From positions 1 through 64,000 of the IMG/VR virus record IMGVR_UViG_3300046513_000221: DNA of 64,000 bases. One strand, given 5' to 3'. Shown piece by piece: positions 1 to 64,000 of the stretch. The notes under the pieces are model-generated. The model searched no databases. It was not told where the DNA came from and worked only from the letters and a program-made list of their open reading frames with translations. The position numbers and the translations under genes were made by a program. Within the stretch, counting starts at the first letter, position 1; the number at the start of each line of letters is the position of its first letter.

Positions 1-237
1 CATGTCGAACTCCTGACCGACGCCGGGAACGTACACGCCCTTAATCGGGCCGAAGGTCTCGTCCTTCTCGAACTGGCAGGTGCCGAGGGTGATGTAGCCG
101 CCCTTGACAGTGACGCTGGTGCGTGCAACGTAGTAGAACACGTTTCCGAACTTCGCGAGGAAGTGGGCCTCGTGCAGGTGACCGCTCAGGGCCACTTGGC
201 CGGTGCGTGGGATCTTGGCGTTTGCTTGAGTGTTCAT
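1..237 (-). CDS. hypothetical protein (runs off window start)
   Basis: Open frame MNTQANAKIPRTGQVALSG... from ATG at 237 with AAGGAAA upstream. Not the frame given in the ORF track (41..283). Confidence 0.65.
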   Translation of the reverse strand, partial: MNTQANAKIPRTGQVALSGHLHEAHFLAKFGNVFYYVARTSVTVKGGYITLGTCQFEKDETFGPIKGVYVPGVGQEFDM

Positions 238-384
238 GATATTTTCCTTGGACGGATATAGTTTGATTTGTATGTGAAGACATCCTAAAAAGTCTCCTCT
301 TTCAGTTTGTCTTCACATAGAAATCATATATGCTCACCAGTTTTTCAGATACGGTAGGGAGGATCCTGAGACCCTCCCAATGCA

Positions 385-804
385 TCAGTCGTTGATGTAG
401 CTCACCACCTTGCACGGTGGCAGGTTCTCCACGTCCTTGTTCTTGTAGAACCAAGACAGGTGCGCGTAGGTGTCGTAGATCTTGTTGTACACCTCGGGGC
501 CGAAGCCGAAGAGGGCGAGCTTGCGACGCATGGACTCCAGCATGGCCTCTTCATACATGCGGTACCACGTCACCTCGCCCTCCTGCAGGGCGCGATCCGG
601 GTTGTTCGGATCCTGACGGCAGACGCCGAAGTTGATGATGTCCTTGTCGTTCTCCTCGTCCACCCACAGGAACAGCATGGCGAAGCCGAACTGGCCGAAG
701 ACCTTGACGTCGATGGTTTTGTCGTGGTCGCCCAGCTTCTCCCAGTCCTTTACAGGCACGGTGTAGAAGCCGTCTTTGTCACGATTCTCGGGATTGAGCA
801 GCAT
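385..804 (-). CDS. hypothetical protein, 139 aa
   Basis: ORF with phage-typical codon bias and a purine-rich upstream region. Confidence 0.7.
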   Translation of the reverse strand: MLLNPENRDKDGFYTVPVKDWEKLGDHDKTIDVKVFGQFGFAMLFLWVDEENDKDIINFGVCRQDPNNPDRALQEGEVTWYRMYEEAMLESMRRKLALFGFGPEVYNKIYDTYAHLSWFYKNKDVENLPPCKVVSYIND

Positions 805-825
805 AGTACTTTCTTTCTTTGAAGA

Positions 826-847
826 ACCCCTACCGGGTGGTAGGGGT
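826..847 (-). terminator. intrinsic terminator-like hairpin
   Basis: ACCCCTACC-gggt-GGTAGGGGT just after the 856..2721 stop codon. Confidence 0.6.
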
Positions 848-855
848 GTTGGTTT

Positions 856-2721
856 TTAATTGCCGAAGCTGTTGATGATCTGCAGCGCTTGGGAGCGATT
901 CAGGACGATCCCTTTGACCTTGAAGTCCACTTCGGAGACCACATGGGTGGTGATCTCCAGACCGTCGTAGTCCACGGTCGTCTCCGCCTCGGAACCGACC
1001 GAGCGCAGGATGGTACCCAAGGCGCTAGTCAGGGACTTCAACTCGGAGAAGCTGAAGGGAACGCCCTTGATCAGGGTGAGTTGCTCGATCAGCAGCTCAT
1101 CGTCGTCTGCCGGTGCCTTGGCTTTGGCGATTGCCGCATCGACCTTGGCGGTTGCATCGATACGACGGCTGCTGGCGAGCAGATCGCTCATGGTCTTGCC
1201 TTTGGTCGGTGCCAAGGTTTCGTCTGGTGCTTTCAACATGGCATCCTTGATGGCGGCGGTTACATTGGACTGCTCGGCGGTGAGCCGAGGGGTGGATGGT
1301 ACCGTCAGGATCGGACGCACCGGGGCCGGTACTTCTTCCTTGACGATCTGATGTACCTCCTGCACATCACCCTCCGCCTCGCCGTCTTCCTTGACGAGGA
1401 ACCAGATGTTGTTGCCGGGGTACTTGTCGACCAGACCCTCCTCCTTCAGACCCTCCATCTTGCGGTGGACGGTGTGCTCCACCACGTCATAGCCCTTGCC
1501 CTCGACGTGGCGCAGGATCGAGATGATGGAGTGGGAGACCTGATCGGAGTCCTCCAGGAACTTCAGGATCGCATCGCGGAGTGGAGGGCGGGTGTCCTCG
1601 TCGTCCGTCATGTCGTTCAGCACCACGCCCGGATCGACGACCAGATCCGCAGGGTAAGGAATGCCGTCCTTCATGCGGTACTTGAAGGCACGCGATCCGG
1701 GGATCGGAGTGCGCTCGAACCAAGCCATCTTCTTGTCGCGGAAGATGTTGCCGATGCGGGTGCCGATGAAGCCCGGACGGAAGCCCGAGTTGTCCAGCAG
1801 CATCTCCACATCCTTGACGGTGTACCACTCCTGATCCTGAGTGACCTTCCAGATGCACTGGTCAAGCGAGTCCTTCCCGGTGATCTGGGTGTCGATAGTT
1901 GCCTGAATGGCAGCGACCGCCTCCTGCTGGTGGGCGTTCAGACCCGGAATCTTCTTGGTAGCGGCCATGTTACGGGCCACCGCCTCGATCGCGGCGTTGA
2001 CCGCTGGAGGGGTATCCGCCAGCTCCTCCAGAACGGTGGTCGCCAGCTTGGAGGACTTGGTCTCGCCCGGAGCCTTGATGCCCTTGCGGAGCGTGTAGTT
2101 CTTCTTGGTGCCGGTGCCACGCGCCTCGTAGTGATTCTTGTGGACGATCGTGGACATGAAGCGCTGGCGGATCACCTGACGGTTGAAGCCCAGCTCACCC
2201 AGCGTCTCGGCCATCTCGTCGAGGATGCGGGACTTGCCATCGGACATGAGCTTCCAGAGGGCGAGGTCGACGGGGTCCAGAGGGTCGATCTTCCACTCGT
2301 TCCCGGCGTATTTCGAATCTTGTTGGACTGTGTTGTGTCCGATCAGCATACGACCGGCTATGTTATGTTGCTGCATCTTACATCCCTTCAACGTATAGAT
2401 GACGGTATTTTTGACCACCGCCTTGATCATCTCCCCGCTGTTAACGAGGAAGTTGAGTATGGTCTCCACCTTGCCGCGCTCAAGCCCTTGTCGTTTCTCC
2501 ACGGAAGCGAACACCTCGTCAACGGTGCGCCCACGGAGGTCGGACATGATCGTCCAGACCAGTGCGGTCGGGTCGATCTCGGGGTCAGTCAGCATGTTAT
2601 CAGTCTCCTCGGCGATATTTTGCCCGGAGCTCTGCCTCTCCTTCATACGTGACACCTTGAACCTATCGCTCATGAGGAAGCGATTCATAAGTCCGGTGAC
2701 GACGTCGTCGGTATCAGCCAC
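856..2721 (-). CDS. multi winged-helix-turn-helix repeat DNA-binding protein, 621 aa
   Basis: Four similar ~65-aa units (e.g. ALVWTIMSD, LALWKLMSD, QCIWKVTQD, DAILKFLED), each followed by HTH-like helices and a wing. GTG start with AAGGAG. Confidence 0.55.
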   Translation of the reverse strand: MADTDDVVTGLMNRFLMSDRFKVSRMKERQSSGQNIAEETDNMLTDPEIDPTALVWTIMSDLRGRTVDEVFASVEKRQGLERGKVETILNFLVNSGEMIKAVVKNTVIYTLKGCKMQQHNIAGRMLIGHNTVQQDSKYAGNEWKIDPLDPVDLALWKLMSDGKSRILDEMAETLGELGFNRQVIRQRFMSTIVHKNHYEARGTGTKKNYTLRKGIKAPGETKSSKLATTVLEELADTPPAVNAAIEAVARNMAATKKIPGLNAHQQEAVAAIQATIDTQITGKDSLDQCIWKVTQDQEWYTVKDVEMLLDNSGFRPGFIGTRIGNIFRDKKMAWFERTPIPGSRAFKYRMKDGIPYPADLVVDPGVVLNDMTDDEDTRPPLRDAILKFLEDSDQVSHSIISILRHVEGKGYDVVEHTVHRKMEGLKEEGLVDKYPGNNIWFLVKEDGEAEGDVQEVHQIVKEEVPAPVRPILTVPSTPRLTAEQSNVTAAIKDAMLKAPDETLAPTKGKTMSDLLASSRRIDATAKVDAAIAKAKAPADDDELLIEQLTLIKGVPFSFSELKSLTSALGTILRSVGSEAETTVDYDGLEITTHVVSEVDFKVKGIVLNRSQALQIINSFGN

Positions 2722-2743
2722 TGATAGTCTCCTTCAGGTTTAT

Positions 2744-2992
2744 TTAAAGCTTCCGTACGCGCCCTAGCAGACGGAAGATCCATAGATGCGAGTTGAATCC
2801 GTCGTACGTCCTCAGCTCGCACTTACTGCACTCCACGGCGTCGCCCATGCCACCGCCGCCCTCCTCGATGTCATGGAGGCAGAAGAAACCTTCCGCCTTG
2901 TCTCCCCACCGGATGAACCCGGCGCTGAGCCACACCACGAGAGCGCCGAAGATGCACACCACCAGAATAGCCACTACGGTGAACCTGTCCAT
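2744..2992 (-). CDS. small membrane protein with possible zinc ribbon, 82 aa
   Basis: N-terminal hydrophobic helix; C-x-H and C-x2-C motifs. Confidence 0.6.
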   Translation of the reverse strand: MDRFTVVAILVVCIFGALVVWLSAGFIRWGDKAEGFFCLHDIEEGGGGMGDAVECSKCELRTYDGFNSHLWIFRLLGRVRKL

Positions 2993-3012
2993 GATCGACC
3001 TCCTTGAAGTTA

Positions 3013-3378
3013 TTACATCGCACCGATGATGACGAAGTTGTCGCCGACCATGATGCGCTCGGCACCGTTGATTTCCTTCTGCAGCGTGTCCAGTTCCTCG
3101 CGTTGCAAGAGGATGTCCTTGACACGCTGGATACGACCTGCCTCACCCAGACCGAACGATGCGCTGTGGACGCGACCTGGATCGCCGTAGTGGACGAAGG
3201 TGCTGTCCCGACCGAAGTCGTAGACCACGTTGTTCTGGTTGATCACCAGCGAGGCGCGCTTGGGGTTCTGCTGCACGGCCTTGCTCGTCGCGAACACATG
3301 CGACGCGTCATTGAACACCTCGCGACCGGCGCGACCGGCGAGTACGATCTTCCTGCCTTCTGCGTTGATAATCGACAT
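3013..3378 (-). CDS. hypothetical protein, 121 aa
   Basis: ORF in operon-like array, RBS-like AAGGGG. Confidence 0.65.
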   Translation of the reverse strand: MSIINAEGRKIVLAGRAGREVFNDASHVFATSKAVQQNPKRASLVINQNNVVYDFGRDSTFVHYGDPGRVHSASFGLGEAGRIQRVKDILLQREELDTLQKEINGAERIMVGDNFVIIGAM

Positions 3379-3389
3379 CTTCGATCCCC

Positions 3390-3773
3390 TTACTTGCGGA
3401 CGATGGTGAGCATGCGCTCGCCGACGATGATGCCGACGGCGTTCGTGAGATCAGGGTAGAGCGGCTGCAGCTCCTTCATCGAGAGCAGGGTGATGACGAT
3501 GTCGTCGTAGCTCTCGTGGTGGATGCCGTTGCGCTCCTCCGTGAAGCCCCACTTGTGCGTGACGTCGCCAACGGGGGTGTGCTGAACGTGGTACAGCTCG
3601 GTCGGGGTGAAGTGGAACGACACGTCGCCGTACTCCTGCGACATGATGACGGAGAGGCGCGAAGGATCCTTGATCACCTCGGGGTTCTTCTTGAAGATCG
3701 CCAGTGCCTTACCGAAGATCTCGGCGTTCTGCGCGACGCCCATGTCTACGCGGGTCTGGATGCCTTGGATCAT
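3390..3773 (-). CDS. hypothetical protein, 127 aa
   Basis: ORF with codon bias, GGGAA upstream. Confidence 0.65.
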   Translation of the reverse strand: MIQGIQTRVDMGVAQNAEIFGKALAIFKKNPEVIKDPSRLSVIMSQEYGDVSFHFTPTELYHVQHTPVGDVTHKWGFTEERNGIHHESYDDIVITLLSMKELQPLYPDLTNAVGIIVGERMLTIVRK

Positions 3774-3799
3774 TTTTCTGTGTTCCCAAATGTGAGTGA

Positions 3800-4445
3800 T
3801 TACAAAAAATAAGAGAGATGGCCCGATGCCGAAGCACCGAGCCTCTCAACTGCTTCCCTTTTCTGGTGGAGTGGGTCGCTATCTTCTTCTCGTCTGTTGC
3901 TACGTTGGATTTTGAGGTACAGCTGTGTCGTGTGTACTGCCGATACTGCCTTTTCGACCGTGTCCAGTCTACGTTTGGGTTCCACAGGCCACCATTTCGC
4001 CTGAATCGTTAAGCACCGCCTCGTGGCGGCTCTCTGGGTGATGTGATGAGCGCGTTTCAGCCCCATCCGGTACTCGCCCGGTACGTTACTGTGCTACGAG
4101 TCATAGGGAGGAAACCATTTGTCCGTGTCCCTACGAAGTTGATCCCTCAGTCCCCGACGGTCTGAAGAATTTTGATGCAAGAAGTGAGGTTGAGGTGGGT
4201 AGCTTAAAGGCTTCTTCTCCGCTCGTGTGAAGGGGTGGAGAGAAAGGACGCCTCCCTCCTACCCGGAGAGTGGATCCCAATTAGGTGCCTCAGCGAATCG
4301 ATAAGCTGACCCACCGAGGCGAGAACGGTTCTCGAACTAGGTTCGATCCCCATTGGACCGGATTAACGGTAACCCTTTCGGGCTGCTTGAGAACGGGGGT
4401 TCCGTGGAATTCCCCGTAGTTGTTAGATGAACCTTTCAGTCCATC
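3800..4445 (-). ncRNA. candidate ~650-nt structured non-coding RNA
   Basis: No credible ORF. Bounded by an ATATATTAT promoter motif (4452-4460) and a terminator (3803-3847). Many inverted repeats, including the long-range pair GGTGGGT-AGCTTA / TAAGCT-g-ACCCACC. Confidence 0.45.
3803..3847 (-). terminator. intrinsic terminator (UUCG loop)
   Basis: Minus strand GAGAGGCTCGGTGC-TTCG-GCATCGGGCCATCTCTC followed by a T-rich tract. Confidence 0.7.
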
Positions 4446-4451
4446 ATCGAT

Positions 4452-4460
4452 ATAATATAT
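4452..4460 (-). promoter_or_regulatory. putative early promoter ATATATTAT
   Basis: Recurrent intergenic 9-mer resembling the phiKZ early consensus TATATTAC. Confidence 0.6.
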
Positions 4461-4485
4461 CAACAAGTGACCTGCAGATACGGTC

Positions 4486-5085
4486 CTACCGGTGGGAGAG
4501 GATGAGCACGATCGAGGAGTTGTCCTGCAGCTGAGCCCAGAAGGTGTGGTCGCGACCACGGCCCGAGTCGCCCTCGCGGTAGCCGAAGCAGTGCAAACGC
4601 TCGCCGCTCTTCGTGACGAAGCCCTGCAGCATGTCTGCCAGCTCCGAGTCCTTGTCGCCCTGCTCGATCTTACCGGCGTACAGGAAGTCGCGGTCAGAGA
4701 CGTCGTCCGGAGCCTCGTTGTACTCGCGCATGAAGACGTACGACTTGAAGCCCTGATTCAGCAGGTTCTCGTCCGGATGCTGCTCCGCGAAGTGCTGCTG
4801 GAGGAACGCCTTGAACTTGTCGTCCTGAGACGCCTCCGGTTCCTTGAAGGCCGTCGAGATGACGACCTCAACGTCCAGACCCAGAAGGTCGTTGGCCTTT
4901 CCCGAGTTCGTCGGCGGACGCATCGAGCCGTGCTTGCCGATGTAGTGGCGCAGCTTCGGGTCGGTACCCGTGTCCATCGAGACGGTCGCACCGGCGTTCT
5001 CCAGAGCGTTCTTGATGGACAGACCTGCCTGGAACAGGCACTCGTCACCCGCCCTGGACTTCACTTCAAACAAAATCGCTTTCAT
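4486..5085 (-). CDS. hypothetical protein, 199 aa
   Basis: Start moved to MKAILFEV, which has a GGGAG RBS. Confidence 0.7.
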   Translation of the reverse strand: MKAILFEVKSRAGDECLFQAGLSIKNALENAGATVSMDTGTDPKLRHYIGKHGSMRPPTNSGKANDLLGLDVEVVISTAFKEPEASQDDKFKAFLQQHFAEQHPDENLLNQGFKSYVFMREYNEAPDDVSDRDFLYAGKIEQGDKDSELADMLQGFVTKSGERLHCFGYREGDSGRGRDHTFWAQLQDNSSIVLILSHR

Positions 5086-5115
5086 ACCCACTCCCATAAG
5101 AAAACCTACCTTGAT

Positions 5116-5457
5116 TTAACGCCTCCCACGGGCGTAACGGTACCGGCTGTACTGCCGGTCATCGTCACCCGCCTTGGAGACTGCCTTTTCCTGCTTCGGC
5201 CTGAGCGCGTCACGCGCCGCAGCCTGTGCCAGCCTCTCCTCCGTCATGGCCTCGGAGACGAGGCGCACTAGGTCGGAGTTCACTTCCTCGTACTGGTCGA
5301 TGAAACCCTGTACGTCAACCGTGTAGTTGCCAGCCGGTCGCCGGACGATCGTTATCGTCAGGTGCGGTCGGCTGGTCTTGAGCTTCTCTATGGCGTACTC
5401 GTAGTACTTGACGTAGCCAGCGAGGAACGGCTCGTAGTATGCGTCGTTGCTGCTCAT
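5116..5457 (-). CDS. hypothetical protein, 113 aa
   Basis: ORF in tight minus-strand array. Confidence 0.65.
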   Translation of the reverse strand: MSSNDAYYEPFLAGYVKYYEYAIEKLKTSRPHLTITIVRRPAGNYTVDVQGFIDQYEEVNSDLVRLVSEAMTEERLAQAAARDALRPKQEKAVSKAGDDDRQYSRYRYARGRR

Positions 5458-5463
5458 ACCGTC

Positions 5464-6075
5464 TTAGAAGATGAGGTTCAATCCGACGAGCGAACCCACA
5501 ACCAGCAGCACGGCGGCGCAGACCCAGTGCCAGCCGGTCATGGTGTCGTCGGTGGAGAACTTGGTCACCAGCTTGCGGTTGTACAAGCCCCAGAACATCG
5601 CACGGTTCTCGTACTCGGCGCTATCGTACTTCTTACGCAGCAGGAACCACATCGCCAGCGAGTAGGAGAACAGCAGTACGAACGTGCCGAAGAAGACCTT
5701 CAGCAGCGACGCACCGACGATCTTGTAGACGATGATGCCCATAGTGACCTTACCCAGAGGGGTCTGGACGAAGTCGTTAGCCGCCATGCCGATCTCCTTC
5801 GCTGCGGAGACGGCTGCGCGCCCCATGTTGCCGCCCAGATCGCCCCACGCCTCGGCCTCGGTGCGGATGGTCTTCGAGACGTTGGCCGGAGACTTCTCTT
5901 CCTTCTCCAGAGCGGCCACGTTGGCGATCAGAGTCGCCTTCTGCTCCGCCGTCAGCTTGCTCACGTCCAGCGACGAGATGCTGCTCGCGCTGGTCTGGGC
6001 GAACGCCATAGGGCAGAAGAGGATAGCCATGATAGCTATCAGGAGGTACACTGGTTGCATCAGTTTGTCGATCAT
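5464..6075 (-). CDS. membrane protein with signal peptide, 203 aa
   Basis: N-terminal signal-like segment (AFA-Q) and two C-terminal hydrophobic helices. Confidence 0.7.
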   Translation of the reverse strand: MIDKLMQPVYLLIAIMAILFCPMAFAQTSASSISSLDVSKLTAEQKATLIANVAALEKEEKSPANVSKTIRTEAEAWGDLGGNMGRAAVSAAKEIGMAANDFVQTPLGKVTMGIIVYKIVGASLLKVFFGTFVLLFSYSLAMWFLLRKKYDSAEYENRAMFWGLYNRKLVTKFSTDDTMTGWHWVCAAVLLVVGSLVGLNLIF

Positions 6076-6076
6076 T

Positions 6077-6415
6077 TCATTTCTTTCTGATTTCGGTTGC
6101 GTTGCTGTGCCGTCTCACCAGCGCCGTGAAGCGCTTGAGACGAGCTCCTTTGTCCTTCGTACCGAAGACCCGATCCACCAGCTTCTGAACCTCGCCGATT
6201 TCCTTCGAGTCGTGCTCGTGGAAGAGGTCATACTCCTCCTCGGTCACGGTGACCTTCCGTACTTCCATGAAGTGAGTCGCGTCAGCGGTCTTCACCCACA
6301 TGAGATAAATCCCATCGCTCCTCTTGAAGAAGGCGATCTGTTGGGGCGAGGCCTCGACCATCCGGACGAACCGGGTGGTGGGCCAAGCCTCGTACTGCTC
6401 CGGTAGCGCGCTCAT
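6077..6415 (-). CDS. hypothetical protein, 112 aa
   Basis: ATGA overlap with the upstream gene. Confidence 0.65.
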   Translation of the reverse strand: MSALPEQYEAWPTTRFVRMVEASPQQIAFFKRSDGIYLMWVKTADATHFMEVRKVTVTEEEYDLFHEHDSKEIGEVQKLVDRVFGTKDKGARLKRFTALVRRHSNATEIRKK

Positions 6416-6792
6416 ACCTCGTACATACCCGGAGGCATGTATGCGCTACGGTACTCTTTCTCCACCACGCTATGGTACCGGCTGATAGCCACGAGGTTGT
6501 CGACGATCTTGACGACATCGCTGGTCAAGTCGGCGTAGCTGCGGATGTCGGTGGCCGGGTTCAGGCCGAGGCGGTCAGCCGTCTCGTGGTCAACCTCCAT
6601 CGCGTCCTCGCGGAAGAAGACGACACCGCCCGGAACAGCCATCCAGACAGCGTAGAACTTCGAGTTGCGGCGGTAGAACTCCGCGACGAACGAGGACTTG
6701 TGTACCTTCAGTGCCGCCTCCAGATCGATAGCGGTTCCCGGAGGGTGGACCATCAGCGCGCCGTGATACGGCTTGGGTGGTGTCTTGCTCAT
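6412..6792 (-). CDS. hypothetical protein, 126 aa
   Basis: Start moved to MSKTPPKP, giving an ATGA overlap with the 6789 stop. Confidence 0.65.
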   Translation of the reverse strand: MSKTPPKPYHGALMVHPPGTAIDLEAALKVHKSSFVAEFYRRNSKFYAVWMAVPGGVVFFREDAMEVDHETADRLGLNPATDIRSYADLTSDVVKIVDNLVAISRYHSVVEKEYRSAYMPPGMYEV

Positions 6793-7790
6793 GCGTACAC
6801 CATCGCGTCGTGGTGGAACTTGCGGGACAGCTGGTGGCGCTCGGAGTCGGTACCGCGCACCCGCTGGAAGACCCGGTGGGCGCAGTGGCGTGCCTCCTCC
6901 ATCGTCTGCGAGTTGCTGAGGTGGTCGGTGAAGAAAGCGATCTCCGAAGGCTTGAGTTCCTCCTTGACAGGGCAGAACACGTAGACCATGCCGTCGTGCT
7001 TCAGCCACTTGAGGAGCCGGGTGTTGCCGATCAGATCCCACTCTGCGATCAGGGGCGACTTCAGGGCTTGCAGCATCACCTCACCGTGAGAGAGCTTCAT
7101 GCGGGTGAAGTCCTCCTCCACTGCGGCCATGTGCTTGAAGCGGTTCACCCAGTTGCTCAGAGCCTTGTAGCCCTCGGTGACGCCGCGCTTGTGGTCGGCG
7201 TAGCTCTGCTCGGTGACCTCGTTGATGCGGTTCAGCATCTGAGGCGAGAGCATCGCGGAGGGGTTGCTGAAGAAGTAGACCTTGCCCTCGAACTTGACCC
7301 AGCGGACGGCGCGGTTGTTTCCGCGAGCGTTGTCGCCGGTGTGCATGATGTCGCCGGTCCCGGATGGGGTGGTCTCCACCTCCGGCTTCGCACTGTCCTT
7401 GTACGGTGGGTAGGCCACCTTCGTGTGGTGCAGGACGCGGATCTCCTCGCCCACACGCTCGCCATCGGAGCGACGGTGCAGACGACAGCCCTCGAACAGC
7501 GTCTCGCCGAGGGTGCTGTACATCTCGTGACTCAACTGCGCGGGAGAGTGGTGCGAGGTCTGCTTGACCGGCTCCAGTTCCGCGCCGACCGGACTCATGA
7601 CGTAGAGCTCCGGGTAGTTCACTGCCAATTCCACCTCGCGGCGTACCTCGGACAGTCGTTGTTCGCCTACGCTGTTAACGATCTCCTCGACGCGGCATGT
7701 GTTGGCGAGGAGATCGTAGTGCAGGAAGGCTCGGCCTACCATCTCCCAGTCGTTCTCGGGAAGACGGAGTATGCCATTTGCTTGGATCAT
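6789..7790 (-). CDS. hypothetical protein, tandem paralog family member 1, 333 aa
   Basis: WEMVGRA...ELAVNYPELY motif; TTTGGGAGTA RBS. Confidence 0.7.
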   Translation of the reverse strand: MIQANGILRLPENDWEMVGRAFLHYDLLANTCRVEEIVNSVGEQRLSEVRREVELAVNYPELYVMSPVGAELEPVKQTSHHSPAQLSHEMYSTLGETLFEGCRLHRRSDGERVGEEIRVLHHTKVAYPPYKDSAKPEVETTPSGTGDIMHTGDNARGNNRAVRWVKFEGKVYFFSNPSAMLSPQMLNRINEVTEQSYADHKRGVTEGYKALSNWVNRFKHMAAVEEDFTRMKLSHGEVMLQALKSPLIAEWDLIGNTRLLKWLKHDGMVYVFCPVKEELKPSEIAFFTDHLSNSQTMEEARHCAHRVFQRVRGTDSERHQLSRKFHHDAMVYA

Positions 7791-7822
7791 TGCTTGGTAC
7801 TCCCAAAGTGAAACGGTTGTGG

Positions 7823-8593
7823 TTACTGCTTCTGCTCGATGCGGATGAGCTGGTTCTGGATCGCGGCACCGTTGCTGAGGACGATCTGGCGCAGGTAGTG
7901 GAACATGACGTCCCGATTCTCCGACTTCAGGTAGTCCGGATCCTCCATCATGGCCTTGCGGCTCAGACGACGCAGGTACTCGTACTCCTTGGTGTCGATC
8001 GTCACGGCGCGGTTCAGGCTGTCGCCGTCGTTGAAGGCGCGACCCTCCTTCAGGTTCATCATCACCCAGCGCAACGTCATGCGCGAGTCGCCAATGGAGT
8101 TCTGGTCCGGCACCGCGTAGACGAAGAAGTCCGAGAGGCGCGGATCCTCGAAGTTCGGGGAGTAGAGCGAGATCATGATGCGGTGGGTCTCCTGAATCTC
8201 GTCGTACTGCTTCGACCAGTTCTCCTGACGCTTACCGCCCAGCTTCGGCAGGATGTAGGAGACATTCGTCTTCACGTCCGTCATGATGGTGCTCTGCATG
8301 AGCGCGTGCGACAGCACCTTGTACATGAAGTGGGCGTCGTCCGACGTCTCCTCGATCGCGATCAGGGCACGGTCGTTATCGTCGTTGTAACGAACGAGGA
8401 GGAAGCGGTCGGGGTACGACAGCGCCAGCTCGACCGACTTGATGGCCTGGGTCAGACGCGGGTCGTCCATCACCAGATCCGCGAGGGCGATGCCGGACGA
8501 GCGCAGAGGCTCGTACATGGAGGCCATGCCGATCAGCTCCCAGACATTCTGGCTCTTGTTGAAACGACGTACCTTGTTTGCGACTTGGTTCAC
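7823..8593 (-). CDS. hypothetical protein, tandem paralog family member 2, 256 aa
   Basis: WELIGMA...ELALSYPDRF...MYKVL; GTG start with TTTGGGAGTA. Confidence 0.7.
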   Translation of the reverse strand: MNQVANKVRRFNKSQNVWELIGMASMYEPLRSSGIALADLVMDDPRLTQAIKSVELALSYPDRFLLVRYNDDNDRALIAIEETSDDAHFMYKVLSHALMQSTIMTDVKTNVSYILPKLGGKRQENWSKQYDEIQETHRIMISLYSPNFEDPRLSDFFVYAVPDQNSIGDSRMTLRWVMMNLKEGRAFNDGDSLNRAVTIDTKEYEYLRRLSRKAMMEDPDYLKSENRDVMFHYLRQIVLSNGAAIQNQLIRIEQKQ

Positions 8594-8618
8594 GGTAGTA
8601 CTCCCAAAAGTGATGCGG

Positions 8619-9371
8619 TTAGCGCCGCTGGTTGGCGGCGAGGGCGGCGGTGTAGACTGCGCGGATGCGGTAGATCATGTAGGCGATACCCGGCATCGTC
8701 GAGTAGATCGGATTCAGCTGGGACTCCTTGCGGCTGATGTGGCGCAGGAAGGCGTACTCGGTCTTGTCGATCAGCGCCTTGGAGTGGCCGATGACGTTGA
8801 TGCGACCATTCGCGTAGATCCAGCCGATGATCATGCTGCCGTTGTCCGGGCGCATGGTGTCCGGGTAGGCGTAGATCATGTGGTCGGAGGTCTGAGCGTC
8901 CTCGCTACCGGGCGCGAACTCGGACACCATGATCCGGTGTACGCGGTTCAGGAGCTTCTTGTTCTCCAGCCAGTCAGCGCCGGTGAGGCCGTAGGCGTAA
9001 CGCTCCTCGATACCGACGTCTGCGACATCGTACTTGCCGGAAAGCAGCATCGAGAGGATCTCGTACATCTTCTCCTCGTCCAGCTCCTCGTTGCGGAACC
9101 CGATGAGTTCGCGCTTCGGATCGTTGCACTTGTACAGGTAGAAGCGGCTCGGGTGCGAGCAGATCAGCTCCGCGCTCTTCTCGCAGAACGAGGTGAACTC
9201 GTCCTGCAACACGATGCCGTTGATGTTGGCACCGGACGACAGCATGGGTTCGTGACCGAACGCCTTGCCGATCGTCTCCCAGACGCTTTGACGCTTGTTG
9301 AACTGACGGATGGTGATGCGCTCTTCCTGCCGGACGATGACGGCGAGGTTCTTCTCGGTGGCTACGTTCAT
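8619..9371 (-). CDS. hypothetical protein, tandem paralog family member 3, 250 aa
   Basis: WETIGKA...ELICSHPSRF...MYEIL. Confidence 0.7.
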   Translation of the reverse strand: MNVATEKNLAVIVRQEERITIRQFNKRQSVWETIGKAFGHEPMLSSGANINGIVLQDEFTSFCEKSAELICSHPSRFYLYKCNDPKRELIGFRNEELDEEKMYEILSMLLSGKYDVADVGIEERYAYGLTGADWLENKKLLNRVHRIMVSEFAPGSEDAQTSDHMIYAYPDTMRPDNGSMIIGWIYANGRINVIGHSKALIDKTEYAFLRHISRKESQLNPIYSTMPGIAYMIYRIRAVYTAALAANQRR

Positions 9372-10168
9372 ACGAAGCGGATCCTTTTGATGGAGGTGTT
9401 TGTGATGAGCTGCTCGTGCATATCTTCAACCTTGCGATCAGGCATCACGACGCTGAGGGTAGAGGTAAGATCTTTGATAATGAAGCTACCATTGACGAGT
9501 ACGTGGTTCAGAATGTGGTACATGCGCTCACCGGGTTCATCAATGTTGGCGCATGTGATGCTCATCCAACTATCGACATCTGCTCGCATGGCAAGTGCGA
9601 AACGATCAGGGTAGTTGAACGCCAGTTCGGCGACTTTGATGCGGTACTCCATCTCCTCTCGGTGTTCATTCATCAGACGATGGACGAACATGCCGCCGTG
9701 GTTGTAGGAGAGGGCTTTGCCCAGAGTCTGCCAGCGGTTAGGGTGGAAGACGAGCAGACGCTTGTTGCCGGGGTTCCTCTCCCAACCGTCACATCCCGCC
9801 AGCCACTCGGCGTTGTCCACATCGTGCTTCGGGTCGTTTAGCTGCCCGATCAGCGCCTCGCTGAAACGGTAGATCGAGTGGAAGTCGCGTTCCCGGATGT
9901 GCTGACCCAGTGCTTCTTTGTAGGAGGAACGGATCAGCCCTGCCGGGATCTTACCGCGAATGATCTCCGCATCGGGATTATCGATGGTACTGGGGATGAC
10001 GCGGGTCACCTCCGGTGCGTCCAGTGCAGCCACGGGGTTGCCAGGAACCGCACTGGACGGCTTACCGAACCCGGTTGGCACGAAGCCGTGGTTGACACCG
10101 TCGATGGCGCTTACGGTCACGTTGTTGTAAGCTTGTGCTTCACCGGGAAGACTTACCTTTTGATTCAT
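9368..10168 (-). CDS. hypothetical protein, tandem paralog family member 4, 266 aa
   Basis: WQTLGKA...ELAFNYPDRF...MYHIL. Confidence 0.7.
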   Translation of the reverse strand: MNQKVSLPGEAQAYNNVTVSAIDGVNHGFVPTGFGKPSSAVPGNPVAALDAPEVTRVIPSTIDNPDAEIIRGKIPAGLIRSSYKEALGQHIRERDFHSIYRFSEALIGQLNDPKHDVDNAEWLAGCDGWERNPGNKRLLVFHPNRWQTLGKALSYNHGGMFVHRLMNEHREEMEYRIKVAELAFNYPDRFALAMRADVDSWMSITCANIDEPGERMYHILNHVLVNGSFIIKDLTSTLSVVMPDRKVEDMHEQLITNTSIKRIRFV

Positions 10169-10247
10169 GTTGCTTTTCCTTTACCTTCGGTTTCTTTACG
10201 TTTCCCATCTGGCGGCAGTGATCGCACTTGTCAGAGCACTTCTTCAT
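10140..10247 (-). CDS. possible 35-aa Cys/Lys-rich microprotein
   Basis: MKKCSDKCDHCRQMGNVKKPKVKEKQHESKGKSSR; ATG overlaps the upstream TGA and fills the intergenic gap. Confidence 0.3.
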   Translation of the reverse strand: MKKCSDKCDHCRQMGNVKKPKVKEKQHESKGKSSR

Positions 10248-10759
10248 GCTTCGTCAGCACCTATGGATTTTGCGGTCGGGAACGGCCAGGCCGCGCACGA
10301 TGCGGCCTGAGCCTTGCGCTTCGCCACCTCGGAGACCTTGGTCATGTACAGCTTCACATCGCGGGAAGCCAAGAGCTTCAGCAAAATGAAGCAACACATG
10401 ACCTCAGTGTCCTCGATACCGTGAGGGATCACCATCGGCTTGGAGGTGTCCATATCCTCCAGATAGATGCCGTCGCCGAACTTGACGCCGGTGTGCATCT
10501 CGTTGCCAATCATGTAGACAACGTCGAAGCTCTTGGCAAAAACGCGATCGGACGCGGATCGCGCCATGTTGATCATCGCTTTCAGCCTATCGGTATCGTT
10601 CGATGCATCGAACCACGGAGTCAGCTTATCGCGGATGTCTTGCATGATATTTTCGCGACCATAGTGCAGCGTACCTGCCACCATTGTGGCGTTACCGGTC
10701 TTCCACTTGTAGGGAATGACTTCGCTGTCGGGCTTTTGATCGATTTCGGTAGTTTGCAT
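10244..10759 (-). CDS. hypothetical protein, 171 aa
   Basis: Start moved to MQTTEIDQ (AAGGAAG RBS). Confidence 0.65.
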   Translation of the reverse strand: MQTTEIDQKPDSEVIPYKWKTGNATMVAGTLHYGRENIMQDIRDKLTPWFDASNDTDRLKAMINMARSASDRVFAKSFDVVYMIGNEMHTGVKFGDGIYLEDMDTSKPMVIPHGIEDTEVMCCFILLKLLASRDVKLYMTKVSEVAKRKAQAASCAAWPFPTAKSIGADEA

Positions 10760-10787
10760 GGTACTTCCTTTCAATTCTGATTGGACT

Positions 10788-10994
10788 TCATTTCTTTTTC
10801 TTTTCCCACAGACCCGTCTGCTCGTTCTTCTCGTAGCCAGACTTAACGGCGGTCCATGCCGTCTTGAAGCAGACGCTCTCATCGAGTTTCCGATCGTGAG
10901 CGGCGTTGAAAGCATGCATGAAGATCTCTTGAGCATGCTCCGGCAGAACGTGCTGGACGTTCGCCGGTAGGTCGTCGATACTATTGTAGGGCAT
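10788..10994 (-). CDS. chaB: ChaB family protein, 68 aa
   Basis: MPYNSIDDLP..V...LPEHAQEIFMHAFNAA...A(W)TAVKSGYEK...W matches the ChaB pattern; AAGGAG RBS. Confidence 0.85.
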   Translation of the reverse strand: MPYNSIDDLPANVQHVLPEHAQEIFMHAFNAAHDRKLDESVCFKTAWTAVKSGYEKNEQTGLWEKKKK

Positions 10995-11007
10995 GATACT
11001 CTCCTTG

Positions 11008-11862
11008 TTATGGAGTGAAATCAAAGACCTTCGAAGCACAGTAGCGCAGTTCACGCACGAAGGCCGCTTCTGCCGCCGTTCTCACGGACGGTGATTCCAG
11101 GCGCAACTGATTGCAGATACGGGCCGTCTGCCGGAGACGTCCGTAGGCCCAGCGACTCACCACCGCCACCGAGTCGTAGTGGCCCTTCAAGGCACGGATG
11201 CAGTTCTTCCGTACGGCGTCATCCAAGGTAGGACTCTGACGATGGACGGAGTTGAGGTACTTCACCATGAACTGCTGGAGCTGTACCTCGTTCAAGCTGC
11301 TCTGCTCCGGAGTGGCCTGAATGATGATCGACTGCGCCAGAGCGGAGCCGAAGTCAACGTCCAGATCGTCGGGATGACTGATGTATGTGTCACCGCCGTC
11401 CTTGGCGAACAGCACCGCGTAGAAGATGTCCGGCAGGTCATCTTCCTTGGCGATCGGGAATGGAATAACCTTGACGGCCATGCTACGCAGGTGGTCGTTG
11501 AAGGTCTGGATGCCGGTGTAGACCTCCCGGTCGTTCTCGTCCATCCCGCGCATCATGTCAGCGAACTTGCTGATGAACTCCCGACGATACGCCGGAATGA
11601 TGGCGATCGAGGAGAAGCTGAAACCGCAGTCCTCGCGGATGAAGCTCACCAGATCTTCGAAGCTCGAACCCATCTCAGGGTTGGAGCTGTTGAAAGCCAG
11701 CACATCGCAGGACATCGCGAACGCCAGCAGCTGGTTGTATTGGATGATCTCCTGATCCGGAGTCGCCAGCACGAACGGATACGACGACGGCTGCACCCCC
11801 GGATGGAAGATGAAGCTCTCGCCGAAGGGTACCATGTAGTACTCTTGGTCTTTGTCAGACAT
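11008..11862 (-). CDS. hypothetical protein, 284 aa
   Basis: Start moved to MSDKDQEY (AGGAAAG RBS). Confidence 0.7.
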   Translation of the reverse strand: MSDKDQEYYMVPFGESFIFHPGVQPSSYPFVLATPDQEIIQYNQLLAFAMSCDVLAFNSSNPEMGSSFEDLVSFIREDCGFSFSSIAIIPAYRREFISKFADMMRGMDENDREVYTGIQTFNDHLRSMAVKVIPFPIAKEDDLPDIFYAVLFAKDGGDTYISHPDDLDVDFGSALAQSIIIQATPEQSSLNEVQLQQFMVKYLNSVHRQSPTLDDAVRKNCIRALKGHYDSVAVVSRWAYGRLRQTARICNQLRLESPSVRTAAEAAFVRELRYCASKVFDFTP

Positions 11863-12196
11863 GATTTTCTTTCCTGATTGGAGAATGCTTACGCGGAGGC
11901 ATCCAGATGCCCTTGCGGAGAGGACGGTCCTTGTAGCAGTAAATGCGCTTCTCCGTGCGGAAGAAGACGAGGATGCCGCCATCGAACGCATTGTACTTGA
12001 CGTAGCGAGCGCGCTTGCGCGGGTTGTCGCCGCTGTCACCGGCTGGGCCGATACTGCCGACGCCGGGAATGTCGTTGAGACGAGCAATTTCCTTCATGGA
12101 TAGACCGAACTGGCGCATGATGCAACGACCACCGATGAAGCCCTTGCGCTTGCTCTTGAACTTCAGGTAGTTATAGATGCGACGGTTAGCTGACAT
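11855..12196 (-). CDS. basic hypothetical protein, 113 aa
   Basis: Overlaps both neighbours in operon fashion; Arg/Lys rich. Confidence 0.6.
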   Translation of the reverse strand: MSANRRIYNYLKFKSKRKGFIGGRCIMRQFGLSMKEIARLNDIPGVGSIGPAGDSGDNPRKRARYVKYNAFDGGILVFFRTEKRIYCYKDRPLRKGIWMPPRKHSPIRKENHV

Positions 12197-12518
12197 GCTT
12201 GCGGTCTCCCAGCTGTTGGATCATACAACCAAGTCGTCCGAGATCGCACAGGCGACGGTAGACGTACTCCTTGAAGGCAGTGATGCCGAGGTCGGTGATG
12301 CGCCAGTGAGGGATCACCATGCCACTGAACTCTGCATGGTCGAACTCGCCTTCCACGATGAACTTGTTGTCGATCAGACGATAGATCTCGATCGGCGTAC
12401 CGCTCACATCCCGCGTCGGGTTATGAGTCTGGTGCGTGGAGCCAATGTCGCTGACGATCTGCTCCATCACCACGAAATCGGCATCGGTCAGCTTGACGCT
12501 GCGGTCGGTGTTAGCCAT
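12186..12518 (-). CDS. hypothetical protein, 110 aa
   Basis: ORF in array. Confidence 0.65.
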   Translation of the reverse strand: MANTDRSVKLTDADFVVMEQIVSDIGSTHQTHNPTRDVSGTPIEIYRLIDNKFIVEGEFDHAEFSGMVIPHWRITDLGITAFKEYVYRRLCDLGRLGCMIQQLGDRKHVS

Positions 12519-12531
12519 GATACTCTTTCTT

Positions 12532-13389
12532 TTAATCGTTCGAAGTTTCCTTACCGATTTCGCTGTCTTTACCCTGACGGAGCGAAGCCTCGGCGATCAC
12601 CAGCACGGCCTTCAGCTCATCCAGCGTATACTCGCCGTCGAGCCATACGCGACCGCCCTTGCCGGGGCTGACGTACGGCAGACCGGACTTGCAGATGGAG
12701 CCACCGCCGTTGGAGCGCTCGCGGAACTCCTCCTTGGCCTGAGACAGCGACATCGACTTGCCGAGGCAGAAGGTGTGCTCGGTGTCCATGTTGAAGCCCG
12801 GTTGACCGATGCCGGTCAGCATTGGGATGCCCACGAAGTCGCCCGGCTGAGGGATGTTCATGTCCTTGAACACATCATCCCACGTACCGCCCTGAAATTT
12901 GAGAGGCGGATGCTTGTAGGCTTGACCGGGATCGGTTGCCAGTTTGTCAACGATGGGAGTACCGGCGAAGTCTGCCGGGTCGAAGTCCAGCAGCTTGATC
13001 TTGTGAGGGTACATGAAGTTGATGCTCAGGTCGCCGACCGGCGAAGCCTGACTGTCCGGCACGATCTCGAAGCCGTTCTCGCGCTCCATGCGATCGAAGA
13101 TGTGGCGTGCATCCGGTTCATTCTCCGCGTGGCAGAAGAGATCGGTGTACTGACTACGGGTCACCTTGTGCGGACGGCGCTCGATCTGCTCGGTGGAGAT
13201 GACCACTTCGAGATCCTTGTTAACGCGGCTTTCGCTGATGCTCTTCTGGAGAGCACCTTGGATGTCCTGCGGACGGATGTGGGTGGTGTAACCCTTACCT
13301 TTGAGAAGGATGTCGATGACGTGCGCTACTTGCTGACGATTCGAACCTTCGCCGGAGGTCACATGGACGTGTACTTTTTCTTTTTGCAT
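12532..13389 (-). CDS. hypothetical protein, 285 aa
   Basis: Start moved to MQKEKVHV (AAGGGG RBS). Confidence 0.65.
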   Translation of the reverse strand: MQKEKVHVHVTSGEGSNRQQVAHVIDILLKGKGYTTHIRPQDIQGALQKSISESRVNKDLEVVISTEQIERRPHKVTRSQYTDLFCHAENEPDARHIFDRMERENGFEIVPDSQASPVGDLSINFMYPHKIKLLDFDPADFAGTPIVDKLATDPGQAYKHPPLKFQGGTWDDVFKDMNIPQPGDFVGIPMLTGIGQPGFNMDTEHTFCLGKSMSLSQAKEEFRERSNGGGSICKSGLPYVSPGKGGRVWLDGEYTLDELKAVLVIAEASLRQGKDSEIGKETSND

Positions 13390-13401
13390 TTCGATCCCCT
13401 T

Positions 13402-13433
13402 AAAAAAAGTTGGACGGGCGAACCCGCCCAACT
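13402..13433 (-). terminator. intrinsic terminator (UUCG loop)
   Basis: Minus strand AGTTGGGCGGG-TTCG-CCCGTCCAACT followed by TTTTTT, directly after the mini-pilin stop. Confidence 0.8.
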
Positions 13434-13437
13434 GGTA

Positions 13438-13575
13438 TTACATGAAGCTGGTGATCAGGTTCTTGATCATCGGCCAGAATTTTTCAACCGCGATGGTGCC
13501 GACGATGCCAATGATGGCGAGGACGACGAGCAGTTCGATCAGCGTGAAGCCGTCGTTATTAGGACGCTGCAGCAT
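13438..13575 (-). CDS. 45-aa type IV pilin-like microprotein (class III signal peptide plus alpha1 helix only)
   Basis: MLQRPNNDG|FTLIELLVVLAIIGIVGTIAVEKFWPMIKNLITSFM; G-1/F+1/E+5/G+14 pilin signature; AAGGAGG RBS; terminator downstream. Absent from the ORF track. Confidence 0.85.
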   Translation of the reverse strand: MLQRPNNDGFTLIELLVVLAIIGIVGTIAVEKFWPMIKNLITSFM

Positions 13576-14083
13576 CGGAAGCCTCCTTCTTGTTGCTCTC
13601 GACGATCACGGTGGTGATGTTGTAGCCGAAAGCAGCCAGTGGTTGCAGGAACAGACGGAAGCCAGCCTCGTTGCGCTGAGGATTATCGTCCAGGAACTCG
13701 ACTTCAATCGATTCCAGACCGAGCGCGGCAACCAGCTTGTCGGTTTCAGCCTTCAGACCGAAAATGGAAATCCATGCCTTGAAGGAGTCGATTCCGGTCG
13801 AGTGCTGACCGATCTCTTCCATGCTTCCCGGACGGGTGGTTTGCTCGTTGTGCAGGATGTCGCCGATCGCCTTAATCGCATCGGTGACATCCTTGGAGAT
13901 TTCCTTCTCCGATACCACGCCGGACGTGACCAGCTTGTGGATACCGTACCACAGCATCGAGGTCAGGTACGAGTGTACCTTGTACACGGAGTCCGAGACC
14001 GGTACCTCGCGGTCGAAGATGGAAGTCAGAGCGAAATGCTCCGGGGTGCCCAGACGGATCTGGAGCTTTTGAATCAGAGTCAT
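13559..14083 (-). CDS. hypothetical protein, 174 aa
   Basis: ORF with AAGGAAAC RBS; stop overlaps the pilin gene start. Confidence 0.65.
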   Translation of the reverse strand: MTLIQKLQIRLGTPEHFALTSIFDREVPVSDSVYKVHSYLTSMLWYGIHKLVTSGVVSEKEISKDVTDAIKAIGDILHNEQTTRPGSMEEIGQHSTGIDSFKAWISIFGLKAETDKLVAALGLESIEVEFLDDNPQRNEAGFRLFLQPLAAFGYNITTVIVESNKKEASDAAAS

Positions 14084-14110
14084 GCGTGTTTCCTTGGCGA
14101 ATTGATAATA

Positions 14111-14134
14111 CCCTAGACCTGCAAAGGTCTAGGG
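14111..14134. terminator. terminator-like hairpin
   Basis: CCCTAGACC-tgcaaa-GGTCTAGGG after the SPFH stop. Confidence 0.6.
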
Positions 14135-14144
14135 CGATTTACTT

Positions 14145-15557
14145 TTAGGCAGCTGCCTTGTCGGTGTTGCCACCGATGCGGGACATGACGTTGTCCAGCA
14201 GAGCCTTGCCTTCGGTGGTGCCGCCCAGAGCGGTGACCATGCTGCCGATGGCGCTACCGCCCTTACCGGAGAACATGTCCATCAGGTTGTTGACACCGCC
14301 CTTGATGTCGCCGCCGTTCGCCACGACGGTCATCTTGGCATGGCCCATTGCAGCAGCCATTGCGATGCCAACTTCCTTGTTTGCCGCGACCTGCTCGATG
14401 CTGATCAGGTAGGTCTGGTAGCCCTCGTCGGAGCCGATCTTCTCGGCCAGCGCGATCTGCGCTTCGACAGGAGCCATCAGCGACGCTTTCTGAGCAGCCG
14501 CTTCGGCGGTACCCTTGGCAGTGATACCTTCAGCGTTCTTCAGTGTTGCCTGCAGTTCACCGTCGGCGCGCAGGGTGGCGGCTTCTTTCTCAGCCGTCGC
14601 ATTGGTAACGCGAACCGACTTCTCGGCTTCGGCGTTCACGGTGGCGACTTCCTTGTTTTGAGCTGCCACGATCACTGCGGTCGCCTTGTTGATCTCGGCC
14701 TTCTTGACGGCGTTGACCGACTCGACGGCCATGTTGGCTTCGGCGGTGTTCTTGGCTTCAGCTGCGATACGCTGTTCGGCTTTTTGCTGCTCGATACCGA
14801 TGTCCTGCTGGGTGGTAGCGGAGCGCATACCGACCTCGCGATCCATGTCCTGCTTCGACAGGGCGATGGCGCGGGACTTCTCGATCTCAGCGGTCTCAGC
14901 GGTCTGCTGATTGGCGGCGATGGCTACGCGGGACTCGCGGTCGATGCGCGACTGTTCCTTGCGCATGATGTTGGCGATCACGTTCGAGCCGGGAGCATCG
15001 CGCAGATCCATGAACTCGATGGTCTTCACGGTGGTTACGCCCCACTCCTTCAGCTGCGCCAGTACCTCTTCGGTGAACTGCGAACCCAGCGACGAACGGG
15101 CTTCCATGATCTCTTCCAGAGTGTTGGTCGCCAGAATGCGACGAACAGCACCTTGGATGATCTGCTTCAGTTGGCTGCGCAAATCTTCAACGGAGGTCAC
15201 GCGCTGCGCAGCCAAGTTCGACTGATCGATACGGAAGAAAGCCGCGACGTCAACAACGAACGGCAGACGAGCGGAGTCGTACGCCTCGTAGTCTTTCAGA
15301 TCGATGGTGAAGTTCGATTCCGGCAGCTTGATCACGGTCAGGCCGACGACAGGGATCCAGCTCGGCCACGCGTAGTAGACGTTACCGGAGTCCTTGCTGT
15401 TGCGACCGTACGAGGTCGCGCCCAACTTGTTCTGGACAATGTGGACCATGTTGGTCGGTACGACGACGCGCAGGTTCAGCGCCCACTTGACGGTGAACAG
15501 CGCGATGATTGCCAGAATGATGACTGCGACCAAAATTACGATACCCAGAATTTCCAT
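14145..15557 (-). CDS. SPFH/band-7 flotillin-like membrane protein, 470 aa
   Basis: N-terminal TM, SPFH core (VVDVAAFFRI...AVRRILAT..LEEI...F..EV..QLKEWGV), Ala/Glu-rich flotillin coiled coil. Confidence 0.85.
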   Translation of the reverse strand: MEILGIVILVAVIILAIIALFTVKWALNLRVVVPTNMVHIVQNKLGATSYGRNSKDSGNVYYAWPSWIPVVGLTVIKLPESNFTIDLKDYEAYDSARLPFVVDVAAFFRIDQSNLAAQRVTSVEDLRSQLKQIIQGAVRRILATNTLEEIMEARSSLGSQFTEEVLAQLKEWGVTTVKTIEFMDLRDAPGSNVIANIMRKEQSRIDRESRVAIAANQQTAETAEIEKSRAIALSKQDMDREVGMRSATTQQDIGIEQQKAEQRIAAEAKNTAEANMAVESVNAVKKAEINKATAVIVAAQNKEVATVNAEAEKSVRVTNATAEKEAATLRADGELQATLKNAEGITAKGTAEAAAQKASLMAPVEAQIALAEKIGSDEGYQTYLISIEQVAANKEVGIAMAAAMGHAKMTVVANGGDIKGGVNNLMDMFSGKGGSAIGSMVTALGGTTEGKALLDNVMSRIGGNTDKAAA

Positions 15558-15685
15558 TTTGTTTCTTTCTACTTTTGTCCTTGATTTATGGGATATTCGA
15601 AGGGAAGCCCGTCAGGGTTGTTTCCACTCCGATGACCTGCCCTGCAGGTCTACACCGCCCTCTGTGGAGCGGACCATGTTCTGTC

Positions 15686-16012
15686 TTACATCGACTTCAG
15701 AATCTGCAAGGACATCGCCTGTGGATTCTTCTTCGTCATGATCTCGATCGCCGTCTTCTTGACGCCGATCCATGCCGTCGCGGACAGCATGCTTGGGTAA
15801 TCCGCCAGCTTGCTCGCCCAGCGCAGTCCGGTACCCTCGGTACGGGCCTTGGCCTCGACGATGATCTCGTCGATTTCATTGGGGAAGATTGCGCAGTTGT
15901 ACAGGCGCACGCGCATGTTGGACTCCACGGTCTCCGGAGCCTTGAGGTCCGGCAGTTGGATGCCCGGATCTGCGGTCAGGTCGGCGTTACTCTTCGGGTA
16001 CTGCAGTGCCAT
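15686..16012 (-). CDS. hypothetical protein, 108 aa
   Basis: TAATG overlap with the upstream gene. Confidence 0.65.
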   Translation of the reverse strand: MALQYPKSNADLTADPGIQLPDLKAPETVESNMRVRLYNCAIFPNEIDEIIVEAKARTEGTGLRWASKLADYPSMLSATAWIGVKKTAIEIMTKKNPQAMSLQILKSM

Positions 16013-16296
16013 TACGGGATTTCCTTCGCCATCAGTTGTTGCTTGATAATTCCGCTCATATCTTCTTGCAGAATGCCGTCGAGCTTGTAGTTGGCATTCT
16101 CCGGAGTGGACTTCGAGAGGCGGCGATAAGTGTCCATCATGTCATTCCCCAACTTCAGCACCTCGTCGCTAGGCATCTCGATCGGGATCGGCTGCGGCAT
16201 GTTGAGCTTGCCGGAGACGGTCGATGAAGGTACATCGCGAGGATTGACTCGTACAGTACGGGTGTTGATCCAAACGGTTTTTTCTTGATTACTCAT
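16012..16296 (-). CDS. hypothetical protein, 94 aa
   Basis: AAGGAAG RBS; first gene after the 16390 promoter motif. Confidence 0.65.
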   Translation of the reverse strand: MSNQEKTVWINTRTVRVNPRDVPSSTVSGKLNMPQPIPIEMPSDEVLKLGNDMMDTYRRLSKSTPENANYKLDGILQEDMSGIIKQQLMAKEIP

Positions 16297-16389
16297 CTTA
16301 CTTCCTTACTCGTTGTGAAAAGCACGGGCGCTAACCCGCTCCCAGCCCAACTCCGCTGGCCTAAGTCTTTGACTCTCAGCCTCGTTTTA

Positions 16390-16398
16390 ATTATATAT
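16390..16398 (-). promoter_or_regulatory. putative early promoter ATATATAAT
   Basis: Copy of the recurrent intergenic motif. Confidence 0.55.
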
Positions 16399-16422
16399 GA
16401 CACAACGCTCAGAAGATTCCGT

Positions 16423-16779
16423 TCAGTGGAATCTCGTGTAGGGCGTCCTTACGTGCTCCGACAGGAAGTACGGCTTATGGGTCAGCTGACCGATAAGGCA
16501 ATTCTCCATGATCTTGTAGGGACGAACGTTCGGGTCGTACATGAAGACGTTGTTCATCTTCGAGTCGATCCGACCGTCGTTCTTCATCAGGAAGAAGCGT
16601 CCGGGATTGTTGACCAGCTGCTCGATGTTCGTCATGAGACCCTTGATGTAGGGCTCACCGATCTTCTTGACGAACATCTCCGGCTTGGGTAGCGCACGCG
16701 GCCCCGGATAGGTCGAGTACGCCAGCATCCGGGTCAGCTCCGTCAGGATATCATCCTTGAACTTGAATGCACCGCTCAA
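16423..16779 (-). CDS. hypothetical protein, ~118 aa
   Basis: Probable TTG start after AAGGAGA. Confidence 0.55.
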   Translation of the reverse strand: MSGAFKFKDDILTELTRMLAYSTYPGPRALPKPEMFVKKIGEPYIKGLMTNIEQLVNNPGRFFLMKNDGRIDSKMNNVFMYDPNVRPYKIMENCLIGQLTHKPYFLSEHVRTPYTRFH

Positions 16780-16790
16780 GATCTTCTCCT

Positions 16791-17540
16791 TTATGGCGGG
16801 GTGGAACGATAGAACGGTACGCAGAAGGTCGCATCGCGACTGTTGGCACCACGACTCATGATCTTGGCTTCCTTCTCGGACATCCAAACATCCGGCTCAC
16901 GTCCGGCACCTTCCTTATACCACAGTGCCAGCCAGAAGTTACCTTCCGGCGTCTTGGTCACGGCGAAACCGGCGATAGGGACGTCGTCCTCATCGAAGAT
17001 CATCGAGTAGTTGATCGTCGCACTGGCACCGGTAGGATCGGCGGTCAGGACGCTGGTCCATTCCGTCTCGAAGAGTAGAAGGAAGTCCTCGCCGTGGCGT
17101 ACGGCCACCTTCTCCTCGTCGCTGTTGTACTTGTAGAGGACTGACTTGTTCGCCATCGCCCACGTTTCCTTGCCAACGGTGTTCTCAACCGTGTTCTTGC
17201 GATCGGCGTACTTGGGATCTTTCATCATCGCGCCGAGCCAAGCCTGAAGGTTCTCTTCGGTCGCACGCTCACCCTCGTGGTGATCGATGATGTAGTTGGG
17301 CAGATCCTCCCACGCGGCACCGCCGAAGCTGCGCAGGACGCTCTCGGCACGTTGAGCGCGACGCGCCCACTTGTGACGATTCTCCACCAAGCAGGGGATG
17401 CACTCCTTCATCACGCCGACCATCAGCATGGATTCCGGCTTACCGGCGTCGGGGTGAGGGTTGTCGGACATCAGATATCCGCACTTAGGGCAGTGGCCCG
17501 GTTCGACGAATACGCCATTCTCTTTATTTACAGCCTGCAT
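16791..17540 (-). CDS. hypothetical protein with N-terminal CxxC...CxxC zinc finger, 249 aa
   Basis: CPKC and CIPC pairs; GGGAG RBS before MQAVNK. Confidence 0.65.
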   Translation of the reverse strand: MQAVNKENGVFVEPGHCPKCGYLMSDNPHPDAGKPESMLMVGVMKECIPCLVENRHKWARRAQRAESVLRSFGGAAWEDLPNYIIDHHEGERATEENLQAWLGAMMKDPKYADRKNTVENTVGKETWAMANKSVLYKYNSDEEKVAVRHGEDFLLLFETEWTSVLTADPTGASATINYSMIFDEDDVPIAGFAVTKTPEGNFWLALWYKEGAGREPDVWMSEKEAKIMSRGANSRDATFCVPFYRSTPP

Positions 17541-17561
17541 GGTTGCTCCCAAAGTTGAAAA

Positions 17562-17583
17562 GACCCTAGCCGGAGCTAGGGTC
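17562..17583. terminator. terminator-like hairpin
   Basis: GACCCTAGC-cgga-GCTAGGGTC. Confidence 0.6.
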
Positions 17584-17595
17584 GATTGGTGTTAC

Positions 17596-19767
17596 TTACA
17601 GGGTACGATTTTCCGGAAAGCTAGATGCTGCAGCCTCCAGGAACAAACGCACCGTGGTGTTGATGTACGCCCTGTTCATCGGGCCGGTACGGGCCAGACG
17701 GACGTTGATCGCACGCGGGTCGATGTGCGGCCACGCGTACTCCAGAACGGACAGTGCTTGCTTCACCGTCAGAGCCGACATGGTACGGCTGCGGATCAGC
17801 TCCGCGAGTTCCCAAGGAGGGGTCTCGGAACTGAAGAACACACCGTTCGCCGCCTCCGCAGGTGCCTTCGGAATGAAGGTGTCCGGGAACTTCACACGGT
17901 TCTTGTGCTGTTCGGCGAACAACTCGAAGTCACGCTTGCGGTTCAGGACATCGACCGCTCCGCTGCCGTGGTTACGGGTCTGCAGCAGATTGATGTAGGT
18001 CTCCAGAGCACTGACAGCCAAGGTGTCCTTGGCACGCAGGATGAAGACCGGCTCGTCGCTCGGGATTGCATGCCCGGTGCTGCGGACGTACAGTACGCCG
18101 TCACTGATCCCGTACTTAGGATCCTGCGACACAGGGAACGTCGCCTTCTTGGTACCGTAGGCGGTGTTCTCGATGTAGCGACGAGACAATTCCTTCATGC
18201 GTAGCAGGACAGCCAGCTCGTGATCGTAGTACGACATGTTGTCGCGACTCTGGTCATCGTCATGCTCGCGAGCGTCCTCGATGTACTTCTTGAACGAATC
18301 GTAGTGCGACACGATGTCCTTCAGAGCCTCGATCGCGCCATAGCTGAAGAACAGTGCACCGTCCACCAGCGGCAGCTTATCGTCGAAGTCCTTGCTGATC
18401 ATGGTCCGCAGAGCCTCGATCATGTAGGGATTGCTGTCAGTGAAGCGTTCCGCGATTTGACTCGCTGCGAAGAACGCATCGTCGCGCCACGCCTGTACCT
18501 CGGCGCGAGTGTAGACACGCTGGCCCTTCTGGAGGGCGCTGCCGTCGCGGTAGTCCTGTGCCAGATTTTTGTCCGCCACCTTGTCCACCGAGCGACCGAT
18601 CTCGGCCAAAACGGTACCAACCTTGTCGCGGATGCCCTCGATGGATACCGACTTCAACACCTCGTCCAAGGCGTTGAGAAGTGCCACCTCTGGCGGCTCG
18701 GAGCGGTAGATGCTGGTCGCCTTGGGGAAGCGGCGGCACAACTCGTCCAACATGTAGCTCAGACGGAGGCTAGGGGTGCCAGCACCGCCATTCTCCAACT
18801 GGTTGATGCGCCACTCCATCCACTTGATGCGGTCGCGTGCGCCGGTGACGACGGCCTCGTGTTGCAGGTCGCCGCGCATCAGCATACGTACCATACCGGC
18901 CATCTCGTCGTGGGACAGATGACCAAAGGCCAGTTCCGACAGCTCCGTGGAGTGCAGAGCGGTGCCGCTCTCGGAAACCGGAACCTGTGGTCCCTCCAGC
19001 AGCTTACGACGCAGATCGTCGGCCTCAGCACGAGATGCCTCCAGAGCCTTGTTCAGGCGATCGACTTCCTTCTCCAGAGCGGAACGACCCGGAGGAGCAC
19101 TGCTGACCTTGCTGTCCTTCAAGTTGAACAGCTGACCGAAGCCGGTCCACTTGCCGTCGTTCCAGTGCTCGACGAAGCGCATGTCGTTTGGCGTGCGGCG
19201 GGTGATGCAGTAGTGGCCGGTGACGCCGTCGGCACGGTCGGTCAGGTACGGAGCGCCGGGGTTTACCATGTCCAGAGGGACCAGATGGAAGCCGACGTTC
19301 AGGTGATTGCCAGTGCCCACGTCGAAGCCGACCTGCGTGTCGGTGATCTCGACGAACTTGCCGAAGAACAGGAATGCCTTGCGGAAGTTCTCGATGGGAG
19401 CAACGCTGTTGATGTCCAGCATGGCCTCGACCTCGTACACCGAGAATGCCTTCGAGTACTCGGCGAATTCCTCGTTCGAGTAGCCACGGTTGACCATCTC
19501 GTTATTGAGCAGGACGGTCAGGCCGGAGCGGAAGTCGATCTGCACACCGCGATCGGTTCCGTGGTCCTCGTCGGTGTTCAGGGAGATGGTCACACGACGT
19601 GCCAGCATGTCTTCGAGCAGCATCCACAACATGTCGTAGACGGCATTGTAGGCTTTTGTAGGATCCTTGAGCTGGAGCTCCACCTCGATCGGAGGGTTGA
19701 AGGCGGTGAAGCTTACACGGACGTTCTGACCCTCTTCGTGGGGCAGGATTTTATACGAGAAAAGCAT
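17596..19767 (-). CDS. large mosaic hypothetical protein, ~723 aa
   Basis: Start MLFSYK with TTTGGGAGTA; coiled coil; C-terminal IPSDEPVFILRAKD phage module. Confidence 0.7.
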   Translation of the reverse strand: MLFSYKILPHEEGQNVRVSFTAFNPPIEVELQLKDPTKAYNAVYDMLWMLLEDMLARRVTISLNTDEDHGTDRGVQIDFRSGLTVLLNNEMVNRGYSNEEFAEYSKAFSVYEVEAMLDINSVAPIENFRKAFLFFGKFVEITDTQVGFDVGTGNHLNVGFHLVPLDMVNPGAPYLTDRADGVTGHYCITRRTPNDMRFVEHWNDGKWTGFGQLFNLKDSKVSSAPPGRSALEKEVDRLNKALEASRAEADDLRRKLLEGPQVPVSESGTALHSTELSELAFGHLSHDEMAGMVRMLMRGDLQHEAVVTGARDRIKWMEWRINQLENGGAGTPSLRLSYMLDELCRRFPKATSIYRSEPPEVALLNALDEVLKSVSIEGIRDKVGTVLAEIGRSVDKVADKNLAQDYRDGSALQKGQRVYTRAEVQAWRDDAFFAASQIAERFTDSNPYMIEALRTMISKDFDDKLPLVDGALFFSYGAIEALKDIVSHYDSFKKYIEDAREHDDDQSRDNMSYYDHELAVLLRMKELSRRYIENTAYGTKKATFPVSQDPKYGISDGVLYVRSTGHAIPSDEPVFILRAKDTLAVSALETYINLLQTRNHGSGAVDVLNRKRDFELFAEQHKNRVKFPDTFIPKAPAEAANGVFFSSETPPWELAELIRSRTMSALTVKQALSVLEYAWPHIDPRAINVRLARTGPMNRAYINTTVRLFLEAAASSFPENRTL

Positions 19768-19781
19768 TTGTACTCCCAAAA

Positions 19782-20261
19782 TTATTCGTGATCTTCGTCT
19801 GCCGGTTCCATCTCAACGAGGCGGATACCGTAGTCTTTGTTGTCGCCGTTCATGCCGACAGTCTTGTGGATGAACAGGAGGCGACGGAGGATCTCCACCG
19901 CATCGCCGTTCAGGTTGATGCCGTTCAGCAGCTGGTTGCGGATCTGATCGCCCTCGCGGACGAGACTGGCGCTGTTCTCCTCCAGATGCTCAGGAATCTC
20001 CTTCTCATCGACGATGCGAGGAGCCAGCTCCATACGGAACTTCTCCATCAGCTTGAGCTTCTCCTCGTCGCGGACCTGCCAGATGTGCTCGATCATGGCG
20101 TCCTTACCGCGCAGACCGCCCTCGATCCGCTTGGCCTTGGCGAGGATCCCGGCCTCGTCGCTCTCGTTTGCGACCACATGGATCACGGACGGGAAACCCG
20201 GTGCGGCGCACCAGAACTCCACGCGGTAGTACTCCATCGGCTTACGTGCAAATAAACTCAT
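19782..20261 (-). CDS. hypothetical protein, 159 aa
   Basis: First gene after the 20304 promoter motif. Confidence 0.7.
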   Translation of the reverse strand: MSLFARKPMEYYRVEFWCAAPGFPSVIHVVANESDEAGILAKAKRIEGGLRGKDAMIEHIWQVRDEEKLKLMEKFRMELAPRIVDEKEIPEHLEENSASLVREGDQIRNQLLNGINLNGDAVEILRRLLFIHKTVGMNGDNKDYGIRLVEMEPADEDHE

Positions 20262-20303
20262 AGCTCTACTTCCAATTAAAAAGTCAACGCATAACCCATA
20301 TGA

Positions 20304-20312
20304 ATAATATAT
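20304..20312 (-). promoter_or_regulatory. putative early promoter ATATATTAT
   Basis: Motif copy about 40 nt upstream of the 20261 start. Confidence 0.6.
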
Positions 20313-20336
20313 GAGCTATGCGTCTTTCAGATCGAT

Positions 20337-21509
20337 TTACGCCGCCAGAGCGAACATGTCGTCAACTGGACCCGGCAGCGGTTTGGCGTCCTTCAGGTCG
20401 GTCTTGGTCTTGGTCAGAGGATCATCGACCAGACTGCGAGCACGACCGCGCTGAGAACCCTTGCTGCTGCGGGTCTTGCAACCGCCGCCGACGCGCTTCG
20501 TGAACTTGAAGAAGTCCTCCGGGATGAAGGCAGTCAGGGTCTTCGTCTCGGCGTCATAAACGAAGGATGCATTGATGCCGACTTGTACCTCGTCGAACTT
20601 CTCCAGATCTGGCTCGGAGATATTCGACTGCGCCAGAGTCGAGGACTGTACTGCGCCCTGTGCCGTCAGCTTGAAGCCCTTCGGATGGGCCTTCAGCACC
20701 AACATCTGGTTCTTGTCCAGCTCGACGGAGATGTTGCGACCATTGTTGGCGTCGTCGATGTACAGGGAGTCAGCAATCTCCTTGACCATCTTCGAGCCGA
20801 AGGTCACGGTCAGACGACCGAGATTATCGCCCTTGATCTTGCGGTTGTAGCTATAAAACAGCTTCGCCACGATGCGATGATGGTTCGGATACACCGAGTC
20901 CATCAGGAACTTCACCGGGTCGGCGCGGATCAGAGCGATCTGGTCGCTAAACCACAGGCGCAGCTCTGGGTATTTCAGCTGGTTGACCAGACGCGTGTAG
21001 ATTGCCAGATACTCCTTGCCGGATTGGATGATACGGTATCCGGTGCCACGGGAGCCGTCGTTCGTGAAGACCATCTCATGGATGTCGAAGAACGGATGTT
21101 CAGCCAGCGGTGTCTTGCGAGAGCAGCTGTAGAGCGACTTCATGCCGAAGCCGGTCTGCGTGATCTTCATCGCGCCACCCTTCTTACCCTTGCTCTTGAA
21201 CCACAAAGGGATAACCGGGGCGTAACGCTTACCTTCCTTCAGATCGGGGGCCGGGAAGCGGGTACCGGTGTCCATCTGACCGTGACCGTCAGCGGCCAGA
21301 GTCATGGCCCAGATACGGGTGAAGAGTCCTTCGTTGCCGTTCCCGGCACCGTTGCTCTTGCGCAGCCCCTTCGTCACCAGCTCCAGCGATGGCAGCGCGA
21401 TGCGGGACATCGCTCGGAGGATCGGGTCGTTGCGCGAGATCGTCGGCAGGTTCTTAAAGCGGAAGGTGTCCTCGACGCCTTCGATGGTTGCTTGATTGGT
21501 GTCTTTCAT
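20337..21509 (-). CDS. hypothetical protein with ssrA-like C-terminus (DDMFALAA), 390 aa
   Basis: Long biased ORF; ATGA-coupled to the upstream oxygenase gene. Confidence 0.7.
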   Translation of the reverse strand: MKDTNQATIEGVEDTFRFKNLPTISRNDPILRAMSRIALPSLELVTKGLRKSNGAGNGNEGLFTRIWAMTLAADGHGQMDTGTRFPAPDLKEGKRYAPVIPLWFKSKGKKGGAMKITQTGFGMKSLYSCSRKTPLAEHPFFDIHEMVFTNDGSRGTGYRIIQSGKEYLAIYTRLVNQLKYPELRLWFSDQIALIRADPVKFLMDSVYPNHHRIVAKLFYSYNRKIKGDNLGRLTVTFGSKMVKEIADSLYIDDANNGRNISVELDKNQMLVLKAHPKGFKLTAQGAVQSSTLAQSNISEPDLEKFDEVQVGINASFVYDAETKTLTAFIPEDFFKFTKRVGGGCKTRSSKGSQRGRARSLVDDPLTKTKTDLKDAKPLPGPVDDMFALAA

Positions 21510-22252
21510 TTTTCTTCTTTCTTCATTGGTAGAGTGATGACGCCGGTGAGAGGATTCAGGATCTGGTCGGACTGTCCGCGAAGCGACAGATCGATCTTGC
21601 CCTTGAAGAATTCCTTCTCGTGGTATGCCACCCCCATGAGGTCTCGCAGTGCGGGTAGTTCGTAGGAGAAGAAGCCAGCCCAGTACATCTGGAAGCAGCT
21701 GCTCTCGAACTCCTTCTCGGAGAACGAGTCCTTACCCTTCTTGACAACGCCATGGACGTTGCCGGTGTCGAATATCACATGAGTTCCTCGTCGGAGTGGA
21801 ACCCTTACTCCCGAGAGCGGGAAAAGCAGATCCCACTCCTCGTCATCTTCCATCCAGTGGACGAAGAAAGCCTTGTCGGCGAACAGCTCGTAGCTAGTGT
21901 CTACGTGAAAAAAAGAACCTTCACACGCGTTCAGCGCGGGTTCACTACACTTGTCGTTATCTTCACACAACAGCCCCACCTCCTCCGCCCGTAGGCGGAG
22001 GAGGTTAGTGTAGGGATTTGGGGATGCTATGTGTGACGTGAAGACGTCACCGGTACCGGCCAGTGGGTTGGCCGCGTGAAGTTGGTCGATCCAAGAAGCA
22101 TAGAGCTCCTCGTTAATCGCTGGTGTGTCGATATGAGCGGTAATCACTTTGAGGCTCACATTGCGGGCATTCCCCTTGGGGAGCGCAACGTAGAGTTGAT
22201 TCGCTACATCGACACCCTTTTGTATTCCAGGTATCGCACTACTATCCATCAT
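21506..22252 (-). CDS. putative 2-oxoglutarate/Fe(II)-dependent dioxygenase, 248 aa
   Basis: HVD (HxD) motif followed by LRRGTHVIFDTGNVHG (distal His). The canonical 2OG-binding Arg is not obvious. Confidence 0.55.
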   Translation of the reverse strand: MMDSSAIPGIQKGVDVANQLYVALPKGNARNVSLKVITAHIDTPAINEELYASWIDQLHAANPLAGTGDVFTSHIASPNPYTNLLRLRAEEVGLLCEDNDKCSEPALNACEGSFFHVDTSYELFADKAFFVHWMEDDEEWDLLFPLSGVRVPLRRGTHVIFDTGNVHGVVKKGKDSFSEKEFESSCFQMYWAGFFSYELPALRDLMGVAYHEKEFFKGKIDLSLRGQSDQILNPLTGVITLPMKKEEK

Positions 22253-22259
22253 TCACCTC

Positions 22260-23315
22260 TACACACAAATACTCCCAAATAGTCATCGGTTCGGTGGTCA
22301 CAGCCGTGATCCGTACTGGCATCTAGCTATTCCCTTCGTACTGAAGGAATTCGAAGTCGTGACTATTTCTAAACATGGATCGAATTACCTTGCCTAACGG
22401 TAACTTTTCGATCCTGCGCGTGTAATGATGCACCCGTTGAGTGCATGCCCAACGCATGACGCCGATGTTGAACATCCGTGACGTCATCTCCCGGAGATCC
22501 GGGACCGGAACCATCTTCTACCGACTCGCACCCAAGCGCTCGGTCTCCCACCACGGCCATGCAGCCAACGGGATGGTGAAGACGGGTGTTGTAGACTTCA
22601 CCTTTCGGTGTCGCCTCCTGAAGCAGCTGTTCTACCGCCGCTTTGGTGTTGGTATCGCCGACTTTGATGTCGACTAACGGGAAACCATCCGATACAGCAT
22701 GGACGGAATGGGTGCTACCGTTGAGGGAGGTCGTGACCTCTGCCTCGGGCGCTGCTAAACTAGCGCCTTCTTTTATACCGGAACACACAAAATACCTCTA
22801 CTGAAGCATACTGCAATGATACTCTCGGAGTTAGGCAACGACTTCTTACCGTTCCGTGGTTGCAGGGAAATCCTGCACTTGCGACCGATTCGCTTACACT
22901 TGACTTGGATGCCACACATCCGTTGTTGCCAAGTAGGGAATTCACGGCCTTGTATTTGGCGCTAGCATCTTTCCGGGACACAGCTGGTTCACGTACCTGC
23001 GACGGGTGAGAACGCCCGGTACCTTACGAAAAACCATCACGCCTTGCCCTTCCGGGCTGTATCACGAGTACGGAGACGAACCGGGTCTCACCCCGATTTG
23101 ATCGTCTCCGCGCCTGAAGGATCCTACTCTCCAGACTAGCCCCGTGTTGTTGATGAAACGACATCCCTCTCTTGAGTTCAGCCGTACCTCCACGTCACGC
23201 CATCGCCGGAACTCCGGTTGCGCGTGGAATTGTATGAAGTACCTCCGATTACGGATTAACATCCGATCGTCGAACGAGTCCGTCAGGTATCAGGCCTCCA
23301 ATCGACGACCACCAG
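22260..23315 (-). ncRNA. candidate ~1-kb highly structured non-coding RNA
   Basis: 1-kb gap in a dense gene array with more than 15 hairpins; GAAA and GGAA tetraloops and G-U pairs on the minus strand; long-range complementary segments. Confidence 0.55.
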
Positions 23316-23319
23316 TACT

Positions 23320-23706
23320 CTACAGATCTTGCATAATCTCTGCCATGGTGCGTGATGCACCGACGAAGCACATTGTCTTACCGAAGCTATCATCGTACGT
23401 ATGCTCAGAATCGAGCATACGCTTCCACATGGCGTGATTGTACGCCATAGCGTACTCACCGTAGTAGAAGTCCTGCCGGATGATCACGGTCTTCCAACCG
23501 CGCTTCGATGCGAACTGTGCTGCCGTCACAACCAACTCATCGTCAGATACCTTGCGCGAGACAAGGCCATCAAACGGGAGCAGTACAACCCTGATGGAGC
23601 GGCGACCTACACCGCTCACAATGTACGACGGATGGATATCCAATCCGTACGGACGGCGGGTTTGATCCGCGTCACGTTTCTGTCTCACGATGTGAGGCTG
23701 TTTCAT
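23320..23706 (-). CDS. hypothetical protein (paralog of 28806..29129), 128 aa
   Basis: ASKRGWKTVI..D..YGE.A..YN.AM motif. Confidence 0.7.
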   Translation of the reverse strand: MKQPHIVRQKRDADQTRRPYGLDIHPSYIVSGVGRRSIRVVLLPFDGLVSRKVSDDELVVTAAQFASKRGWKTVIIRQDFYYGEYAMAYNHAMWKRMLDSEHTYDDSFGKTMCFVGASRTMAEIMQDL

Positions 23707-23766
23707 ACTTCTTTTCTCCCAGAGGCTTATGTAGCCACGAACAGGCGGGTCTCCCCGCCCTCAGAA

Positions 23767-24324
23767 TTACTTTTTGAGCCGCTTCAGCTCGTAGAACTGG
23801 CACAGGTCGCTGACGAACTCGTTCTTGGTCGCATCTTCGATGATGTCTTCCAGCAATGCAAAGGTATGATTCACCCGCATTCTTACATCACCCGGTGCCG
23901 TGAACTCGACGTTCTCCTCGTTGAGGACGAAGAACGCTTGTCGGATGGCCGACATCATGCGGAAGATCAACGGCAGAGCCTTGTGCAGCTCGTCGTGGGT
24001 TCCCATGATGCTCTGAACGACCTCGATGTACTTGCGGTCCTGCATGGCAAGCACGTCATCAGCCTTACCCATCAGCTGCTTGTAGATCTCGCGCTGCTCT
24101 ACCGGTACACGTCCCTCAGTGTACTCGGTGTGCATGTGCGCCACGGCGGTCTTGATGACGCCGGAGAAATCAGCCAGTTGGCAGGACTTTGCCGCCACAA
24201 GGGCTTCCAAATGTTGAGCGCGTTTGTTCGCTTCTTCATAGCGTGCCCAGCCTTGATCAGCCGAGAGTTGCAGGGCTGCAATTACACGATGCAGACGGGT
24301 CTCTTCTTCGTTTTTGACTTCCAT
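23767..24324 (-). CDS. coiled-coil hypothetical protein, 185 aa
   Basis: Start moved to MEVKNEE (GGGAG RBS), because the upstream ATG abuts the promoter. Confidence 0.65.
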   Translation of the reverse strand: MEVKNEEETRLHRVIAALQLSADQGWARYEEANKRAQHLEALVAAKSCQLADFSGVIKTAVAHMHTEYTEGRVPVEQREIYKQLMGKADDVLAMQDRKYIEVVQSIMGTHDELHKALPLIFRMMSAIRQAFFVLNEENVEFTAPGDVRMRVNHTFALLEDIIEDATKNEFVSDLCQFYELKRLKK

Positions 24325-24388
24325 GATGCTCCCATAGGTACTAAATTCTTGAGTTTTCGAGTCTCCACTCGGATTTCTCTTCATTTTT

Positions 24389-24397
24389 ATAATATAT
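24389..24397 (-). promoter_or_regulatory. putative early promoter ATATATTAT
   Basis: Motif copy. Confidence 0.6.
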
Positions 24398-24430
24398 TCC
24401 CGGATGCCACGTCAATTTCGTTTTTGACGT

Positions 24431-24709
24431 TTAGGCTGGCACCGGGGCTTTTGCGGAGGCCTTGAAGGTCTTCAACGCTTGTTTCTGCCACTGCCAGAAC
24501 CATTCGCGATCCTCTTGCGAGTACATGCGCTCGTAGTCGGCAGTGGTCTTGTTATACACCATCTCAGCATGCGATGGGGCGGGTTTTTGGGTCTTCTCGC
24601 ATATTCGCTTGATGTTTTGCTTCTTCTCTTGAGCATCTTTCTCGATAGCAGCAGCCAGATCGCAGCCGTCAGCGTAGAAGACGTCTTTGTAGACCTTGAG
24701 TTTCATCAC
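24431..24709 (-). CDS. hypothetical protein, 92 aa
   Basis: AAGGAGAG RBS. Confidence 0.65.
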   Translation of the reverse strand: MMKLKVYKDVFYADGCDLAAAIEKDAQEKKQNIKRICEKTQKPAPSHAEMVYNKTTADYERMYSQEDREWFWQWQKQALKTFKASAKAPVPA

Positions 24710-24714
24710 TCTCC

Positions 24715-25281
24715 TTACACAATGTTGGGGTTGTCTACATGGGCGAAACGCATGTTGCTCGGATGCGGAACGCCCTCGATTGCCACGGTACCGCGACCCT
24801 TGGAACTGAGGTACTTCTCCAGATGGTTGCGACGCACATAGGCGTGGCCGGGAATGCCCGGAGGCAGGGGATCGCCTTCCTTCACGCCGGTCTGGTCAAT
24901 CTCGACAACACCGACGCGACCTGCGGTCAGGATGACCTTCTGGCCCTCGTAGGTACCCATAGCGACAGCGCTGGTCTGCTTGCCACTGATGACGAAGCCG
25001 TCGTGGGCGATCAGGACGTCCTCATCCGTGGTCTCACGGACGAAGAAGAACTTCGGGTTCGAGAAGTTCGTCTCGGTGCGCTCGGAATTCTGGAAATAAC
25101 GAATCCCGGTGATCATCACCTCGACAGTGGCGTCGCGTTCCGGCATCTGCCGCATACGGTCGAACAGGCACAGAATGCCCACGTACTCGTAGCTGACTTT
25201 GCCGTCAACGTTCTCCACCCCGCTCAGTTTCGCAATGACCTTATCCTTCTCGAAACGGTCGGGTTTGGTCGTTACTTTCAT
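24715..25281 (-). CDS. hypothetical protein, 188 aa
   Basis: GGGGAGTA RBS. Confidence 0.7.
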   Translation of the reverse strand: MKVTTKPDRFEKDKVIAKLSGVENVDGKVSYEYVGILCLFDRMRQMPERDATVEVMITGIRYFQNSERTETNFSNPKFFFVRETTDEDVLIAHDGFVISGKQTSAVAMGTYEGQKVILTAGRVGVVEIDQTGVKEGDPLPPGIPGHAYVRRNHLEKYLSSKGRGTVAIEGVPHPSNMRFAHVDNPNIV

Positions 25282-25386
25282 TTTGTACTCCCTTTATGTG
25301 TACTCTTGGAATCCCCTGTTACCCTCGGATCCACTCAGGTTTGTTTACCCATCCCGGCCAATTTCGGGATGGATTACTTCGGAACC

Positions 25387-25659
25387 CTAGTCAGTACTAC
25401 CGGGCCGACTAGGGTGTTTCTGGATCAGTTCCTCGACCAGCTCTTTGAAGGCTTTCTTGTCCTTCGCGAGCAGGTTCCGGAACCGATTACGTAGACTGAA
25501 GGCCTCTTGGCCCCTGATCCACTTGGACTGAAAGTTCTTTCCCGATTTGTCAGTCAGGAAGACGTACAGTTCACCGGCACCGCCATGGACGGAATGATGA
25601 GGCAGCTTGTTCCAAGCACCAGTTTCAAGACGCTCTGCTGCTTTGATCTTGCGACTCAT
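25387..25659 (-). CDS. hypothetical protein, 90 aa
   Basis: ATGA coupling; followed by hairpin CCATCCCG/CGGGATGG. Confidence 0.65.
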   Translation of the reverse strand: MSRKIKAAERLETGAWNKLPHHSVHGGAGELYVFLTDKSGKNFQSKWIRGQEAFSLRNRFRNLLAKDKKAFKELVEELIQKHPSRPGSTD

Positions 25660-25898
25660 TTATTCTCCACTTCGGTCATTTCCTTGATATCGGACATCGA
25701 TACTAGCGTACCGCTGATGTCGAGACGACGGCGGAAGACGCCGAGTACCTTCCCGCTTTGAGGGAAGAAGTAACCACGTCCGCTCTTGTCGATGTCCTGA
25801 TCTCGGAGGTATTTCACGTTCTTTCCGATCAAGGCTTTCGCCTCGACGGAAGTTGTGGGGCGAACGTTAGCCCCGGTAAGTATCCTGCAGTCTGCCAT
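25656..25898 (-). CDS. hypothetical protein, 80 aa
   Basis: Operon spacing. Confidence 0.65.
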   Translation of the reverse strand: MADCRILTGANVRPTTSVEAKALIGKNVKYLRDQDIDKSGRGYFFPQSGKVLGVFRRRLDISGTLVSMSDIKEMTEVENK

Positions 25899-25899
25899 T

Positions 25900-26667
25900 T
25901 CAGGTAACGTTCAGATGATGCACGTTGGCGCGCTTGGTGATGGCCCCGATGTTGTCGAGGGTCATCTGGATCAGCAGCGCGGTATCCGCGTCTCCCTCGT
26001 CGCGCATCTTGTCGAGGTTGACTTGGCTCATGGCCGAGAAGGTGGAGAGCTTCAGGACGCTCATGTTACGGTTCAGCTTCCCCAGCTCCGTGTTCAGGGC
26101 TGGGTCGGCAGAGTGGTCATGAGCGTAGTTGTAGTTCATGCGGGTGTCACGCCACGTATCCGGACGCTTGTAGTCCCAGGCCCGTGCGAAGACGTAACCG
26201 ATGTCATCGGCATCGTCCAGCGAGAAGCCGAAGCCGCCGAGGTTGACCGCGTCGAACGCCTTGCTTTCCTTCTTCCAACGCTGCCAACGCAGGAACGGTC
26301 CCCAGACCTGCTCGTGGCAGGTACCTTCCGGCGCGTAGATCACGAAGTTCTCGTCGATGGTGGCGAAGTTGTGGGTCTTGGTGTAGCCCCGGAACTCCTC
26401 GCTGCCGTCGATCAGTTTATTGATCATTTCCATCTCGTTAGCCGAGGCACCGATGAGCAGGTACTTACGGATTTTGATGGAGCGCTCAGTCAGGGGAGAT
26501 GCGGTCAAGACGAAGCCGCGATCGCTGCCGTGCTGGATGACGCTGACGGACTGGGCTGGGCCGATGTTGGCGACCGCCATCTTGTACTCCTTCAGCTTGT
26601 CCGGCGCGGAGCCGATGCTGTGGATGGTGGCGGAGGCGATATCGGTTTTACGCAGTGGCAAAGACAT
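25900..26667 (-). CDS. hypothetical protein, 255 aa
   Basis: Biased ORF, AAGGGAAA RBS. Confidence 0.7.
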   Translation of the reverse strand: MSLPLRKTDIASATIHSIGSAPDKLKEYKMAVANIGPAQSVSVIQHGSDRGFVLTASPLTERSIKIRKYLLIGASANEMEMINKLIDGSEEFRGYTKTHNFATIDENFVIYAPEGTCHEQVWGPFLRWQRWKKESKAFDAVNLGGFGFSLDDADDIGYVFARAWDYKRPDTWRDTRMNYNYAHDHSADPALNTELGKLNRNMSVLKLSTFSAMSQVNLDKMRDEGDADTALLIQMTLDNIGAITKRANVHHLNVT

Positions 26668-26769
26668 GGTTTTTCCCTTCGAAAGTGTATGGATGAGGGT
26701 ATGCCCTTGATGGCATACCCACTTTGTATTAGTCTACTAAATCTATGACTTAGACTGTTACTTTTCGGA

Positions 26770-26901
26770 CTACGAGTCCGCGTACGGACGGATAACACCC
26801 GGTTTCTTCCGGTTGCCAGAGCCGTACGCATCCATCACATCGGGGATTGGTACGAATTCGTTTGCGCCCTTGTTGAGCAGGCGGCTTGCATTGCTTTCCA
26901 T
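26770..26901 (-). CDS. 43-aa microprotein
   Basis: MESNASRLLNKGANEFVPIPDVMDAYGSGNRKKPGVIRPYADS, preceded by the TTTGGGAGTA RBS motif. Confidence 0.5.
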   Translation of the reverse strand: MESNASRLLNKGANEFVPIPDVMDAYGSGNRKKPGVIRPYADS

Positions 26902-26953
26902 AAATACTCCCAAATATTGCAAAAGAACGTGGTTAGAGACGCTCTGCTCTTTG

Positions 26954-27442
26954 CTACTTCGCCGCCACCATACCCTCATAGCGAGCGAATTCCTTCTCCT
27001 CCAAACTGCCGGTTTCGATGACCGTCAGGCCCATCAGTTCCGCCAGCTCCTTCGACTTCTTCTCTGCCTCGCTCATCGTGAGGCAGGAGATCTCGACAAC
27101 CTTACGGTCGGTCTCGATCTGGATTACGCCAGCCGAGCCGTGATCTGGATGATCATAGACGCGGATAACGGTCTTCTCCGTACGGGTATTGGCGCTCGGT
27201 TGACGACTCGCCTCAGTCAGAGCCTTCTTCATGGTTGTCACCATGCCCCAGACATCGGCACGAGCTTTGTTGAAACGGTTGCGGCTTTCAGTGATCAAGC
27301 CCGGAGAGGTCTCCGCTTTGGGATTCTCCAGACCACCCAATTCCTTAGCCGCGCGTTCAAAGGCGGTAAGGATGTTGCGCTGATTGTCGCTCAATATGAC
27401 GCGACGTGGACCTTTTTCACCTACACGTTTTTCTTGGTGCAT
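26954..27442 (-). CDS. hypothetical protein, 162 aa
   Basis: GGAGA RBS. Confidence 0.65.
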   Translation of the reverse strand: MHQEKRVGEKGPRRVILSDNQRNILTAFERAAKELGGLENPKAETSPGLITESRNRFNKARADVWGMVTTMKKALTEASRQPSANTRTEKTVIRVYDHPDHGSAGVIQIETDRKVVEISCLTMSEAEKKSKELAELMGLTVIETGSLEEKEFARYEGMVAAK

Positions 27443-27532
27443 TGTATTTCTCCGCTACTTTTACAGCACTACTTTATTATTAAACCTCGAATTTTCTAGT
27501 CGAGGGTGACTCTTGCAGAACGCTTCTTTGTA

Positions 27533-27877
27533 TTAACGGTTACGCTTCTTGGACTTCTTGACGATCTTCGCCGTCGTCTTGCGCTCATCCTTCGAGCGTT
27601 TCTTCTTGTTGTTGCCGTAGCGGATACGGCGCTGGGCCTCGGTCTCGTACGACTCGTCCTGAGTCGCGTCTTCGCCCATGTAATCTTCGTGCTCCGGGTT
27701 GCGGTGATTCAGCATTGCTTTAAGCCTTTCTTCGTCGATAGACGATTCAAAATTGGTGATCAGGATTTGCTCACCTCGTTGGTAGGCTTCCATCGCGAGA
27801 CGCATCTGGAAGTCGGTGCGGATGACGCTGGGGCATCGTCCACTCCAGTGCATATCAGAAATCGTTGCGACGTTCAT
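27533..27877 (-). CDS. hypothetical protein with basic C-terminal tail, 114 aa
   Basis: Ends KIVKKSKKRNR. Confidence 0.65.
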   Translation of the reverse strand: MNVATISDMHWSGRCPSVIRTDFQMRLAMEAYQRGEQILITNFESSIDEERLKAMLNHRNPEHEDYMGEDATQDESYETEAQRRIRYGNNKKKRSKDERKTTAKIVKKSKKRNR

Positions 27878-28338
27878 CGGCGATTCCTTTGCTTCGAGGC
27901 TTTCGCCATTTTCTTCTTGATCGAACGATCAACATGCCACTTCTTGTTGTTACCGGATCGACGCTGCTCGGTGAGAGCACCCTTGAAGGCCTCGTGTACC
28001 GGTGGCAGCTGACCTTCCGCTCCGACGTAGTTGAAGCTCTCGATCTTGAGGGCGTCCATCATAGCCTCGGTGATACGAGGTCCGACACCACCGAAGCCGA
28101 TGATGTTCGCCTCTCGTTCGTTCAGTTCCTCTCGGGACTTGGCGACGAAGCTACCGAGGCTGTCGATGACGATGATGCTACCGGTCTCGATCGCCTTCTC
28201 CATCTCCGCCTTCAGCTTCTCAACATCGAGATTCGGCATCGGGTGGTTCTGGTTGTGGCGCTCGATGGCCTCAATGGTCTGCTGCATCCGTATCCCGGAA
28301 CCGTCAGTGTCGTAGTCGAGGGTGATGACTTCAGACAT
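27874..28338 (-). CDS. hypothetical protein with basic C-terminal tail, 154 aa
   Basis: Ends KKKMAKASKQRNRR. Confidence 0.65.
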   Translation of the reverse strand: MSEVITLDYDTDGSGIRMQQTIEAIERHNQNHPMPNLDVEKLKAEMEKAIETGSIIVIDSLGSFVAKSREELNEREANIIGFGGVGPRITEAMMDALKIESFNYVGAEGQLPPVHEAFKGALTEQRRSGNNKKWHVDRSIKKKMAKASKQRNRR

Positions 28339-28780
28339 TCACCACCTCTTCATCGATTGCCCTCATGCGCTTCAGCGATTCCTCGCTGAACACGCCCTTC
28401 CCAGCGAACCTTCCGCCAGTCATCTTCAGCCAAGCTTCCTCTTCCGTCGCCACAACTGCGGTGGCACGGATCTCGGTCATTCGCTTCGAAGGCACGGTGC
28501 TGTCGAAGGCATCCGTACGGCTCTTCAGGTAGACGCCGCGTTTCACGTCGATGATGTGATCGCAGACGAAAGACAGCTTGACAGGAAGATCATCGATCCT
28601 GGTATCCTCGATCAACCACACCTGACCTCCGTGGTGACGACTGAGCATGAAGATCAGGTCGGTACGCCTCTGAAACTTCGCTGCAGGAGCTTGCTCAGGG
28701 GTCTTCACAAAGTAGCGACGGAATGCCAAGGCCGCTACGACAAATACCAGCAGGACTAATATCGGGGTTACGAAATCCAT
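28331..28780 (-). CDS. membrane-anchored hypothetical protein, 149 aa
   Basis: Start moved to MDFVTPILVLLVFVV (N-terminal TM). Confidence 0.65.
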   Translation of the reverse strand: MDFVTPILVLLVFVVAALAFRRYFVKTPEQAPAAKFQRRTDLIFMLSRHHGGQVWLIEDTRIDDLPVKLSFVCDHIIDVKRGVYLKSRTDAFDSTVPSKRMTEIRATAVVATEEEAWLKMTGGRFAGKGVFSEESLKRMRAIDEEVVNV

Positions 28781-28805
28781 TGTAAGTCTCTTTCTTCTAG
28801 TTCTA

Positions 28806-29129
28806 TTAACCGTTTGCCATGCCACTATCGCCGACGTAGCCGATAGTGATGCCGCCGTAACGATGACCCTTCCAGACGTCAATGCACATCGCCAGATTGA
28901 AGATCTCGGCTTCCTCGCCGTACAGGTTATCGGGGTGAACGATGACCTTCTTCCAACCGCGCTTGCTTGCTTCCAGAGCCGCCAGCTTGATCAGATCCTC
29001 TTCCTCCATACGCCACTCGACGATGTGGAAGGGGTGCATCACCACAACGACTGCGCGCTTGCCGTAGCCGCGTACGAGGTGTTGGAACCGGTGCTGGTAC
29101 ATCTTTTGTTTCTTCTCGATGGTTATCAT
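28806..29129 (-). CDS. hypothetical protein (paralog of 23320..23706), 107 aa
   Basis: ASKRGWKKVI..D..YGE.A..FN.AM motif; GGGAGTA RBS. Confidence 0.7.
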   Translation of the reverse strand: MITIEKKQKMYQHRFQHLVRGYGKRAVVVVMHPFHIVEWRMEEEDLIKLAALEASKRGWKKVIVHPDNLYGEEAEIFNLAMCIDVWKGHRYGGITIGYVGDSGMANG

Positions 29130-29144
29130 CGTTACTCCCAATGG

Positions 29145-29498
29145 TTAGAAATTGTTTGCCACCCAGCTGTCGCGCTCCCGGTCGGAGGCGAATGCCTTTG
29201 GATGACGTACTGCGAACAGCTCGAACTCCGGTCCCACATCGTCCCTCAGAACGTAGTGGGTGCCGTTGGCGCTCTCGTAGATTACACGGTTCGCCATGTC
29301 GATCCCGGCTGTGTCGTGCCGGAAGTCGTCGATACGGATCTCGTCATCATCCATTTTGCGCAGAGCCTGATGGGTGAGCTGGAGACGCGTCAGGATGATT
29401 GCCTTGAACGTGACCGGGGGTCTGTACTTCTGCTGTGGACCAAGGTCTTGCCGCAGACTGCCGATGTGTACCGGCTTGTTTTCTTCGATAGTTTTCAT
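29145..29498 (-). CDS. hypothetical protein, 117 aa
   Basis: Start moved to MKTIEENK. Confidence 0.55.
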   Translation of the reverse strand: MKTIEENKPVHIGSLRQDLGPQQKYRPPVTFKAIILTRLQLTHQALRKMDDDEIRIDDFRHDTAGIDMANRVIYESANGTHYVLRDDVGPEFELFAVRHPKAFASDRERDSWVANNF

Positions 29499-29571
29499 TA
29501 TTATATTGATTGAAGAGGACCGCCATTCCGTAGGGACAGCGGTCGAAGGCCTTGACGACCTTCGCGCTTCC

Positions 29572-30645
29572 TTACATGAACAGGGTGGAGACCTCGACAC
29601 GATTGTCGAAGGCCGTGATGTTGTAGTGATCGAAGTCCGAACGCGACACCTTGTTGGCGGCTGCGAACTGGCTCTCGACCTTGAGGATGTCTTCGTCGGC
29701 CAGCAGATTGACGTGCTCAAACACGTCGAACAGCGCGACACGGGCCTTCATGGTCTCGATGTCGGCGTCCAGCACATCGAAATCCTTGAGGATGTCGTAG
29801 TCGTTGAACTTGCTGTGGGTCTGCTTGATCTTGTTGATCAGGTCGATGGCCTTCTTCGACTTGTACTTGGCGATCATCGGGACGTCGTCGGTGCCCACCA
29901 GATTGCCGTACAGTTGGATGAACGAATCGCTCGTCTTCAGCTCGTCGCCGTGCTTCACCGCGTACTTGTGCTTCTCGTACAGGTAGTTGAAGTAGCCGTT
30001 CGTCGTGACCATCTTGGAGTTCTCACCTGCCGGGTGCAGGTTGAAGAAGCCCTTGAAGCACTGCGAGTACTGCTGGATCAGTGGATCATTGCTGATGAAG
30101 ACGTTGTACTTCGACTGCGTCAGCACGTTCGGATCCTGACGCTGAGAGAGCGCTGGGATCACAGAAAGATCCACATCATCGGTGTTGACGACGAACAGAT
30201 CCGGGATGCAGTTGGCGAAGCGCGCCATTTTCTCGCCGATGAAGCCGAGGTAGGCCGGTTTGACGGTCTTCTCGATGATCGTCTTGCTCCAGTCCGGCGC
30301 GATGGCGGTCTTGTACTTGTCCGGGGTCTTACCGCTGTCGAACATGAGGACGACCTGCAGGTTGCAATTGCGCTTCTCGACGAAGTAGCGCTTGTAGTGG
30401 ACGATGAAGTTCAGCGTCTCAGCAATGACCTTGTTGGAGTCGGTCACGAACTCGGAGGTCACCATGTCAGCGTAGTACTTGATGCGCATGATGTCCATGA
30501 TGTATTTCATGTCGATGAACAGCGTGACAGAGGTCTCGATCACGCGCTCAGCGAACAGCTCATCCAGAACGGAGTACTTGACCTTCTTGCGATTGAAGGC
30601 GAAGCCGAAGCTGCTGTTCTCGTCTTGATTGCCGTGGTAACTCAT
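29572..30645 (-). CDS. 5'-3' exonuclease / T4 RNase H (FEN/PIN-fold) family protein, divergent, 357 aa
   Basis: LFID, MFDS, YK...PDW.K, DDVD, ISND and GTDDVP lie in the order of FEN-family motifs. Confidence 0.55.
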   Translation of the reverse strand: MSYHGNQDENSSFGFAFNRKKVKYSVLDELFAERVIETSVTLFIDMKYIMDIMRIKYYADMVTSEFVTDSNKVIAETLNFIVHYKRYFVEKRNCNLQVVLMFDSGKTPDKYKTAIAPDWSKTIIEKTVKPAYLGFIGEKMARFANCIPDLFVVNTDDVDLSVIPALSQRQDPNVLTQSKYNVFISNDPLIQQYSQCFKGFFNLHPAGENSKMVTTNGYFNYLYEKHKYAVKHGDELKTSDSFIQLYGNLVGTDDVPMIAKYKSKKAIDLINKIKQTHSKFNDYDILKDFDVLDADIETMKARVALFDVFEHVNLLADEDILKVESQFAAANKVSRSDFDHYNITAFDNRVEVSTLFM

Positions 30646-30671
30646 AATATTTCCTTTGGATTGAAGTCTTT

Positions 30672-30917
30672 TTATTTTGCTTTGATCGCCACTGCTTGGC
30701 AGTCCACATCGTCCGGGTCGGCGAAGTTGCGGATCTCCTCGCGGTAGATCTCGCCCTTGCGCTCGGTACTGTCAGCCCAGTCAGTGTGGATGGTCAGGGC
30801 ATCCGGCCCGTAGGAGATGAGAAAGTCGCCGTCTGCCAGCTCGCCGTTCTCGTCGGCACATTGCACCTTGATCTTCTGTCCCGGTTTGAGCAGGACGATC
30901 ATTTCGTTAGAGCTCAT
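30672..30917 (-). CDS. hypothetical protein, 81 aa
   Basis: First gene after the 30953 promoter motif. Confidence 0.65.
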   Translation of the reverse strand: MSSNEMIVLLKPGQKIKVQCADENGELADGDFLISYGPDALTIHTDWADSTERKGEIYREEIRNFADPDDVDCQAVAIKAK

Positions 30918-30952
30918 TAGTTTCCCTTTAGATTCTAGTCACAGTCAAACCT

Positions 30953-30961
30953 ATAATATAT
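30953..30961 (-). promoter_or_regulatory. putative early promoter ATATATTAT
   Basis: Motif copy. Confidence 0.6.
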
Positions 30962-31090
30962 CTCACACAAGAGTTTAGTTCCGATTCTCGCGTTATCGTC
31001 TTTTTGACTGTAGTGAATAAAAAAGACGGGGTAACTGAGGGTCTCTACCGGGAAACTAGTCCGCAGTATGACCCTCAGCTATCCGTCCAT

Positions 31091-31675
31091 TTAGATGCTC
31101 ACCTTGATGGCGTTGTAGAGCGAAAGGTACGGTTCGACGAGACTTTTGGCACGCACCGAGTCATCGTTGACATCGCAGGGGTGTACGCTGACCTCGTCGA
31201 GCTTCTCCCTGATGACTTTCTGAGCAGCGGCCAACAGGCCAGTGGCCTTGTGTACTGCATCCCGCTGTTCCCAGCCGTTCAGCCAGATGTTTTGAACTGG
31301 CATGAGACCCAGTGATCTCTCAACCCTTTTGTATGCTTCCTGACAGATGGCATCCACACAGGGATGCTTTATCAGGAGTTCATCCGACCAGTCCCGCTTG
31401 CCGGAGAAGTATAGGCAGAGCTGCTGAACCCGTTCCTTGTATGCGATCATGAAGGGGATCGAGAACCAAGCAATCTCCTCCGACGCGAGGGTGACGATCA
31501 TCTCGAAACCCTTGTACGGATCGCTGCCCGGTTGCAGAATACACATGGCGTTCCGAGCAGAATGAATGATCTCGCGCAGGTTCTCGCGGACGCTCTCGAT
31601 GTTGAACCATTCGATGCGATTCAACGAGAATTCGATCTTGGAAGCGAAGGCTAGACATTCCTGTTTGATCTTCAT
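31091..31675 (-). CDS. hypothetical protein, 194 aa
   Basis: ATGA coupling. Confidence 0.65.
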   Translation of the reverse strand: MKIKQECLAFASKIEFSLNRIEWFNIESVRENLREIIHSARNAMCILQPGSDPYKGFEMIVTLASEEIAWFSIPFMIAYKERVQQLCLYFSGKRDWSDELLIKHPCVDAICQEAYKRVERSLGLMPVQNIWLNGWEQRDAVHKATGLLAAAQKVIREKLDEVSVHPCDVNDDSVRAKSLVEPYLSLYNAIKVSI

Positions 31676-32316
31676 CGCCGCCCCAGCTTCTTCTCAGCAG
31701 CTTGGATGGCCCCGCGAATAGTACCGTGGCTCTCGGCACGGTTGTGGTGCCACATCAGCTCCAGCTCCTTGGGGTTGTCGGCCTTGCGGATGGTCAGGCC
31801 GGTGTACGAATCCTTCGCCAGCTCTTCGATGAAATTGATGAGATCGGTGTCGTCATTGTCCTCCGGGATCGCGTGCGCCTTGATGGCACCGGCGATAGCT
31901 GCTGCAGAACGATCCGGGTTCTCGATCAAGAACTCGTCCATGCCAACGATGACTGGATTACCTTTTACATCGGCGAACAGCTTGGCCTTGTAATCATTGT
32001 CGAACAGACGACGGATCTTGAGCGCTGCCAATGCATGATCCTGCAGAGAGATCTCGATGAAGTCCGGAATGCCCTCGATCTGCGACTCCGAAGGCTGGAA
32101 CCACAGTGATTTGTACTGCGTGACCGCATGGCGCTTGGCTTTCTCAGCGGTGTGCATGATGCGGCGGCTCTGGCCGAGGTTGTAACCCAATTCGTAAGCC
32201 TCGGAGTGATCCGGGTTACCGTGAGGGGTCTTGAAGATGTCCATACCGTCTCCGGCAAGGCCGTGGCCCATACCGGATTCGTAGGCATCAACGATCATAA
32301 AAACGTTGGATGGCAT
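31672..32316 (-). CDS. hypothetical protein, 214 aa
   Basis: AAGGTA RBS; biased ORF. Confidence 0.65.
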   Translation of the reverse strand: MPSNVFMIVDAYESGMGHGLAGDGMDIFKTPHGNPDHSEAYELGYNLGQSRRIMHTAEKAKRHAVTQYKSLWFQPSESQIEGIPDFIEISLQDHALAALKIRRLFDNDYKAKLFADVKGNPVIVGMDEFLIENPDRSAAAIAGAIKAHAIPEDNDDTDLINFIEELAKDSYTGLTIRKADNPKELELMWHHNRAESHGTIRGAIQAAEKKLGRR

Positions 32317-32323
32317 GATTACC

Positions 32324-32953
32324 TTATTGAGTTTTGATCAGCTCGTACTTCTCTTCGAACTCACCTTCGGTCAGGGCGAACGAGTCGGTACCTTCTCCGA
32401 TGACCCAGTCGCCGACGCTCAGGGTGAAGTCACCGATCAGGTGAACCTGCTTGCCGTACATGGTCTCCGACAGGATGTACTGGTGAACAGACGGATCGCC
32501 CTTGTACTGGACCGCCTTGACCTCGTCGCCAGCCGGGACGGGCTTGGTGCGTGCGATGATCGGCTTGCCGAGGATGATGTTGGCGCACAGCTTGCTGTCC
32601 TCCTGACGGTTCATCAGGTCGATGACGTACCAGAGGATCTTCATGATGTCCTCGCGACTGCGGCGACCGCCATACACGGTGAAGATCTTCTGGTCACCGC
32701 GTCGGATGGTCTGGTGGCCCGTTGCAGTCCAGATCCTCGACACCGGTTTCTCGCTAGGAGCGATGAAACCCTTGTGCAGATCAACCAGCAGTTGAGCGTA
32801 CTTCACGCGGTCCTTGACGCCGAGCGTGGCGTGCATCGAGATAATCTGTTGGCCGGACTTGAGATCGCTGATTGACCAAGCATATTTACGACCGTGAGCC
32901 AACTCCGGGCAGACCCACTCCCCTGCTCCGTCCAGCTTATTGAACTGCGCCAT
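32324..32953 (-). CDS. hypothetical protein, 209 aa
   Basis: C-terminal VGDWVIG...F...EFEEKYE phage-type module. Confidence 0.65.
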   Translation of the reverse strand: MAQFNKLDGAGEWVCPELAHGRKYAWSISDLKSGQQIISMHATLGVKDRVKYAQLLVDLHKGFIAPSEKPVSRIWTATGHQTIRRGDQKIFTVYGGRRSREDIMKILWYVIDLMNRQEDSKLCANIILGKPIIARTKPVPAGDEVKAVQYKGDPSVHQYILSETMYGKQVHLIGDFTLSVGDWVIGEGTDSFALTEGEFEEKYELIKTQ

Positions 32954-33281
32954 CGCGTTTCTCCTCGATATGTTTGGGGTTTGTGTTCTCAGCGTTGCCG
33001 CTGAACCCGAACGGACACTTGCCGCCCGTGGTCACATCGGTTTGGTGCTCGATGGAGGCTTCGAATCGCTTCGAGTTCTCCTTGGGCTTCTTGCCGCCGA
33101 AGGCATCGATGATCATGGCGAACGGGAGCCACACCGGAATGGTGATGATGAGCCACTTGCACAGCATCAGGCAAACGTATAAGATTGCCGGGATGATGGT
33201 GTATAAGACCCACGGCTTCGTCAGTACTTCGAGATCGTAGATCCAGAGGTTGACGAGGATGGTGATGAGTTTGTCGAGCAT
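32937..33281 (-). CDS. membrane protein, 114 aa
   Basis: Hydrophobic N-terminal half. Confidence 0.65.
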   Translation of the reverse strand: MLDKLITILVNLWIYDLEVLTKPWVLYTIIPAILYVCLMLCKWLIITIPVWLPFAMIIDAFGGKKPKENSKRFEASIEHQTDVTTGGKCPFGFSGNAENTNPKHIEEKRDGAVQ

Positions 33282-33290
33282 GGTACTTCC

Positions 33291-34094
33291 TTATTTGATG
33301 TCTTTGAGGGAGTTCAACAGCTCCCACATGGCGTTGCGTTCGTGGGCCGGGATGCCGCTGGAGCCTCCCAAGACCGCCTGTTCGTACTTGCGCAGCAGAG
33401 CCAGCATCAGCGGTGCGGCGTTCACCAGCGCCTCGATGCGGGTGTTCTGCTCCTTGCTGTTGGCCGGGTTGGACTCGTCGCCACCGGAGTACAGGACGTT
33501 GTCGCCGTCCTCGTCCTTGACGAACATGAACTGGAACTCGCAGTCCAGCAGCGGCCACTCGAAGTCGCCGTCAAATACGCAGCGCTTCTTGTTGACGACC
33601 TTGGCCGGAGCCAGTTCGTAGTCCGATTCGATCTTCAGTTCGAACGGCAGCTTGTTGTTGTATCCGGACTCGATCTCGTCCTGTAGGGTGTTGGTCTCTT
33701 CATCGACGCGTACCCAGTGATAGACGCGACCGGCGTCGTCGTCCTCGACGTTCACGATGTACGCGAGGTAGCTGTCTTTCGGAACGACGGAATTACCGAA
33801 GGACGAGTTGTACTCGTTCACGGTGACGAAGGTACCCGGCATCATCTGGACCACCGGAGCCGGGTTCGGATCCACCCAATCGCGATCCTCGCGCTCGATC
33901 CACTCCAGACCGGCCACACCGGCATAGACCTGCTGGTCGTTACCGGCGATATCGACGGTCACGAAGCCGCTGCTTGCGGCACTGCGAGGCTTCTGGAAGG
34001 ACACGATCTTCACCTTGCCTTCGTGGTTGTGCAGCGATACCTCGTCGCCTACCTTCGCCTCGCGGCTGTGGTCGTTCTCATACACGATGCGCAT
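33291..34094 (-). CDS. hypothetical protein, 267 aa
   Basis: Biased ORF, GAGGAGA RBS. Confidence 0.7.
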   Translation of the reverse strand: MRIVYENDHSREAKVGDEVSLHNHEGKVKIVSFQKPRSAASSGFVTVDIAGNDQQVYAGVAGLEWIEREDRDWVDPNPAPVVQMMPGTFVTVNEYNSSFGNSVVPKDSYLAYIVNVEDDDAGRVYHWVRVDEETNTLQDEIESGYNNKLPFELKIESDYELAPAKVVNKKRCVFDGDFEWPLLDCEFQFMFVKDEDGDNVLYSGGDESNPANSKEQNTRIEALVNAAPLMLALLRKYEQAVLGGSSGIPAHERNAMWELLNSLKDIK

Positions 34095-34578
34095 TTGCGG
34101 TCTCCTCGTTGATTTTCTTCATTTGTGCTTCGGTCAGCGCGAGACGCGCCATAGGGATCATCCATGTCAGATCTGGAACGATCTTGTGGGAGGCGCAGTT
34201 CAGCGTCCAATAGCCGAGGTCGTTGCAGTCCAGTTCGATGCAGTAGAGATCCTCGTCTGCCGGATTGTCAACCATCTCCAGAGCGGTGATGTTCGGCAGT
34301 TCGATGGCGTAGCACCAGATGATGTAGTCCGGCTCTTCGACGATGTGGAAGCGAACCCACTGTTCCTTCACCGTATCGACGCCGGTCTCCTCGCGGAACT
34401 CACGCATCATCGCACCGACAGGACTCTCGTGAGGCTCTTTCTTGCCGCCCTGACCGTTGTACTTGTCGATCAAGTTCATCGGACCGCGATTCTTCAGCTG
34501 CAACAGCACCTGATCCAGATCACCGGCCTCGAACGGGAAACCCAACACGTATTGTTGCTTCTTGGAATTTTCAAACAT
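34078..34578 (-). CDS. Nudix hydrolase, 166 aa
   Basis: Nudix box GGKKEPHESPVGAMMREFREETGV. Confidence 0.9.
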   Translation of the reverse strand: MFENSKKQQYVLGFPFEAGDLDQVLLQLKNRGPMNLIDKYNGQGGKKEPHESPVGAMMREFREETGVDTVKEQWVRFHIVEEPDYIIWCYAIELPNITALEMVDNPADEDLYCIELDCNDLGYWTLNCASHKIVPDLTWMIPMARLALTEAQMKKINEETANAHRV

Positions 34579-34579
34579 C

Positions 34580-34945
34580 TCAGCACTCCTCTTCTTCTAT
34601 GTGACGACGAGTCTTGCGCTTGCGGCGCTCGTCGATGATTTTCATTACTTTACGGATGATATTGTCGCCGTGACACTCCTTCGGAGCGCACCAGCACATC
34701 AAGGCGATATCTTCACCTGCTTCTACCCTGTCGGCCAAGGAGTTCAATTCCTTCCTGATGGCCCAGTCCTTCTCGTACAGCTCGTCCAGTCGGACGGCAT
34801 GTTCGCGGATGCACTTGCCCCGCTCGTGTTCGAACACGAGCCTCACCGGATTCTCCAGAAGGCTCGGTCTACTGATCTTCACCACAGTCTCGTGCTTGAG
34901 AGGCTTGGTGCCTCCCACGCGAGCGCTAACGACTCGGATTCCCAT
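34580..34945 (-). CDS. DUF4326-family protein, 121 aa
   Basis: RPSLLENP and LMCWCAPKECHGD signature. Confidence 0.75.
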   Translation of the reverse strand: MGIRVVSARVGGTKPLKHETVVKISRPSLLENPVRLVFEHERGKCIREHAVRLDELYEKDWAIRKELNSLADRVEAGEDIALMCWCAPKECHGDNIIRKVMKIIDERRKRKTRRHIEEEEC

Positions 34946-35375
34946 CGACGGACTTCCAGTTCGGGGTCCACACGGATCCCGTATACTCGTCGGACTTATA
35001 ACCTGCCTTGGTCAGAAAATCTGCCACCTTACGCTCACCGACGTTGTAGTCACGGTTGCGGTCGGCATGGTTGTCAGTCACGAATGTTGCATGCGCCTCG
35101 ATGGCTTTCGTGATCTCATTCCAATCAGGATCTCTGCGGCAGCTGCGATTCCCCTCAGCAGAGATGAAGACCCAATCATCGCCGGTGTACTGACCGCAGT
35201 TAGCAAGGTTGCCAGCGAAGCGGCGGTAGCGGTCGGAGGACGAGCGCAGCGAACCTTGGCCGATGAACTTGTTGCAACGTGCTGCCTTCTTCATGTCCTT
35301 CTCGAAGTATGGCGACTGCGCGTCCGGAGGGAGTTCGCGGAGGCGGCGAACGAGAATGCTCTTATTTATAATCAT
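34926..35375 (-). CDS. conserved phage protein, possible SLOG-like nucleotide-binding fold, 149 aa
   Basis: KFIGQGSLRSSS, DWVFISAEGNR and YNVGERKVADFL motifs. The fold call is tentative. Confidence 0.45.
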   Translation of the reverse strand: MIINKSILVRRLRELPPDAQSPYFEKDMKKAARCNKFIGQGSLRSSSDRYRRFAGNLANCGQYTGDDWVFISAEGNRSCRRDPDWNEITKAIEAHATFVTDNHADRNRDYNVGERKVADFLTKAGYKSDEYTGSVWTPNWKSVDGNPSR

Positions 35376-35392
35376 AATCTCTCCAAAATGAA

Positions 35393-35421
35393 GGTCGCTA
35401 TGGCGATGAACCATAGCGACC
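35393..35421. terminator. terminator-like hairpin
   Basis: GGTCGCTATGG-cgatgaa-CCATAGCGACC after the RNAP beta stop. Confidence 0.65.
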
Positions 35422-35427
35422 CTTGGA

Positions 35428-36873
35428 TTAGTGTACGTTCTTCGGATCTTCGAAGAACATGTCCTTCACGTTCGTGCAGAACGGCACGATGGTACCGCTC
35501 AAGCCCGGATCACCGGACGAGGACGCATTCAGCGACAGGTTGCCGAGGAACGACTCGTGGATGCTGCGGTACTTGACCAGAACGTTACCACCGTTCGCAC
35601 CGAGGGACTGAGCGCCACGCGCCGACCACTTCAGTGCCACGTTGAACAGGTTCAGCGTGTTGGTGATGTTGGAGTAGCGCAGCAGCTCGTTGGTGATCAG
35701 GCGCTTGACGAGGAACATCGCGCCGATGTTGCTGAACACCGTCTCCAGACGCTTCATGTCGATGTTGCGGCTGTTCAGGATGCGGACGGTGATCTCGGAC
35801 CACTTGATCAGCAGCGGGAAGATCAGGTACTCGTACAGGCGCAGACGGCGCGTGTAGATGTTGAGGCTGTCCAGCTGGTGCAGCTCTTCGTAGTTCCATG
35901 CCATGTAGCGCACGACATCGAAGGTGCTCTGCTTACCGTCATCCGGCAGCTCGCGCAGGTTCTTCTTGGTACGCTCGTCGAGGATGCGCTCCAGCGACAT
36001 GATGGCCTTGTCTGCCTTCTCCAGCTTGGAGGTCGGCGAGGTCAGGATCTTACGACGCCAGAAGTCGCCGGACGCCAGACTAGTGGACTTCTTCACGTTC
36101 TCCAGCACATGATGCAGGGAAATCACGAGGTTGCGGAAGTTGGCATCGGACTGCAGACGCTCCTTGTTGACCACCATCGTCATGGTCTTGCTCGGATGGA
36201 AGTACTCGAAGTCGCTGTCCACCTCGACCTCTTGATCATTGAAGACGAACACGTCCTCATCCAGCTTCATCAGACGCATGGTCTCCTCGAAGCCGTACTT
36301 GATGAAGAAGTAGATGAAGAAGTTCTTGAATGCGTTGATGTTGTTCGAGCGGGTCTTGAAGAAGTCCAGCAGGAACACCTTACCGTTGTAGTCGGTGCCG
36401 CCGTTCGACTGGATGGTCGTCTGCTTGTGGCGAACGCCCAACGGCATCAGCAGCGTCTTCAGGAAGATACCATTGCGCACGTTGTAGAAGTTCTTGTCTG
36501 CAACCTGCAGGATCGCGTAGTAGCGGTTCCCGTTCAGGATGAAGAAGTAGTCGTCGACCAGCTTCGGGATGAACAGGTGCAGAGCGCGCTCCTTCTTCTC
36601 ACCCTCCCACTCGATCATGAACCGGGCCTCGATCAGGTCCAGACGCGATTCCTCGATCGAGATGGTCTGCTTCGAGATGTACTTGTGGCACTCCTCCTCG
36701 TTGATGCGCTTCATGTCGAGGAACTTGATGCCGGGGATCGAGTTCAGCGTCGAGAACAGGTCGCGGAAGTAGCTGTCGATGTCCTCGCGTTGACGGATGT
36801 AGATCAGGTCTTCATTGAACTTCTCCGGGTTGTCTGCCTGGAACTTCTTGTAGAATTGGGTTTGGATGTCCAT
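35428..36873 (-). CDS. rpoB: phage multisubunit RNA polymerase beta subunit, N-terminal half (AR9/phiKZ type, probably non-virion), 481 aa
   Basis: PKLVDDYFFILNGNRYYAILQ (beta region A) and YRSIHESFLG...DPGLSGTIVPF (beta region D). True start is MDIQTQ at 36873. Confidence 0.85.
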   Translation of the reverse strand: MDIQTQFYKKFQADNPEKFNEDLIYIRQREDIDSYFRDLFSTLNSIPGIKFLDMKRINEEECHKYISKQTISIEESRLDLIEARFMIEWEGEKKERALHLFIPKLVDDYFFILNGNRYYAILQVADKNFYNVRNGIFLKTLLMPLGVRHKQTTIQSNGGTDYNGKVFLLDFFKTRSNNINAFKNFFIYFFIKYGFEETMRLMKLDEDVFVFNDQEVEVDSDFEYFHPSKTMTMVVNKERLQSDANFRNLVISLHHVLENVKKSTSLASGDFWRRKILTSPTSKLEKADKAIMSLERILDERTKKNLRELPDDGKQSTFDVVRYMAWNYEELHQLDSLNIYTRRLRLYEYLIFPLLIKWSEITVRILNSRNIDMKRLETVFSNIGAMFLVKRLITNELLRYSNITNTLNLFNVALKWSARGAQSLGANGGNVLVKYRSIHESFLGNLSLNASSSGDPGLSGTIVPFCTNVKDMFFEDPKNVH

Positions 36874-36881
36874 GCTGCTCC

Positions 36882-37139
36882 TTAGCGAACGTTCTTGTAG
36901 GCTTCCAGAACTGCCGCCTTGACGACCTCCGGTGCTGCGGTGAAGTAGTCGGCAACCATCGCCACGGTCCACTTGGAGCCGTTGCGCGGTGCCGAGCCGG
37001 TCATGTAGAATGCCAGCTTGTCGGAGATGACGCGCCAATGACGTTCAGTGATCTCTTCCATCTTGAGGCCGAGAAACTCAGCGACTTCCTCTGCGTGGTA
37101 GATGTAGCTGTGGGTTACCAGCCCGGATACGATAGCCAT
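36882..37139 (-). CDS. hypothetical protein, 85 aa
   Basis: TAATG overlap. Confidence 0.65.
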   Translation of the reverse strand: MAIVSGLVTHSYIYHAEEVAEFLGLKMEEITERHWRVISDKLAFYMTGSAPRNGSKWTVAMVADYFTAAPEVVKAAVLEAYKNVR

Positions 37140-37549
37140 TATGATTCTTCCTCGGTTATAACTCTTTTGTGCTTATTGACTAGCACGAAGTCTGGATCAT
37201 TCCTGATCCTCCACAGCTCGGTCGCCTGACAGGCATGACCGCTCTGGCCGAACTTGTCGGATAATCCCGATGCGTCACGTATGACCGCGTACAGCTTCGG
37301 GTTTTCCCTTATGTATTCATCCCAGAGCCGAGAGTACAGAACTCGTACCTCGTCCGGGTTTAGCGGCACTTTGCCTTTGGCGAACTTCCAGCCCATGCCA
37401 CTGATGTTGCCCTCGAAGACCTTCGATGCTTGATAGATCTCCTCGATACTTCTGTTGCCGCGAGAGCGGATCCTCGCATAGAAGGCTGAGAGCCTGCAGT
37501 CCCCTTGAGAACTGCATTCGAGAAACGGCGACTCTCCGTGGCTTATCAC
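37139..37549 (-). CDS. NADAR-like protein (putative ADP-ribosylglycohydrolase), 136 aa
   Basis: FLECSSQGDCRLSAFYA and IEEIYQASK motifs; GTG start coupled to the upstream TGA. Confidence 0.55.
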   Translation of the reverse strand: MISHGESPFLECSSQGDCRLSAFYARIRSRGNRSIEEIYQASKVFEGNISGMGWKFAKGKVPLNPDEVRVLYSRLWDEYIRENPKLYAVIRDASGLSDKFGQSGHACQATELWRIRNDPDFVLVNKHKRVITEEES

Positions 37550-37800
37550 ACCGATTTTCCCATACTCGTAATCAACTGTTCGTCTGGCATCCGGAATCGA
37601 TTGCCAAAACGTGATTGGTATGCATAGGTCTTCCAAAGTTCACGGTTTTCCAGCATGTCTTTGAACGGGAAATGCTCAGAATTATCCTGCAGAAGGAACA
37701 CATACTGGATGTCGCCGGTCACAAGATACATATTCCGGGCAAGCAGGGATGTCTTCGTGCTCAGCATCCCTGCAGCGGTGTTCAGATCCAGAATACTCAT
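37546..37800 (-). CDS. hypothetical protein, 84 aa
   Basis: ATGA coupling; start MSILDLN. Confidence 0.6.
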   Translation of the reverse strand: MSILDLNTAAGMLSTKTSLLARNMYLVTGDIQYVFLLQDNSEHFPFKDMLENRELWKTYAYQSRFGNRFRMPDEQLITSMGKSV

Positions 37801-38123
37801 GCCATACCTCGCTTCCACTTAGGGATCTTGGGCTTCTTGGCCTTCTGGAACACGGCCCCGGTAGGGTTGGCTGCACCCTGCCAGCGCGCCTTGGTGGCTT
37901 GCTTGACGGACACCTCCATCTTACCGCCCTCCTTGTAGAGCCAACGCCAGCCATCCCAGAACAGCCGCTCGATGTTCTTGGCCAGATTCGAAGCCTCCAC
38001 ATTGTACCAACCCGGTTCGGTCGGCGATACCACGGTCGCGTCGAACCAGTCGGAATCAGGCGGGAGACCACATGCAGCGGCGACGGTCTTAGGCATTGGT
38101 TTACGCTTGGGAATTACTGCCAT
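37797..38123 (-). CDS. hypothetical protein, 108 aa
   Basis: PTEPGWY..RLFWDGWRW phage module. Confidence 0.6.
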   Translation of the reverse strand: MAVIPKRKPMPKTVAAACGLPPDSDWFDATVVSPTEPGWYNVEASNLAKNIERLFWDGWRWLYKEGGKMEVSVKQATKARWQGAANPTGAVFQKAKKPKIPKWKRGMA

Positions 38124-38580
38124 CTTCCTCTCCGAGGTTCACGTTCACGGACTCCCACTTCTCGATCAGGTCGCACACGACCATGAAGTTGGGGTGCATC
38201 AGGTGGTCCTCGTCGGAGCCGACGACATCGGCCAGCCAGTCGCCGAGGTAGTGAATCCGGTCGAAATCCTGCTCGTTCTCGATGACATAGTCCTTGGTGA
38301 GGGCCATGATATCGTCCGGCAGACTGCGCCCGAATTTCTGCTTGTAGTGGACCGAGTTCGGCTCACGGTTGCCGATGTTCACCGTCAGGATGTCGGCCAG
38401 CAGATGGATCGGGAAGATGCGCGAGAATACGCGACGCACATCGTTCAGGTTGGAGTGCTGCATGCACTCGCCGTCCGGCATCACCGGATCCTTGAACATG
38501 TAGCAGTGCAGTTCAGGATTGTCGTTCAACTTCTTGTGAGTGCAGCTTTCGCACTTCAGCATGTCTTGAGTTTCGGCCAA
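38101..38580 (-). CDS. hypothetical protein with Cys cluster, 159 aa
   Basis: TTG start with AAGGAG; CESC...CYMF...C. Confidence 0.65.
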   Translation of the reverse strand: MAETQDMLKCESCTHKKLNDNPELHCYMFKDPVMPDGECMQHSNLNDVRRVFSRIFPIHLLADILTVNIGNREPNSVHYKQKFGRSLPDDIMALTKDYVIENEQDFDRIHYLGDWLADVVGSDEDHLMHPNFMVVCDLIEKWESVNVNLGEEDGSNSQA

Positions 38581-38607
38581 GATCTACTCCTTGAGTTAAA
38601 ATAATCG

Positions 38608-38633
38608 GAGGATGACCTTTTCGGGTCATCCTC
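38608..38633. terminator. terminator-like hairpin
   Basis: GAGGATGACC-ttttcg-GGTCATCCTC. Confidence 0.55.
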
Positions 38634-38709
38634 CTCTCAGTTCGGCATCTATTATAACGCCATTTTCGGTTTTACGCTATGCAACTTAACAACAGTCGAT
38701 ATCACTGCT

Positions 38710-38718
38710 ATTATATAT
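38710..38718 (-). promoter_or_regulatory. putative early promoter ATATATAAT (heads the operon containing RNAP beta)
   Basis: Motif copy. Confidence 0.55.
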
Positions 38719-38739
38719 GTGCAAAACGTCGCACGAAAA

Positions 38740-40308
38740 TTACTCCTTGGTGAGCATGTACAGTGCCAGACCACCCTCACGATGGATGCCCCGGATGAAG
38801 TTACCCTGAGTATCCATATAGTTCATCGGCGAGAACATGATCTTTTCCGCCTCGATGTTGGCCTCTGCGGAGAACAGACCTGCCACACGCATCGTGTCGC
38901 CGTCGTAGTCACCACCGAGACCCTTCATGTATGCGAAGTTCGGTACGTAGGTGTCGATCCACTGGATCTTGTCTTCGAGGATCGTGTTCTTACCATCGGT
39001 CGGGAAGAACGGGTAGTCCTTGAAGTTCTTGTTACCGGTTCCGCCCTCGCTCACCAGACCGGACACGTCCACGGTTTTCTCCGTGGTCAGGATCTTCACC
39101 CGGCAGGTGATGACGGACTCGGGACCAGTCACCGGGAAGCGGGTGGCGATTACGTGCTTGTCGCGGCACACGTCGATCGCGGCGTCGTACAGGAAGTCGG
39201 TCAGTGTGTAGTGGCGATCCGGCAGACCCTTGATACCCTCGATGTTTTTCATGATCGGAGTGCGATCACCGACGCCGTTCAGACGAAAGGCCTGAGTACG
39301 GATCCGCTTAGTCTTGTCCTTGATGTAGCCGTTCACGATCTTCTGGATGTTCGCGGACGAGATGGTCTCGTACACGGTGTCCTGTAGGTCGTAGCGTTCG
39401 TCACCCTCCAGTACGATCGATGCCGAGTGCTCGTACTCATGGAAGAAGTCTTCGATCCACTTGATGATGAACGGATAGAACAGGTTCAGTGCCAGATGGA
39501 GCGGTACCCCGAAGTAGTTGTATGGGATCTGCTGCGTCTCGGGGGTGTTGCTCTTGATCTGCGAGCAGGAGAGCACGCCGATGGTCGAGTAGTCGATGGA
39601 CTTACCCATGATGGCCTGACGGATCACGCCCTTCTTACCGGCGATCTTCTGAGTCAGTTCCTTATGGATCTCGACCAGCAGGTTCTGCACGGAGGATTGG
39701 GTGATGTAGCTGTTCTCGAAGATGATGGCCTCCGAGGTGGCGGCATTCAGGAGCTTGATGTACAGGGCGTTGACACCCTCCACAGTGATCTTCTTGGAGC
39801 CGGACTGACTGGAGAAGTTCACATCGCGGTAGTAGGCAGGGATGACCAGCCACTTGTCGAGGAAGATCTCATCGAACTTGAGCATGTTGAGCAGCTCGTC
39901 CTTCTTCTCGCGGCTAGCGTTGATAGTACCTTCCTTCACCCACTTGATCTTCTTCCAGTTCTTGACGAAGAAGTCGATGCCGCACTCACCCTGCTCCGGG
40001 TCGTCGGACACAACGAGGTTGCCGAACTGGTCGAGCCGGACGTACTTGTCACCAGCCAGAACGAGCGGCAGCGCACGAAACATCTGGAAGATGGTGATGT
40101 ACACCATCGGGTGAAAGAACTTACGACGGAGATCGATAAAGCCGAAGTTGTTCTTACGCTCTTCCGAGCCGAACTTACCGAAGATCTTTGTCGAGAACAG
40201 ACCGTCCTCGCTTGGGAGTCCATCCGATCCGAGATAGAAGCGGTTGTTTACTTGCTCGCAGCCGTTCACACGGATGAACTCGTTCATGTTGAATGCGTCT
40301 AATTGCAT
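38740..40308 (-). CDS. rpoC: phage multisubunit RNA polymerase beta-prime subunit, N-terminal/catalytic half (probably virion RNAP), 522 aa
   Basis: SEDGLFSTKIFG, GFIDL, GKKGVIRQAIMGKSIDYS, RFP and catalytic GGDYDGD. Confidence 0.9.
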   Translation of the reverse strand: MQLDAFNMNEFIRVNGCEQVNNRFYLGSDGLPSEDGLFSTKIFGKFGSEERKNNFGFIDLRRKFFHPMVYITIFQMFRALPLVLAGDKYVRLDQFGNLVVSDDPEQGECGIDFFVKNWKKIKWVKEGTINASREKKDELLNMLKFDEIFLDKWLVIPAYYRDVNFSSQSGSKKITVEGVNALYIKLLNAATSEAIIFENSYITQSSVQNLLVEIHKELTQKIAGKKGVIRQAIMGKSIDYSTIGVLSCSQIKSNTPETQQIPYNYFGVPLHLALNLFYPFIIKWIEDFFHEYEHSASIVLEGDERYDLQDTVYETISSANIQKIVNGYIKDKTKRIRTQAFRLNGVGDRTPIMKNIEGIKGLPDRHYTLTDFLYDAAIDVCRDKHVIATRFPVTGPESVITCRVKILTTEKTVDVSGLVSEGGTGNKNFKDYPFFPTDGKNTILEDKIQWIDTYVPNFAYMKGLGGDYDGDTMRVAGLFSAEANIEAEKIMFSPMNYMDTQGNFIRGIHREGGLALYMLTKE

Positions 40309-40337
40309 GATGCTTTCCCTTGATTGGTTGGGTTATC

Positions 40338-40349
40338 TAAAGTACTGTT
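40338..40349 (-). promoter_or_regulatory. putative late promoter AACA-N6-TA
   Basis: AACAgtacttTA upstream of beta-prime. Confidence 0.7.
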
Positions 40350-40406
40350 ACTCTTTAAACTAAAGGAGTTTTGTCGGTAATTACCTGAAAGCACCAGCTG
40401 TGCGCA

Positions 40407-40418
40407 AACAGTTGGTTA
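40407..40418 (+). promoter_or_regulatory. putative late promoter AACA-N6-TA
   Basis: AACAgttggtTA upstream of 40448. Confidence 0.7.
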
Positions 40419-40447
40419 GATCCCACTAACCAACCGAGTCAATCCAC

Positions 40448-40879
40448 ATGGACTTCATTTTCGAACTCATCAAGTTAGTCTTCACGATGGTGCAATTCAC
40501 AAACATCGTCCTGTCCTGCATCTTGATCTTCTCCGGAATCGCGCTGTTCCGGTACATCAAGCAGGCACTTCGAGGATTCGACAGGTGGATTCACCTGATC
40601 GTGGTGCTGCAAGTGGCCGTGTGCCTCCTGCTGCTATCCATCTACGAAGTGAAGAGTGCAGAGACCGTCATAAAGACGGCCTTGTATTCAAGTTTTGCGT
40701 ATCAATTCTCCATCTTCGCGCTGCTGGTCATAAACGCCCTGTTCCAATCCGGCATCTACAAGTTCTTCTCGGAGAAACATTGCGACGTGACGCTCTTGGG
40801 CAACATCCTCAAGATCATCCACAGCCAGAGCAACGTGAGCGTCAAACCTTCGAACGAAGGCGAAGCCTCCGCAACCTAG
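40448..40879 (+). CDS. multi-pass membrane protein (holin candidate), 143 aa
   Basis: Three to four hydrophobic helices; late promoter. Confidence 0.6.
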   Translation: MDFIFELIKLVFTMVQFTNIVLSCILIFSGIALFRYIKQALRGFDRWIHLIVVLQVAVCLLLLSIYEVKSAETVIKTALYSSFAYQFSIFALLVINALFQSGIYKFFSEKHCDVTLLGNILKIIHSQSNVSVKPSNEGEASAT

Positions 40880-40894
40880 GAATACGTTTCTACC

Positions 40895-41422
40895 ATGAGC
40901 AAGCAAGGCTTTATTACTGAAGAAGGGGTGTACTACGAGTCTATGACGCAAATTAACGCATCGGACGCACCTGTCCCTCTTCGCCCGAGTGAAGACGATG
41001 TCTTCACGAACGGAACATGGATCTCGAACCGCCGCGCCAGCCGCCAGCAGCAGTTCGACTTCCAGACCCAGCCTACGGTTCGGGAGATCCCGCAACCAGC
41101 TTCTCAGGATAGCTCGTCGCGTGATATAAACACTTACAGGATCGGCGAGGACACGCAGTTCAAGTTCAAGCTGAAGGACATCGTCATCGTGGTGGCATTC
41201 ATCGTCTCGATCGCAATTAGCTGGAATAACTCCGACACGCGCATGACGCGTACCGAGGAGAAGCTCTCCCAGCTCAAGAGCGATCTGGTTCAGCTCAAGA
41301 GCGATCTGAGTGAATCGATGAAAAAGAACGATGAACTCTGGCGTCGCCAAGAGGACATGAACCGTACCCTGTCGCAGCAGATCTTCAACGAGTTCCGCGA
41401 TCGCACAGGACAACACAAGTAA
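40895..41422 (+). CDS. single-TM coiled-coil protein (lysis accessory candidate), 175 aa
   Basis: Central TM IVIVVAFIVSIAISW and C-terminal heptad repeats. Confidence 0.6.
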   Translation: MSKQGFITEEGVYYESMTQINASDAPVPLRPSEDDVFTNGTWISNRRASRQQQFDFQTQPTVREIPQPASQDSSSRDINTYRIGEDTQFKFKLKDIVIVVAFIVSIAISWNNSDTRMTRTEEKLSQLKSDLVQLKSDLSESMKKNDELWRRQEDMNRTLSQQIFNEFRDRTGQHK

Positions 41423-41468
41423 AAAAAAAGACACCCATAGCCCCGGAAAGGGCTATGGGTTCTTTTTA
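41422..41468. terminator. bidirectional terminator
   Basis: A-tract, ACCCATAGCCC-cggaaa-GGGCTATGGGT, T-tract, between convergent genes. Confidence 0.8.
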
Positions 41469-42230
41469 ATGATCCCAGGCCAAGTACTGGCCGTCATCGA
41501 GAACGTGCTCGTTCTCGGGATCGTACAGGCGATGGGTGTTGGGGTTCACGCGCAGCTCGGTGTCATACCAGAAGATGCCTACCTGATGCTCGCGCTTCAG
41601 ATCCAACTCCATAGGAATGTCCACGTTGTGGCGCAGACGCGGCAGGAAGAACTCCTTGCCGTGCGAGTCGGTGTTCTCGATGACATCGACGATGTTGTAC
41701 GTTGCGTCATCGGCGAACGAGGTGTAAATGACATCATGCTCCTTCATGGCCTCGGATTTCTTCTGCTTGCCCTCGGTCAGGATGAAGCGCACCTTGACAC
41801 CGGCGCTCTTGAACGGTTCCATGATGCGGTCGAGCATCCGGATCTTGCTCGCCGTGACCGGGTAGGACACATCCACGCAGCTCGTGATGACGGTGATGCT
41901 GTTCAGCACGTCATGCTGGAGCATCTGGCGCAGCAGATGGTAGTACGCCGACGTCTGCAGGTTGTCGTAGAAATTCGGATCGTAGAAAAATTTGTTCAGC
42001 ATCAGCTTGCCCAGTTCAGGATACTTCTTCTCGAAGTCCTCTTCAAAGTGGGTAAGGATTGGGTACTGGAGGCGGTTAGCCGGGTTCGAGTTGATTGCCG
42101 AACTGAACTGCGTCTCGGACAATGCACCACGAAGCTTCGTGTCGTTAAGGATAACCTTCACCCATGGAGTGCTGCAGTCAACCAGCACATCGTCCATATC
42201 GGTGGCTATGTCGAATTTCTTATTCGTCAT
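41466..42230 (-). CDS. HAD-superfamily 5'(3')-deoxyribonucleotidase-like phosphatase, 254 aa
   Basis: Motif I TDMDDVLVD, motif II VITS, motif IV FADD. Confidence 0.75.
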   Translation of the reverse strand: MTNKKFDIATDMDDVLVDCSTPWVKVILNDTKLRGALSETQFSSAINSNPANRLQYPILTHFEEDFEKKYPELGKLMLNKFFYDPNFYDNLQTSAYYHLLRQMLQHDVLNSITVITSCVDVSYPVTASKIRMLDRIMEPFKSAGVKVRFILTEGKQKKSEAMKEHDVIYTSFADDATYNIVDVIENTDSHGKEFFLPRLRHNVDIPMELDLKREHQVGIFWYDTELRVNPNTHRLYDPENEHVLDDGQYLAWDH

Positions 42231-42249
42231 TTTCTCAGGAAAAAATAAA

Positions 42250-42280
42250 AGCGATAGCCACCAGATCGGTGGCTATCGCT
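42250..42280. terminator. terminator-like hairpin
   Basis: AGCGATAGCCACC-agatc-GGTGGCTATCGCT with an A/T tract. Confidence 0.7.
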
Positions 42281-42301
42281 AGTTACTTAGACGCTACAGG
42301 A

Positions 42302-43048
42302 TTACTCCTGGAACTCGTCGGACAGGTTGGTCTTCTTGGCACCGGCCTTGCCGCTCGGCTTGCCGGACGACTCTTCGCCGCCTTCTTCGCTATCTTCTTC
42401 GATGGCGCGACGGGCAGGCTTCTTGCCAGCGGACTGGTAGCTACTACCGCCGCCACCATTGCGCTTGGCACCGTGTGCCGAAACGCCGAATGCGTTGTCG
42501 ATCACTGCGTTGAAGAACTCGACCAGCAGCAGCATGTCGATTTCCTGCGTGTCTTCGATCACATCGTTGTCGGCGGTCTTGAACTCGGAGGTGGCGCGCT
42601 GCATGATGTGGAACATCTTCTGCTCGCCGTCGTCCTTGGTCTGGGTCAGCTTCAGGACGAACTCGCCGAAGAAGTTGCCGCCCAGCTTGATCGCGTTCGG
42701 CTTGAAGATCGTGAAGGTACGCGGCGACTTCTCGTTGCCGAACTTCATGGTGAAGCTCTTCAGCGCGCCGTCTTCGTCGGCCAGCAGATCCTGCACGCCC
42801 TTGCGGCCCAGCAGGGCAGCTTGCGCGTCGATCATGAAGTTCATCTTCTCGTCGTAGTCGTAGACGTTGTCGCCCTTCTTCGGTTCCTTGTTCAGGAACT
42901 CGTCGAAGATCGGTGCCAGCGAGATCAGCGAGCCGCCGTTGACCAGCGTGAAGTTCATTGCCGAGAATTGGCGCTCGTAGGAGTTCACGTCACTCTTCGA
43001 GTAGACGGATTGGCGGCGTTGGTTTGGTTGTTGACGGTCGTCGGACAT
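42302..43048 (-). CDS. putative single-stranded DNA-binding protein, 248 aa
   Basis: Beta-rich core, Gly/Ser linker and acidic C-terminal tail ending LSDEFQE. Start moved to MSDDRQQ. Confidence 0.4.
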   Translation of the reverse strand: MSDDRQQPNQRRQSVYSKSDVNSYERQFSAMNFTLVNGGSLISLAPIFDEFLNKEPKKGDNVYDYDEKMNFMIDAQAALLGRKGVQDLLADEDGALKSFTMKFGNEKSPRTFTIFKPNAIKLGGNFFGEFVLKLTQTKDDGEQKMFHIMQRATSEFKTADNDVIEDTQEIDMLLLVEFFNAVIDNAFGVSAHGAKRNGGGGSSYQSAGKKPARRAIEEDSEEGGEESSGKPSGKAGAKKTNLSDEFQE

Positions 43049-43117
43049 GGTATTTCCTATTGAATTGATTTGGGATTTATGGAACTTGATCAATTTAGGG
43101 TGATCAACCCTTTACCT

Positions 43118-43867
43118 CTACTTACCTGTTCGATTGTGTAAATCGTGCAGGTGGAATTTGTAGATGAAGTCGTACTCGCTATTTCCGTAGCTGACGTACA
43201 GACGATTCATGCCGACGTGGAGCTGCATGTACTCCTCCGTTTCGGTCTTTTTGTTCTTCAATTTCTCGAAGTTGTGCAGACAGATGAGCGTCTTGTTCTC
43301 CAGCGAGAGGCCGAGCTTGGTCTCATGCAGGTGGATGTCACCGTCGATGATCTCCATGAAGACGAACAGGTTCTGGACCAGTTGCTTCTTCAGGTCGACG
43401 ATCTCGATGATGTCGTTCATGACGATATCACCTTCCTTGACGATGTCGCCATCGTAGTACAGGTTCGCTTTCTTGCAGTCCAGTTCTTTCAACGAGCTGG
43501 TGGGCTCGTCGGACAGGAGGCTCATGTCGATCTTCCCGGTGAACTTTACCGGGAACTCCTCACCGTTGCAGGTGAACCCGCGTTCGTTGAGGTACATGTC
43601 TGGCACGTACTTCTTGTTATCGGCACCGATGAGCTGCTTCTTGTGCAAGCTCAAGAAGGTGTACAGTTTCTTACCGTCTTCGATGAAGATGTACCGTGGC
43701 ATCTCATCTTCGACCTCGATCTTGAAGCTGTCGCAGCTGATCAAGATATCGGACTGACCATCGTTCGAGATGATGGTCTGCTCGACTAGGTCGAAATAGT
43801 ACGGGTTGTTCTTTACATACTGATTTACCTCGTAAAGCTTTTTCGAGTCGATTAGGATTGGTTTCAT
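43118..43867 (-). CDS. hypothetical protein, 249 aa
   Basis: Biased ORF; late promoter motif upstream. Confidence 0.7.
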   Translation of the reverse strand: MKPILIDSKKLYEVNQYVKNNPYYFDLVEQTIISNDGQSDILISCDSFKIEVEDEMPRYIFIEDGKKLYTFLSLHKKQLIGADNKKYVPDMYLNERGFTCNGEEFPVKFTGKIDMSLLSDEPTSSLKELDCKKANLYYDGDIVKEGDIVMNDIIEIVDLKKQLVQNLFVFMEIIDGDIHLHETKLGLSLENKTLICLHNFEKLKNKKTETEEYMQLHVGMNRLYVSYGNSEYDFIYKFHLHDLHNRTGK

Positions 43868-43885
43868 GTCAAATCTCTATGTGAG

Positions 43886-43897
43886 TAATAGATTGTT
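43886..43897 (-). promoter_or_regulatory. putative late promoter AACA-N6-TA
   Basis: AACAatctatTA. Confidence 0.65.
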
Positions 43898-43919
43898 GGA
43901 TCGTCTCACTCACACCAAA

Positions 43920-43928
43920 ATAATATAT
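43920..43928 (-). promoter_or_regulatory. putative early promoter ATATATTAT
   Basis: Motif copy tandem to a late promoter. Confidence 0.55.
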
Positions 43929-44041
43929 CCGAGATCTTTCATTCAGAAATTGCTCCTGTTCATCCGATGCCCTAGAGAATAAAAAATCCGAAAGCCCGGT
44001 GAGGGGCTTTCGGAGAGGCTACATCTCAGGAGCTTGCTACG

Positions 44042-44695
44042 TTACTGGAGGTCGTTCTTCACGGTGGCCGGTTTCTTGGCGGTCACCGACATGTCGGCGG
44101 CGTCGTGCGCCGCTGCCGCTTGAGGACGCAGCTGCAGGGTCTTCTCTTTGCCGGTGCGGAAGGTCTCTTCGGTATGGTCATCCTTCACGATCTTGTATTT
44201 GTCCAGATCGATGTGCGGATAGCCGCCGAAGCTCAAGAAGAACGAACGTGGTGCGGTGTTCAGACCGACTTCGTATGCACGCTTGACATCGATCAGACGG
44301 GTCTGAGCGTTCTTGAACTCGTCGCGACCAGCTTCGATCATGTTCATCAGCTTGCGGTACAGTTCGGTGTCCAACGTAGGATTTTGTTCCTTGATGGACA
44401 GGAATGCGGCGCGGCTACCGTCCGGGCCGTAGCGACCGGAGATCGATGCCTTCACCAGCTCGGCCATGTCGTTCTTGGCCATTTCCGGGATCTGCGTGCT
44501 GGTCATGACCTTTTGCGAGTAGTTCGCCAGAACGTTCTGGTTGTCCTCGTAAGCTGCTTTGATCAGGGCTTCCTGACGGTTGGCCCAGTTGCTCGCGGAG
44601 AAGTACGCGATGACCAGTGCGACCAGTGCGGCGACGATCACGCCGACGATGGCCAAGGCGATGATGCCAGCGCTACCTTGTTGATTCTTTTTCAT
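44042..44695 (-). CDS. lemA: LemA-like membrane protein, 217 aa
   Basis: N-terminal TM, then helical domain with KEQNPTL...LYRKLMNMIEAGRDEF...YE. Confidence 0.6.
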   Translation of the reverse strand: MKKNQQGSAGIIALAIVGVIVAALVALVIAYFSASNWANRQEALIKAAYEDNQNVLANYSQKVMTSTQIPEMAKNDMAELVKASISGRYGPDGSRAAFLSIKEQNPTLDTELYRKLMNMIEAGRDEFKNAQTRLIDVKRAYEVGLNTAPRSFFLSFGGYPHIDLDKYKIVKDDHTEETFRTGKEKTLQLRPQAAAAHDAADMSVTAKKPATVKNDLQ

Positions 44696-44719
44696 TTGTG
44701 TTGCCTTTCTTTTCGGGGT

Positions 44720-45805
44720 TTAAAAACGACGGTACTTGTACGGCGATGCGTTCTTCTGAACGAAGATCGCAGCCGCGATGCAGGATACTACTGACAGGAA
44801 GAGCGTGATGAAGATAGCCCAGCCATCGACCTCAATGTCATCCTTGAGGTACTCGAAGTCCTTCATGCTCTTACGAACGAAGGTGGTGCGGGTGTGCTCC
44901 GTCATCTTCTCGATGATCTTCTCGCGGTCGATAGTGCCAACATCGAGGATCGCTTCCCGAAGATTTACCTTGAAGTCCTCGCGGTCTGTCCACGAGATCA
45001 CGCGCACCCAACTGATCTTCGGGTACTCCTCGGTTCCGATTACGATGATGACATCGTTCTTCTTGCCGCCGAGCCACTCGTGCTCGACCTTCGAGGCGTA
45101 TCCGGGATTACCGGTCTTCGCGACGACTACTACAAAGTTGACCTGCTTCGTGGCACCCAGCTTCCGCAGGGCCATCGAGATATCGACATTCCACTTCTGC
45201 AAGTCGGGCATTGCCAGACCTACCTGCATAACGCGGTCGATCTTGTAGTAGTCATAAATGCTCTTGGGATATGGAGGAACGGGCATCTCCATCTTTGTGT
45301 ATCCCTTGTTGTGGTACAGAGACTTCTCTGCACCCTTGATGTAGTTAATGAAGATGTGATCCTTCGACACCGGGTCGCCCTTGTTGATCACGGTCCAGCG
45401 GCGAGGCTCGTTCAGACCCTGACGGTCGATGCGGTCGATATCGAAATCACCGATAGTCGTCTTGGCTGTCCAGTCCACATCGTAGCGGTGTTCGTAGCAG
45501 GTCTGACAACTCTTGTGGGTCGTCGTGTTGCCATTGGAATCCTTGGATGTTGTGTAGGTGCAGTTGCATTCGTAGGAATGCGAGCAGCTAACCTCCTCGC
45601 GAACCTTACTGACGATCTCGCCATTCCAGATCTCTACATCGGCATTCTTGCTCATTACGGCCAGACCCCAGCCCATAACGACCACAATACAGCCGAGTGC
45701 GATGATCCCGAGTACCATGCCGATTGAGAGATCCTTCCCGAAGAAGACCTTGTAGATCAGGACGGCGACGATGGGAACCAACATCATGAGAAGCAGCGTT
45801 TCCAA
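44720..45805 (-). CDS. membrane protein with periplasmic Cys-rich segment and TPM (DUF477)-like domain, 361 aa
   Basis: Two N-terminal TMs; CSHSYECNC...CQTC; QVNFVVVV...YASKVEHEWLGGKKNDVIIVIG; C-terminal TM. TTG start after AAGGAG. Confidence 0.55.
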   Translation of the reverse strand: METLLLMMLVPIVAVLIYKVFFGKDLSIGMVLGIIALGCIVVVMGWGLAVMSKNADVEIWNGEIVSKVREEVSCSHSYECNCTYTTSKDSNGNTTTHKSCQTCYEHRYDVDWTAKTTIGDFDIDRIDRQGLNEPRRWTVINKGDPVSKDHIFINYIKGAEKSLYHNKGYTKMEMPVPPYPKSIYDYYKIDRVMQVGLAMPDLQKWNVDISMALRKLGATKQVNFVVVVAKTGNPGYASKVEHEWLGGKKNDVIIVIGTEEYPKISWVRVISWTDREDFKVNLREAILDVGTIDREKIIEKMTEHTRTTFVRKSMKDFEYLKDDIEVDGWAIFITLFLSVVSCIAAAIFVQKNASPYKYRRF

Positions 45806-45849
45806 TTTATTATTCTCCTTTGAGGGGCGACTCTCGCCGCCCCGTTTCA

Positions 45850-47535
45850 CTATGCCAGCAGCGCCTCCAGATCGACGATGACGTCGTTGACGTCAGGCAG
45901 ACCGAGGAGTTCCTTGCCGATTCGGATGATATCGTTCTCGGCGATGAGGCCGGGGATGATATCGTCGAGTTCCGGACGCTTGTCGCACATGATCTTGCCG
46001 ATCATGGTGTCCGCATCGATGTTACCTGCCAGAATGATCGATGGATACATGGACGATAAGTCCTCGTCCACAATATTCTCGAAGATGCGATTGGAGCGCT
46101 TGCCATCCTTGCTGATGACGATGCCGACGGCGTCCATCATCTCAGGCAGAGCCACGAATGCACCCTTGAACTTCTTCTTCTCTTCCTCTTCCTTCAGACG
46201 GTTGTGGTTGTTGGACAGGAGGAAACCCTCCTTCTCCAGAACCATCGCCGCGAAGTTACGGATCGAGGTGGTCTTGGTCATGACCTTGTTGAAGCGGGTC
46301 GCGGTCATCAGGCCCATGTTGTACAGCAGGTCGATGTCGTTGTTCTGCTCTTCGAGCTGATACAGACGGAACGAGTCATACATCGAGTACTTGAGGAAGC
46401 TCTCGTAGTTGATGTACATCGCGTCCGTGATCTCGCCCTCGTACTCATACTTACCTTCGATCCCCTCGTCGATCAGGATCGCATCCAGAGCGTACGATTC
46501 GCGCTTGCCCATCGTCGCCCGGATCTTGGCGAACTGCTCCTGCATCTCGACGAACTGCGAGTAACCTGCAACCTCCAGCTTGGTGTTCCGCTTGGTGAAG
46601 TCGGTTGCGAAGGAATCGTTCTCGATCCATGTGGACTTGTACGGCAGCTCCTTTGGACACATCACCTCTTCAGGCTTTAGCTTCAGTCGGAGCATACGGT
46701 TCTTCATGGTTACCAAGTCGAACCCGGCGTTCCAAGCACCCATGAAGTCGGGTTTGTCACGCTTCACGATCTTGAAGAAGTCCTTCAGCAGCTCCGCCTC
46801 ATCGTCGTAGATGTGTACCTCGATCGCACGCACCTTGGCGTAATCGATCTTGGAGTTTGGATCCTTCTCGTTCATCTCGTCGATGACCTGAGAGATCCAC
46901 TCATCGCCGTATTCTGCGAATGCTTCAAGGAAGTCCATCTGAGATTGGTTGTTCTCGTTCTTCAGGATGAACGAGTGGATGGTCATCGTCGGCTGGTGGA
47001 TGTACGAGATCATCGACACCGGACATGGAGCCAGCTCTGGTTCAGGAAACTCCCTGTACTCCGACACATCGACCTCAATATCGTAGAACGCCTTGGTGAT
47101 CGGCAGGACTGCGATCTGGTGACGGTTGCGGTCGAGCCACTCACGCGTCTTGTAGTCTGCCAGATCCATGTCCGTCAGGTGCAGGTTGTTGTCCTTGTGG
47201 AGGTTACGGAGTTCCTTCCACTTACCGTTGTTCTTACAAGCCTTGTAGAAGTCCATCTGGTCGGAGGCCTTAGCCATCTCATACTGCAGATTGTCGAACT
47301 TCACGGTTATCGGCTCGACCTTGTCGAACTCGATGTAATTCGCTGCCTTCTTCAGCCTGAACTCGTCCTTGGTAATGTAGAACGTGTAGGACGGATCCTC
47401 CTCGATCTCGAATTGCTTCTTGATCGTACCATCCGGTTGAAGTACGCTCTCCACATAGATGATCTTGGAGTGCTGGCGATTGTTGTCGTCACGATCGCGA
47501 ACGTGCAAGACGTTCGATAGCTGTTTTCCGCTCAT
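45850..47535 (-). CDS. polB: family B DNA polymerase, N-terminal subunit (3'-5' exonuclease plus palm motif A), 561 aa
   Basis: ExoI FYDIEVD, ExoII WNAGFD, ExoIII YSMYD, motif A DEDLSSMYPS. Lacks motifs B and C. Confidence 0.9.
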   Translation of the reverse strand: MSGKQLSNVLHVRDRDDNNRQHSKIIYVESVLQPDGTIKKQFEIEEDPSYTFYITKDEFRLKKAANYIEFDKVEPITVKFDNLQYEMAKASDQMDFYKACKNNGKWKELRNLHKDNNLHLTDMDLADYKTREWLDRNRHQIAVLPITKAFYDIEVDVSEYREFPEPELAPCPVSMISYIHQPTMTIHSFILKNENNQSQMDFLEAFAEYGDEWISQVIDEMNEKDPNSKIDYAKVRAIEVHIYDDEAELLKDFFKIVKRDKPDFMGAWNAGFDLVTMKNRMLRLKLKPEEVMCPKELPYKSTWIENDSFATDFTKRNTKLEVAGYSQFVEMQEQFAKIRATMGKRESYALDAILIDEGIEGKYEYEGEITDAMYINYESFLKYSMYDSFRLYQLEEQNNDIDLLYNMGLMTATRFNKVMTKTTSIRNFAAMVLEKEGFLLSNNHNRLKEEEEKKKFKGAFVALPEMMDAVGIVISKDGKRSNRIFENIVDEDLSSMYPSIILAGNIDADTMIGKIMCDKRPELDDIIPGLIAENDIIRIGKELLGLPDVNDVIVDLEALLA

Positions 47536-47717
47536 TGGTTTCCTATAAGTACATTTTAATCATTACTCTTATCACTAAAAACATGTACCGCTTCCGGAGC
47601 GGTCCCGTTTTTTTATTTATTATTTATAATTATTTAAATTCGCGACACGTACGCGCGCGCGAGAAAGTCATTCGAGCTCCACCAGCTGACCGGAAGTCCA
47701 CTGAAAATGTGATGCTT

Positions 47718-47729
47718 AACAACCCAATA
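47718..47729 (+). promoter_or_regulatory. putative late promoter AACA-N6-TA
   Basis: AACAacccaaTA upstream of 47777. Confidence 0.7.
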
Positions 47730-47735
47730 ATATAT
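47727..47735 (-). promoter_or_regulatory. putative early promoter ATATATTAT for the PolB N-subunit
   Basis: Motif copy overlapping the late promoter on the other strand. Confidence 0.6.
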
Positions 47736-47776
47736 ACTCGAAACACCGGTAAGAAAACGGTGCATCTGGAGCAATC

Positions 47777-48625
47777 ATGGCAGAAACAGGAAATCAAGTC
47801 GCCACCACAGGTCAGTCCTTCAGTAATACTGAGCTGACCCTGCGCGACATCATAGCACAGAATACATTCTCGGACAACGAGGCGATGTTGAAGCAGGAGC
47901 TGACAGAGGCCAATGAGCTCTTCACTCTTGTCAAGGGACTGCTGATGGACGAGGTAGGCGAGATCGCCAAACCGGCCACCCCTCAGCGCATGGGTACGGT
48001 GCAGCAGACCAAGCGTCGCAACATGATGTTCATCTCAAGTCAGACGACGAACCTGATCAGCATCAAGAACCTTAAGATGTCGCTGATCACGAAGCTCAGC
48101 GGCCTCCAGCAGGACCAGCTGGATCGTAACATCAGGGCGCTCTCCCAGATCGCCAAAGAGAACAAGATCGAGGATTCCGAGAGCAACCCAACGGCGGTTC
48201 TGGACTTCATCCTCAACAACCTCAACATCACGATCCCAATCGCCCCGGCTCTCCGGGCGCAGATGGGACTGCGGCCAGCCCACGACATCTCCGCCGAAGT
48301 CGATCTGGACTCGATCATCGATGCCGAGGAGGCAAGGGAGAACGAGTTCAAGCAGGAAAAGACCTCGTTCACCGCACCGCCTCCGAAGAAGCTGGTGAAG
48401 CCGAAGGTGGAACCCAAGGTCGAGGAACCGCTCTACAAACTGGCGTACGACGACGCTGGGAACACCCTCGTCTACAACGTGGAAGAGGACAAGATGGTCG
48501 TGGTCGATGGTGGCTACGAGATCATCAAGGAGCTGCAGTCTGACGAATACGAGGTTGACGTCCTCCCGGACGGCTCGTACTACGACAAGCACACCAACAC
48601 ACTAATCGAACTCATAGGAGAATAA
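47777..48625 (+). CDS. late hypothetical protein with helical N-terminal domain, 282 aa
   Basis: First gene of the late operon. Weak resemblance to small-terminase-like helical proteins was not confirmed. Confidence 0.7.
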   Translation: MAETGNQVATTGQSFSNTELTLRDIIAQNTFSDNEAMLKQELTEANELFTLVKGLLMDEVGEIAKPATPQRMGTVQQTKRRNMMFISSQTTNLISIKNLKMSLITKLSGLQQDQLDRNIRALSQIAKENKIEDSESNPTAVLDFILNNLNITIPIAPALRAQMGLRPAHDISAEVDLDSIIDAEEARENEFKQEKTSFTAPPPKKLVKPKVEPKVEEPLYKLAYDDAGNTLVYNVEEDKMVVVDGGYEIIKELQSDEYEVDVLPDGSYYDKHTNTLIELIGE

Positions 48626-48627
48626 CG

Positions 48628-49176
48628 ATGGCTACCGATTACTTCATGCCGAACTACAACCAGCTGCTCAAGGACGAGGGAGAGTTCAGCAACAACAAGA
48701 ACGATTCCGGCGGCGCTACCCGCTGGGGTGTCACCGAGAAGGTGGCACGCGCCCACGGCTACACTGGCCGCATGGAAGACCTCCCGCTGGAGACAGCGAA
48801 GGTCATCTACAAGGAACAGTACTGGGACATCAACAAGCTGGACGACATCGCCGCCCTCTCCCCGGAGATCGCGTCGAAGATCTTCAATGCCGGTGTAAAC
48901 TGCGGTGTGACGCGCCCAATCAAGTGGCTGCAACGCGCTCTGAACGTCCTGAACGGACGCGGCGAATTCTTTTCCGACATCTCCGCTGACGGCGTGTCCG
49001 GCAAGATGACCGTGTTCGCACTGTCCAGCTTCCTCAAGAAGCGCGGCACTATGGGCGTAACCGTCCTGATGCGTCTGCTGAATGACCAGCAAGGCGTCTA
49101 CTACGTCGAGTGCGCAGAGGGTAACGACAAGAACGAGGACTTCGTCTTCGGCTGGGTCGCTAACCGCGTCGCGTAA
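48628..49176 (+). CDS. endolysin, glycoside hydrolase family 108 with peptidoglycan-binding domain, 182 aa
   Basis: DEGEFSNNKNDSGGATRWGVT, IYKEQYW, FNAGVNCG, WLQRALN and FVFGW..NRV. Confidence 0.9.
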   Translation: MATDYFMPNYNQLLKDEGEFSNNKNDSGGATRWGVTEKVARAHGYTGRMEDLPLETAKVIYKEQYWDINKLDDIAALSPEIASKIFNAGVNCGVTRPIKWLQRALNVLNGRGEFFSDISADGVSGKMTVFALSSFLKKRGTMGVTVLMRLLNDQQGVYYVECAEGNDKNEDFVFGWVANRVA

Positions 49177-49186
49177 GGGATAGGAC

Positions 49187-49840
49187 ATGGCACTTTTCCT
49201 GAATGAAAGCACTCTCCTTCAGTACAAACTGATGGACGAGAAGCTGCTCTCCGAGGCCGTTACCGACCCGGAAGCCGGGGCTGATCCGAAGGATTCCAAG
49301 GATCCTAAAGAGAGCTCCGATGACAAGACCGCGACCGATGTGTCTGCCGATGCGAAGGACGCCGCTGCGGTCCCTACCGACTCTGGCGATGATGCACCAC
49401 CAGCCGGTGATCCACCTGCGGATGATTCCGATAGTGGTGATGACGAAGATGACGGCGGTGACGATCCTGCCACCCCACCCTCCTCCTTCCAGACCCGGAA
49501 AACGATCGGTGGCGTGGAAGTGGAAGACACTGCCCTCAACCGTCGCTACCTCTTCAACCAGTTCCAAGAGATCATTAAGATCCACGAGAACTTGCTGGAG
49601 TTCGTCACCAACATGACGGTGAAATTCCCAAATGACAAAAAGCGACTCCAGCTGCTCGGACAGATCAAAGAGAAATCCGAGTTCGATCTGCGCATGCTTA
49701 ACAACGCTCTAGACGATCAGATCTTTGTCGGCATGGACATCACCTCGCTGTTCGCGCTGTACAAGATCTACTTTAACGACGCCTCAAGCGCCCTTAGAGT
49801 GATCAAACTTGTTCTTAACTACCAACCGATAAAATCGTAG
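49187..49840 (+). CDS. acidic prohead core/scaffold candidate, 217 aa
   Basis: Immediately upstream of the capsid gene; Asp-rich low-complexity region; N-terminal L-x-E sites. Confidence 0.45.
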   Translation: MALFLNESTLLQYKLMDEKLLSEAVTDPEAGADPKDSKDPKESSDDKTATDVSADAKDAAAVPTDSGDDAPPAGDPPADDSDSGDDEDDGGDDPATPPSSFQTRKTIGGVEVEDTALNRRYLFNQFQEIIKIHENLLEFVTNMTVKFPNDKKRLQLLGQIKEKSEFDLRMLNNALDDQIFVGMDITSLFALYKIYFNDASSALRVIKLVLNYQPIKS

Positions 49841-49892
49841 GTTCTTCGGCGGCGGTCTCCAAAAAATGCTACCGCCGAACTAAATTGACCCT

Positions 49893-49904
49893 AACATTCA
49901 GATA
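49893..49904 (+). promoter_or_regulatory. putative late promoter AACA-N6-TA
   Basis: AACAttcagaTA upstream of the capsid gene. Confidence 0.75.
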
Positions 49905-49979
49905 GAATGCAGCCTTCAGAGGGCTGTGTAAGTTGATTTAGGATAACCTAAACCTCTTTTACTTTTAAGGAAGAATCAC

Positions 49980-51563
49980 ATGTCTATCAGCTACGATACC
50001 GTCCACCAAAGCACCGTGGGCAGCAAAGTCTCCGCCATTCTGGAAAAACTGCCAGCGATCAACGAATCGTTCGCAGCAGAAGGCCTGAACGTCCTGAACG
50101 AAGGTTTCTCGGAAGTTGCTGCTAACAAGCACTACTACGAAGACTACGTCACCAAGCTGAGCGAAGGTCTGGACCCGGTAGCTGCCGCCCAGTTCCAATC
50201 GCTGGCCGACACCACCCGTACCCAGATCCTGCAAGAAAGCTCGATCTCGGGCATCAACCCGATCACCGCACTGGCGCTGCCGATGCTGCGCGTGGCATGG
50301 CCAAAAACCTCGATCCGCGAAGGCTTCCCGACCGAACCGGTCATGCAGCCGAAGTTCAAGGTGACCTGGCTGAAGCCGTACTTCATCGACGCTTCGACCA
50401 ACGAAAAGATCTTCATGCCTGCTGGCATCAGCAAGCGTAAAGACCTGTTCAAGCTGAAAATGCTGCAGGAAACCCCAATTCTGGTCGGCGCTGCCGGTCT
50501 GAACGGCTACGACCTGCTGACCCCTGTCGGCGCGAACGCATCGCTGGGCGACGAAATCGATCCGAACTTCTCGATCAGCGGCGTGACCTTCAAGGCACTG
50601 GACGCAACCGGCGCTAACCCGGTCAACGTCACCGTGGACGTCGAGTTCGAACTGGACACCAACATCGACGTGATCGAAGGCACCGCCTCCGGCAAGCACA
50701 CCGATGGTACCGACAACAAAGTTCGCGTGTTCGCGAAACTGAACCGTCGTGACGGCCAGATGGACGTCGTCGGTCTGGGCCGCGAAGTCGTCAGCGTAAC
50801 CGTCAAGGGCTACCTGTCGTCCGAAGCCAACAACCGCGCTACCCAAGTCGGTTTCGACGTTACGTCGGACGAGACCGTCATCGGTACCGGCCAACCGATC
50901 GAATCGCCGATCAACATCCAGCAGATGACCGACACGATGGCGATGTACAACATCGACTCGACCGTCAAGACGCTGGAAATCATGTCCACCGCGCTGGCAC
51001 AATCGACCGATCTGGAAGGCATCGACTTCCTGGAGCGTCGCTTCATGCTGGGCCTGAAACTGCAGACCGAGTTCGACGTGAACCCACCTGCCAACTTCCA
51101 GCTGGGCAACACCGCATGGCGCGAAGAGATCAAGATCAAGATCGACAATCTCGTGACCCGTCTGATGCAGTCCACCAACATCACCGCTGGCTCGGTCGTG
51201 ATCTTCGGCAACCCGCTGGACACGCAGATCCTGTCGAACGTGAAGTGGATGTACTCCGGCGAAGACCAGCCTAACGGCGTCAACATCGAGTACCGCGTCG
51301 GTAACTACACCTCCGGCGTGACGAACTACAAGGTTCTGTCGTCGTTCAACTTCGGTCAAGGCGAGCTGTACGTCGCGTTCCTGCCATCCACCCCGGATCA
51401 GGCGACGCTGAAGTACTACCCGTACTCGTTCAACGTTGTGCGCGGCACCGCCTCGCCTAACCGCACGTTCAACCCTGCTGTTCAGATGATCAAACGCCAC
51501 GTCTTCAAGGAGTACTCCTCGATGGTCGGCAAGATCAAGATCAAGAACAACAACGGCCTGTAA
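49980..51563 (+). CDS. major capsid protein precursor, 527 aa
   Basis: Extreme codon bias, own late promoter and terminator, N-terminal propeptide ending ILQE|SS, and HK97-type segments (ALPMLRVAWP, QMTDTMAMYNID, GNPLD). Confidence 0.8.
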   Translation: MSISYDTVHQSTVGSKVSAILEKLPAINESFAAEGLNVLNEGFSEVAANKHYYEDYVTKLSEGLDPVAAAQFQSLADTTRTQILQESSISGINPITALALPMLRVAWPKTSIREGFPTEPVMQPKFKVTWLKPYFIDASTNEKIFMPAGISKRKDLFKLKMLQETPILVGAAGLNGYDLLTPVGANASLGDEIDPNFSISGVTFKALDATGANPVNVTVDVEFELDTNIDVIEGTASGKHTDGTDNKVRVFAKLNRRDGQMDVVGLGREVVSVTVKGYLSSEANNRATQVGFDVTSDETVIGTGQPIESPINIQQMTDTMAMYNIDSTVKTLEIMSTALAQSTDLEGIDFLERRFMLGLKLQTEFDVNPPANFQLGNTAWREEIKIKIDNLVTRLMQSTNITAGSVVIFGNPLDTQILSNVKWMYSGEDQPNGVNIEYRVGNYTSGVTNYKVLSSFNFGQGELYVAFLPSTPDQATLKYYPYSFNVVRGTASPNRTFNPAVQMIKRHVFKEYSSMVGKIKIKNNNGL

Positions 51564-51579
51564 CCTGCGTTGATAAACT

Positions 51580-51612
51580 CCCGCTACCTCAAAAGGGTAG
51601 CGGGGTTTTTCT
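51580..51612 (+). terminator. intrinsic terminator
   Basis: CCCGCTACC-loop-GGTAGCGGG followed by a T tract. Confidence 0.8.
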
Positions 51613-51664
51613 TTGCCTCGTCTCGAATCGGCTAACTAAGTATTAGTGGTAACGACTAGGAGGC

Positions 51665-52555
51665 ATGACCATGAACCACCCAAGCAATTTTACTCAAGAG
51701 CTGCACGCATATGCCGAACAGGCAGGTTGCGGTCTCACCACGCTGAGTTCCGATGTGATCGATGGCTACGTCATCGACATCGCCGACCCGGCCAGCCGCG
51801 TGGCTATCAACCTCGTACCCCTGAACGGGATCGAGAGTCCAGACAACAGGTTGCTCGAAATGTCCATGAAGGCACATGAGAACAACTTCACACTCTATCA
51901 CGTCTTCGAATCGGACTGGATGCATCGTCGCTCAGTCCTGATGAAGAAGATCGACTCCCTTCTCGGGATTGGCAGCGAAGAGAAAACGATCTACCGCTCG
52001 AAAAAGTGTGAGATCCGGCGCATCGATGAGAAGACCTTCCGGGAATTCTTCCGCACCAATTCGGTCGCGGTAACATCGAAAGCCGATAAGTACTTCGGAA
52101 TGTATCCGATCGACAAGCAAGACACAACACTGGTCGCGGCGATCGCCGTTAAGAACCTGAAGAAGGATCCGAACGGCTCCATCATCACGTCCTATGTGAC
52201 CAACCTCGACCACAAGGTCGTTGGTGCTTTTGGCAAGTTCGTGGGATACCTGAAGGGCGGCAAGAACTACTGTCTGTACCACGCGGATCTCCGCTGGTTG
52301 GACCTGCGTTCGACCTTCCTCAACAAGGCTTCCATGAAGTTCGTCAAGGTGTCGGAGCCACTGCGCTTCGCCTACACCCAGAGCATCAAGAAGCTCCACC
52401 TGCTGAACGGGATGACCCGCGAGAGTCTTTCGTCCCGCGTATCCTTGTCGAAGCCGTACGATACACGGCTCTCGATTGAGGATAATCTGGCAGCGAATGA
52501 CTTCAGCTTCATCCGCGATGCTGGCTGTATGATCTTCTCCTCGAAGAAGAACTGA
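51665..52555 (+). CDS. Hef-like homing endonuclease homolog, apparently degenerate, 296 aa
   Basis: HVFESDW...KKCEIRRIDEK...F..N...HKVVGAFGKF...YHADLRW pattern. The nuclease motif reads DIADP..VAINL. Confidence 0.5.
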   Translation: MTMNHPSNFTQELHAYAEQAGCGLTTLSSDVIDGYVIDIADPASRVAINLVPLNGIESPDNRLLEMSMKAHENNFTLYHVFESDWMHRRSVLMKKIDSLLGIGSEEKTIYRSKKCEIRRIDEKTFREFFRTNSVAVTSKADKYFGMYPIDKQDTTLVAAIAVKNLKKDPNGSIITSYVTNLDHKVVGAFGKFVGYLKGGKNYCLYHADLRWLDLRSTFLNKASMKFVKVSEPLRFAYTQSIKKLHLLNGMTRESLSSRVSLSKPYDTRLSIEDNLAANDFSFIRDAGCMIFSSKKN

Positions 52556-52593
52556 AAAACCCGCTAGACCCCGAGAGGTCTAGCGGTTTTCAT
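52555..52593. terminator. bidirectional terminator
   Basis: CCGCTAGACC-ccgaga-GGTCTAGCGG flanked by A and T tracts. Confidence 0.8.
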
Positions 52594-52594
52594 T

Positions 52595-52999
52595 TTACTT
52601 CTTGGCCATCGGCTGCGGTACCGCACCCTGCATGAACTGGCGTGCGCGAGCAACGGCCTTCGAGCCGTACTTGCGATGGATCAGTTCGCGCAGCTGCAGA
52701 CGGATGCCGTTGTACTTGGCGTACTTGGCATACAGGGCGTCGCCCTTGGCTTTCGCCAGCAGCAGAGCCTGACGGTGGGCCAGGTTGTTGGTCTTGGCTT
52801 GACGGTTCAGGTGGACGATGATGTTCTGCTCGGACAGAGCTTTGATCACGACTTCCTCGTCCAGTGCTTGGAAAGCACCGGCCATCTTGCGCATCGCCAG
52901 CTCTTCGTCCAGCGGCAGTTCCACTTCAGGGGCAGCGCCCGGAGCGCCGGTTTGGACTGCGGTCTCAGCCAGCAGGTCTTGCAACAGTTTCGTCGACAT
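52595..52999 (-). CDS. late, probably virion, hypothetical protein, 134 aa
   Basis: Late promoter; N-terminal LLAE|T site; basic helical C-terminus. Confidence 0.65.
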   Translation of the reverse strand: MSTKLLQDLLAETAVQTGAPGAAPEVELPLDEELAMRKMAGAFQALDEEVVIKALSEQNIIVHLNRQAKTNNLAHRQALLLAKAKGDALYAKYAKYNGIRLQLRELIHRKYGSKAVARARQFMQGAVPQPMAKK

Positions 53000-53088
53000 A
53001 TGTGACTCCATAAGTTGGGGTGTTAAGCGTCACCGTCCCACGTCTGGGAGACGTAAATCCCTTCAGATGAAATGAGACAGTTACTTTC

Positions 53089-53100
53089 TAATTAGATGTT
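53089..53100 (-). promoter_or_regulatory. putative late promoter AACA-N6-TA
   Basis: AACAtctaatTA. Confidence 0.7.
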
Positions 53101-53147
53101 AGGCTTGCGAAAAAATAAAATAGCCAATCACAAGAACGGATACGTGT

Positions 53148-53156
53148 ATATATAAT
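53148..53156 (+). promoter_or_regulatory. putative early promoter ATATATAAT for the PolB C-subunit
   Basis: Motif copy on the plus strand. Confidence 0.6.
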
Positions 53157-53211
53157 ATGGATGTATGAGTTAGAAGCATCCTCGAATGAATTTTGAAAGG
53201 AAGGTTAGTGT

Positions 53212-55176
53212 ATGAGCGGAGTCTACCATGACAAATATTTCGAGACGCTGGAACGGCGTCTCAGCCTCGTCTGCGGCGAACTCAGCGACGAGGATCGTGC
53301 AAAGCTCCGGGAGCGCATCTGGGCGATGCGCAAGCCAATCGAACTGACGATCGAAAACAACTACAAAGACACATGGATCGATACCAACTCGGAAGAGATC
53401 CTCAACATCATCTACGACAAGAAGCCGAACATCTCCGGCTATGGCGTACTGTTCAACCACAAGCCGAACATCCCCGGTCGCGTTCTGGACTTCCTGCTGA
53501 AGGAACGTAAGGTCAAGAAGAACAAGATGTTCGACCACCTGAACGACGACGACAAGACCATGTACAACAAGCTGGACGTGGAGCAGAAGGTGCTCAAGGT
53601 TCTGGCGAATGCGTACTACGGTGCGTTCGGTCAGCGTTCGTTCCACTTCTTCAATCCGTTCCTTGGTCCATCAGTGACCTACACGGGTCAGCACATCATT
53701 CTGAGCGCGATTCTCGGCTTCGAATCGTTCATGTCGGACAACTTCGCGTTCTTCACGTTCGACCAGCTGCTGAAGTACGTGGACAACATCACTCAGGAGT
53801 TCGACGCCGAGCTGACGGCTCTGGACGAGAAGGTCACCGTCGAGCAGGTGTACGCTCGTCTGTCCGGCAAGTGCAACTTCGAGCTGACCGAGGAGCAGCA
53901 GATGGTGCTGGGCGGCGTCCTCGATGACATGCCTTACACCCAGCTGGAGCGTCTGTTCCTCAAGAACAACCTGTTCTTCCTGCTGCGTAACTCCACGGAG
54001 GTGCGTGACATCTTCGGTGAGTGCTTCAGTTCGGAATTCCTCGATCCAGACCATCCTCCGAAGGAGATCGCTGAGAACGTCGAGGCACTGAACGAGTACT
54101 TCAGCTACTTCGTCTCCTATCCGTACCAGTGGGACGACAAGTACGAGACTGCGCAGAATATCAAACGCAAAACCGTGCTGATCTCCGACACGGACTCCAC
54201 ATTCCTCAATATGGATCCTGCCGTCAAGTGGTACGAGGAAACGTTTGGTGTCAAGCTTGATAAAGTGGGCAAGATCAACGTCTGCAACATCATGGTATAC
54301 AACGTTACGAAGTTCATCGAGAAGGTGTTCTACCAGCTTACGACGAACCTGAACGTGAAGGAGAACATGCGTTCGAAGATCAATATGAAATCCGAGTTCA
54401 ACTTCTCCCGGATCATCTTGACTAAGAACAAGAAGCAGTATGCAGGTCAGATCGTTCTACAAGAAGGCAAGCTGCTCGGTAAGCCCAAGTTCGCGGTCGT
54501 CGGCCTGTCAATCAAGAAGGTCGGTACTCCTAAGATCGCTCGCAAGCGGTTCAATGACATTCTCGAAAAGGACATGTTGTTGGCCGACGTCATCGATCCG
54601 CTGGTACCGTTCATGAAGTTCATGGAGTTCGAGCGCGACATCAACAACTCGCTCCGGGCCGGTGAGTCGAGCTTCCTGAAACCGGCGCGCTTCACCGCTG
54701 AACGCGCCTACAAGAAGCCATTCACTCAGCAGACCGTTCGCGGCGTACGCCTCTGGAATGCTATCTTCCCCAACAGGAAGATCCCTAACTTCACCTCCGT
54801 CAATATGCTGAAGCTGCGTAAGTACTCGCTGCCGAAGTTCGAAGTGGACAAGGATGGCGAACCGGTAGAGAACGTCAACAAGGAAGTCGACATTCTGGAA
54901 TTCATGGAGGAGATTGCTAAGCTGAATCTCGCCGAGAATATTCTGGAGGGCATCGCCGAGTTCATCCAGACCCCGGAGATCGGCAACTACGGCATCGACG
55001 TGATCGCCATTCCGAAGGACATCGACCAGTTCCCGGAGGAGCTGGTTCCTCTGGCCGACATCAGTTCCATCATCAACGACAACATGAAGAATGGTAACAT
55101 CCTTCTGGAGTCCATTGGGTTCAAGGTAATCAAGAGCCTGAAGTACGATACGGTGAGTAACATCATCGAGATCTAA
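53212..55176 (+). CDS. polB: family B DNA polymerase, C-terminal subunit (fingers motif B, palm motif C, thumb), 654 aa
   Basis: QKVLKVLANAYYG (motif B), ISDTDS (motif C), KNKKQYAG and GLSIKK. Confidence 0.9.
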   Translation: MSGVYHDKYFETLERRLSLVCGELSDEDRAKLRERIWAMRKPIELTIENNYKDTWIDTNSEEILNIIYDKKPNISGYGVLFNHKPNIPGRVLDFLLKERKVKKNKMFDHLNDDDKTMYNKLDVEQKVLKVLANAYYGAFGQRSFHFFNPFLGPSVTYTGQHIILSAILGFESFMSDNFAFFTFDQLLKYVDNITQEFDAELTALDEKVTVEQVYARLSGKCNFELTEEQQMVLGGVLDDMPYTQLERLFLKNNLFFLLRNSTEVRDIFGECFSSEFLDPDHPPKEIAENVEALNEYFSYFVSYPYQWDDKYETAQNIKRKTVLISDTDSTFLNMDPAVKWYEETFGVKLDKVGKINVCNIMVYNVTKFIEKVFYQLTTNLNVKENMRSKINMKSEFNFSRIILTKNKKQYAGQIVLQEGKLLGKPKFAVVGLSIKKVGTPKIARKRFNDILEKDMLLADVIDPLVPFMKFMEFERDINNSLRAGESSFLKPARFTAERAYKKPFTQQTVRGVRLWNAIFPNRKIPNFTSVNMLKLRKYSLPKFEVDKDGEPVENVNKEVDILEFMEEIAKLNLAENILEGIAEFIQTPEIGNYGIDVIAIPKDIDQFPEELVPLADISSIINDNMKNGNILLESIGFKVIKSLKYDTVSNIIEI

Positions 55177-55182
55177 CCGTCA

Positions 55183-55215
55183 GGGAGGGGCTTCGGCCTC
55201 TCCCTTTCTTTTTTT
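55183..55215 (+). terminator. intrinsic terminator
   Basis: GGGAGGGG-cttcgg-CCTCTCCC followed by a long T tract. Confidence 0.8.
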
Positions 55216-55236
55216 TTTTATGACAGAAAACTAAAA

Positions 55237-55674
55237 ATGAACCAAGTCACAGTAATCAATCCCGACCTGTCCAACATCGATCTGGTCGCGGACCAAGCAA
55301 ACAGAATCAAGATCAGCGCTATGGTCACCTACTTCGAGACCGACGAGGGAAAGATTCTGTTACAGGAACTCAACGCCAAGAAGTTCGAATACGTCCTCGT
55401 CAACGAGGCGGAGACGAATCTGGTTGATCCGACCTTCGAGGGTAACATCGTGAACTCCGCCATCAACGTTATCACGGATGGCGAGACTTCCATGTACTCC
55501 CTCATGCAGGAGCCGGATCGCAACAAGATCGTCAGGATCTACTTCCTGCCCTACGCTACAACCTCGTCGGTCTTCCGGGAGTTCATCGACGAGTACCTGT
55601 CCGATGATGGTCTGGACGACGAGGATGAGATCTACACGCCTCCCTACATGGTCGAAGGCAAGTACCTGAACTAA
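55237..55674 (+). CDS. acidic hypothetical protein, 145 aa
   Basis: Biased ORF followed by a hairpin at 55678-55714. Confidence 0.65.
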   Translation: MNQVTVINPDLSNIDLVADQANRIKISAMVTYFETDEGKILLQELNAKKFEYVLVNEAETNLVDPTFEGNIVNSAINVITDGETSMYSLMQEPDRNKIVRIYFLPYATTSSVFREFIDEYLSDDGLDDEDEIYTPPYMVEGKYLN

Positions 55675-55747
55675 ACGAAAACCGGGATGAGCTCACTTTG
55701 GCTCATCCCGGTTTAATACTCTACCTATCGATTTACGGCCATCAGCC

Positions 55748-55759
55748 AACATAAGAATA
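55748..55759 (+). promoter_or_regulatory. putative late promoter AACA-N6-TA
   Basis: AACAtaagaaTA heading the portal operon. Confidence 0.7.
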
Positions 55760-55781
55760 ACCTAATTCCAATGGAATACCT

Positions 55782-56294
55782 ATGCAAAACGTATCCGAAC
55801 TGAAGGGAACCTTCGATCGGCTTCCGGTATCAACAGGCAACTACTCCCTCTACGAGCGGCTGCTAGCTCTCGACCAGAGCGTCTTCAAGCCTCTGATGGA
55901 AGAGATCCTCGCCGGAAGACTGGATATCGAGGATACCCGCCCTCTCTTCAACGTAAACATCCGGGAGATCGTCAGCGCCGCTGAGAAGATCTCGACCAAC
56001 AAGATCATTCAGACGCCAGATGACCTGCGCCGGAACCTTGTCAACCGCGTTTTCAGTCCCAACGATGTGATCAAGGAAGTGACTCTTCCAAGAATCGACA
56101 TCATGGATCTCAAGATGCAGATCTCGGAGCAGTACACCGCTAAGACCGGTGACGTACTGACCGACGCCCAGATGCAAGTCATCCTCGTGGCCGTAGACCT
56201 GACGAGAGACATCTCCGCTACAAGCGGTAGCTCGAAGGAAGAACAGCAGATCTACGTCAACGCAATGTCAGCCAAACCACTTACGGAGTTCTAA
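55782..56294 (+). CDS. late hypothetical (probable virion) protein, 170 aa
   Basis: In the late operon with portal. Confidence 0.65.
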   Translation: MQNVSELKGTFDRLPVSTGNYSLYERLLALDQSVFKPLMEEILAGRLDIEDTRPLFNVNIREIVSAAEKISTNKIIQTPDDLRRNLVNRVFSPNDVIKEVTLPRIDIMDLKMQISEQYTAKTGDVLTDAQMQVILVAVDLTRDISATSGSSKEEQQIYVNAMSAKPLTEF

Positions 56295-57338
56295 ATGTCC
56301 GCAGAATTACTCATCACCCAGAACGAACTCGATCAGTACCTCGCCGGTCTCGATCTGAGTACGGCCCTGAACAACCGCGTCTTCAACGCCATCCAGCTCC
56401 TAACGGCGTCGCTGTACAACGATACACTGTACTACCTTGTCATCGGCAAGCTGACGCCGGAGCGTCTGGACACGATCCCGATCAACAATGCTTCCATCAA
56501 GGTATTGCTGGACAGCCTGTCCGGTGCCGACGAGAGCGTCCTCGCACGCAAGCGTGTGTACGAGAAGTTCCATGATGATCTGCCGCTGTATCGCGGATTC
56601 ATCAAGAAAATGAATCAGACCTCGCCGCAGTTCTTCTTCCGTATGCAGCAGCCCAACACGAACTTCATCACGGAGCTGACCCTCGACAAGACGGGTCTTG
56701 ACCCGACGAAGTTTACCGGTCTCTTCGAGACCAAGACCAAGTACAACCAGATCATCGCCCAGACTCGCCTGAGTGCCGAGTACGTGGAGCTGGCCGCTTA
56801 CGCCCAGACCCACAGCTTCTCCCGGCTCCTGACCTTGATCGAGAACGAGCTGAACGCCTTCCGGCTGATTACCGTCGTGAACACCTCTGTTCAGAGTCAG
56901 ATTCCCGCTGACACCAGTCTGCTCGGGTACATCCTGCGCGGCGTGTTCACGGATCCTTTCCGCGTCGGTTTCATCGACAACATCAACTACGCGCTGATGC
57001 GCATGGTGGACAAGTACGATCAGGACACGTCGAAGACGGGGGTTGTCGGTATCAAGAACGCATGGTTGACGGACACTTGGGAGAATGTGTTCCTCTCACA
57101 AACCAGTGCCGAATTCATTGAGAAATTGGGTCGTACGTCGTACATCCGCTACGTACTTCCCAATGTCTACGGAACGGTCTACTTCACCCCCGACGAGATC
57201 GCGGCCGAATCCGCTGCGCACAGTACGATCATTTCCGGCGTGGAGACATCCAGTGGCGTGATGGATTTGGCTTACAAGTACCTGATAAAGGTGGTGATCC
57301 AGATCCGCCTCAACATGACACCGCTGTCGGTCATCTAA
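56295..57338 (+). CDS. late hypothetical (probable virion) protein, 347 aa
   Basis: Abuts the upstream stop; late operon. Confidence 0.7.
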   Translation: MSAELLITQNELDQYLAGLDLSTALNNRVFNAIQLLTASLYNDTLYYLVIGKLTPERLDTIPINNASIKVLLDSLSGADESVLARKRVYEKFHDDLPLYRGFIKKMNQTSPQFFFRMQQPNTNFITELTLDKTGLDPTKFTGLFETKTKYNQIIAQTRLSAEYVELAAYAQTHSFSRLLTLIENELNAFRLITVVNTSVQSQIPADTSLLGYILRGVFTDPFRVGFIDNINYALMRMVDKYDQDTSKTGVVGIKNAWLTDTWENVFLSQTSAEFIEKLGRTSYIRYVLPNVYGTVYFTPDEIAAESAAHSTIISGVETSSGVMDLAYKYLIKVVIQIRLNMTPLSVI

Positions 57339-57348
57339 GGAGAAAAGA

Positions 57349-58410
57349 ATGACTTTAACCAAAGAGCAACTGCGGGCTTTCGTGGACGATCAGATCAACT
57401 CCCGGAACTTCCTGCTGTTCGCTAAGCTGCTCAACATCGGCAACCAGACGAACTTCCAGCGCGTAGTGGAGCTGCTGTACAACAACCAGATCAACTACTT
57501 CATGCTGAATGATCTGAGGATCATCGACGACCAGAGCATCTCGAACTTCCTCGCTCAGTACGATCTGAACGCCAACCCGACCATCCTGTTCGCCGCCGGG
57601 AACGGCGTCTTCATCGCGGAGCGGTGGCTTTCGGGACGGTTCGACGGCAAGGCCTTCGACTACATCAACGATGTCATCACCGCATTCAACTCCGGTGCGA
57701 ACGACAACTACCTCAACGATCGCAAGTACGTCCAGATCAAGCGTCCGGCTGTGCTGGTCGGGGATAAGGACTTCCGCTCTTACAGTTCCGATGTGGAGCT
57801 GCGAAACTCGTTCCATGAGAAGGTGGTCCTCCCACTGCTGGCGAAGTACGGCGTGACTGACATCCGCCAGCTGTTCCCCCTCAGCGCGGCTTATCCGGTC
57901 ACATCGCCGTTCCCGACCTCGATTCAGGGCAAGTACGAGTCGATCTTCGGCAGTATCCTGCCCTACCTGAACAACGCCGACCTCATCCGCGTCTTCCTGA
58001 CGGTGAACGACGATAGCTCGATGCTCGACCGCTTCCTCGTCGAGATGACTGAGATCAGTAACTTCCAGACCGTCAGCGAATCGACCATGAGCACCCACAG
58101 GTTCCACCTGTTTGAGCTCTCCGCGATCCAGCGTCCCTACAACGACGTGGAGACTAGCCTTCAGGAGCGGAACCTGCACGAGTTCCGTTTTCCTGTGGCT
58201 AAACTCTCGGAGAACTTCTCGCAAATGATGTACAGTGCAGAGTTGGTGCGACTGGCGAAGGCATACGGCGGTGACGCCGAGTACTTCAATAGCTACATCG
58301 CAGATCTGAAGGGGTTGGCTGCAACTATCATGAAATTCAATGAGTTTGCGAAGGATGTGTACGCTAACATCTTAAATAGTATTAAACTAATCAACTCGAA
58401 CGGAAATTAG
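57349..58410 (+). CDS. late hypothetical (probable virion) protein, 353 aa
   Basis: AAGGAG RBS; directly upstream of portal. Confidence 0.7.
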   Translation: MTLTKEQLRAFVDDQINSRNFLLFAKLLNIGNQTNFQRVVELLYNNQINYFMLNDLRIIDDQSISNFLAQYDLNANPTILFAAGNGVFIAERWLSGRFDGKAFDYINDVITAFNSGANDNYLNDRKYVQIKRPAVLVGDKDFRSYSSDVELRNSFHEKVVLPLLAKYGVTDIRQLFPLSAAYPVTSPFPTSIQGKYESIFGSILPYLNNADLIRVFLTVNDDSSMLDRFLVEMTEISNFQTVSESTMSTHRFHLFELSAIQRPYNDVETSLQERNLHEFRFPVAKLSENFSQMMYSAELVRLAKAYGGDAEYFNSYIADLKGLAATIMKFNEFAKDVYANILNSIKLINSNGN

Positions 58411-58415
58411 TTGCA

Positions 58416-60878
58416 ATGAAAAAGAATTCGGACCAAAAACTGAAGGTCAGCGCAAGCGCCGTCAAGGCCTTGGAGTCGCTCTCGAAGAGCAACAACAAGC
58501 TTTTGACCGCGCAGGACGGTATCCCTGATATCATGCTCAACGCCGGTTCCAAGACCGAGCGGCTGGGCAAGAACCTCAACTCCGTCATCGCCAGAGCCTA
58601 TAACAACTTCGTGGGACTGGGACAGGACGTCAACGCCCATGAGGTGAACCAACTGCTGGCGCTCTCGAAACGTAAGGGCGACAAGCGTTCCACCAACGTG
58701 AAGAAGCAGCTGGAGGATTTCAAGAAATCCGTCGGCACCAACGACCAAGCCGCGATGCTCGTGCAGCAACGCAAGACCTACAAGGCTAGTCTCTACAGCT
58801 CTTACGACCTCATCCTCAACATCATCCCCAAGATGAAGCTGGCAGTCAACACGATCGCCAACAGCATCATCTCTCCGGACGACTTCAGCAAGCACAGCTT
58901 CGCCTCGATGTTCAACGAGACCCGGATGAGCAAGGAGAACATCGATGTGACCAAGGAGCGGGTCAAGGATCTGCTCAAGAAGCACAAGATCGAGGACGAG
59001 CTGAAGGCCGATGTGGTTGACGCACTCGTCAAGGGCGAGAAGTTCTTCGCCGTCCTTTCCATGAACGACGAGATCAAGTCGCTCCTGAAGGAGAATGCCG
59101 ACACCGAGAAGGATGGTGGCTACGAGACCCTCAAGGGTTCCTGCGGCTCCATGCTCAACGAGGCGGCAATGCATCGCGACGAGGGCTACATGGTCGAGGA
59201 AGGCCTCGCCCTCTTCAGCGAGAGCAAGGACGAGAAAGATCAGACCAAGGTCGCCGAGAAGCGCAAGAAGTTCGTGGACGACCTCGACGAGTTCCTGCAC
59301 GAGAACCTGATCATCGGCGACAGCAAGAACTTCCTCGCAGAGCATCTGGAGCAGGAAACCGAACTCAACGAGAGCGCGATCTTCCAGCGCTACAGCCAGA
59401 ACGCAAATGACACGCCAGAGAAGACGGATACTACTTCCGGCCTCGACGGTCTGCGTCTCAGCACCGACAGCGCAGTGCTGAAGCGTCTGGATGCCGACAA
59501 CGTGGTCAAACTGGAGTACGATGGTCGTACCTACGGCTATATCTACCTCGATGTGGTCAAGTCAGACAAGAACGACAAGACCACCAAGCCGGGTGCCGCA
59601 AGCAGCTCCGGTGGCATGATGGCGGGTAACTCCAACAGCGTGACCTCGTCGATTCAGGGTGTCCTGTACTCGGCCAACGATGTCGATCGCGGCATCAACA
59701 ATACCGGTCAAAAATCCGGTCAGGTTCTGAACGATCCGAAGCTGGCGTTCATCGCCGATGCCTTCGTGAATCGTCTGAGCCAGAAGGAAAACATCCGTCT
59801 GATCCGGAAGAACGAGCAGCTGAAATACATGATCTACCATTCGCTGATCACGAAGCGGATCACGAAGGACGAGAAGATGCGCATCATCTTCTTCTCGGCG
59901 AATGAAGTCGTTCACATCGACCGCAAAGAATCGATCTTCGACAACATTCTCTTCTTCGCGAAGATGTACATCGCGACCCTGATCACCATTCTGATGCAGA
60001 ACATCGTACGCGGCGCAGACAAGCGCGCCTACTACATCGACATCGGCTTGGAGAACGACGCCGCCAACGCGGTGAACGACGTGATCCGGAGCGTGAAGGC
60101 CAAGGACATCGCTAACCTCCACAACATGGACATCGGTTCCGTGCTGAACGTCCTCGGCGAGTTCAACGACTACTACATGCCGACCATCGACGGCGAGAAG
60201 CCTATCACGATGGAGACGATCGAGGGTCTGAGCAACGTATCGCTCGACAACGATTTCCTCAACTGGCTGTCCAACAATATCTTCTCCGGTATCGGTCTGC
60301 CATCGGCGTACCTGACCGAAGTCGAGAACGTGGACTTCGCCAAGACGCTGGGTATGCAGTCGGCACGCTTCATCCGCGACATCATCGCGGAGCAGATCAT
60401 CTTCGGCAAGGGCTACTCCGAGTTGCTGCAGAAGCTGTACCTGATCGAGCACGGCGACCCTCGCAAGAAGGCCGCTGCTGCCAAGTCGGACGGCTCGACC
60501 CCGGAAGATGGAAAGAAGAGCAAGGAGAAAGACGACGATGTGCTGTTGGACATTGAGTCCCTCTGCGTCAAGTTCCCCTCCCCGGTCAGTCTCAACATGA
60601 CCAACCTGAACGACCAGCTGAACAACCTCAACATGCTCGTCGAGACCCTCGGCGACATCATCGATGTACCGGAGGCCGACAAGGCCATCGGTCAGACCGC
60701 ATTCAAGCGAGAAATGTACAAGAAATTCTTGTCCAACCTCGACTGGGAAGCGGTGGAGGAGATCATGAAGAAGGTCCAGCAGGAGGTGATCAAATCTAAG
60801 CTGAATCCGGCTAATGCCCCGGCAGATGCAGCTCCACCTGCGGGAGCGGACGACGGCAGCGAAGACGACGCACCATAA
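58416..60878 (+). CDS. portal protein (T4 gp20-like), 820 aa
   Basis: RGADKRAYYIDIG, NDYYMPTIDGEKPITMETIEG and NIFSGIGLPSAYL parallel the gp20 motifs RAPERRVFYIDVG, EDYWLP...TLPG and L.VP.SR. Confidence 0.85.
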   Translation: MKKNSDQKLKVSASAVKALESLSKSNNKLLTAQDGIPDIMLNAGSKTERLGKNLNSVIARAYNNFVGLGQDVNAHEVNQLLALSKRKGDKRSTNVKKQLEDFKKSVGTNDQAAMLVQQRKTYKASLYSSYDLILNIIPKMKLAVNTIANSIISPDDFSKHSFASMFNETRMSKENIDVTKERVKDLLKKHKIEDELKADVVDALVKGEKFFAVLSMNDEIKSLLKENADTEKDGGYETLKGSCGSMLNEAAMHRDEGYMVEEGLALFSESKDEKDQTKVAEKRKKFVDDLDEFLHENLIIGDSKNFLAEHLEQETELNESAIFQRYSQNANDTPEKTDTTSGLDGLRLSTDSAVLKRLDADNVVKLEYDGRTYGYIYLDVVKSDKNDKTTKPGAASSSGGMMAGNSNSVTSSIQGVLYSANDVDRGINNTGQKSGQVLNDPKLAFIADAFVNRLSQKENIRLIRKNEQLKYMIYHSLITKRITKDEKMRIIFFSANEVVHIDRKESIFDNILFFAKMYIATLITILMQNIVRGADKRAYYIDIGLENDAANAVNDVIRSVKAKDIANLHNMDIGSVLNVLGEFNDYYMPTIDGEKPITMETIEGLSNVSLDNDFLNWLSNNIFSGIGLPSAYLTEVENVDFAKTLGMQSARFIRDIIAEQIIFGKGYSELLQKLYLIEHGDPRKKAAAAKSDGSTPEDGKKSKEKDDDVLLDIESLCVKFPSPVSLNMTNLNDQLNNLNMLVETLGDIIDVPEADKAIGQTAFKREMYKKFLSNLDWEAVEEIMKKVQQEVIKSKLNPANAPADAAPPAGADDGSEDDAP

Positions 60879-60889
60879 GAAGTAATGTA

Positions 60890-61046
60890 AACCCCCATAG
60901 ACCGATTAAGGTCTATGGGGATTCTTACACAAGCTTACGTCCATCGTCAGCATTTTTAGCGCGGAGGCTACAGGTCGATGCGCAAGGCTTCCTCTAAGGA
61001 GCAACAGGTTGGGCGCAGACGCTGCGAGTCCACCGCGACAGGGACT
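60890..61046 (-). ncRNA. candidate ~150-nt late small RNA
   Basis: Perfect late promoter (61046-61057) followed by no ORF with an RBS, ending at a hairpin; the 5' and 3' ends can pair. Confidence 0.45.
60891..60921. terminator. bidirectional terminator-like hairpin
   Basis: CCCCATAGACC-gattaa-GGTCTATGGGG. Confidence 0.75.
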
Positions 61047-61057
61047 ATAGGTATGTT
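61046..61057 (-). promoter_or_regulatory. putative late promoter AACA-N6-TA
   Basis: AACAtacctaTA downstream of the tail-tube terminator. Confidence 0.6.
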
Positions 61058-61069
61058 AGGAACTGAAAC

Positions 61070-61106
61070 TGAAGAGCCAATAGACCCCGGAGGATCTATT
61101 GGCTTT
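61070..61106 (-). terminator. terminator of the sheath-tube operon
   Basis: AGCCAATAGACC / GGATCTATTGGCT hairpin. Confidence 0.65.
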
Positions 61107-61114
61107 CAGTCCGA

Positions 61115-61897
61115 TTAGGCCGAAGGGACCGAGGTTGCTACCTCGCTCATGTTCAGGTAATCGTTCTCGTTGTAGAACTTGTAGGTGGACGACTGCGACA
61201 TCTGGGAAGCTGCGAATTTCTCCACAGCGCCGCCGATGTTCATGTAACCCTTGAAGTCCTGTGTCGGCTCGGCGAACTCATGCGAACCCGATTCGAAGTT
61301 GAAGTGGTCCAGGATGATCTTCGTCGGCATGACGTTGGTGTACAGCGCAGCGAACTCGATGTTCGAGCCGTCCGGGCCGTTGCCGAAGTTGTCGGCGTCG
61401 GGACGCGTGACAACGTACAGCAGAATGCCGGTGTGGTTCGACGAGTGGTACGCCAGACCCGATTTCTTCGGATAGGTAGCGATACCCGTCTTCGGATCAC
61501 GGATGCCGGAAACCCACTCGTTGTAGTACTTGGTCTCAGGCGAGCCGGACTTTTCCTGATACTTCAGGGAGAAGCCTTCGGCCTTCTGGACGGTACCCTT
61601 CGCGTGCGAGGTCTCGTTGTTGGTGAAGCCCGACGTGATAGCGCCGGTATCCATCGTCATGTCGCTCAGGCCCGACAGAGCCTTGAAGTTGCGCTCGGAC
61701 AGCTGCTTGAACTCGCGGCCCTCGTCGGTGCCGATCCATTTAGGGACTTTGATCCACTTGATGAATGCGTAACCGGAGACGTACGGGTCTTTGGTGTTTT
61801 CGCCGGTGGCGACGTAGCCGTTGAAGAACGACGCCAGACCGGGATCGACCTTGTGGCTGGTGAGCGAGGTGTCGCGCACCATGTTATCGTTTGCCAT
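61115..61897 (-). CDS. tail tube protein, 260 aa
   Basis: Directly downstream of the sheath gene; DPYVSGYAFIKW, EKSGSP..YYNEW..GIRDP.TG, IE.AALYTNVMP pattern. Confidence 0.7.
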   Translation of the reverse strand: MANDNMVRDTSLTSHKVDPGLASFFNGYVATGENTKDPYVSGYAFIKWIKVPKWIGTDEGREFKQLSERNFKALSGLSDMTMDTGAITSGFTNNETSHAKGTVQKAEGFSLKYQEKSGSPETKYYNEWVSGIRDPKTGIATYPKKSGLAYHSSNHTGILLYVVTRPDADNFGNGPDGSNIEFAALYTNVMPTKIILDHFNFESGSHEFAEPTQDFKGYMNIGGAVEKFAASQMSQSSTYKFYNENDYLNMSEVATSVPSA

Positions 61898-61917
61898 TTC
61901 GATGACCTTTCTGCTGA

Positions 61918-63705
61918 TTAGCGGTTGATGATGAAGTCGGCGAAGATCCGCTCGATCAGACCGTTGAAGGTCAGCTCAACCTGCACACGCACGATCTTTT
62001 GCTGCTTATCGTAGTCGGATGCGTAAACGGTCGCCTTGATGGTCGAGCAAGCACGGTTGCTCACCCACTTCTTCAGGTAACTGTTCAGGTTGTAGGACAT
62101 CGCCTCGTGGGTGATGTCATCGTTGAACTCGTCGCGGTATTCGTCGACGAGTTGCTCGACGTCACGCTTGATACGGAACAGCGCACGAACGTTGTTCAGG
62201 TTCGACAGGGCCGAGTTGACGGTCTGCGAGGTCAGCTGGGTACCGAGATTGACGCGTTTAGGGTCTTTCTCGATGTAGTTGATCTGCTTCTTGTACAGGG
62301 TCTCTTTCCATGCCTCGTTCGGGAAGAAGTTGATGGCTTCGTAGCCCGAGATCACGCCGCGACGTGGACCTGCGAAGGACCAGTGTACGCCGAACTTGTC
62401 GTCGTGCGGGGCGATCTTCTTCGCGAGGAAGTAAGGCGTGGTGACCTTGACGTTCTGGCCGGTGTACTCGTCGTAGACCACGAAGTCCTGTGCGAAGATC
62501 GCGGTGGCGAACGAGGACATACCGATCGAGTTGGTGCGGAAGTCCACGGTCTGCTGCTCATTGGCTTGGAAGCCGCAGTCCAGCAGTGCCACGCAGTCGC
62601 CACGGATGTCCGTAGCCATCTGCGACATGGCGTTCTTCACGGCGGCGCTGTTGTTGCCGTCCAGCATCAGGTCGAACAGGTATTGCTTCTTGTCGGTCGC
62701 GTTGGAGTCCAGCTGGCCGGTGTAGGCTTTGATCAGCAGGGAGTCTTCCGAGTTGCCACCGGTCCAGGTACCTTCCGAGCCGCCCGAGATGTGATTCACG
62801 GTCTTCAGGTCAGCGGCGGTGTCGTCGGTGACTTGGTTATCGGCCAGACCAGCGGTCAGCGGAGTCGCGAACTTGACAGCTTGGTGGATACCTTGTGCGA
62901 CGGACACGCCGTTACGCTCGGCACCGAAGAAGATGTCCAGATGCAGCGGGTTCACAGTATCCGTAGGATTGATGAACTCGCGGATGGTATCGATCAGATC
63001 CTTGCGGTCGAGGACGCGGAAGGTAGTCGAGTACTTGTTGACCACGTTGGCCCAGTACATGGATTCGCGGTTGCGGTCCTTGGCGGTAGGCTCGAACGAA
63101 ACGGTGTATGGACCATCGATGATGGTGTCCACGCCGACCGTGTTCTTCGCGGCGATCTCGAAGGTGTACGTACGGAAGTCGTAGGTACCGTCCAGCGAGT
63201 CCAGCAGCGAGATGCGGAAGCCCAGATCTTCGTAGGCTTTGCCGCGACCGACAGGCATCAGGACGCCCAGCGGGTAGGACACGAAGGTGGCATCGGTCAC
63301 CGGGTCAGCGCCCAGCAGGGTCTGCATCGCGGCGACGGAGGTCGCGCCCGGTACAGTCGTCAGCGTTGGCTTGACGATGTTGGTCAGGCCATCCTGACCG
63401 CAAGCGACGCTCAGCATCGCGTTGGCGTACAGGCCGTCTTCCGGCAGAATGCGGATGAAGTAGGCTTCGCCGCCAGCTTTCAGATGCTCGAACACGTTGT
63501 AGAGCGTCTGGCCGGTTTCCGACATATCGGGTTCACCGAAGTAGAACTTCGCCTCGCCGACGGAGGTCAGGCGCACCAGTTTGTTGTCTGGGCCTTTGGT
63601 TGCTTTACCGCATGCAAACAGGACGGTCGAGCCCTCAGCCGTCTGGAAGACGAAGGAGTTGTCGATGATCCTGGAATGCACTGAAGGGTGGAGATATTCA
63701 GGCAT
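61918..63705 (-). CDS. contractile tail sheath protein, 595 aa
   Basis: MPEYLHPSV..., FAGPRRGVI, LYKKQINYI and LNNVRAL..IKR sheath C-terminal motifs. Confidence 0.9.
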   Translation of the reverse strand: MPEYLHPSVHSRIIDNSFVFQTAEGSTVLFACGKATKGPDNKLVRLTSVGEAKFYFGEPDMSETGQTLYNVFEHLKAGGEAYFIRILPEDGLYANAMLSVACGQDGLTNIVKPTLTTVPGATSVAAMQTLLGADPVTDATFVSYPLGVLMPVGRGKAYEDLGFRISLLDSLDGTYDFRTYTFEIAAKNTVGVDTIIDGPYTVSFEPTAKDRNRESMYWANVVNKYSTTFRVLDRKDLIDTIREFINPTDTVNPLHLDIFFGAERNGVSVAQGIHQAVKFATPLTAGLADNQVTDDTAADLKTVNHISGGSEGTWTGGNSEDSLLIKAYTGQLDSNATDKKQYLFDLMLDGNNSAAVKNAMSQMATDIRGDCVALLDCGFQANEQQTVDFRTNSIGMSSFATAIFAQDFVVYDEYTGQNVKVTTPYFLAKKIAPHDDKFGVHWSFAGPRRGVISGYEAINFFPNEAWKETLYKKQINYIEKDPKRVNLGTQLTSQTVNSALSNLNNVRALFRIKRDVEQLVDEYRDEFNDDITHEAMSYNLNSYLKKWVSNRACSTIKATVYASDYDKQQKIVRVQVELTFNGLIERIFADFIINR

Positions 63706-63776
63706 GTTTCTTTCCTTAGAGAAAGTGGTTATTGACTTCCAAAAGTCGGTGTTACGATAAACTTTGGAATGCGATC

Positions 63777-63788
63777 TAATCTACTGTT
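63777..63788 (-). promoter_or_regulatory. putative late promoter AACA-N6-TA
   Basis: AACAgtagatTA upstream of the sheath gene. Confidence 0.75.
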
Positions 63789-63879
63789 TGGCAGTAAGAC
63801 GTACTATTCGATTGCTTTTCAGACCCGCCGCGACAGCGAAGGCTCTGGTTCAAATACGCAATCGGGAATCCCCCGTAGA

Positions 63880-64000
63880 TCACGCGAATTTCGGATGATT
63901 CCTCAAGAACTCCTCCTGATGACGCAGTTTCGCCTCATTCTGCTGAATGGTGTGCTCGTAGCTCTTCCGAAGAGCGTATTGAGTCATAAGCAGTGAATCG
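63880..64000 (-). CDS. C-terminal end of a gene starting beyond the window
   Basis: Open frame ...DSLLMTQYALRKSYEHTIQQNEAKLRHQEEFLRNHPKFA-stop. Confidence 0.4.
   Translation of the reverse strand, partial: DSLLMTQYALRKSYEHTIQQNEAKLRHQEEFLRNHPKFA

What the first reader, a model, noticed from the sequence alone, without database searches (positions are those of the whole stretch)
3800..4460. ~650-nt non-coding unit with its own early promoter and terminator: candidate large structured RNA
Seen: ATATATTAT at 4452-4460 points into 650 nt with no credible ORF, ending at a UUCG terminator. Helices include CCC-GAAA-GGG, CCGCC-acga-GGCGG, ACGGGG/CCCCGT, TAGGGA/TCCCTA and a 13-bp long-range pair (about 4195-4207 with 4302-4315). 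The minus strand contains GGGGCTG and ends near CTCCACCA, a tRNA-Ala/tmRNA-like 3' end, but has no T-loop or tag ORF. Established: phages carry large ncRNAs such as GOLLD and ROOL. Inference: an early, independently transcribed RNA of unknown class, possibly a tRNA-like decoy. Some stems have G-U pairs on the plus strand, so the functional strand is not certain.
Basis: partly seen in the sequence, partly recalled or inferred. Interest (0 to 1): 0.7.

Follow-up and report, generated by a model that had tools for sequence, protein, structure and literature searches.

The report
New large folded early phage RNA
A giant soil phage carries a self-contained gene, switched on at the very start of infection, that makes a roughly 640-base intricately folded RNA instead of a protein; it matches no known RNA family and its job is still unknown.

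Summary
Window 3805-4445 (minus strand) is a complete transcription unit in a 263-kb AR9/phiR1-37-like jumbo phage. It has an AR9-type early promoter (TATATTAT-N6-G, +1 at 4445), about 641 nt with no coding signal, and a 14-bp UUCG terminator. It is the longest non-coding stretch in the genome. Its 672-nt distance to the next gene compares with 15-60 nt for most other early promoters.

A second phage (L011) keeps the unit at 79% identity, against about 62% at four-fold sites of neighbouring genes. Indels there are not multiples of three and no ORF is conserved.

A curated 155-pair structure is 98% paired across three alleles. It has 17 compensatory pairs (0-3 in slid controls) and 19 G-U pairs that only work on the minus strand. 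GNRA loops stay GNRA.

Two hairpins (P3, P6) are hypervariable between near-identical strains yet stay paired.

There is no Rfam match and no homolog in any other searched sequence collection. The best reading is a new large structured early phage RNA that acts as RNA. The main rival is a cis-acting leader for the downstream operon. No expression data exist and only three alleles are known.

The parts
4474..4484 (-). Upstream promoter element ACCGTATCTGC, about 14 nt upstream of the AT-rich core
   Evidence: Similar (A/T)CG(A/T)A(T/A)C(T)G elements precede most TATATTAT sites in the genome. It is identical in L011.
4452..4460 (-). Early (virion RNA polymerase type) promoter core ATATATTAT
   Evidence: 6 copies in the window against 0.15 expected. 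It matches the AR9 early consensus AAATATATATTAT-N6-G+1 (PMC5312081). It is conserved in L011.
4445..4445 (-). Inferred transcription start (+1, G), 6 nt after the core
   Evidence: Inferred from the AR9/phiR1-37 spacing rule. It has not been mapped experimentally.
3805..4445 (-). Whole RNA, about 641 nt (transcript position p = 4446 minus window coordinate)
   Evidence: No coding signal. 79% identical to L011 against about 62% at four-fold sites of neighbouring genes. 155-pair structure, 98% paired in three alleles.
4426..4445 (-). P1: 8-bp hairpin that starts at +1, with a GAAA loop (GGAA in L011)
   Evidence: Pair probability 0.98-0.99. Hairpins starting at +1 are common to this phage's early transcripts.
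4393..4417 (-). P2 hairpin (ACGGGG/CCCCGU with inner UUC/GAA)
   Evidence: One compensatory pair (C-G to U-A) and one mismatch in L011.
4371..4384 (-). P3: hypervariable 5-bp hairpin with a GNRA loop
   Evidence: Three alleles with loops GAAA, GUGA and GAGA. Two positions show compensatory changes: A-U to G-C, and C-G to A-U or U-G.
4356..4370 (-). P4 5' strand (ACCGU-UAA-UCCGGUC) of the long-range helix that closes the roughly 400-nt core
   Evidence: It pairs with 3957-3969. Both strands are invariant. Pair probability is 0.87-0.91 in the reference; forcing it in L011 costs 2 kcal/mol.
4324..4354 (-). P5 hairpin with outer helix
   Evidence: One compensatory pair (A-U to G-C) and several changes to or from G-U.
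4287..4320 (-). P6: hypervariable 13-bp hairpin
   Evidence: X3 strain: 12 substitutions, comprising 3 compensatory pairs, 2 G-U to G-C changes, 1 break and 3 loop changes. In L011 nearly every pair differs, yet 13/13 are paired and the loop is GAGA.
4233..4264 (-). P7: purine/pyrimidine hairpin that sequesters UAGGAGG
   Evidence: Kept in L011 with a shortened stem.
4222..4226 (-). 5' strand of the tentative long-range helix LR220 (pairs with 4096-4100)
   Evidence: ACGAG/CUCGU becomes GUGGG/UCCGC: 4 of 5 pairs change and all stay paired. Such helices occur 0.05 times per column shuffle. Thermodynamic folding does not predict it.
4096..4100 (-). 3' strand of the tentative long-range helix LR220
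   Evidence: See the 5' strand.
4142..4170 (-). P9: 9-bp hairpin with an invariant 11-nt loop RCCGUCGGGGA
   Evidence: Two U-G pairs become C-G and U-A in L011. The loop is conserved.
4103..4134 (-). P10 hairpin (UAGGGA...UCCCUA), inside the most conserved block
   Evidence: Pair probability 0.99. The 24-nt block GGAUCAACUUCGUAGGGACACGGA is identical in L011.
4011..4034 (-). P13 hairpin (GCCGCC-ACGA-GGCGGU)
   Evidence: L011 loses one base pair, one nucleotide from each strand, and its loop becomes UCGG.
3976..4003 (-). P14 (CAGGC/GCCUG, 9-nt loop GAAAUGGUG) and P15
   Evidence: The stems are invariant. The loop changes UG to GA in L011, with one matching change at transcript 252 (CCACC to CCACU); this possible loop contact is tentative.
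3957..3969 (-). P4 3' strand (GACUGGA-C-ACGGU)
   Evidence: It lies in a 22-nt block identical in L011 and pairs with 4356-4370.
3917..3949 (-). Three GCWGUAY repeats (GCAGUAU, GCAGUAC, GCUGUAC)
   Evidence: Read directly from the sequence. L011 has three GCAGUAC repeats. Their role is unknown.
3852..3879 (-).
   Evidence: Pair probability 0.99. It lies inside a roughly 125-nt block that is 97-100% identical to L011.
3804..3847 (-). Intrinsic terminator: 14-bp stem, UUCG loop, then UUAUUUUUU
   Evidence: Identical in L011 except one base.
3390..3773 (-). Downstream 127-aa gene, reached only by reading through the terminator
   Evidence: 81% identical in L011. It has no other homolog among 1.84 billion representatives. 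No early or AR9-type late promoter motif lies between it and the RNA.
4486..5097 (-). Upstream 203-aa gene, whose stop codon lies 26 nt before the promoter core
   Evidence: 47% identical to the L011 counterpart.

Best explanation
Window 4484-3804 (minus strand) is a self-contained early transcription unit of an AR9/phiR1-37-like jumbo phage. The injected virion RNA polymerase starts at G4445 and a strong UUCG terminator stops most transcripts near 3805. The product is a discrete RNA of about 641 nt that codes for nothing and folds into a compact multi-domain structure.

The structure has:
- a 5' hairpin at +1;
- two small hairpins, P2 and P3;
- a core of about 400 nt closed by an invariant long-range helix, P4;
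- a 3' domain with repeated GCWGUAY motifs, a large conserved loop, and the terminator.

The product works as RNA. The most likely mode is in trans, as a stable folded particle that binds one or more proteins or RNAs during host take-over. Invariant loops and single strands would be the contact sites. The two GNRA-capped peripheral hairpins P3 and P6 would be a fast-evolving surface. It belongs to no described RNA family.

Shown: the unit's anatomy, absence of coding, conservation above the neutral level, compensatory base changes, and strand.
Inferred: the start site, that termination is efficient, that the RNA accumulates, and any action in trans.

My probabilities: about 0.85 that it is a selected, structured RNA; about 0.5 that it acts mainly as a stand-alone trans-acting RNA; about 0.2 or less for any particular partner, such as an anti-defence decoy.
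For: Phage identity. The major capsid protein is 46% identical to phiR1-37 and 36% to AR9/PBS1. The genome has split RNA polymerase and split PolB genes.

Promoter and terminator. The promoter matches the mapped AR9 early consensus. The terminator is supported.

Non-coding.
- Codon score is negative in all frames and this is the longest such stretch in the genome.
- Indels against L011 are of 1, 2, 5 and 8 nt, and no ORF is conserved.
- The one 28-codon TTG frame that is open in both phages is frame-shifted between them.

Selection. The RNA is 79% identical between two phages whose neighbouring proteins are 47-81% identical and whose four-fold sites are 50-73% identical. Blocks of 15-63 nt are identical.

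Structure.
- The 155-pair model is 98% paired across three alleles, with 17 pairs changed on both sides and 17 on one side. Partners slid by 1-3 columns give 37-49% paired and 0-3 double changes.
- Stems of 5 bp or more with at least 2 double changes: 3 observed against 0.58 in column shuffles. With at least 4 changed pairs: 2 against 0.05, reached in 0 of 200 shuffles.
- GNRA loops are kept as GNRA through sequence change, and one base pair is deleted from both strands of P13.
- There are 19 G-U pairs and no mismatch in the reference.
- Sense-strand z-scores are -2.6 in both phages.

Leader length. 672 nt against 15-60 nt for most early promoters.

Not a known family. No Rfam hit. No similar DNA in phages, IMG/VR, metagenome contigs, bacterial genomes or the phage's own genome.
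Against: There is no transcript evidence. The three public runs that hold the sequence are DNA metagenomes.

Only three alleles exist, and two of them are near-identical outside two hairpins. Covariation statistics are therefore weak, and the structure was derived from the same sequences it is scored on.

Fold z-scores are modest, and L011's antisense strand also scores -2.1.

The downstream genes have no recognisable promoter of their own. The unit must therefore also serve as their leader, at least through readthrough. The best-conserved 125 nt span the terminator and the start of the next gene, which fits a cis role.

No partner, target or complementary site was found.
Confidence: 0.5

Rival explanations
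1. Cis-acting leader or attenuator. The 641 nt would be the 5' untranslated leader of the early operon 3773 to 385, which encodes proteins of 127, 121, 82, 621 and 139 aa. Its folded domains would sense a host or phage factor and set how often the polymerase reads through the UUCG terminator into those genes.
For: No early promoter motif and no AR9-type late promoter (AACA-N6-TA) lies on the minus strand between 6500 and 441. The downstream genes therefore depend on this promoter or on far-upstream ones.

Only about 30 nt separate the terminator's U-run from the downstream start codon.

The 125 nt spanning P18, the terminator, the spacer and the start codon are 97-100% identical between the two phages.

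AR9 itself has 5' UTRs of up to 491 nt.

A repeated CGUAG...GGACACGG motif offers alternative partners for the P4 strand. L011's minimum-energy fold uses the alternative.
Against: I could find no alternative (anti-terminator) pairing with either arm of the terminator.

A length of 640 nt, a long-range closing helix and many GNRA loops are far more than known attenuators need.

The hypervariable hairpins have no obvious role in a leader.

The high-identity tract may be a recombination tract; comparable 60-nt windows of 95-98% identity occur inside nearby genes.
Confidence: 0.27
2. tRNA-like or tmRNA-like decoy. GGGGCUG and CUCCACCA would form an alanine-type acceptor end that is processed and charged, or that traps a tRNA-handling enzyme.
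For: Both motifs are present on the transcript strand (4064-4058 and 3871-3864). CUCCACCA lies in an invariant block.
Against: ARAGORN finds no tRNA or tmRNA in the window or genome, and there is no Rfam tmRNA or tRNA hit even at E = 10.

There is no T-arm next to CUCCACCA and no tag frame.

CUCCACCA lies in the loop of P18, 55-60 nt from the 3' end.

GGGGCUG is part of the P12 stem and becomes GAGGCUG in L011 without a matching change.

The two motifs can form only 5 of 7 pairs.
Confidence: 0.03
3. Decayed or tiny coding sequence. The region would be the remnant of a lost gene, or would encode short peptides, and the hairpins would be incidental.
For: Small ORFs exist: 88 aa (4066-3800), two of 49 aa, and a 28-codon TTG frame that is open in both phages.
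Against: Codon score is negative in every frame. The 88-aa ORF runs through the terminator and is broken in L011. The peptides of the shared 28-codon frame differ through plus-or-minus 1 indels.

Conservation exceeds that of four-fold sites. Changes are compensatory in stems. A decaying remnant would show neither.
Confidence: 0.05
4. DNA-level element. Examples would be a replication origin, a packaging or recombination site, or protein-binding inverted repeats, in which the hairpins reflect DNA palindromes. Template switching at quasi-palindromes would copy a mutation from one arm to the other.
For: Clustered, arm-to-arm matched changes in P3 and P6 are what quasi-palindrome correction can produce. 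The region is the largest gene-free stretch in the genome.
Against: There are 19 G-U pairs and no A-C pairs in the reference, and only the sense strand folds better than shuffles in the reference. DNA palindromes would be strand-symmetric.

Loops stay GNRA or UNCG on one strand only.

The helices P4 and LR220 pair partners 120-400 nt apart.

The unit is exactly framed by a promoter and a terminator.
Confidence: 0.05
5. Self-splicing intron or other mobile ribozyme lying between two exon-like ORFs.
For: The size and the many GNRA loops resemble group I and group II introns. AR9 has introns in late genes.
Against: No Rfam group I, group II or small-ribozyme hit at E up to 10.

The upstream ORF ends with a conserved stop and the downstream one starts with its own ATG in both phages.

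A promoter and a terminator lie inside the would-be intron.

The flanking proteins have no homologs in which they are fused.
Confidence: 0.03

Closest known systems
GOLLD and ROOL (large, ornate non-coding RNAs often carried by phages and prophages; Rfam RF01998, RF03087)
   Same: Size class of roughly 600-800 nt. Phage-borne and non-coding. Multi-domain fold rich in tetraloops. Function unknown.
   Different: There is no sequence or structure match to either covariance model. This RNA sits in an AR9-like jumbo phage of a soil community, not in Bacillota phages, and is not next to tRNA genes; the genome has none. It is known from only two phage lineages. Whether it multimerises, as GOLLD and ROOL do (10.1101/2024.12.08.627333), is untested.
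AR9 early transcription units with long 5' UTRs (Lavysh et al. 2017, PMC5312081)
   Same: The same promoter grammar (TATATTAT-N6-G+1), read by the virion RNA polymerase. AR9 has leaders of up to 491 nt of unknown role.
   Different: Here the leader is 672 nt and is closed by a strong terminator before the next gene. It is conserved with compensatory changes. No similarity to AR9 or phiR1-37 DNA was found.
phiR1-37 misc_4 (296-nt intergenic RNA seen by RNA-seq; Leskinen et al. 2016, PMC4848604)
   Same: An intergenic non-coding transcript in the closest cultured relative.
   Different: misc_4 (61,640-61,936) is AT-rich and lies between a virion RNA polymerase gene and an NTP pyrophosphatase gene. 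It has no recognisable similarity, and neither of the two core models matches there.
tmRNA / tRNA-like elements of phages
   Same: Shares the short strings GGGGCUG and CUCCACCA.
   Different: There is no acceptor stem, T-arm, tag frame or terminal CCA, and no detector calls it.
Immunity RNAs with co-varying specificity helices (P1/P7 c4, P4 CI; from my own knowledge, not tested here)
   Same: Closely related phages differ by matched changes on both sides of short helices, while the rest of the RNA is conserved.
   Different: Those RNAs are 70-80 nt and pair with target sites in an mRNA. Here both arms lie in the same hairpin and no external target was found.

Membership tests
AR9/phiR1-37-type early (virion RNA polymerase) transcription unit | AT-rich core TATATTAT followed by 6 nt and a G start | tested here: met
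   GATATATTAT-ATCGAT-G at 4461-4445 on the minus strand. The same form occurs at about 20 other sites. Consensus taken from PMC5312081.
AR9/phiR1-37-type early (virion RNA polymerase) transcription unit | Transcript actually starts there early in infection | not testable with these tools
   No RNA run holds the sequence.
Any Rfam 15 family (including GOLLD, ROOL, OLE, HEARO, raiA, RNase P, tmRNA, 6S, group I/II introns, riboswitches) | Covariance-model score at or above the family's gathering threshold | tested here: not met
   0 hits in the 64-kb window at gathering score. In 3600-4700 the best hit is 16 bits at E = 1.3.
tmRNA / tRNA-like | Acceptor stem joining the 5' end to a 3'-terminal (N)CCA, with an adjacent T-arm | tested here: not met
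   ARAGORN finds 0 genes. CUCCACCA is internal, in the P18 loop. GGGGCUG is not conserved.
tmRNA / tRNA-like | Tag-peptide reading frame (tmRNA) | tested here: not met
   No conserved ORF.
Structured non-coding RNA (generic) | No conserved reading frame | tested here: met
Structured non-coding RNA (generic) | Base pairs kept through compensatory substitutions | tested here: met
   17 double-sided changes in 155 pairs against 0-3 in slid controls. Shuffle test. Caveat: only three alleles, and the structure was derived from them.
Structured non-coding RNA (generic) | Discrete stable transcript | not testable with these tools
   Only DNA metagenome runs hold it.
Transcription attenuator / riboswitch-like leader | Mutually exclusive terminator and anti-terminator structures | tested here: inconclusive
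   The terminator is present and conserved. I found no convincing anti-terminator by inspecting folds. Alternative pairing does exist elsewhere, between the P4 strand and the repeated GGACACGG motif.
Group I / group II intron | Interrupts a gene whose exons join into one frame; conserved catalytic core | tested here: not met
   The flanking ORFs are separate genes in both phages. There is no core-model hit.

The most novel reading that the evidence does not exclude
The RNA is a new class of large phage ribonucleoprotein or RNA-only particle, made in the first minutes of infection. Its two hypervariable, structure-preserving hairpins (P3 and P6) form an arms-race or specificity surface. Three roles would fit: a decoy for a host RNA-binding defence, an escape from RNA-targeting immunity, or a strain-specific self-recognition module that lets closely related jumbo phages tell their own transcripts or genomes apart.

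The evidence that does not exclude this:
- 18 of 20 substitutions between near-identical strains fall in these 48 nt (p about 1e-19);
- there are three alleles of each hairpin;
- pairing and GNRA loops are always kept.
Probability: 0.15. Interest if true: 0.85.

Novelty: new variant of a known kind. Interest (0 to 1): 0.6.

Why it matters
Non-coding RNAs longer than 500 nt with conserved, intricate folds are rare in bacteria and phages. There are about a dozen classes, and each has turned out to be a ribozyme, a ribonucleoprotein core or a remarkable RNA-only assembly.

This would be the first such candidate in the AR9/phiR1-37 group of jumbo phages, which bring their own RNA polymerase. It would be expressed from the earliest promoter class, so it is placed to act in host take-over.

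The two hairpins change about 40% of their bases between strains that are otherwise 99-100% identical, yet they always stay paired. This gives a concrete, testable handle on what part of the RNA meets a fast-evolving partner.

The limits are real. The RNA is known from two uncultured phage lineages only, has no expression data, and its function is open.

Tried and rejected
1. Known RNA families: Rfam at gathering score and at E up to 10 gave nothing.
2. tRNA/tmRNA: ARAGORN on the window and on the whole genome gave nothing.
3. Similar DNA: blastn against 50,697 phage records; exact conserved 18-20-mers in IMG/VR (42, 43), JGI metagenome contigs (47, 60) and 185,579 bacterial genomes (120, 121). 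All empty.
4. Own genome: no paralog or antisense target.
5. Relatives through neighbouring proteins. Three word-indexed searches of 5.8 billion proteins gave only a near-identical contig (L012) and one true relative (L011). A profile search of 1.84 billion representatives found nothing more. Back-translated scans of IMG/VR with single proteins and with alignments were empty.
6. Nearest IMG/VR relatives by capsid protein (G001-G004, 50-76% identity) and phiR1-37: no DNA match and no match to two core covariance models. One 16-bit hit in G002 lies in what appears to be coding sequence and matches only P9, so I rejected it.
7. phiR1-37 misc_4: not similar.
8. Expression: no RNA run holds the sequence.
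9. Neighbouring proteins: no Pfam or PHROG family and no informative look-alikes.
11. DGR-like mutagenesis of the hairpins: rejected, because the changes are not adenine-specific.
12. Tetraloop-receptor rules linking the P3 loop to P6 base pairs (recalled from memory): no consistent fit, so I left this open.
13. I did not run the count of structure pairs on the full alignment, because that would have required typing a 700-character structure string. Equivalent counts and slid controls were computed in Python.
Full report
WHAT THE WINDOW IS. The window is the first 64 kb of a 263,413-bp virus record from IMG/VR. Its 29-bp terminal repeat is only an assembly overlap, so the position "near the left end" has no meaning. 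Public rhizosphere metagenomes hold the sequence. The phage belongs to the AR9/PBS1/phiR1-37 group of jumbo phages. Its major capsid protein is 46% identical to phiR1-37 and 36% to AR9. It has split RNA polymerase beta-like genes and a split family-B DNA polymerase. It has no tRNA genes. The whole left 26 kb is transcribed leftward, on the minus strand.

CHECK OF THE OBSERVATION. ATATATTAT is on the minus strand at 4460-4452. TATATTAT occurs six times in the window, always on the minus strand, against 0.15 expected. About 23 sites occur genome-wide, sharing the form TATATTAT-N6-G and an upstream CG(A/T)A(T/A)C-like element. This is the early-promoter consensus mapped by dRNA-seq and primer extension in AR9 (AAATATATATTAT-N6-G+1). 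According to the same paper, phiR1-37 also starts 6 nt downstream (PMC5312081). I therefore place +1 at G4445.

On the same strand a terminator follows: a 14-bp stem with a UUCG loop at 3847-3815, then UUAUUUUUU. It is one of only two strong minus-strand terminators in 20 kb. The transcript would be about 641 nt.

A codon log-likelihood trained on the phage's 59 largest ORFs is negative in all six frames from 3780 to 4480. It is +0.5 to +0.9 in the flanking genes 4486-5097 and 3390-3773. By this measure the stretch is the longest non-coding one in the genome. Most other early promoters lie 15-60 nt from their first gene. This one lies 672 nt away.

HOMOLOGS. Nothing similar exists in 50,697 phage records. 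Conserved 18-20-mers are absent from IMG/VR (42, 43), JGI metagenome contigs (47, 60) and bacterial genomes (120, 121). The phage's own genome has no second copy (10, 72).

Searching the neighbouring proteins found one identical copy (L012) and one true relative. That relative is an 8.5-kb JGI contig (L011). L011 is syntenic. Its proteins are 47%, 81%, 51% and 59% identical to the window's. It has a 705-nt gene-free gap at the same place.

A third allele came from laying the contigs of three public runs on the region. Run X3 holds a strain with 20 substitutions and two 1-nt deletions inside the RNA. The closest IMG/VR relatives by capsid protein (G001-G004) and phiR1-37 lack the neighbourhood, the DNA, and matches to two core covariance models.

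CONSERVATION AND NON-CODING NATURE. The promoter, +1, all major blocks and the terminator align between the window and L011. Identity is 79% over 620 ungapped columns. Four-fold degenerate sites of the five neighbouring genes are 50-73% identical (219/351 = 62% pooled). The sequence is therefore under purifying selection.

Indels are of 1, 2, 3, 5 and 8 nt. The 88-aa ORF in the window is broken in L011. The only frame open in both phages (28-29 codons, TTG start) is shifted by plus-or-minus 1 indels, so the peptides agree only where the nucleotides are identical.

STRUCTURE. In what follows, transcript position p = 4446 minus the window coordinate.

I derived helices from single-sequence folds, RNAalifold and an exhaustive list of stems that can pair in all three alleles. 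I then fixed them by hand.
- P1, 1-20: hairpin at +1, loop GAAA or GGAA.
- P2, 29-53.
- P3, 62-75: GNRA loop.
- P4: long-range helix 76-80/485-489 plus 84-90/477-483, invariant, closing the core.
- P5, 92-122.
- P6, 126-159.
- P7, 182-213.
- LR220: tentative long-range helix 220-224/346-350, enclosing P8, P9 and P10.
- P9, 276-304: invariant loop RCCGUCGGGGA.
- P10, 312-343.
- P11, P12, P13, P14 and P15.
- A 3' domain with three GCWGUAY repeats and P17.
- P18, 567-594: loop ACUCCACCAGAAAA.
- The terminator.

Across three alleles the 155 pairs are 98% paired. Seventeen pairs change on both sides and 17 on one side. Sliding the 3' partners by 1-3 columns gives 37-49% paired and 0-3 double changes.

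In 200 column shuffles, stems of at least 5 bp with at least 2 double changes average 0.58, against 3 observed. Stems with at least 4 changed pairs average 0.05, against 2 observed.

Further signs of selection at the RNA level:
- The P3 loop is GAAA, GUGA or GAGA.
- The P1 loop is GAAA or GGAA.
- P13 loses one pair from both strands and gains a UCGG loop.
- P6 in L011 is capped by GAGA.

The reference has 19 G-U pairs and no mismatch, so the same helices on the plus strand would carry 19 A-C mismatches. Sense-strand folding z-scores are -2.56 (window) and -2.65 (L011). Antisense scores are -0.55 and -2.09. The functional strand is therefore the minus strand.

Caveats: there are only three alleles, the structure was built on the sequences it is scored on, and LR220 and the loop contacts rest on few changes.

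The 13-bp pair 4195-4207 with 4302-4315 is perfect in the window. It falls to 9/13 and 8/13 in the other alleles without compensation, while the competing local hairpin P6 keeps 12-13 of 13 pairs. I reject the long-range pair.

GGGGCUG lies in the P12 stem and is GAGGCUG in L011. CUCCACCA lies in the P18 loop, about 60 nt from the 3' end. No tRNA or tmRNA detector responds. The tRNA-like decoy idea is not supported.

HYPERVARIABLE HAIRPINS. Between the window and the X3 strain, 18 of the 20 substitutions inside the RNA fall in P6 (12 in 34 nt) and P3 (6 in 14 nt). Fisher p is about 3e-20 against the rest of the RNA. The flanking 737 nt of coding sequence have 6 changes. A 2.4-kb stretch elsewhere (21400-23815) has none.

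In P6, three pairs change on both sides, two G-U pairs become G-C, one pair breaks and three loop bases change. In P3, two pairs change on both sides and the loop goes from GAAA to GUGA.

L011 carries a third, different allele of each hairpin. The changes are not adenine-specific, so this is not DGR-like mutagenesis. No bacterial sequence matches P6. The cause is unexplained. Possibilities are diversifying selection on a contact surface, repeated short-patch exchange, and quasi-palindrome correction. The strand-specific G-U pairs and GNRA loops argue that the constraint, at least, acts on RNA.

HOW IT MOST LIKELY WORKS.
Shown: a promoter-to-terminator unit on the minus strand, non-coding, selected, with compensatory changes.
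Inferred: the virion RNA polymerase makes it immediately after injection; most transcripts stop at the UUCG terminator; the product is a stable folded RNA of about 641 nt that acts as RNA.

I think a stand-alone, trans-acting role is the most likely, at about 0.5. In that role the RNA would be a protein- or RNA-binding particle in host take-over. Its invariant loops and single strands would be contact sites, and P3/P6 would be the fast-evolving periphery.

The main rival, at about 0.27, is a cis-acting leader or attenuator. The genes from 3773 down to 385 have neither an early nor an AR9-type late promoter motif, so they must be reached through this terminator. The best-conserved 125 nt span the terminator and the next start codon. 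Against this, I found no anti-terminator, and the architecture is far more elaborate than known attenuators. The two roles are not mutually exclusive.

Coding, DNA-level and intron readings each get 0.05 or less, for the reasons given in the rivals.

COMPARISON WITH WHAT IS KNOWN. In kind it resembles GOLLD and ROOL, which are large ornate phage-borne RNAs of unknown function. It is not a member of these or of any Rfam family. Its promoter grammar is that of AR9 early units, some of which have long leaders. phiR1-37's intergenic RNA misc_4 is unrelated. I therefore file it as a new family within the known kind "large structured phage RNA".

Interest is moderate to high. The class is rare and the hairpin pattern is striking. 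However, the distribution is narrow, the evidence rests on three alleles, and nothing is known about expression or function.

NEIGHBOURS. The 127-aa downstream and 203-aa upstream proteins have no family, no informative look-alike and, for the former, no homolog beyond L011. They give no clue to function.

Noticed in passing
genome-wide; e.g. window 4445-4426, and genome 97304, 126438, 145956, 219273: Most early transcripts of this phage would begin with a hairpin whose first paired base is +1, for example GAGUC-GUAGAU-GACUC and GGAUC-GAGGUUUCU-GAUCC. P1 of the RNA is therefore a general feature of early transcripts, perhaps for 5'-end protection or promoter escape, and not special to this RNA.
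   Followed up: partly
genome 129694-130295, plus strand (L016:2195-2796): A second promoter-to-terminator unit without a convincing ORF. It has tandem TATATTAA promoters (+1 at 129708 and 129784) and two further degenerate promoter-like repeats inside. A terminator with U13 lies at 130269-130291. The codon score is low. Fold z is -2.4 on the plus strand against -0.9 on the minus strand, and there is no Rfam hit. It is possibly another early non-coding RNA.
   Followed up: partly
window 22723-23391, minus strand: A 669-nt stretch with low codon score and fold z of -2.6. It shares four rare motifs with the RNA at 3805-4445: UCAUC(N)AACAAC-ACGGGG, CAGCCCG(R)AAGGG, GUAA(S)GUACCGGGCG and GUUAAUCCG. 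The last two occur only at these two loci in 263 kb. It may be a diverged partial paralog. It lacks the P9/P10 core and shows no hairpin-clustered variation in X2 or X3.
   Followed up: partly
window 49893-49905 and 63776-63788; about 40 other sites genome-wide: The AR9-type late promoter motif AACA-N6-TA(G/A) precedes the capsid, sheath and other genes: 43 of 293 genes against about 5% expected. Both AR9 promoter classes therefore appear to be conserved in this GC-rich soil relative.
   Followed up: partly
window 3917-3949, 4123-4135 and 3959-3974: Internal repeats in the RNA. There are three GCWGUAY motifs in the 3' domain, and three GCAGUAC in L011. There are also two copies of CGUAG(N0-3)GGACACGG, at transcript 311-323 and 472-487. 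These could offer alternative partners for the P4 5' strand. L011's minimum-energy fold uses the alternative.
   Followed up: no
window 1-29 and genome 263385-263413: The record's direct terminal repeat is only 29 bp, that is, an assembly overlap. The true genome ends are unknown.
   Followed up: yes
window 6416-6776: A simple longest-ORF pass leaves a 361-nt gap here and calls shadow ORFs on the plus strand. The sequence looks coding on the minus strand. High-GC shadow ORFs on the plus strand are common across the left 20 kb.
   Followed up: partly

What the first reader, a model, noticed from the sequence alone, without database searches (positions are those of the whole stretch)
13402..13575. 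Hidden 45-aa type IV pilin mimic: candidate pilus poison or superinfection-exclusion factor
Seen: MLQRPNNDG|FTLIELLVVLAIIGIVGTIAVEKFWPMIKNLITSFM has a strong AAGGAGG RBS and its own terminator and is missed by the ORF track. It carries the class III signal (G-1, F+1, E+5, G+14) and matches the pilin alpha1 helix to about residue 21, but has no globular head. Established: PilD cleaves and methylates this motif, and the alpha1 helix drives pilus and T2SS pseudopilus assembly. Inference: a headless pilin could enter and cap or jam the pilus, or titrate PilD, blocking pilus-dependent competitor phages, twitching, DNA uptake or type II secretion. Full-length prophage minor-pilin mimics are a recalled precedent; a headless version in a lytic jumbo phage appears unusual.
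Basis: partly seen in the sequence, partly recalled or inferred. Interest (0 to 1): 0.85.

Follow-up and report, generated by a model that had tools for sequence, protein, structure and literature searches.

The report
Headless pilin-like peptide in jumbo phage
A jumbo phage carries a real, conserved 45-residue gene that encodes only the membrane helix of a bacterial type IV pilin; many phages carry such truncated pilin look-alikes, and this one probably tampers with the host's pilus or secretion machinery, though nobody has tested that.

Summary
It is a real gene. A diverged relative (dS about 0.6-0.75) keeps a 43-aa ortholog in the same cassette: SPFH/flotillin, then a 174-aa gene, then the peptide with the same 17-nt overlap, then the terminator.

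The gene is not hidden, because public pipelines call it and JGI names its 98%-identical variant as a prepilin-type domain protein. It is not unusual either. N_methyl-only or short-tailed pilin-like ORFs are annotated in T4-like, PhiW-14 and PAK_P1-like lytic phages. In my samples they are much commoner on viral contigs than in bacterial loci, and they nearly always keep E+5.

Function is untested. The best-supported mechanism is that a host prepilin peptidase trims the peptide to a 36-aa alpha1-N helix. That helix would mimic the host pilin inside the inner membrane and disturb a type IV filament system. The precedents are Caulobacter's 17-aa CIP peptide, PilA-PilS sensing and Pf4 PfsE. This is a new member of an annotated but uncharacterised kind, of moderate interest.

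The parts
13582..13588 (-). Shine-Dalgarno AAGGAGG, 6 nt upstream of the ATG. It is built from the N-K-K-E codons at the 3' end of the overlapping 174-aa gene.
   Evidence: Read from the sequence. The ortholog in L006 has AAGGAG with a 7-nt spacer. N-K-K-E is invariant in alignment A2.
13438..13575 (-). 45-aa prepilin-like ORF, TAA stop at 13438-13440 included
   Evidence: ORF list. Pfam and NCBIfam N_methyl above their cut-offs. GC3 0.80 in frame. The exact protein is called on 4 public contigs.
13549..13575 (-). Leader peptide, 9 codons ending in G-1: the predicted prepilin-peptidase cleavage site
   Evidence: Read from the sequence. The leader is also 9 aa in ortholog P0018, although only M1 and G9 are shared. 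Net leader charge is 0 here and +4 in P0018.
13441..13548 (-). Predicted mature peptide of 36 aa. It has F+1, E+5, G+14 and a 21-residue hydrophobic helix, followed by a 15-residue amphipathic tail with the conserved K23-x-W25-P26-x-I28-K29.
   Evidence: Alignment A3. Hydrophobicity and helical moment. AF2 models a single helix, residues 12-44, pLDDT 81.5.
13402..13433 (-). Intrinsic terminator: 11-bp stem, GNRA-like 4-nt loop, T-run
   Evidence: Folding energy -19.2 kcal/mol, z = -3.9. Nearly identical in L006.
13559..14083 (-). 174-aa gene whose last 17 nt overlap the peptide ORF, which suggests translational coupling. Function unknown.
   Evidence: The same 17-nt overlap occurs in L006. Only two relatives among 5.8 billion proteins. 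No Pfam, NCBIfam or PHROG hit. The Atlas model is poor.
14145..15557 (-). SPFH/flotillin-like membrane protein of 470 aa, first gene of the conserved cassette
   Evidence: Pfam Band_7, E 4e-17. 75% identical in L006. About 50% identical to flotillins of Brevundimonas, Ralstonia and Xanthomonas phages.
12532..13389 (-). Downstream 285-aa gene with its own start, 48 nt after the peptide's stop. It is not part of the peptide.
   Evidence: It lies in the same frame as the peptide, but L006 has two stops between the two genes. No hydrophobic N-terminus. The AF2 model is unusable, pLDDT 37.

Best explanation
This is a genuine small gene of a phiR1-37/AR9-like jumbo myovirus. It is transcribed with, and probably translationally coupled to, an SPFH/flotillin and 174-aa cassette. 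The 45-aa product would insert into the host inner membrane as a prepilin does. The host prepilin peptidase (PilD/GspO family) would cut it after G9 and N-methylate F+1. That leaves a 36-aa peptide consisting of the alpha1-N helix of a type IV pilin or pseudopilin plus a short interfacial tail, with no globular head. In the membrane it would act as a mimic of the host pilin's alpha1-N segment. It would occupy the partners that normally read that segment: the platform and alignment proteins (PilC, PilN/O or GspF, L/M), the growing filament, or pilin-sensing kinases of the PilS/PleC type. The result would be to shut down or derail a type IV filament system (type IV pilus, type II secretion pseudopilus or competence pilus) in the infected cell. 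The likely pay-off is exclusion of pilus-dependent competitor phages and a stop to pilus-based host behaviour. What is shown: the gene, its signals, the motif, the lack of a head, and its conservation. What is inferred: translation, peptidase processing, the target and the phenotype.
For: Gene reality: SD, terminator, coding GC3, a public gene call and a conserved short ortholog with the same overlap and terminator. Pilin-specific features, not just a transmembrane helix: N_methyl HMMs score well above their cut-offs. G-1, F+1..L+7 and E+5 are invariant across dS of about 0.6-0.75, while the leader sequence diverged but kept its 9-aa length. The best solved-structure matches are pilins, with Geobacter PilA-N at E 1e-13. 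Class level: with position +5 left free, 114 of 121 KGFT-type motif ORFs on viral contigs have E there, including 38 of 44 short ones; the exceptions look non-coding. A membrane-buried Glu would not be kept in a mere anchor. Short forms are enriched on viral contigs: 13/104 mature under 60 aa against 0/141 in bacterial loci, Fisher 9e-6. Mechanistic precedents: a 17-aa pilin helix suffices to bind PleC TM1, and as a synthetic peptide it lowers phiCbK susceptibility by 77% and attachment by 71%. PilA binds PilS within the membrane and switches it to its phosphatase state, by which pilins regulate their own expression (PMC7196804). PfsE, a 30-aa inner-membrane peptide, inhibits type IV pili via PilC (PMC8764522). 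Virus-encoded pilins are handled by host PilB/PilC (PMC12426801).
Against: There is no experimental or expression data for this or any other phage N_methyl-only peptide. The host is unknown, so the presence and type of its pilus or T2SS cannot be checked. Overall dN/dS is only about 0.58, the same as its uncharacterised neighbours. The window copy's leader has no net positive charge. The family has just three sequences. The conserved tail K-x-W-P-x-I-K has no counterpart in bacterial pilins, and SPFH genes recur next to such peptides. Both facts could point to a different membrane role. The sequence cannot say which partner is hit, or whether the target is T4P or T2SS.
Confidence: 0.45

Rival explanations
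1. Membrane-cassette partner. The peptide works with the phage SPFH/flotillin and the 174-aa protein to remodel or organise the host inner membrane, for example as a scaffolded microdomain or an envelope-level exclusion device. The prepilin-type segment would serve only as a peptidase-processed membrane anchor, not to target pili.
For: The cassette SPFH, 174 aa, peptide, terminator is conserved in two diverged genomes, with a 17-nt overlap. An unrelated T4-like lineage has an SPFH gene directly followed by a 75-aa pilin-like gene (Aes508_087/086; also GomatiRiver_11). RP13 has a 36-aa transmembrane peptide right after its flotillin.
Against: None of 120 viral loci with the motif has an SPFH gene nearby. 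X1, Domovoi and AG74 flotillins have no such neighbour. A generic anchor would not need an invariant G-1 and E+5. The RP13 peptide is not pilin-like.
Confidence: 0.2
2. Chain-terminating or destabilising subunit in the strict sense. The processed peptide is loaded by PilB/PilC into the growing pilus or pseudopilus, and because it has no head it caps, weakens or jams the fibre. It is a sub-case of the best explanation and is scored separately here.
For: E+5 and F+1, the residues used for subunit registration, are conserved. Naturally short pilins such as Geobacter PilA-N do assemble, and they are the closest solved matches. Host machinery assembles virus-encoded pilins.
Against: The mature peptide has only 36 residues and ends well before the alpha1-C region that packs in all solved pilins. 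The tail is amphipathic and Trp/Pro-containing, which suits the membrane interface. The two tested peptide precedents, CIP and PfsE, act inside the membrane without being incorporated.
Confidence: 0.15
3. Prepilin-peptidase decoy. The peptide titrates PilD/GspO, so that host prepilins and prepseudopilins stay unprocessed.
For: It has a complete class III signal. The strong SD suggests high expression.
Against: A cleavable substrate is turned over, so it is a poor inhibitor unless it is made in vast excess. The conserved E+5 and tail motif are not needed for cleavage, by established mutational work on pilins (my own knowledge, not checked here).
Confidence: 0.07
4. Decaying remnant of a captured host pilin gene, or a small membrane peptide with an unrelated role such as a lysis or holin-type function.
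For: The family is tiny. dN/dS is 0.58. A single-pass hydrophobic peptide is compatible with many membrane roles.
Against: Length, start, SD, overlap, motif and terminator are all kept across dS of about 0.6-0.75. The stop is followed at once by a terminator and the next gene, so no head-coding remnant exists. The tail is not the highly charged tail typical of holins. No lysis genes were recognised nearby.
Confidence: 0.1

Closest known systems
N-terminal domain of type IV pilins and type II secretion pseudopilins (Pfam PF07963 N_methyl; TIGR02532)
   Same: Short leader ending in Gly, F+1, E+5 and a hydrophobic helix of about 21 residues, with HMM scores well above the cut-offs. The nearest solved chains are pilins: Geobacter PilA-N at E 1e-13, then PilA, PilE and MshA.
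   Different: It stops after 36 mature residues, with no alpha1-C and no beta-sheet head. It is phage-encoded and lies outside any pilus or secretion gene cluster. Its tail motif K-x-W-P-x-I-K was not found in 212 bacterial relatives.
Short pilin-like ORFs already deposited in lytic phage genomes: Aeromonas phage PX29p038 (31 aa), Delftia phage PhiW-14 gp119 (44 aa), Pseudomonas phage vB_PaeM_G1 orf026 (59 aa, phrog_10597), Aeromonas phage Aes508_086 (75 aa, phrog_11263), Vibrio phage 1.081.O _058 (82 aa); also phrog_13280, 27437, 11596 and 3433 ('pilin')
   Same: The same architecture: a class III signal plus alpha1-N with little or nothing after it, in large virulent phages and among small genes of unknown function. 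In Aes508 the gene also sits next to an SPFH gene.
   Different: Only the N-terminal 23-33 residues align. The tails are unrelated, so this is a separate family of three sequences. None of these ORFs has a tested function.
CIP, the 17-residue N-terminal helix of Caulobacter PilA, and PilA-PilS intramembrane sensing in Pseudomonas aeruginosa
   Same: A headless pilin helix is enough to engage a sensor kinase's transmembrane segment and to reduce pilus function and pilus-phage susceptibility (PMC7196804).
   Different: CIP is a laboratory fragment of a host Flp-type pilin, not a viral gene. No kinase target is known here.
PfsE of filamentous phage Pf4 (also Tip of D3112 and Aqs1 of DMS3)
   Same: Small phage proteins that switch off type IV pili and give superinfection exclusion. 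PfsE is a 30-aa inner-membrane peptide with essential aromatic residues that binds PilC (PMC8764522; PMC12035536).
   Different: PfsE has no prepilin signal and no pilin similarity, and its motif is YxWGW. Tip and Aqs1 are soluble PilB binders. All come from temperate or chronic phages.
Naturally short pilins: Geobacter PilA-N (61 aa mature, 'geopilin domain 1') and Flp/Tad pilins
   Same: They show that pilins with little or no head exist and can be assembled. PilA-N is the best solved match, and its leader also begins M-L-Q.
   Different: PilA-N keeps the whole alpha1 helix and pairs with PilA-C, encoded by the next gene. Here the next gene has no signal sequence and is separated by a terminator. 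Flp pilins carry the G/xxxxEY motif and Pfam Flp_Fap, neither of which is found here.
Virus-encoded full-length pilins (archaeal pleolipovirus SNJ2 PilA1-2; cyanophage S-CAM7 'pilin'; Acinetobacter phage Acibel004 PilE-like)
   Same: Viral genes with class III signals that depend on host peptidase and assembly machinery (PMC12426801).
   Different: Those keep a head domain of 100 aa or more. In SNJ2 they build functional pili rather than blocking them.

Membership tests
Prepilin-type N-terminal cleavage/methylation domain (PF07963 / TIGR02532) | Profile score above the curated cut-off | tested here: met
   40.4 bits against 21.2 (Pfam) and 37.8 against 16.3 (NCBIfam)
Prepilin-type N-terminal cleavage/methylation domain (PF07963 / TIGR02532) | Gly at -1, hydrophobic residue (Phe) at +1, Glu at +5, then about 20 hydrophobic residues | tested here: met
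   Read from window:13438-13575:-. Invariant in ortholog P0018.
Prepilin-type N-terminal cleavage/methylation domain (PF07963 / TIGR02532) | Short, positively charged leader | tested here: inconclusive
   The leader is 9 aa in both orthologs, but its net charge is 0 in the window copy and +4 in P0018.
Prepilin-type N-terminal cleavage/methylation domain (PF07963 / TIGR02532) | Actual cleavage and N-methylation by a PilD/GspO-family peptidase | not testable with these tools
   Needs expression in wild-type and pilD-mutant hosts, plus mass spectrometry.
Complete type IV pilin / type II pseudopilin subunit | Full alpha1 helix (about 53 residues) packed on a C-terminal beta-sheet globular domain | tested here: not met
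   The mature peptide has 36 residues and is modelled as a single helix, 12-44. The stop is followed by a terminator and another gene.
Complete type IV pilin / type II pseudopilin subunit | Encoded with pilus or secretion assembly genes | tested here: not met
   The neighbours are an SPFH gene and phage ORFans. There is no other N_methyl ORF in the window.
Flp/Tad (type IVc) pilins | Flp motif G/xxxxEY and a Pfam Flp_Fap match | tested here: not met
   E+5 is followed by Leu. Flp_Fap is not among the Pfam hits at E up to 1.
Geobacter-type split pilin (PilA-N plus PilA-C) | A short pilin of about 61 residues whose head is supplied by the adjacent exported gene product | tested here: inconclusive
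   PilA-N is the best PDB match. However, the peptide is 25 residues shorter, the next gene has no hydrophobic N-terminus and follows a terminator, and its structure model is unusable, pLDDT 37.
PfsE-type superinfection-exclusion peptides | An inner-membrane peptide of about 30 aa with a YxWGW motif that binds PilC | tested here: not met
   There is no YxWGW motif; the tail motif here is K-x-W-P-x-I-K. PilC binding cannot be tested here (describes the family).
PHROG families of short phage pilin-like proteins (10597, 13280, 11263) | Match over the full profile length | tested here: not met
   Only profile positions 2-28 of 59-72 align, E 3e-6 to 3e-5. True members give E 1e-40 to 1e-44 over the full length.

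The most novel reading that the evidence does not exclude
Head-less prepilin peptides (alpha1-N only, E+5 retained) form a widespread, phage-enriched class of intramembrane mimics. Virulent phages, including jumbo and T4-like ones, would use them to switch off or reprogram host type IV filament machines (pili, type II secretion, competence). They would act by impersonating the membrane pool of pilin towards platform proteins or pilin-sensing kinases. The window's peptide, with its own conserved K-x-W-P-x-I-K tail and its SPFH-linked cassette, would be one lineage-specific version.
Probability: 0.35. Interest if true: 0.8.

Novelty: new member of a known kind. Interest (0 to 1): 0.55.

Why it matters
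If the mechanism holds, this would be a minimal, genetically encoded inhibitor or modulator of type IV pili or type II secretion. Those machines drive adhesion, twitching, DNA uptake, secretion and the adsorption of many phages. It would also give a function to a whole set of small 'hypothetical' phage genes that have sat in GenBank since about 2010. It would add a receptor-shutdown strategy to virulent phages; so far this is documented mainly for temperate and filamentous Pseudomonas phages (Tip, Aqs1, PfsE). Finally, it would give natural sequence templates for pilin-helix peptides of the CIP type. If the mechanism fails, the gene is still a useful caution: an N_methyl hit in a phage does not mean the phage encodes a pilin.

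Tried and rejected
1. **Stop-codon read-through or fusion with the downstream gene.** The two ORFs share a frame in the window and in L006, but L006 has two stops between them, and each gene has its own SD and start. Rejected.

2. **Head supplied in trans by the 285-aa neighbour (Geobacter-style split pilin).** The neighbour has no signal sequence and a terminator lies between the genes. The AF2 model of the neighbour was too poor to compare folds, pLDDT 37. Unlikely, but not formally excluded.

3. **Pseudogene remnant.** Rejected on conservation of length, overlap, SD and terminator.

4. **General SPFH linkage of phage pilin-like genes.** 0 of 120 loci had an SPFH gene nearby. The link is seen in only two lineages.

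5. **A common partner protein upstream of short pilin-like genes.** The 174-aa protein is unrelated to vB_PaeM_G1 orf027 and to the L007 169-aa protein.

6. **Function of the 174-aa partner.** No family, only two relatives, and a low-confidence Atlas model.

7. **More relatives of the cassette.** IMG/VR and JGI metagenome scans returned only the source contig or nothing.

8. **Host inference and T4P-versus-T2SS assignment.** Bacterial matches are scattered over many phyla and cover only the N-terminus. NCBIfam equivalog scores do not discriminate.

9. **Unusual nucleotide conservation of the terminator / next-gene junction.** It is high (0.95) but not an outlier along the cassette.

10. **Literature on phage N_methyl peptides or on dominant-negative truncated pilins.** Nothing directly relevant was found. 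Kilmury and Burrows 2016 is not held in the library.

Full report
**The observation**

- AAGGAGG sits at 13582-13588, 6 nt before the ATG.
- Four nucleotides after the TAA stop lies an 11-bp stem (7 G-C pairs) with a 4-nt loop and a T-run, at 13433-13402.
- The hairpin folds at -19.2 kcal/mol, z = -3.9, and none of 200 shuffles folds as well.
- Pfam N_methyl scores 40.4 bits against a gathering score of 21.2 (E 1.8e-10). TIGR02532 scores 37.8 against 16.3.
- G-1, F+1, E+5 and G+14 are read directly. The profile match ends near mature residue 21.
- A relaxed regular-expression scan of all six frames of the 64 kb gives one other match (GLSVLELV, + strand near 44300, inside a 263-codon ORF) that has no F+1 and was not followed up. 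This is the only G-F-T-L-I-E-L-type motif, so the match is not a multiple-testing accident.
- GC3 in frame is 0.80, like the flanking genes at 0.71-0.77.
- AlphaFold2 on the three-sequence alignment gives one uninterrupted helix, residues 12-44, mean pLDDT 81.5. There is no head.

**Is it a gene?**

The exact protein is already in the public protein collection. It was called on four contigs from three JGI samples and one SRA run. JGI names a 98% variant 'prepilin-type N-terminal cleavage/methylation domain-containing protein'. That strain differs in the ORF by three synonymous changes and one Ile-to-Val change.

An exhaustive HMMER pass over 1.84 billion representatives found one further true relative, P0018, 43 aa. 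Its 3.6-kb contig (L006) carries the same cassette:
- an SPFH protein (468 aa, 75% identical);
- a 174-aa protein (52% identical);
- the peptide, starting 17 nt inside the 174-aa gene exactly as in the window;
- a nearly identical terminator hairpin;
- the same downstream gene.

Synonymous divergence between the two cassettes is about 0.6-0.75. Across that distance the leader kept only M1 and G9, but it kept its length of 9 aa. G-1 and mature residues 1-7 are invariant, as is a tail motif K23-x-W25-P26-x-I28-K29.

The SD is formed by the codons N-K-K-E of the 174-aa gene. Those residues are invariant in an otherwise variable C-terminus. Overall dN/dS of the peptide is about 0.58, the same as the neighbouring ORFans and weaker than the SPFH gene at 0.27. 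I conclude that the gene is real and genuinely short.

**Alternatives for the anatomy**

- **Read-through.** The peptide ORF and the next gene (ATG at 13389) are in the same frame, separated by one TAA and 15 sense codons that contain the terminator. That invites a read-through idea. In L006 the frame is again shared, but two stops intervene, and the next gene has its own SD and start in both genomes. Read-through or fusion is therefore rejected.
- **Split pilin.** A Geobacter-style split pilin, with the head supplied by the next gene, is unlikely. The 285-aa product has no hydrophobic N-terminus and follows a terminator. Its AF2 model (pLDDT 37) was too poor for a fold comparison.

**Genome context**

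The window is the first 64 kb of a 263,413-bp IMG/VR contig.
- PHROG hits include a split multisubunit RNA polymerase beta subunit, two DNA polymerase pieces, a major head protein and a tail sheath.
- The head protein is 46% identical to that of Yersinia phage phiR1-37 and 36% identical to Bacillus phages AR9 and PBS1.
- There is no nucleotide-level match in GenBank phages.

So this is a new phiR1-37/AR9-like jumbo myovirus. 'Lytic' is an inference from those relatives. The host is unknown: GC is 51-60%, and there are no tRNAs.

**The peptide belongs to a larger, neglected class**

A tblastn of the 45 aa finds weak N-terminal matches in 137 GenBank phage records. The annotated genes under them are often very short:

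| Phage gene | Length | Note |
|---|---|---|
| PX29p038 | 31 aa | note: 'similar to N-terminal part of fimbrial protein (pilin)' |
| PhiW-14 gp119 | 44 aa | |
| vB_PaeM_G1 orf026 | 59 aa | |
| phi-Grn1_0145 | 67 aa | |
| Aes508_086 | 75 aa | |
| Vibrio 1.081.O _058 | 82 aa | |
| S-CAM7, Acibel004 | 100-107 aa | longer forms |

Six PHROG families share the N-terminus. One is labelled 'pilin' and five are of unknown function. The length comparison between viral and bacterial samples is as follows.
- **Viral contigs.** In the first 120 IMG/VR loci returned for a G-F-T-L-I-E-L-type pattern, 13 of 104 complete ORFs have a mature part under 60 aa, and 39 have one under 100 aa.
- **Bacterial loci.** In 141 complete motif ORFs from 80 bacterial loci the numbers are 0 and 2, Fisher 9e-6 and 8e-15.
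- **Caveat.** The two samples were drawn differently, so this is an indication and not a census.
- **E+5 retention.** With position +5 left free in the search pattern, 114 of 121 viral motif ORFs have Glu there, including 38 of 44 short ones. The seven exceptions look like non-coding matches. A membrane-buried Glu is not what a plain anchor would keep.
- **Atlas.** The ESM Atlas also holds clusters of 39-44-aa N_methyl-only proteins with 53-256 members.

Another 47-aa example (P0030) sits in a RusA-containing phage-like contig, between a membrane protein and a lipoprotein.

**Relation to cellular pilins**

The best solved-structure matches are the naturally short Geobacter PilA-N pilins (E 1e-13), whose leader also begins M-L-Q. 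PilA, PilE and MshA follow at E 1e-9 to 1e-5.

A scan of 185,579 species genomes gave 212 relatives, scattered over many phyla. All matched only in the N-terminal 25-38 residues, and none has the tail motif. NCBIfam equivalog models (PilA, GspH, PpdD, ComGC, GspG) score 20-32 bits on the N-terminus only and do not discriminate. The targeted machine therefore cannot be named, and no donor or host can be inferred.

**Mechanism**

Two points rest on my own knowledge of the field and were not tested here. Class III signals are cut after G-1 and N-methylated by PilD-family peptidases. The alpha1-N helix holds pilins in the inner membrane and forms the core contacts of the fibre.

- **CIP and PilS.** The 17-residue N-terminal helix of Caulobacter PilA is sufficient to bind TM1 of the kinase PleC. 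As a synthetic peptide it lowers phiCbK susceptibility by 77% and attachment by 71%. The same paper cites intramembrane PilA-PilS binding in P. aeruginosa, which switches PilS to its phosphatase state, the route by which pilins regulate their own expression (PMC7196804; reference listed in PMC6058289).
- **PfsE.** Pf4 PfsE, a 30-aa inner-membrane peptide with essential aromatic residues, blocks pilus extension through PilC and excludes pilus-dependent phages (PMC8764522).
- **Tip and Aqs1.** These act on PilB (PMC12035536).
- **SNJ2.** Host PilB/PilC machinery assembles virus-encoded pilins in the archaeal virus SNJ2 (PMC12426801).

Putting these together, the most likely mechanism is as follows. 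The peptide is inserted in the membrane, trimmed to a 36-aa alpha1-N mimic, and engages whatever reads that helix: platform or alignment proteins, the fibre, or a pilin-sensing kinase. The result is fewer or non-functional pili or pseudopili in the infected cell. I put this at 0.45. Within it, I lean to an intramembrane action rather than true incorporation, because the peptide ends before alpha1-C and has an amphipathic, Trp/Pro-containing interfacial tail.

**Rivals**

- **SPFH cassette role (0.2).** It is supported by the conserved cassette and by an independent SPFH-then-pilin-like adjacency in Aes508-type T4-like phages. It is weakened by 0 of 120 other loci having an SPFH gene nearby and by the retention of G-1 and E+5.
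- **Strict poison subunit (0.15).**
- **Peptidase decoy (0.07).**
- **Remnant or unrelated membrane role (0.1).**

**Novelty and score**

The architecture is already present and annotated in deposited phage genomes and in PHROGs, so this is a new member (a three-sequence family with its own tail and cassette) of a known but functionally unexplored kind. I found no paper that tests any such phage peptide.

The class-level pattern is a good, directly testable lead: phage enrichment of truncated forms with E+5 kept. Interest is 0.55.

**Limits**

There are no expression data and no host. Only two independent sequences of the family exist. The neighbours could not be interpreted.

Noticed in passing
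window 14145-15557 (-); L014 515-1728; L137 797-2228: A phage SPFH/flotillin gene heads the cassette that ends with the peptide. An unrelated T4-like lineage (Aeromonas phages Aes508 and GomatiRiver_11) also has an SPFH gene directly followed by a short pilin-like gene and a lipoprotein. The link is absent from 120 other viral loci carrying the motif.
   Followed up: partly
L001 5363-5473 (Ralstonia phage RP13 ORF244): A 36-aa hydrophobic peptide with no pilin motif lies immediately after RP13's flotillin homolog. This hints that phage flotillins may often pair with a small membrane peptide.
   Followed up: no
window 13389-13440 (-) and L006 2979-3038: The peptide ORF and the next gene share a reading frame in both genomes, but L006 has two stops between them. 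The terminator and the first 45 nt of the next gene are about 95% identical between genomes whose coding regions average 69%; other 40-nt windows in the cassette are equally conserved.
   Followed up: yes
window 13576-13590 (-): The peptide's Shine-Dalgarno is encoded by the N-K-K-E codons of the overlapping 174-aa gene. Those four residues are invariant in an otherwise variable C-terminal tail, which suggests a dual constraint.
   Followed up: partly
window 35428-37038 (-), 38740-40308 (-), 45850-47535 (-), 49980-51563 (+), 53212-55176 (+), 58416-60878 (+), 61918-63705 (-): Core genes of a phiR1-37/AR9-like jumbo phage: a polymerase-like protein, a split RNA polymerase beta subunit, two separate DNA polymerase pieces on opposite strands, a major head protein (46% identical to phiR1-37), a virion protein and a tail sheath. 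There is no nucleotide-level match in GenBank phages.
   Followed up: partly
window about 10788-11054 (-): A small ORF whose counterpart on L139 and L140 carries Pfam ChaB (PF06150), a domain that is uncommon in phages.
   Followed up: no
window 12436-13617 (+) and 13442-14116 (+): Long ORFs (393 and 224 aa) on the opposite strand cover the peptide locus. They are shadow ORFs typical of GC-rich coding DNA: GC3 is high only in the minus-strand frames.
   Followed up: partly
L007 130-1299 (ENA metagenome contig with a RusA-like gene): A 47-aa N_methyl-only ORF (P0030) abuts a 169-aa membrane protein upstream and a 171-aa lipoprotein downstream. This is a different phage context for a headless pilin-like peptide.
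   Followed up: no
L140 3104-3898 compared with window 12532-13389: The gene downstream of the peptide is 264 aa in one otherwise near-identical strain and 285 aa in the window, with 81% identity over the alignment. It appears to evolve fast.
   Followed up: no
L053, L125, L045, L096, L113 (IMG/VR loci): Further complete N_methyl-only ORFs of 28-45 aa, several on viral contigs of 150-220 kb. Half of the twelve shortest forms in the sample lie on contigs over 90 kb.
   Followed up: partly

Follow-up and report, generated by a model that had tools for sequence, protein, structure and literature searches.

A 1-kb intergenic region of a soil jumbo phage with base-pairing conserved in a distant relative, most likely a large structured RNA of an undescribed class

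Very few natural RNAs above 500 nt with conserved complex folds are known outside ribosomes, RNase P, and introns. The phage-associated examples, GOLLD and ROOL, are large ornate noncoding RNAs that form RNA-only multimers (10.1101/2024.12.08.627333). Both families are represented in Rfam, and GOLLD is frequently found in the neighborhood of tRNA genes in phage or prophage DNA. Other structured RNAs of phages include the self-splicing group I introns of jumbo and T4-like phages, which are common in AR9-like phages, and the long-range structures that couple coat-replicase and coat-lysis translation in the polycistronic RNAs of MS2 and Qbeta. In the jumbo phage phiR1-37, small noncoding and antisense RNAs have been reported by RNA-seq (PMC4848604). 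Here, we examined a gap in the minus-strand gene array of a 263-kb phiR1-37/AR9-like jumbo phage from rhizosphere metagenomes. An earlier note, made from the sequence alone, had proposed the gap to be a densely paired noncoding region and a candidate new large RNA class.

The window analyzed is the first 64 kb (64,000 nt) of IMGVR_UViG_3300046513_000221. The 248-amino-acid (aa) gene (21506-22252, minus strand) and the 128-aa gene (23320-23706, minus strand) are separated by 1,067 nt (22253-23319), which the earlier note had given as 22260-23315. The same gap is present in five independent assemblies and is therefore not an assembly artifact, and the observation that prompted this work is confirmed. 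It is not the only large gap, as 3774-4485 is a 712-nt ORF-poor stretch. All six frames of the gap carry TAA, TAG, and TGA, which rules out a long ORF created by stop codon recoding. A covariance model search against 4,227 Rfam families, which the note had named as a check, returned no match for the whole window at the gathering score, none for 22100-23500 at an E value of ≤10, and none in the gap part of the relative described below. ARAGORN found no tRNA or tmRNA in the 64 kb. A search for repeats and for CRISPR-like or DGR-like arrays gave only short two-copy chance matches, with no repeat families or iterons. No similarity to GenBank phages, near or distant, was found, nor were paralogs found in the window by blastn or nhmmer.

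To estimate whether the fold exceeds chance, the folding energy was compared to shuffled sequences, a test that had been proposed beforehand. The minus-sense 1-kb fold has a z score of −5.0 or −4.5 in two estimates, the lowest of 21 one-kb windows of this genome (background, −1.92 ± 1.06; minimum, −3.73), whereas the plus sense has a z score of −2.9. The copy in the relative has a z score of only −2.5, marginally better than shuffles, and energy alone is thus moderate evidence that does not settle the matter in either direction. Most of the hairpins listed in the earlier note exist, and several are kept in the relative, including TCCCGG/CCGGGA and GGAGACG/CGTCTCC. The helix AAATAGTC/GACTATTT has two compensatory changes and four breaks. 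The long-range complements that had been listed (such as GGCAAC/GTTGCC) are not used in the consensus fold, and neither these pairs nor the suggested pseudoknots have support.

The decisive evidence comes from a relative, L017 (JGI 3300060281), that carries the whole region and aligns with it end to end at about 76% identity. On a minimum free energy (MFE) structure predicted from the window sequence alone, 26 pairs changed on both sides yet remain canonical in L017. The expectation is 7.4 ± 2.6, or 8 to 10 when permutations are restricted to 20- to 80-nt blocks, and 0 of 2,000 permutations reached 26. Only 52 pairs are broken, against 85 to 87 expected. The same procedure on coding DNA of similar divergence gives no such excess (10 versus 9.1, 6 versus 5.6, 17 versus 21.8, 2 versus 1.7, and 3 versus 0.9 expected). 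RNAalifold gives 321 pairs, 31 of them compensatory. Only two lineages are known, so every covariation count, and the term "class" itself, rests on a single divergent pairwise comparison to which R-scape-type statistics cannot be applied. Further homologs were sought in eight scans of viral contigs, two scans of metagenome contigs (a collection that seems not to hold these samples), and two scans of genome contigs, which returned only the source contig or nothing, and the 90% protein clusters hold no further lineage. Several features favor the minus sense: the consensus energy is −337.6 versus −286.2 kcal/mol, there are 49 versus 22 internal G-U pairs, and loop classes are kept or gained (GAAA to GGGA; GGAA; C-UUCG-G in L017). 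A single-change wobble test does not separate the strands (19 changes to G-U versus 15 to A-C).

The 5′ domain (22808-23318, minus strand) comprises about 510 nt and about 25 helices and is closed by a terminal helix, 23318-23313/22813-22808. It is 79% identical to L017, with eleven indels of 1, 2, or 4 nt that break every frame, so that no reading frame is conserved. Taken alone, it has 8 compensatory pairs against 2.7 expected (P = 0.0045) and 27 broken pairs against 39 expected (P = 0.0005). A nearly invariant core block (23108-23144; GGGGCUAGUCUGGAGAGUAGGAUCCUUCAGGCGCGG) has one difference in 37 nt between the window and L017 and includes hairpin 23136-23127/23120-23112, with two invariant G-U pairs. 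A long-range helix spans 22855-23194, with arms at 23194-23182 and 22867-22855, about 320 nt apart. In this helix, CGUGG/CCACG becomes CGUGA/UCACG in L017, a clean G-C to A-U exchange, while two further exchanges depend on the alignment.

The 3′ domain (22254-22796, minus strand) comprises about 540 nt, is densely paired, and overlaps an ORF. It has 17 compensatory pairs against 4.3 expected and 18 broken pairs against 44 expected (both 0 of 2,000 permutations). Two complete hairpins at 22723-22767 (GGCGCU/AGCGCC and GAGG..GAGGU/ACCUCCCUC) lie within a 48-nt indel and are lacking in the relative, so they are a dispensable peripheral module. A hairpin inside the ORF (22593-22616) changes from CACC-GAAA-GGUG to CGUC-GGGA-GACG in L017; the helix has three compensatory pairs and the GNRA loop class is kept, while the encoded residues change. 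The hairpin GGAUCGA...UCGAUCC at 22377-22414, which encloses GUUACC/GGUAAU and was the first example in the earlier note, becomes AGACCGA/UCGGUCU in L017, with two compensatory pairs.

Conservation of a reading frame such as 22369-22788 in place of pairings had been set out in the note as grounds for rejecting its proposal, and this condition is half fulfilled. The ORF (22369-22788, minus strand; 139 codons) opens with a GTG within an invariant 31-nt block (22770-22800; CAGUAGAGGUAUUUUGUGUGUUCCGGUAUAA), which also holds a Shine-Dalgarno-like GAGG and a 6-nt spacer. This block is 29 to 30 of 31 identical, the most conserved stretch of the gap, and resembles the phage's strong ribosome-binding context, TTTGGGAGTA-TTT-start. 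The L017 counterpart is open from the same start and has 174 codons, reading into the next gene. The indels are 48, 3, and 3 nt, followed by a 1-nt indel near 22435, after which L017 follows the window's other frame, so that the C-terminal fifth is shifted. Openness is not significant by simulation (P = 0.19 for no new stop; P = 0.13 for such an open stretch in shuffles), and the state of the frame does not settle whether this is a gene. Codon usage is not that of the genome: GC3 is 0.54 (0.49 in L017) against 0.64 to 0.90 in genes, and the log-likelihood ratio (LLR) per codon is −0.25 against +0.31 ± 0.13, below every one of 40 reference genes. The evidence on purifying selection points both ways, with a dN/dS of 0.55, substitutions of 24/24/34 by codon position, and a weak frame-specific BLOSUM signal (z = 2.7, against 0.35 and 0.2 in the other frames and 7.7 for a true gene). 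The ORF product has no Pfam or PHROG family, and a phmmer search of 1.84 billion representative proteins found only the identical sequence; neither a structure prediction nor an atlas search was run for it. "Noncoding" is thus safe only for the 5′ ∼510 nt. A plus-strand ORF of 73 aa called by JGI (22456-22677) is cut to 32 aa in L017 and was rejected.

At the downstream edge, TTTGGGAGTA (22270-22279, minus strand), the phage's recurrent strong ribosome-binding context, is followed by TTT-GTG and a 5-codon mini-ORF whose TGA overlaps the ATG of the 248-aa gene. The window has 9 hits to this motif with up to 1 mismatch, against 1.8 expected; seven are on the minus strand, most of them (five clear cases) 5 to 8 nt upstream of a start codon. 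The mini-ORF length is not kept in L017. A candidate long-range helix (22254-22430) would pair 22430-22417 (CAUCAUUACACGCG) with 22267-22254 (UGUGUGUAGAGGUG) and cover the Shine-Dalgarno sequence of the 248-aa gene. It appears in the RNAalifold consensus with 12 of 13 pairs invariant and hence without covariation, and single-sequence partition functions give other partners; it is a low-confidence inference. The upstream 128-aa gene ends with its own TAG, is 89% identical to P0008 of L017, and has a dN/dS of 0.10 and substitutions of 12/7/38 by codon position. The 248-aa gene, which has its own ribosome-binding site and ATG, is 81% identical to a fragment designated L016, with a dN/dS of 0.17 and substitutions of 24/19/52, and its distant homologs are stand-alone proteins of 223 to 224 aa. 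Neither flanking gene has a known domain; the 128-aa gene has no Pfam or PHROG family.

No minus-strand sigma-70-like promoter or intrinsic terminator lies in the gap, and the only terminator-like hairpins inside it are on the plus strand. The only RNA evidence is a 151-nt contig, of undetermined strand, from a ∼96% relative in one soil metatranscriptome, covering 22398-22542; no further RNA runs are listed, strand-specific or end-mapped data do not exist, and the discrete ∼1-kb transcript that the note had named as a check has not been shown. Near-identical strains differ by 6 changes in 1,067 nt (0.56%, against a pS of 5.5%). However, L015 has no differences at all across 21415-23814, indicating a recombination block, and the local pS is only 1.6%, so this comparison was not used as evidence of constraint.

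The best explanation, which we consider somewhat more likely than not, is that the 1,067 nt encode a large structured RNA of no described family, read in the minus sense like all neighboring genes, with a 5′ domain free of any reading frame and an equally paired 3′ domain overlapping a poorly constrained ORF. The analysis demonstrates that selection has preserved the base-pairing over both domains, whereas it is by inference that the region acts as RNA, that the fold is what matters, and that it is transcribed as part of the polycistronic message. The last inference rests on the abutment of the region to the upstream stop codon and the downstream ribosome-binding site and on the lack of minus-strand promoter-like or terminator-like sites. 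The earlier interpretation is thus supported in part: a conserved secondary structure is present, but the ribozyme or scaffold function that had been suggested was not assayed. The most likely mechanism, proposed with low confidence, is that the fold buries two translation starts, the GUG of the internal ORF and the Shine-Dalgarno sequence of the 248-aa gene. Ribosomes that get onto the internal ORF would then melt the 3′ domain and open the downstream start, which would explain why the ORF is kept open while its amino acid sequence drifts. The 5′ domain would set whether this happens or would have an independent role after processing.

Alternatively, the RNA may be a stand-alone noncoding RNA that is cut out of, or separately transcribed from, the gene array and acts in trans, like GOLLD or ROOL, with an incidental ORF. 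This is possible but tentative. Its size, number of conserved helices, nearly invariant 37-nt core, GNRA and UUCG loops, and dispensable peripheral module are typical of ornate RNAs, and the 5′ domain is closed by its own helix. However, the region lacks promoter-like and terminator-like signals of its own on the minus strand, abuts both neighboring genes (to within 1 to 2 nt at the 5′ end), and overlaps the ribosome-binding site of the next gene at the 3′ end; it also has no similarity to any Rfam family. In the most far-reaching version, equally tentative, a new class of giant (about 1 kb) ornate RNA, specific to uracil-DNA-type jumbo phages of soil bacteria, would be released from the polycistronic transcript to work as a self-assembling architecture, a ribozyme, or a decoy against host RNA-targeting or nuclease defenses, and the ORF would serve only as a ribosome-driven switch or be incidental. 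Less likely, but not excluded, is an ordinary mRNA in which a fast-evolving small protein (139 to 174 aa, perhaps a host-interaction or counter-defense protein) is the functional product behind a long structured 5′ leader, and the structure only stabilizes or tunes the message. The shared GTG behind a well-spaced GAGG, the three indels in multiples of three, the BLOSUM signal, a dN/dS below 1, and gene calls in two Logan assemblies are consistent with this view. The codon usage, substitution pattern, shifted tail, differing ORF lengths, and lack of homologs are not, and compensatory pairs are densest inside the ORF and override amino acid identity. Moreover, a conserved 510-nt leader would itself be a large structured RNA.

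Two further explanations are very unlikely. A DNA-level element (a replication origin, packaging site, or hairpin promoters) could keep inverted repeats as cruciforms or homogenize them by template-switch mutation in quasi-palindromes. Compensatory change in local inverted repeats is strand symmetric, the plus-sense fold also shows an excess (20 versus 6.4), and the wobble test did not distinguish the strands. However, the about 45 helices spread over 1 kb carry many G-U pairs that would be mismatches in DNA (43 in the window's MFE structure and 49 internal ones in the two-sequence consensus), the energy difference between the strands is large, tetraloop classes are kept in one sense only, one compensated helix has arms 320 nt apart, and there is no GC-skew switch here. 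The region could also belong to a known RNA family missed by covariance models, such as a divergent group I intron, or be a decayed gene remnant with no function. Rfam's intron models can miss divergent introns, and the phage is related to AR9 and phiR1-37. Yet there is no Rfam match at an E value of ≤10 in either lineage, the flanks are two complete genes kept as separate genes in the relative, and no endonuclease or reverse transcriptase is present. A neutral remnant would not keep 76 to 79% identity with 26 to 31 compensated pairs when synonymous sites of the neighboring genes have a dS of about 0.7.

A further class of large RNA, unrelated in sequence to GOLLD and ROOL and located in a jumbo phage lineage whose neighboring proteins have no known domains, would widen a short list whose phage-associated members build unprecedented RNA-only assemblies. 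The region also gives a defined 1,067-nt construct, with a natural variant about 76% identical, for probing, cryo-EM, and translation-coupling tests, and shows that gaps in jumbo phage gene arrays can be selected RNA rather than unannotated or decayed genes.

Compared with the described systems, the locus has partial counterparts. The closest cultured relative, phiR1-37, also expresses unannotated RNAs, including one from a region between genes, but those examined are about 100 to 400 nt and mostly antisense, they have no reported conserved structure, there is no sequence similarity to the region, and the flanking genes are absent from phiR1-37. Like group I introns, the region is a conserved multihelix RNA with GNRA loops inside a phage gene array, but it interrupts no gene, matches no intron model (group I or group II), and encodes no homing endonuclease; no recognizable P1-P10 scheme was sought or found. 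As in MS2 and Qbeta, translation of an upstream reading frame would melt a helix that covers a downstream start, with selection acting on the pairing and on an open frame rather than on the peptide sequence. However, those are short operators in RNA phage genomes, whereas here the structured region is about 1 kb in a double-stranded DNA jumbo phage, its 510-nt 5′ domain has no counterpart in them, and the critical helix is unsupported by covariation. With GOLLD and ROOL, the region shares carriage by a phage, a length of hundreds of nucleotides up to about 1 kb, many conserved helices with covariation, conserved unpaired or core blocks, variable peripheral hairpins, and a function not deducible from the neighboring genes. 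It differs from them in matching neither covariance model and in lacking nearby tRNA genes, and multimer formation was not examined. Its host is a soil jumbo myovirus of the phiR1-37/AR9 type, and it sits wedged inside a codirectional gene array, with its 3′ half overlapping an ORF and the ribosome-binding site of the next gene.

The stretch analyzed is the first 64 kb of a 263,413-bp IMG/VR contig from a rhizosphere metagenome, so that its coordinates coincide with those of the contig. It encodes split multisubunit RNA polymerase pieces, a split family-B DNA polymerase, a tail sheath protein, and a major head protein that is 46% identical to that of Yersinia phage phiR1-37 and 36% identical to that of Bacillus phage AR9/PBS1, and the element therefore resides in a jumbo myovirus of that lineage. 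Genes from position 1 to about 47.5 kb lie on the minus strand. None of the nine proteins tested in the neighborhood of the element (17596-26667) has a Pfam or PHROG family, and the 248-aa protein encoded downstream has only three relatives among 5.8 billion clusters, two of them in non-syntenic contexts of apparently cellular or other phage origin.

The 248-aa gene (21506-22252) and the 128-aa gene (23320-23706) are separated by 1,067 nt, and the same gap is present in five independent assemblies. The observation in the earlier note, that a gap of about 1 kb in a packed gene array is densely self-complementary, is confirmed. No frame is open across the gap in any genetic code, as TAA, TAG, and TGA occur in all six frames. 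The gap contains no repeat families and no tRNA or tmRNA genes, it has no similarity to 50,697 GenBank phage records, and the covariance-model search that the note had asked for returned no Rfam family, even at E≤10. Folding energy relative to shuffled sequence had likewise been named in advance as a point on which the RNA reading could fail. The minus-sense RNA folds at z = -5.0 or, in a second estimate, -4.5, whereas 20 coding windows of 1 kb from the same genome give -1.92 ± 1.06 with a minimum of -3.73; the plus sense gives z = -2.9. In 300-nt windows the gap sits steadily at z of -2 to -3.5, but some coding windows match that. The sequence is thus unusually self-complementary but, by energy alone, only moderately so. 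A second ORF-poor gap of 712 nt lies between minus-strand genes at 3774-4485 and has a minus-sense fold z of -3.2, GNRA-capped hairpins, and, near its 3′ end, a textbook intrinsic terminator (a GC-rich stem with a UUCG loop followed by a U run). It shows no sequence similarity to the element at 22.3-23.3 kb and may be another non-coding RNA with its own terminator.

To search for informative comparisons, relatives carrying the gap were collected. Near-identical strains (98.6 to 100%) carry it with 0 to 6 substitutions and no indels. This low divergence cannot be read as constraint, because one strain (contig L015) has no differences at all from 21415 to 23814, a 2.4-kb block that spans the element, yet is about 2% different over the rest of the contig, which indicates recent recombination. 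Divergence between co-occurring strains is mosaic more generally, with synonymous divergence ranging from 0 to 12% per gene (compared over 16.5-32 kb with strain contig L003). The useful relative came from JGI sample 3300060281, in which contig L016 carries homologs of the 248-aa protein (81% identity), a 390-aa protein (47%), and a 727-aa protein (74%), and contig L017 carries the 128-aa homolog (89%) followed by about 1,080 nt that align with the whole gap and run into the start of the 248-aa gene. Identity to L017 is 85% in the 128-aa gene, 79% in the 5′ part of the gap, 74% in the ORF at 22369-22788, 71% in the last 115 nt, and 66% in the next gene upstream, with blocks above 90% alternating with patches near 60%.

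To test whether base pairing has been conserved, the minimum-energy fold was predicted from the window sequence alone, so that the relative had no influence on it, and the effect of the substitutions in L017 on the 351 predicted pairs was examined. In total, 26 pairs changed on both sides and still form a standard pair, compared to 7.4 ± 2.6 expected when the letters of the relative are permuted among positions with the same window base. With permutations confined to blocks of 20, 40, or 80 nt, which keeps the clustering of substitutions, the expectation is 8 to 10, and none of 2,000 permutations reached 26. Broken pairs number 52, against 85 to 87 expected. Both halves are significant separately, with 8 compensatory pairs against 2.7 expected in the 5′ part and 17 against 4.3 in the 3′ part, where broken pairs number 18 against 44. 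The identical procedure gave no excess on coding DNA of comparable divergence: 10 versus 9.1 and 6 versus 5.6 in the 727-aa gene, 17 versus 21.8 in the 390-aa gene, 2 versus 1.7 in the 248-aa gene, and 3 versus 0.9 in the 128-aa gene. RNAalifold, applied to the window, L003, and L017, gave 321 pairs, of which 217 are invariant, 27 changed compatibly on one side, 31 are compensatory, and 46 are broken or gapped; 15 of the last group belong to two complete hairpins that the relative simply lacks. Among the clean examples, GGUCGUCGA/UCGACGAUC becomes GGUAGAGGG/UCCCCUACC, AAUCGGG/CCCGGUU becomes UGCGGGA/UCCCGUA, ACCGAGCGC/GCGAGUCGGU becomes GUCGCUCAC/GUGAGGCGGC, GGAUCGA/UCGAUCC becomes AGACCGA/UCGGUCU, and, in a helix whose arms are 320 nt apart, CGUGG/CCACG becomes CGUGA/UCACG.

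Most measures that separate the two strands favor the minus sense, which is also the sense of all neighboring genes. The consensus energy is -337.6 versus -286.2 kcal/mol, internal G-U pairs number 49 versus 22, and the fold z-scores differ in the same direction. Single one-sided changes do not discriminate (19 go to G-U and 15 to A-C), and the relative's own fold has a z of only -2.5, which we regard as a weakness. Stable loop classes appear in the minus sense only: CACC-GAAA-GGUG becomes CGUC-GGGA-GACG, which is GNRA in both, and there are also GCCC-GGAA-GGGC and a C-UUCG-G in the relative.

The 5′ domain (23318-22808) is closed by a terminal helix and contains about 25 helices, three of them long-range, as well as a 37-nt block with a single difference (23144-23108). 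Eleven indels of 1, 2, or 4 nt exclude any conserved frame in this domain. A 31-nt invariant block follows (22800-22770), which holds GAGG, a U-rich spacer, and the GUG of the ORF. The 3′ domain (22796-22254) is as densely paired as the 5′ domain and ends at the ribosome-binding region of the 248-aa gene. The structured region may extend into that gene, because a perfect 12-bp GC-rich hairpin with a UACG loop (ACCUCCUCCGCC-UACG-GGCGGAGGAGGU; 21978-22005, minus sense), which encodes LLRLRAEE, is identical to L016 at 27 of its 28 nt although the gene is only about 81% identical; the 186 nt between L017 and L016 could not be compared. The 300-nt window around this hairpin has the lowest fold z of the neighborhood, -7.7.

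The note had also stated that homologs conserving a reading frame, such as 22369-22788, rather than pairings would count against an RNA, and the evidence on this ORF points in both directions. It is open in both lineages from the same start, with 139 codons in the window and 174 in the relative, and its indels are 48, 3, and 3 nt. Its start context resembles the recurrent motif TTTGGGAGTA-TTT-start, which looks like the strong ribosome-binding context of this phage: the motif TTTGGGAGTA occurs 9 times with up to 1 mismatch against 1.8 expected, and seven copies are on the minus strand (7798, 8599, 17544, 19771, 22270, 26905, and 29133), most of them (five clear cases) 5 to 8 nt before a start codon. 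The motif also shows that the mechanical TTG starts of ORFs 16791-17552 and 17596-19779 lie inside it and that the true starts are a few codons downstream, for example, MLFSYK as in L016. The frame of the 139-codon ORF shows amino acid conservation that the other two frames lack (z of 2.7 against 0.35 and 0.2), although a true gene gives 7.7.

Other properties of the ORF are not those of a typical gene. Genes of this phage have a GC3 of 0.64 to 0.90 and a codon log-likelihood of +0.31 ± 0.13 per codon, whereas every ORF in the gap scores at or below zero on the latter measure, and every minus-strand one clearly below. The 139-codon ORF has a GC3 of 0.54 and a log-likelihood of -0.25, codon usage is atypical in both lineages, and a phmmer search against 1.84 billion representative proteins found only the ORF itself. 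Its dN/dS is 0.55, with substitutions spread 24/24/34 over the codon positions, whereas the flanking genes give 0.10 and 0.17 with a strong third-position excess. A 1-nt indel shifts the last fifth, so that the two tails are unrelated and differ in length. Simulations show that neither the open stretch (P = 0.13) nor its survival in the relative (P = 0.19) is remarkable, the three in-frame indels coincide with a whole two-hairpin module and two hairpin loops, and compensated helices inside the ORF change the encoded residues. Translation of the frame is possible but unproven, and we conclude that RNA-level selection dominates here. A terminator-like hairpin with a T-rich tail on the plus strand (22747-22768) is the reverse complement of the GGCGCU/AGCGCC hairpin and follows a plus-strand ORF of 73 to 78 aa called by JGI; both the hairpin and the full ORF are absent from L017, and an antisense gene is therefore unlikely.

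The analysis itself demonstrates conserved pairing over both domains, whereas co-transcription with the gene array is an inference, based on the absence of a minus-strand sigma-70-like promoter or intrinsic terminator in the gap and on the contact of the element with both genes. RNA evidence is limited to one soil metatranscriptome, which holds 151-nt contigs of a 93 to 97% relative on 22398-22542 and on 21945-22095; these carry no strand information, DNA carry-over is possible, and no other RNA run was listed. As a mechanism, we tentatively propose a ribosome-driven gate. The consensus fold pairs the start region of the ORF with downstream sequence, and it also pairs an invariant CAUCAUUACACGCG (22430-22417) with UGUGUGUAGAGGUG (22267-22254), the Shine-Dalgarno region of the 248-aa gene. 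In both lineages the ORF stays open through the first arm, so that ribosomes on it would free the downstream start, which would account for an open but drifting frame. However, both arms are invariant and thus offer no covariation, and single-sequence ensembles give other partners. A five-codon mini-ORF (GTG TGT AGA GGT GAA TGA; 22249-22266, minus sense) lies behind the strong ribosome-binding motif, and its TGA overlaps the ATG of the 248-aa gene (ATGA) in a classic termination-reinitiation layout, but a 2-nt insertion in L017 changes it into a 19-codon frame, so it is not conserved as such.

A gate also does not explain why 510 nt of ORF-free conserved fold lie upstream, and a trans-acting, processed RNA remains about as likely. 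The note's interpretation of the gap as a new large non-coding RNA is partly supported: the gap is a conserved large structured RNA region of no known family, seen in two lineages only, and its 3′ half may also be translated. That a conserved RNA fold is under selection is very likely, and the preferred explanation taken as a whole is slightly more likely than not, whereas a stand-alone new class of ornate RNA is a possibility that we consider less likely than not.

Group I or II introns are excluded by context and by the models, although divergent introns can escape the latter. The nearest cultured phage, phiR1-37, has only short, mostly antisense unannotated RNAs (PMC4848604) and lacks the flanking genes. 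The closest kind is the large ornate phage-associated RNAs GOLLD and ROOL, which form RNA-only multimers (10.1101/2024.12.08.627333). The element shares their size, complexity, and phage carriage, but it satisfies none of the membership criteria examined, with no model match and no tRNA neighborhood, and it also differs in sitting inside an operon and overlapping an ORF.
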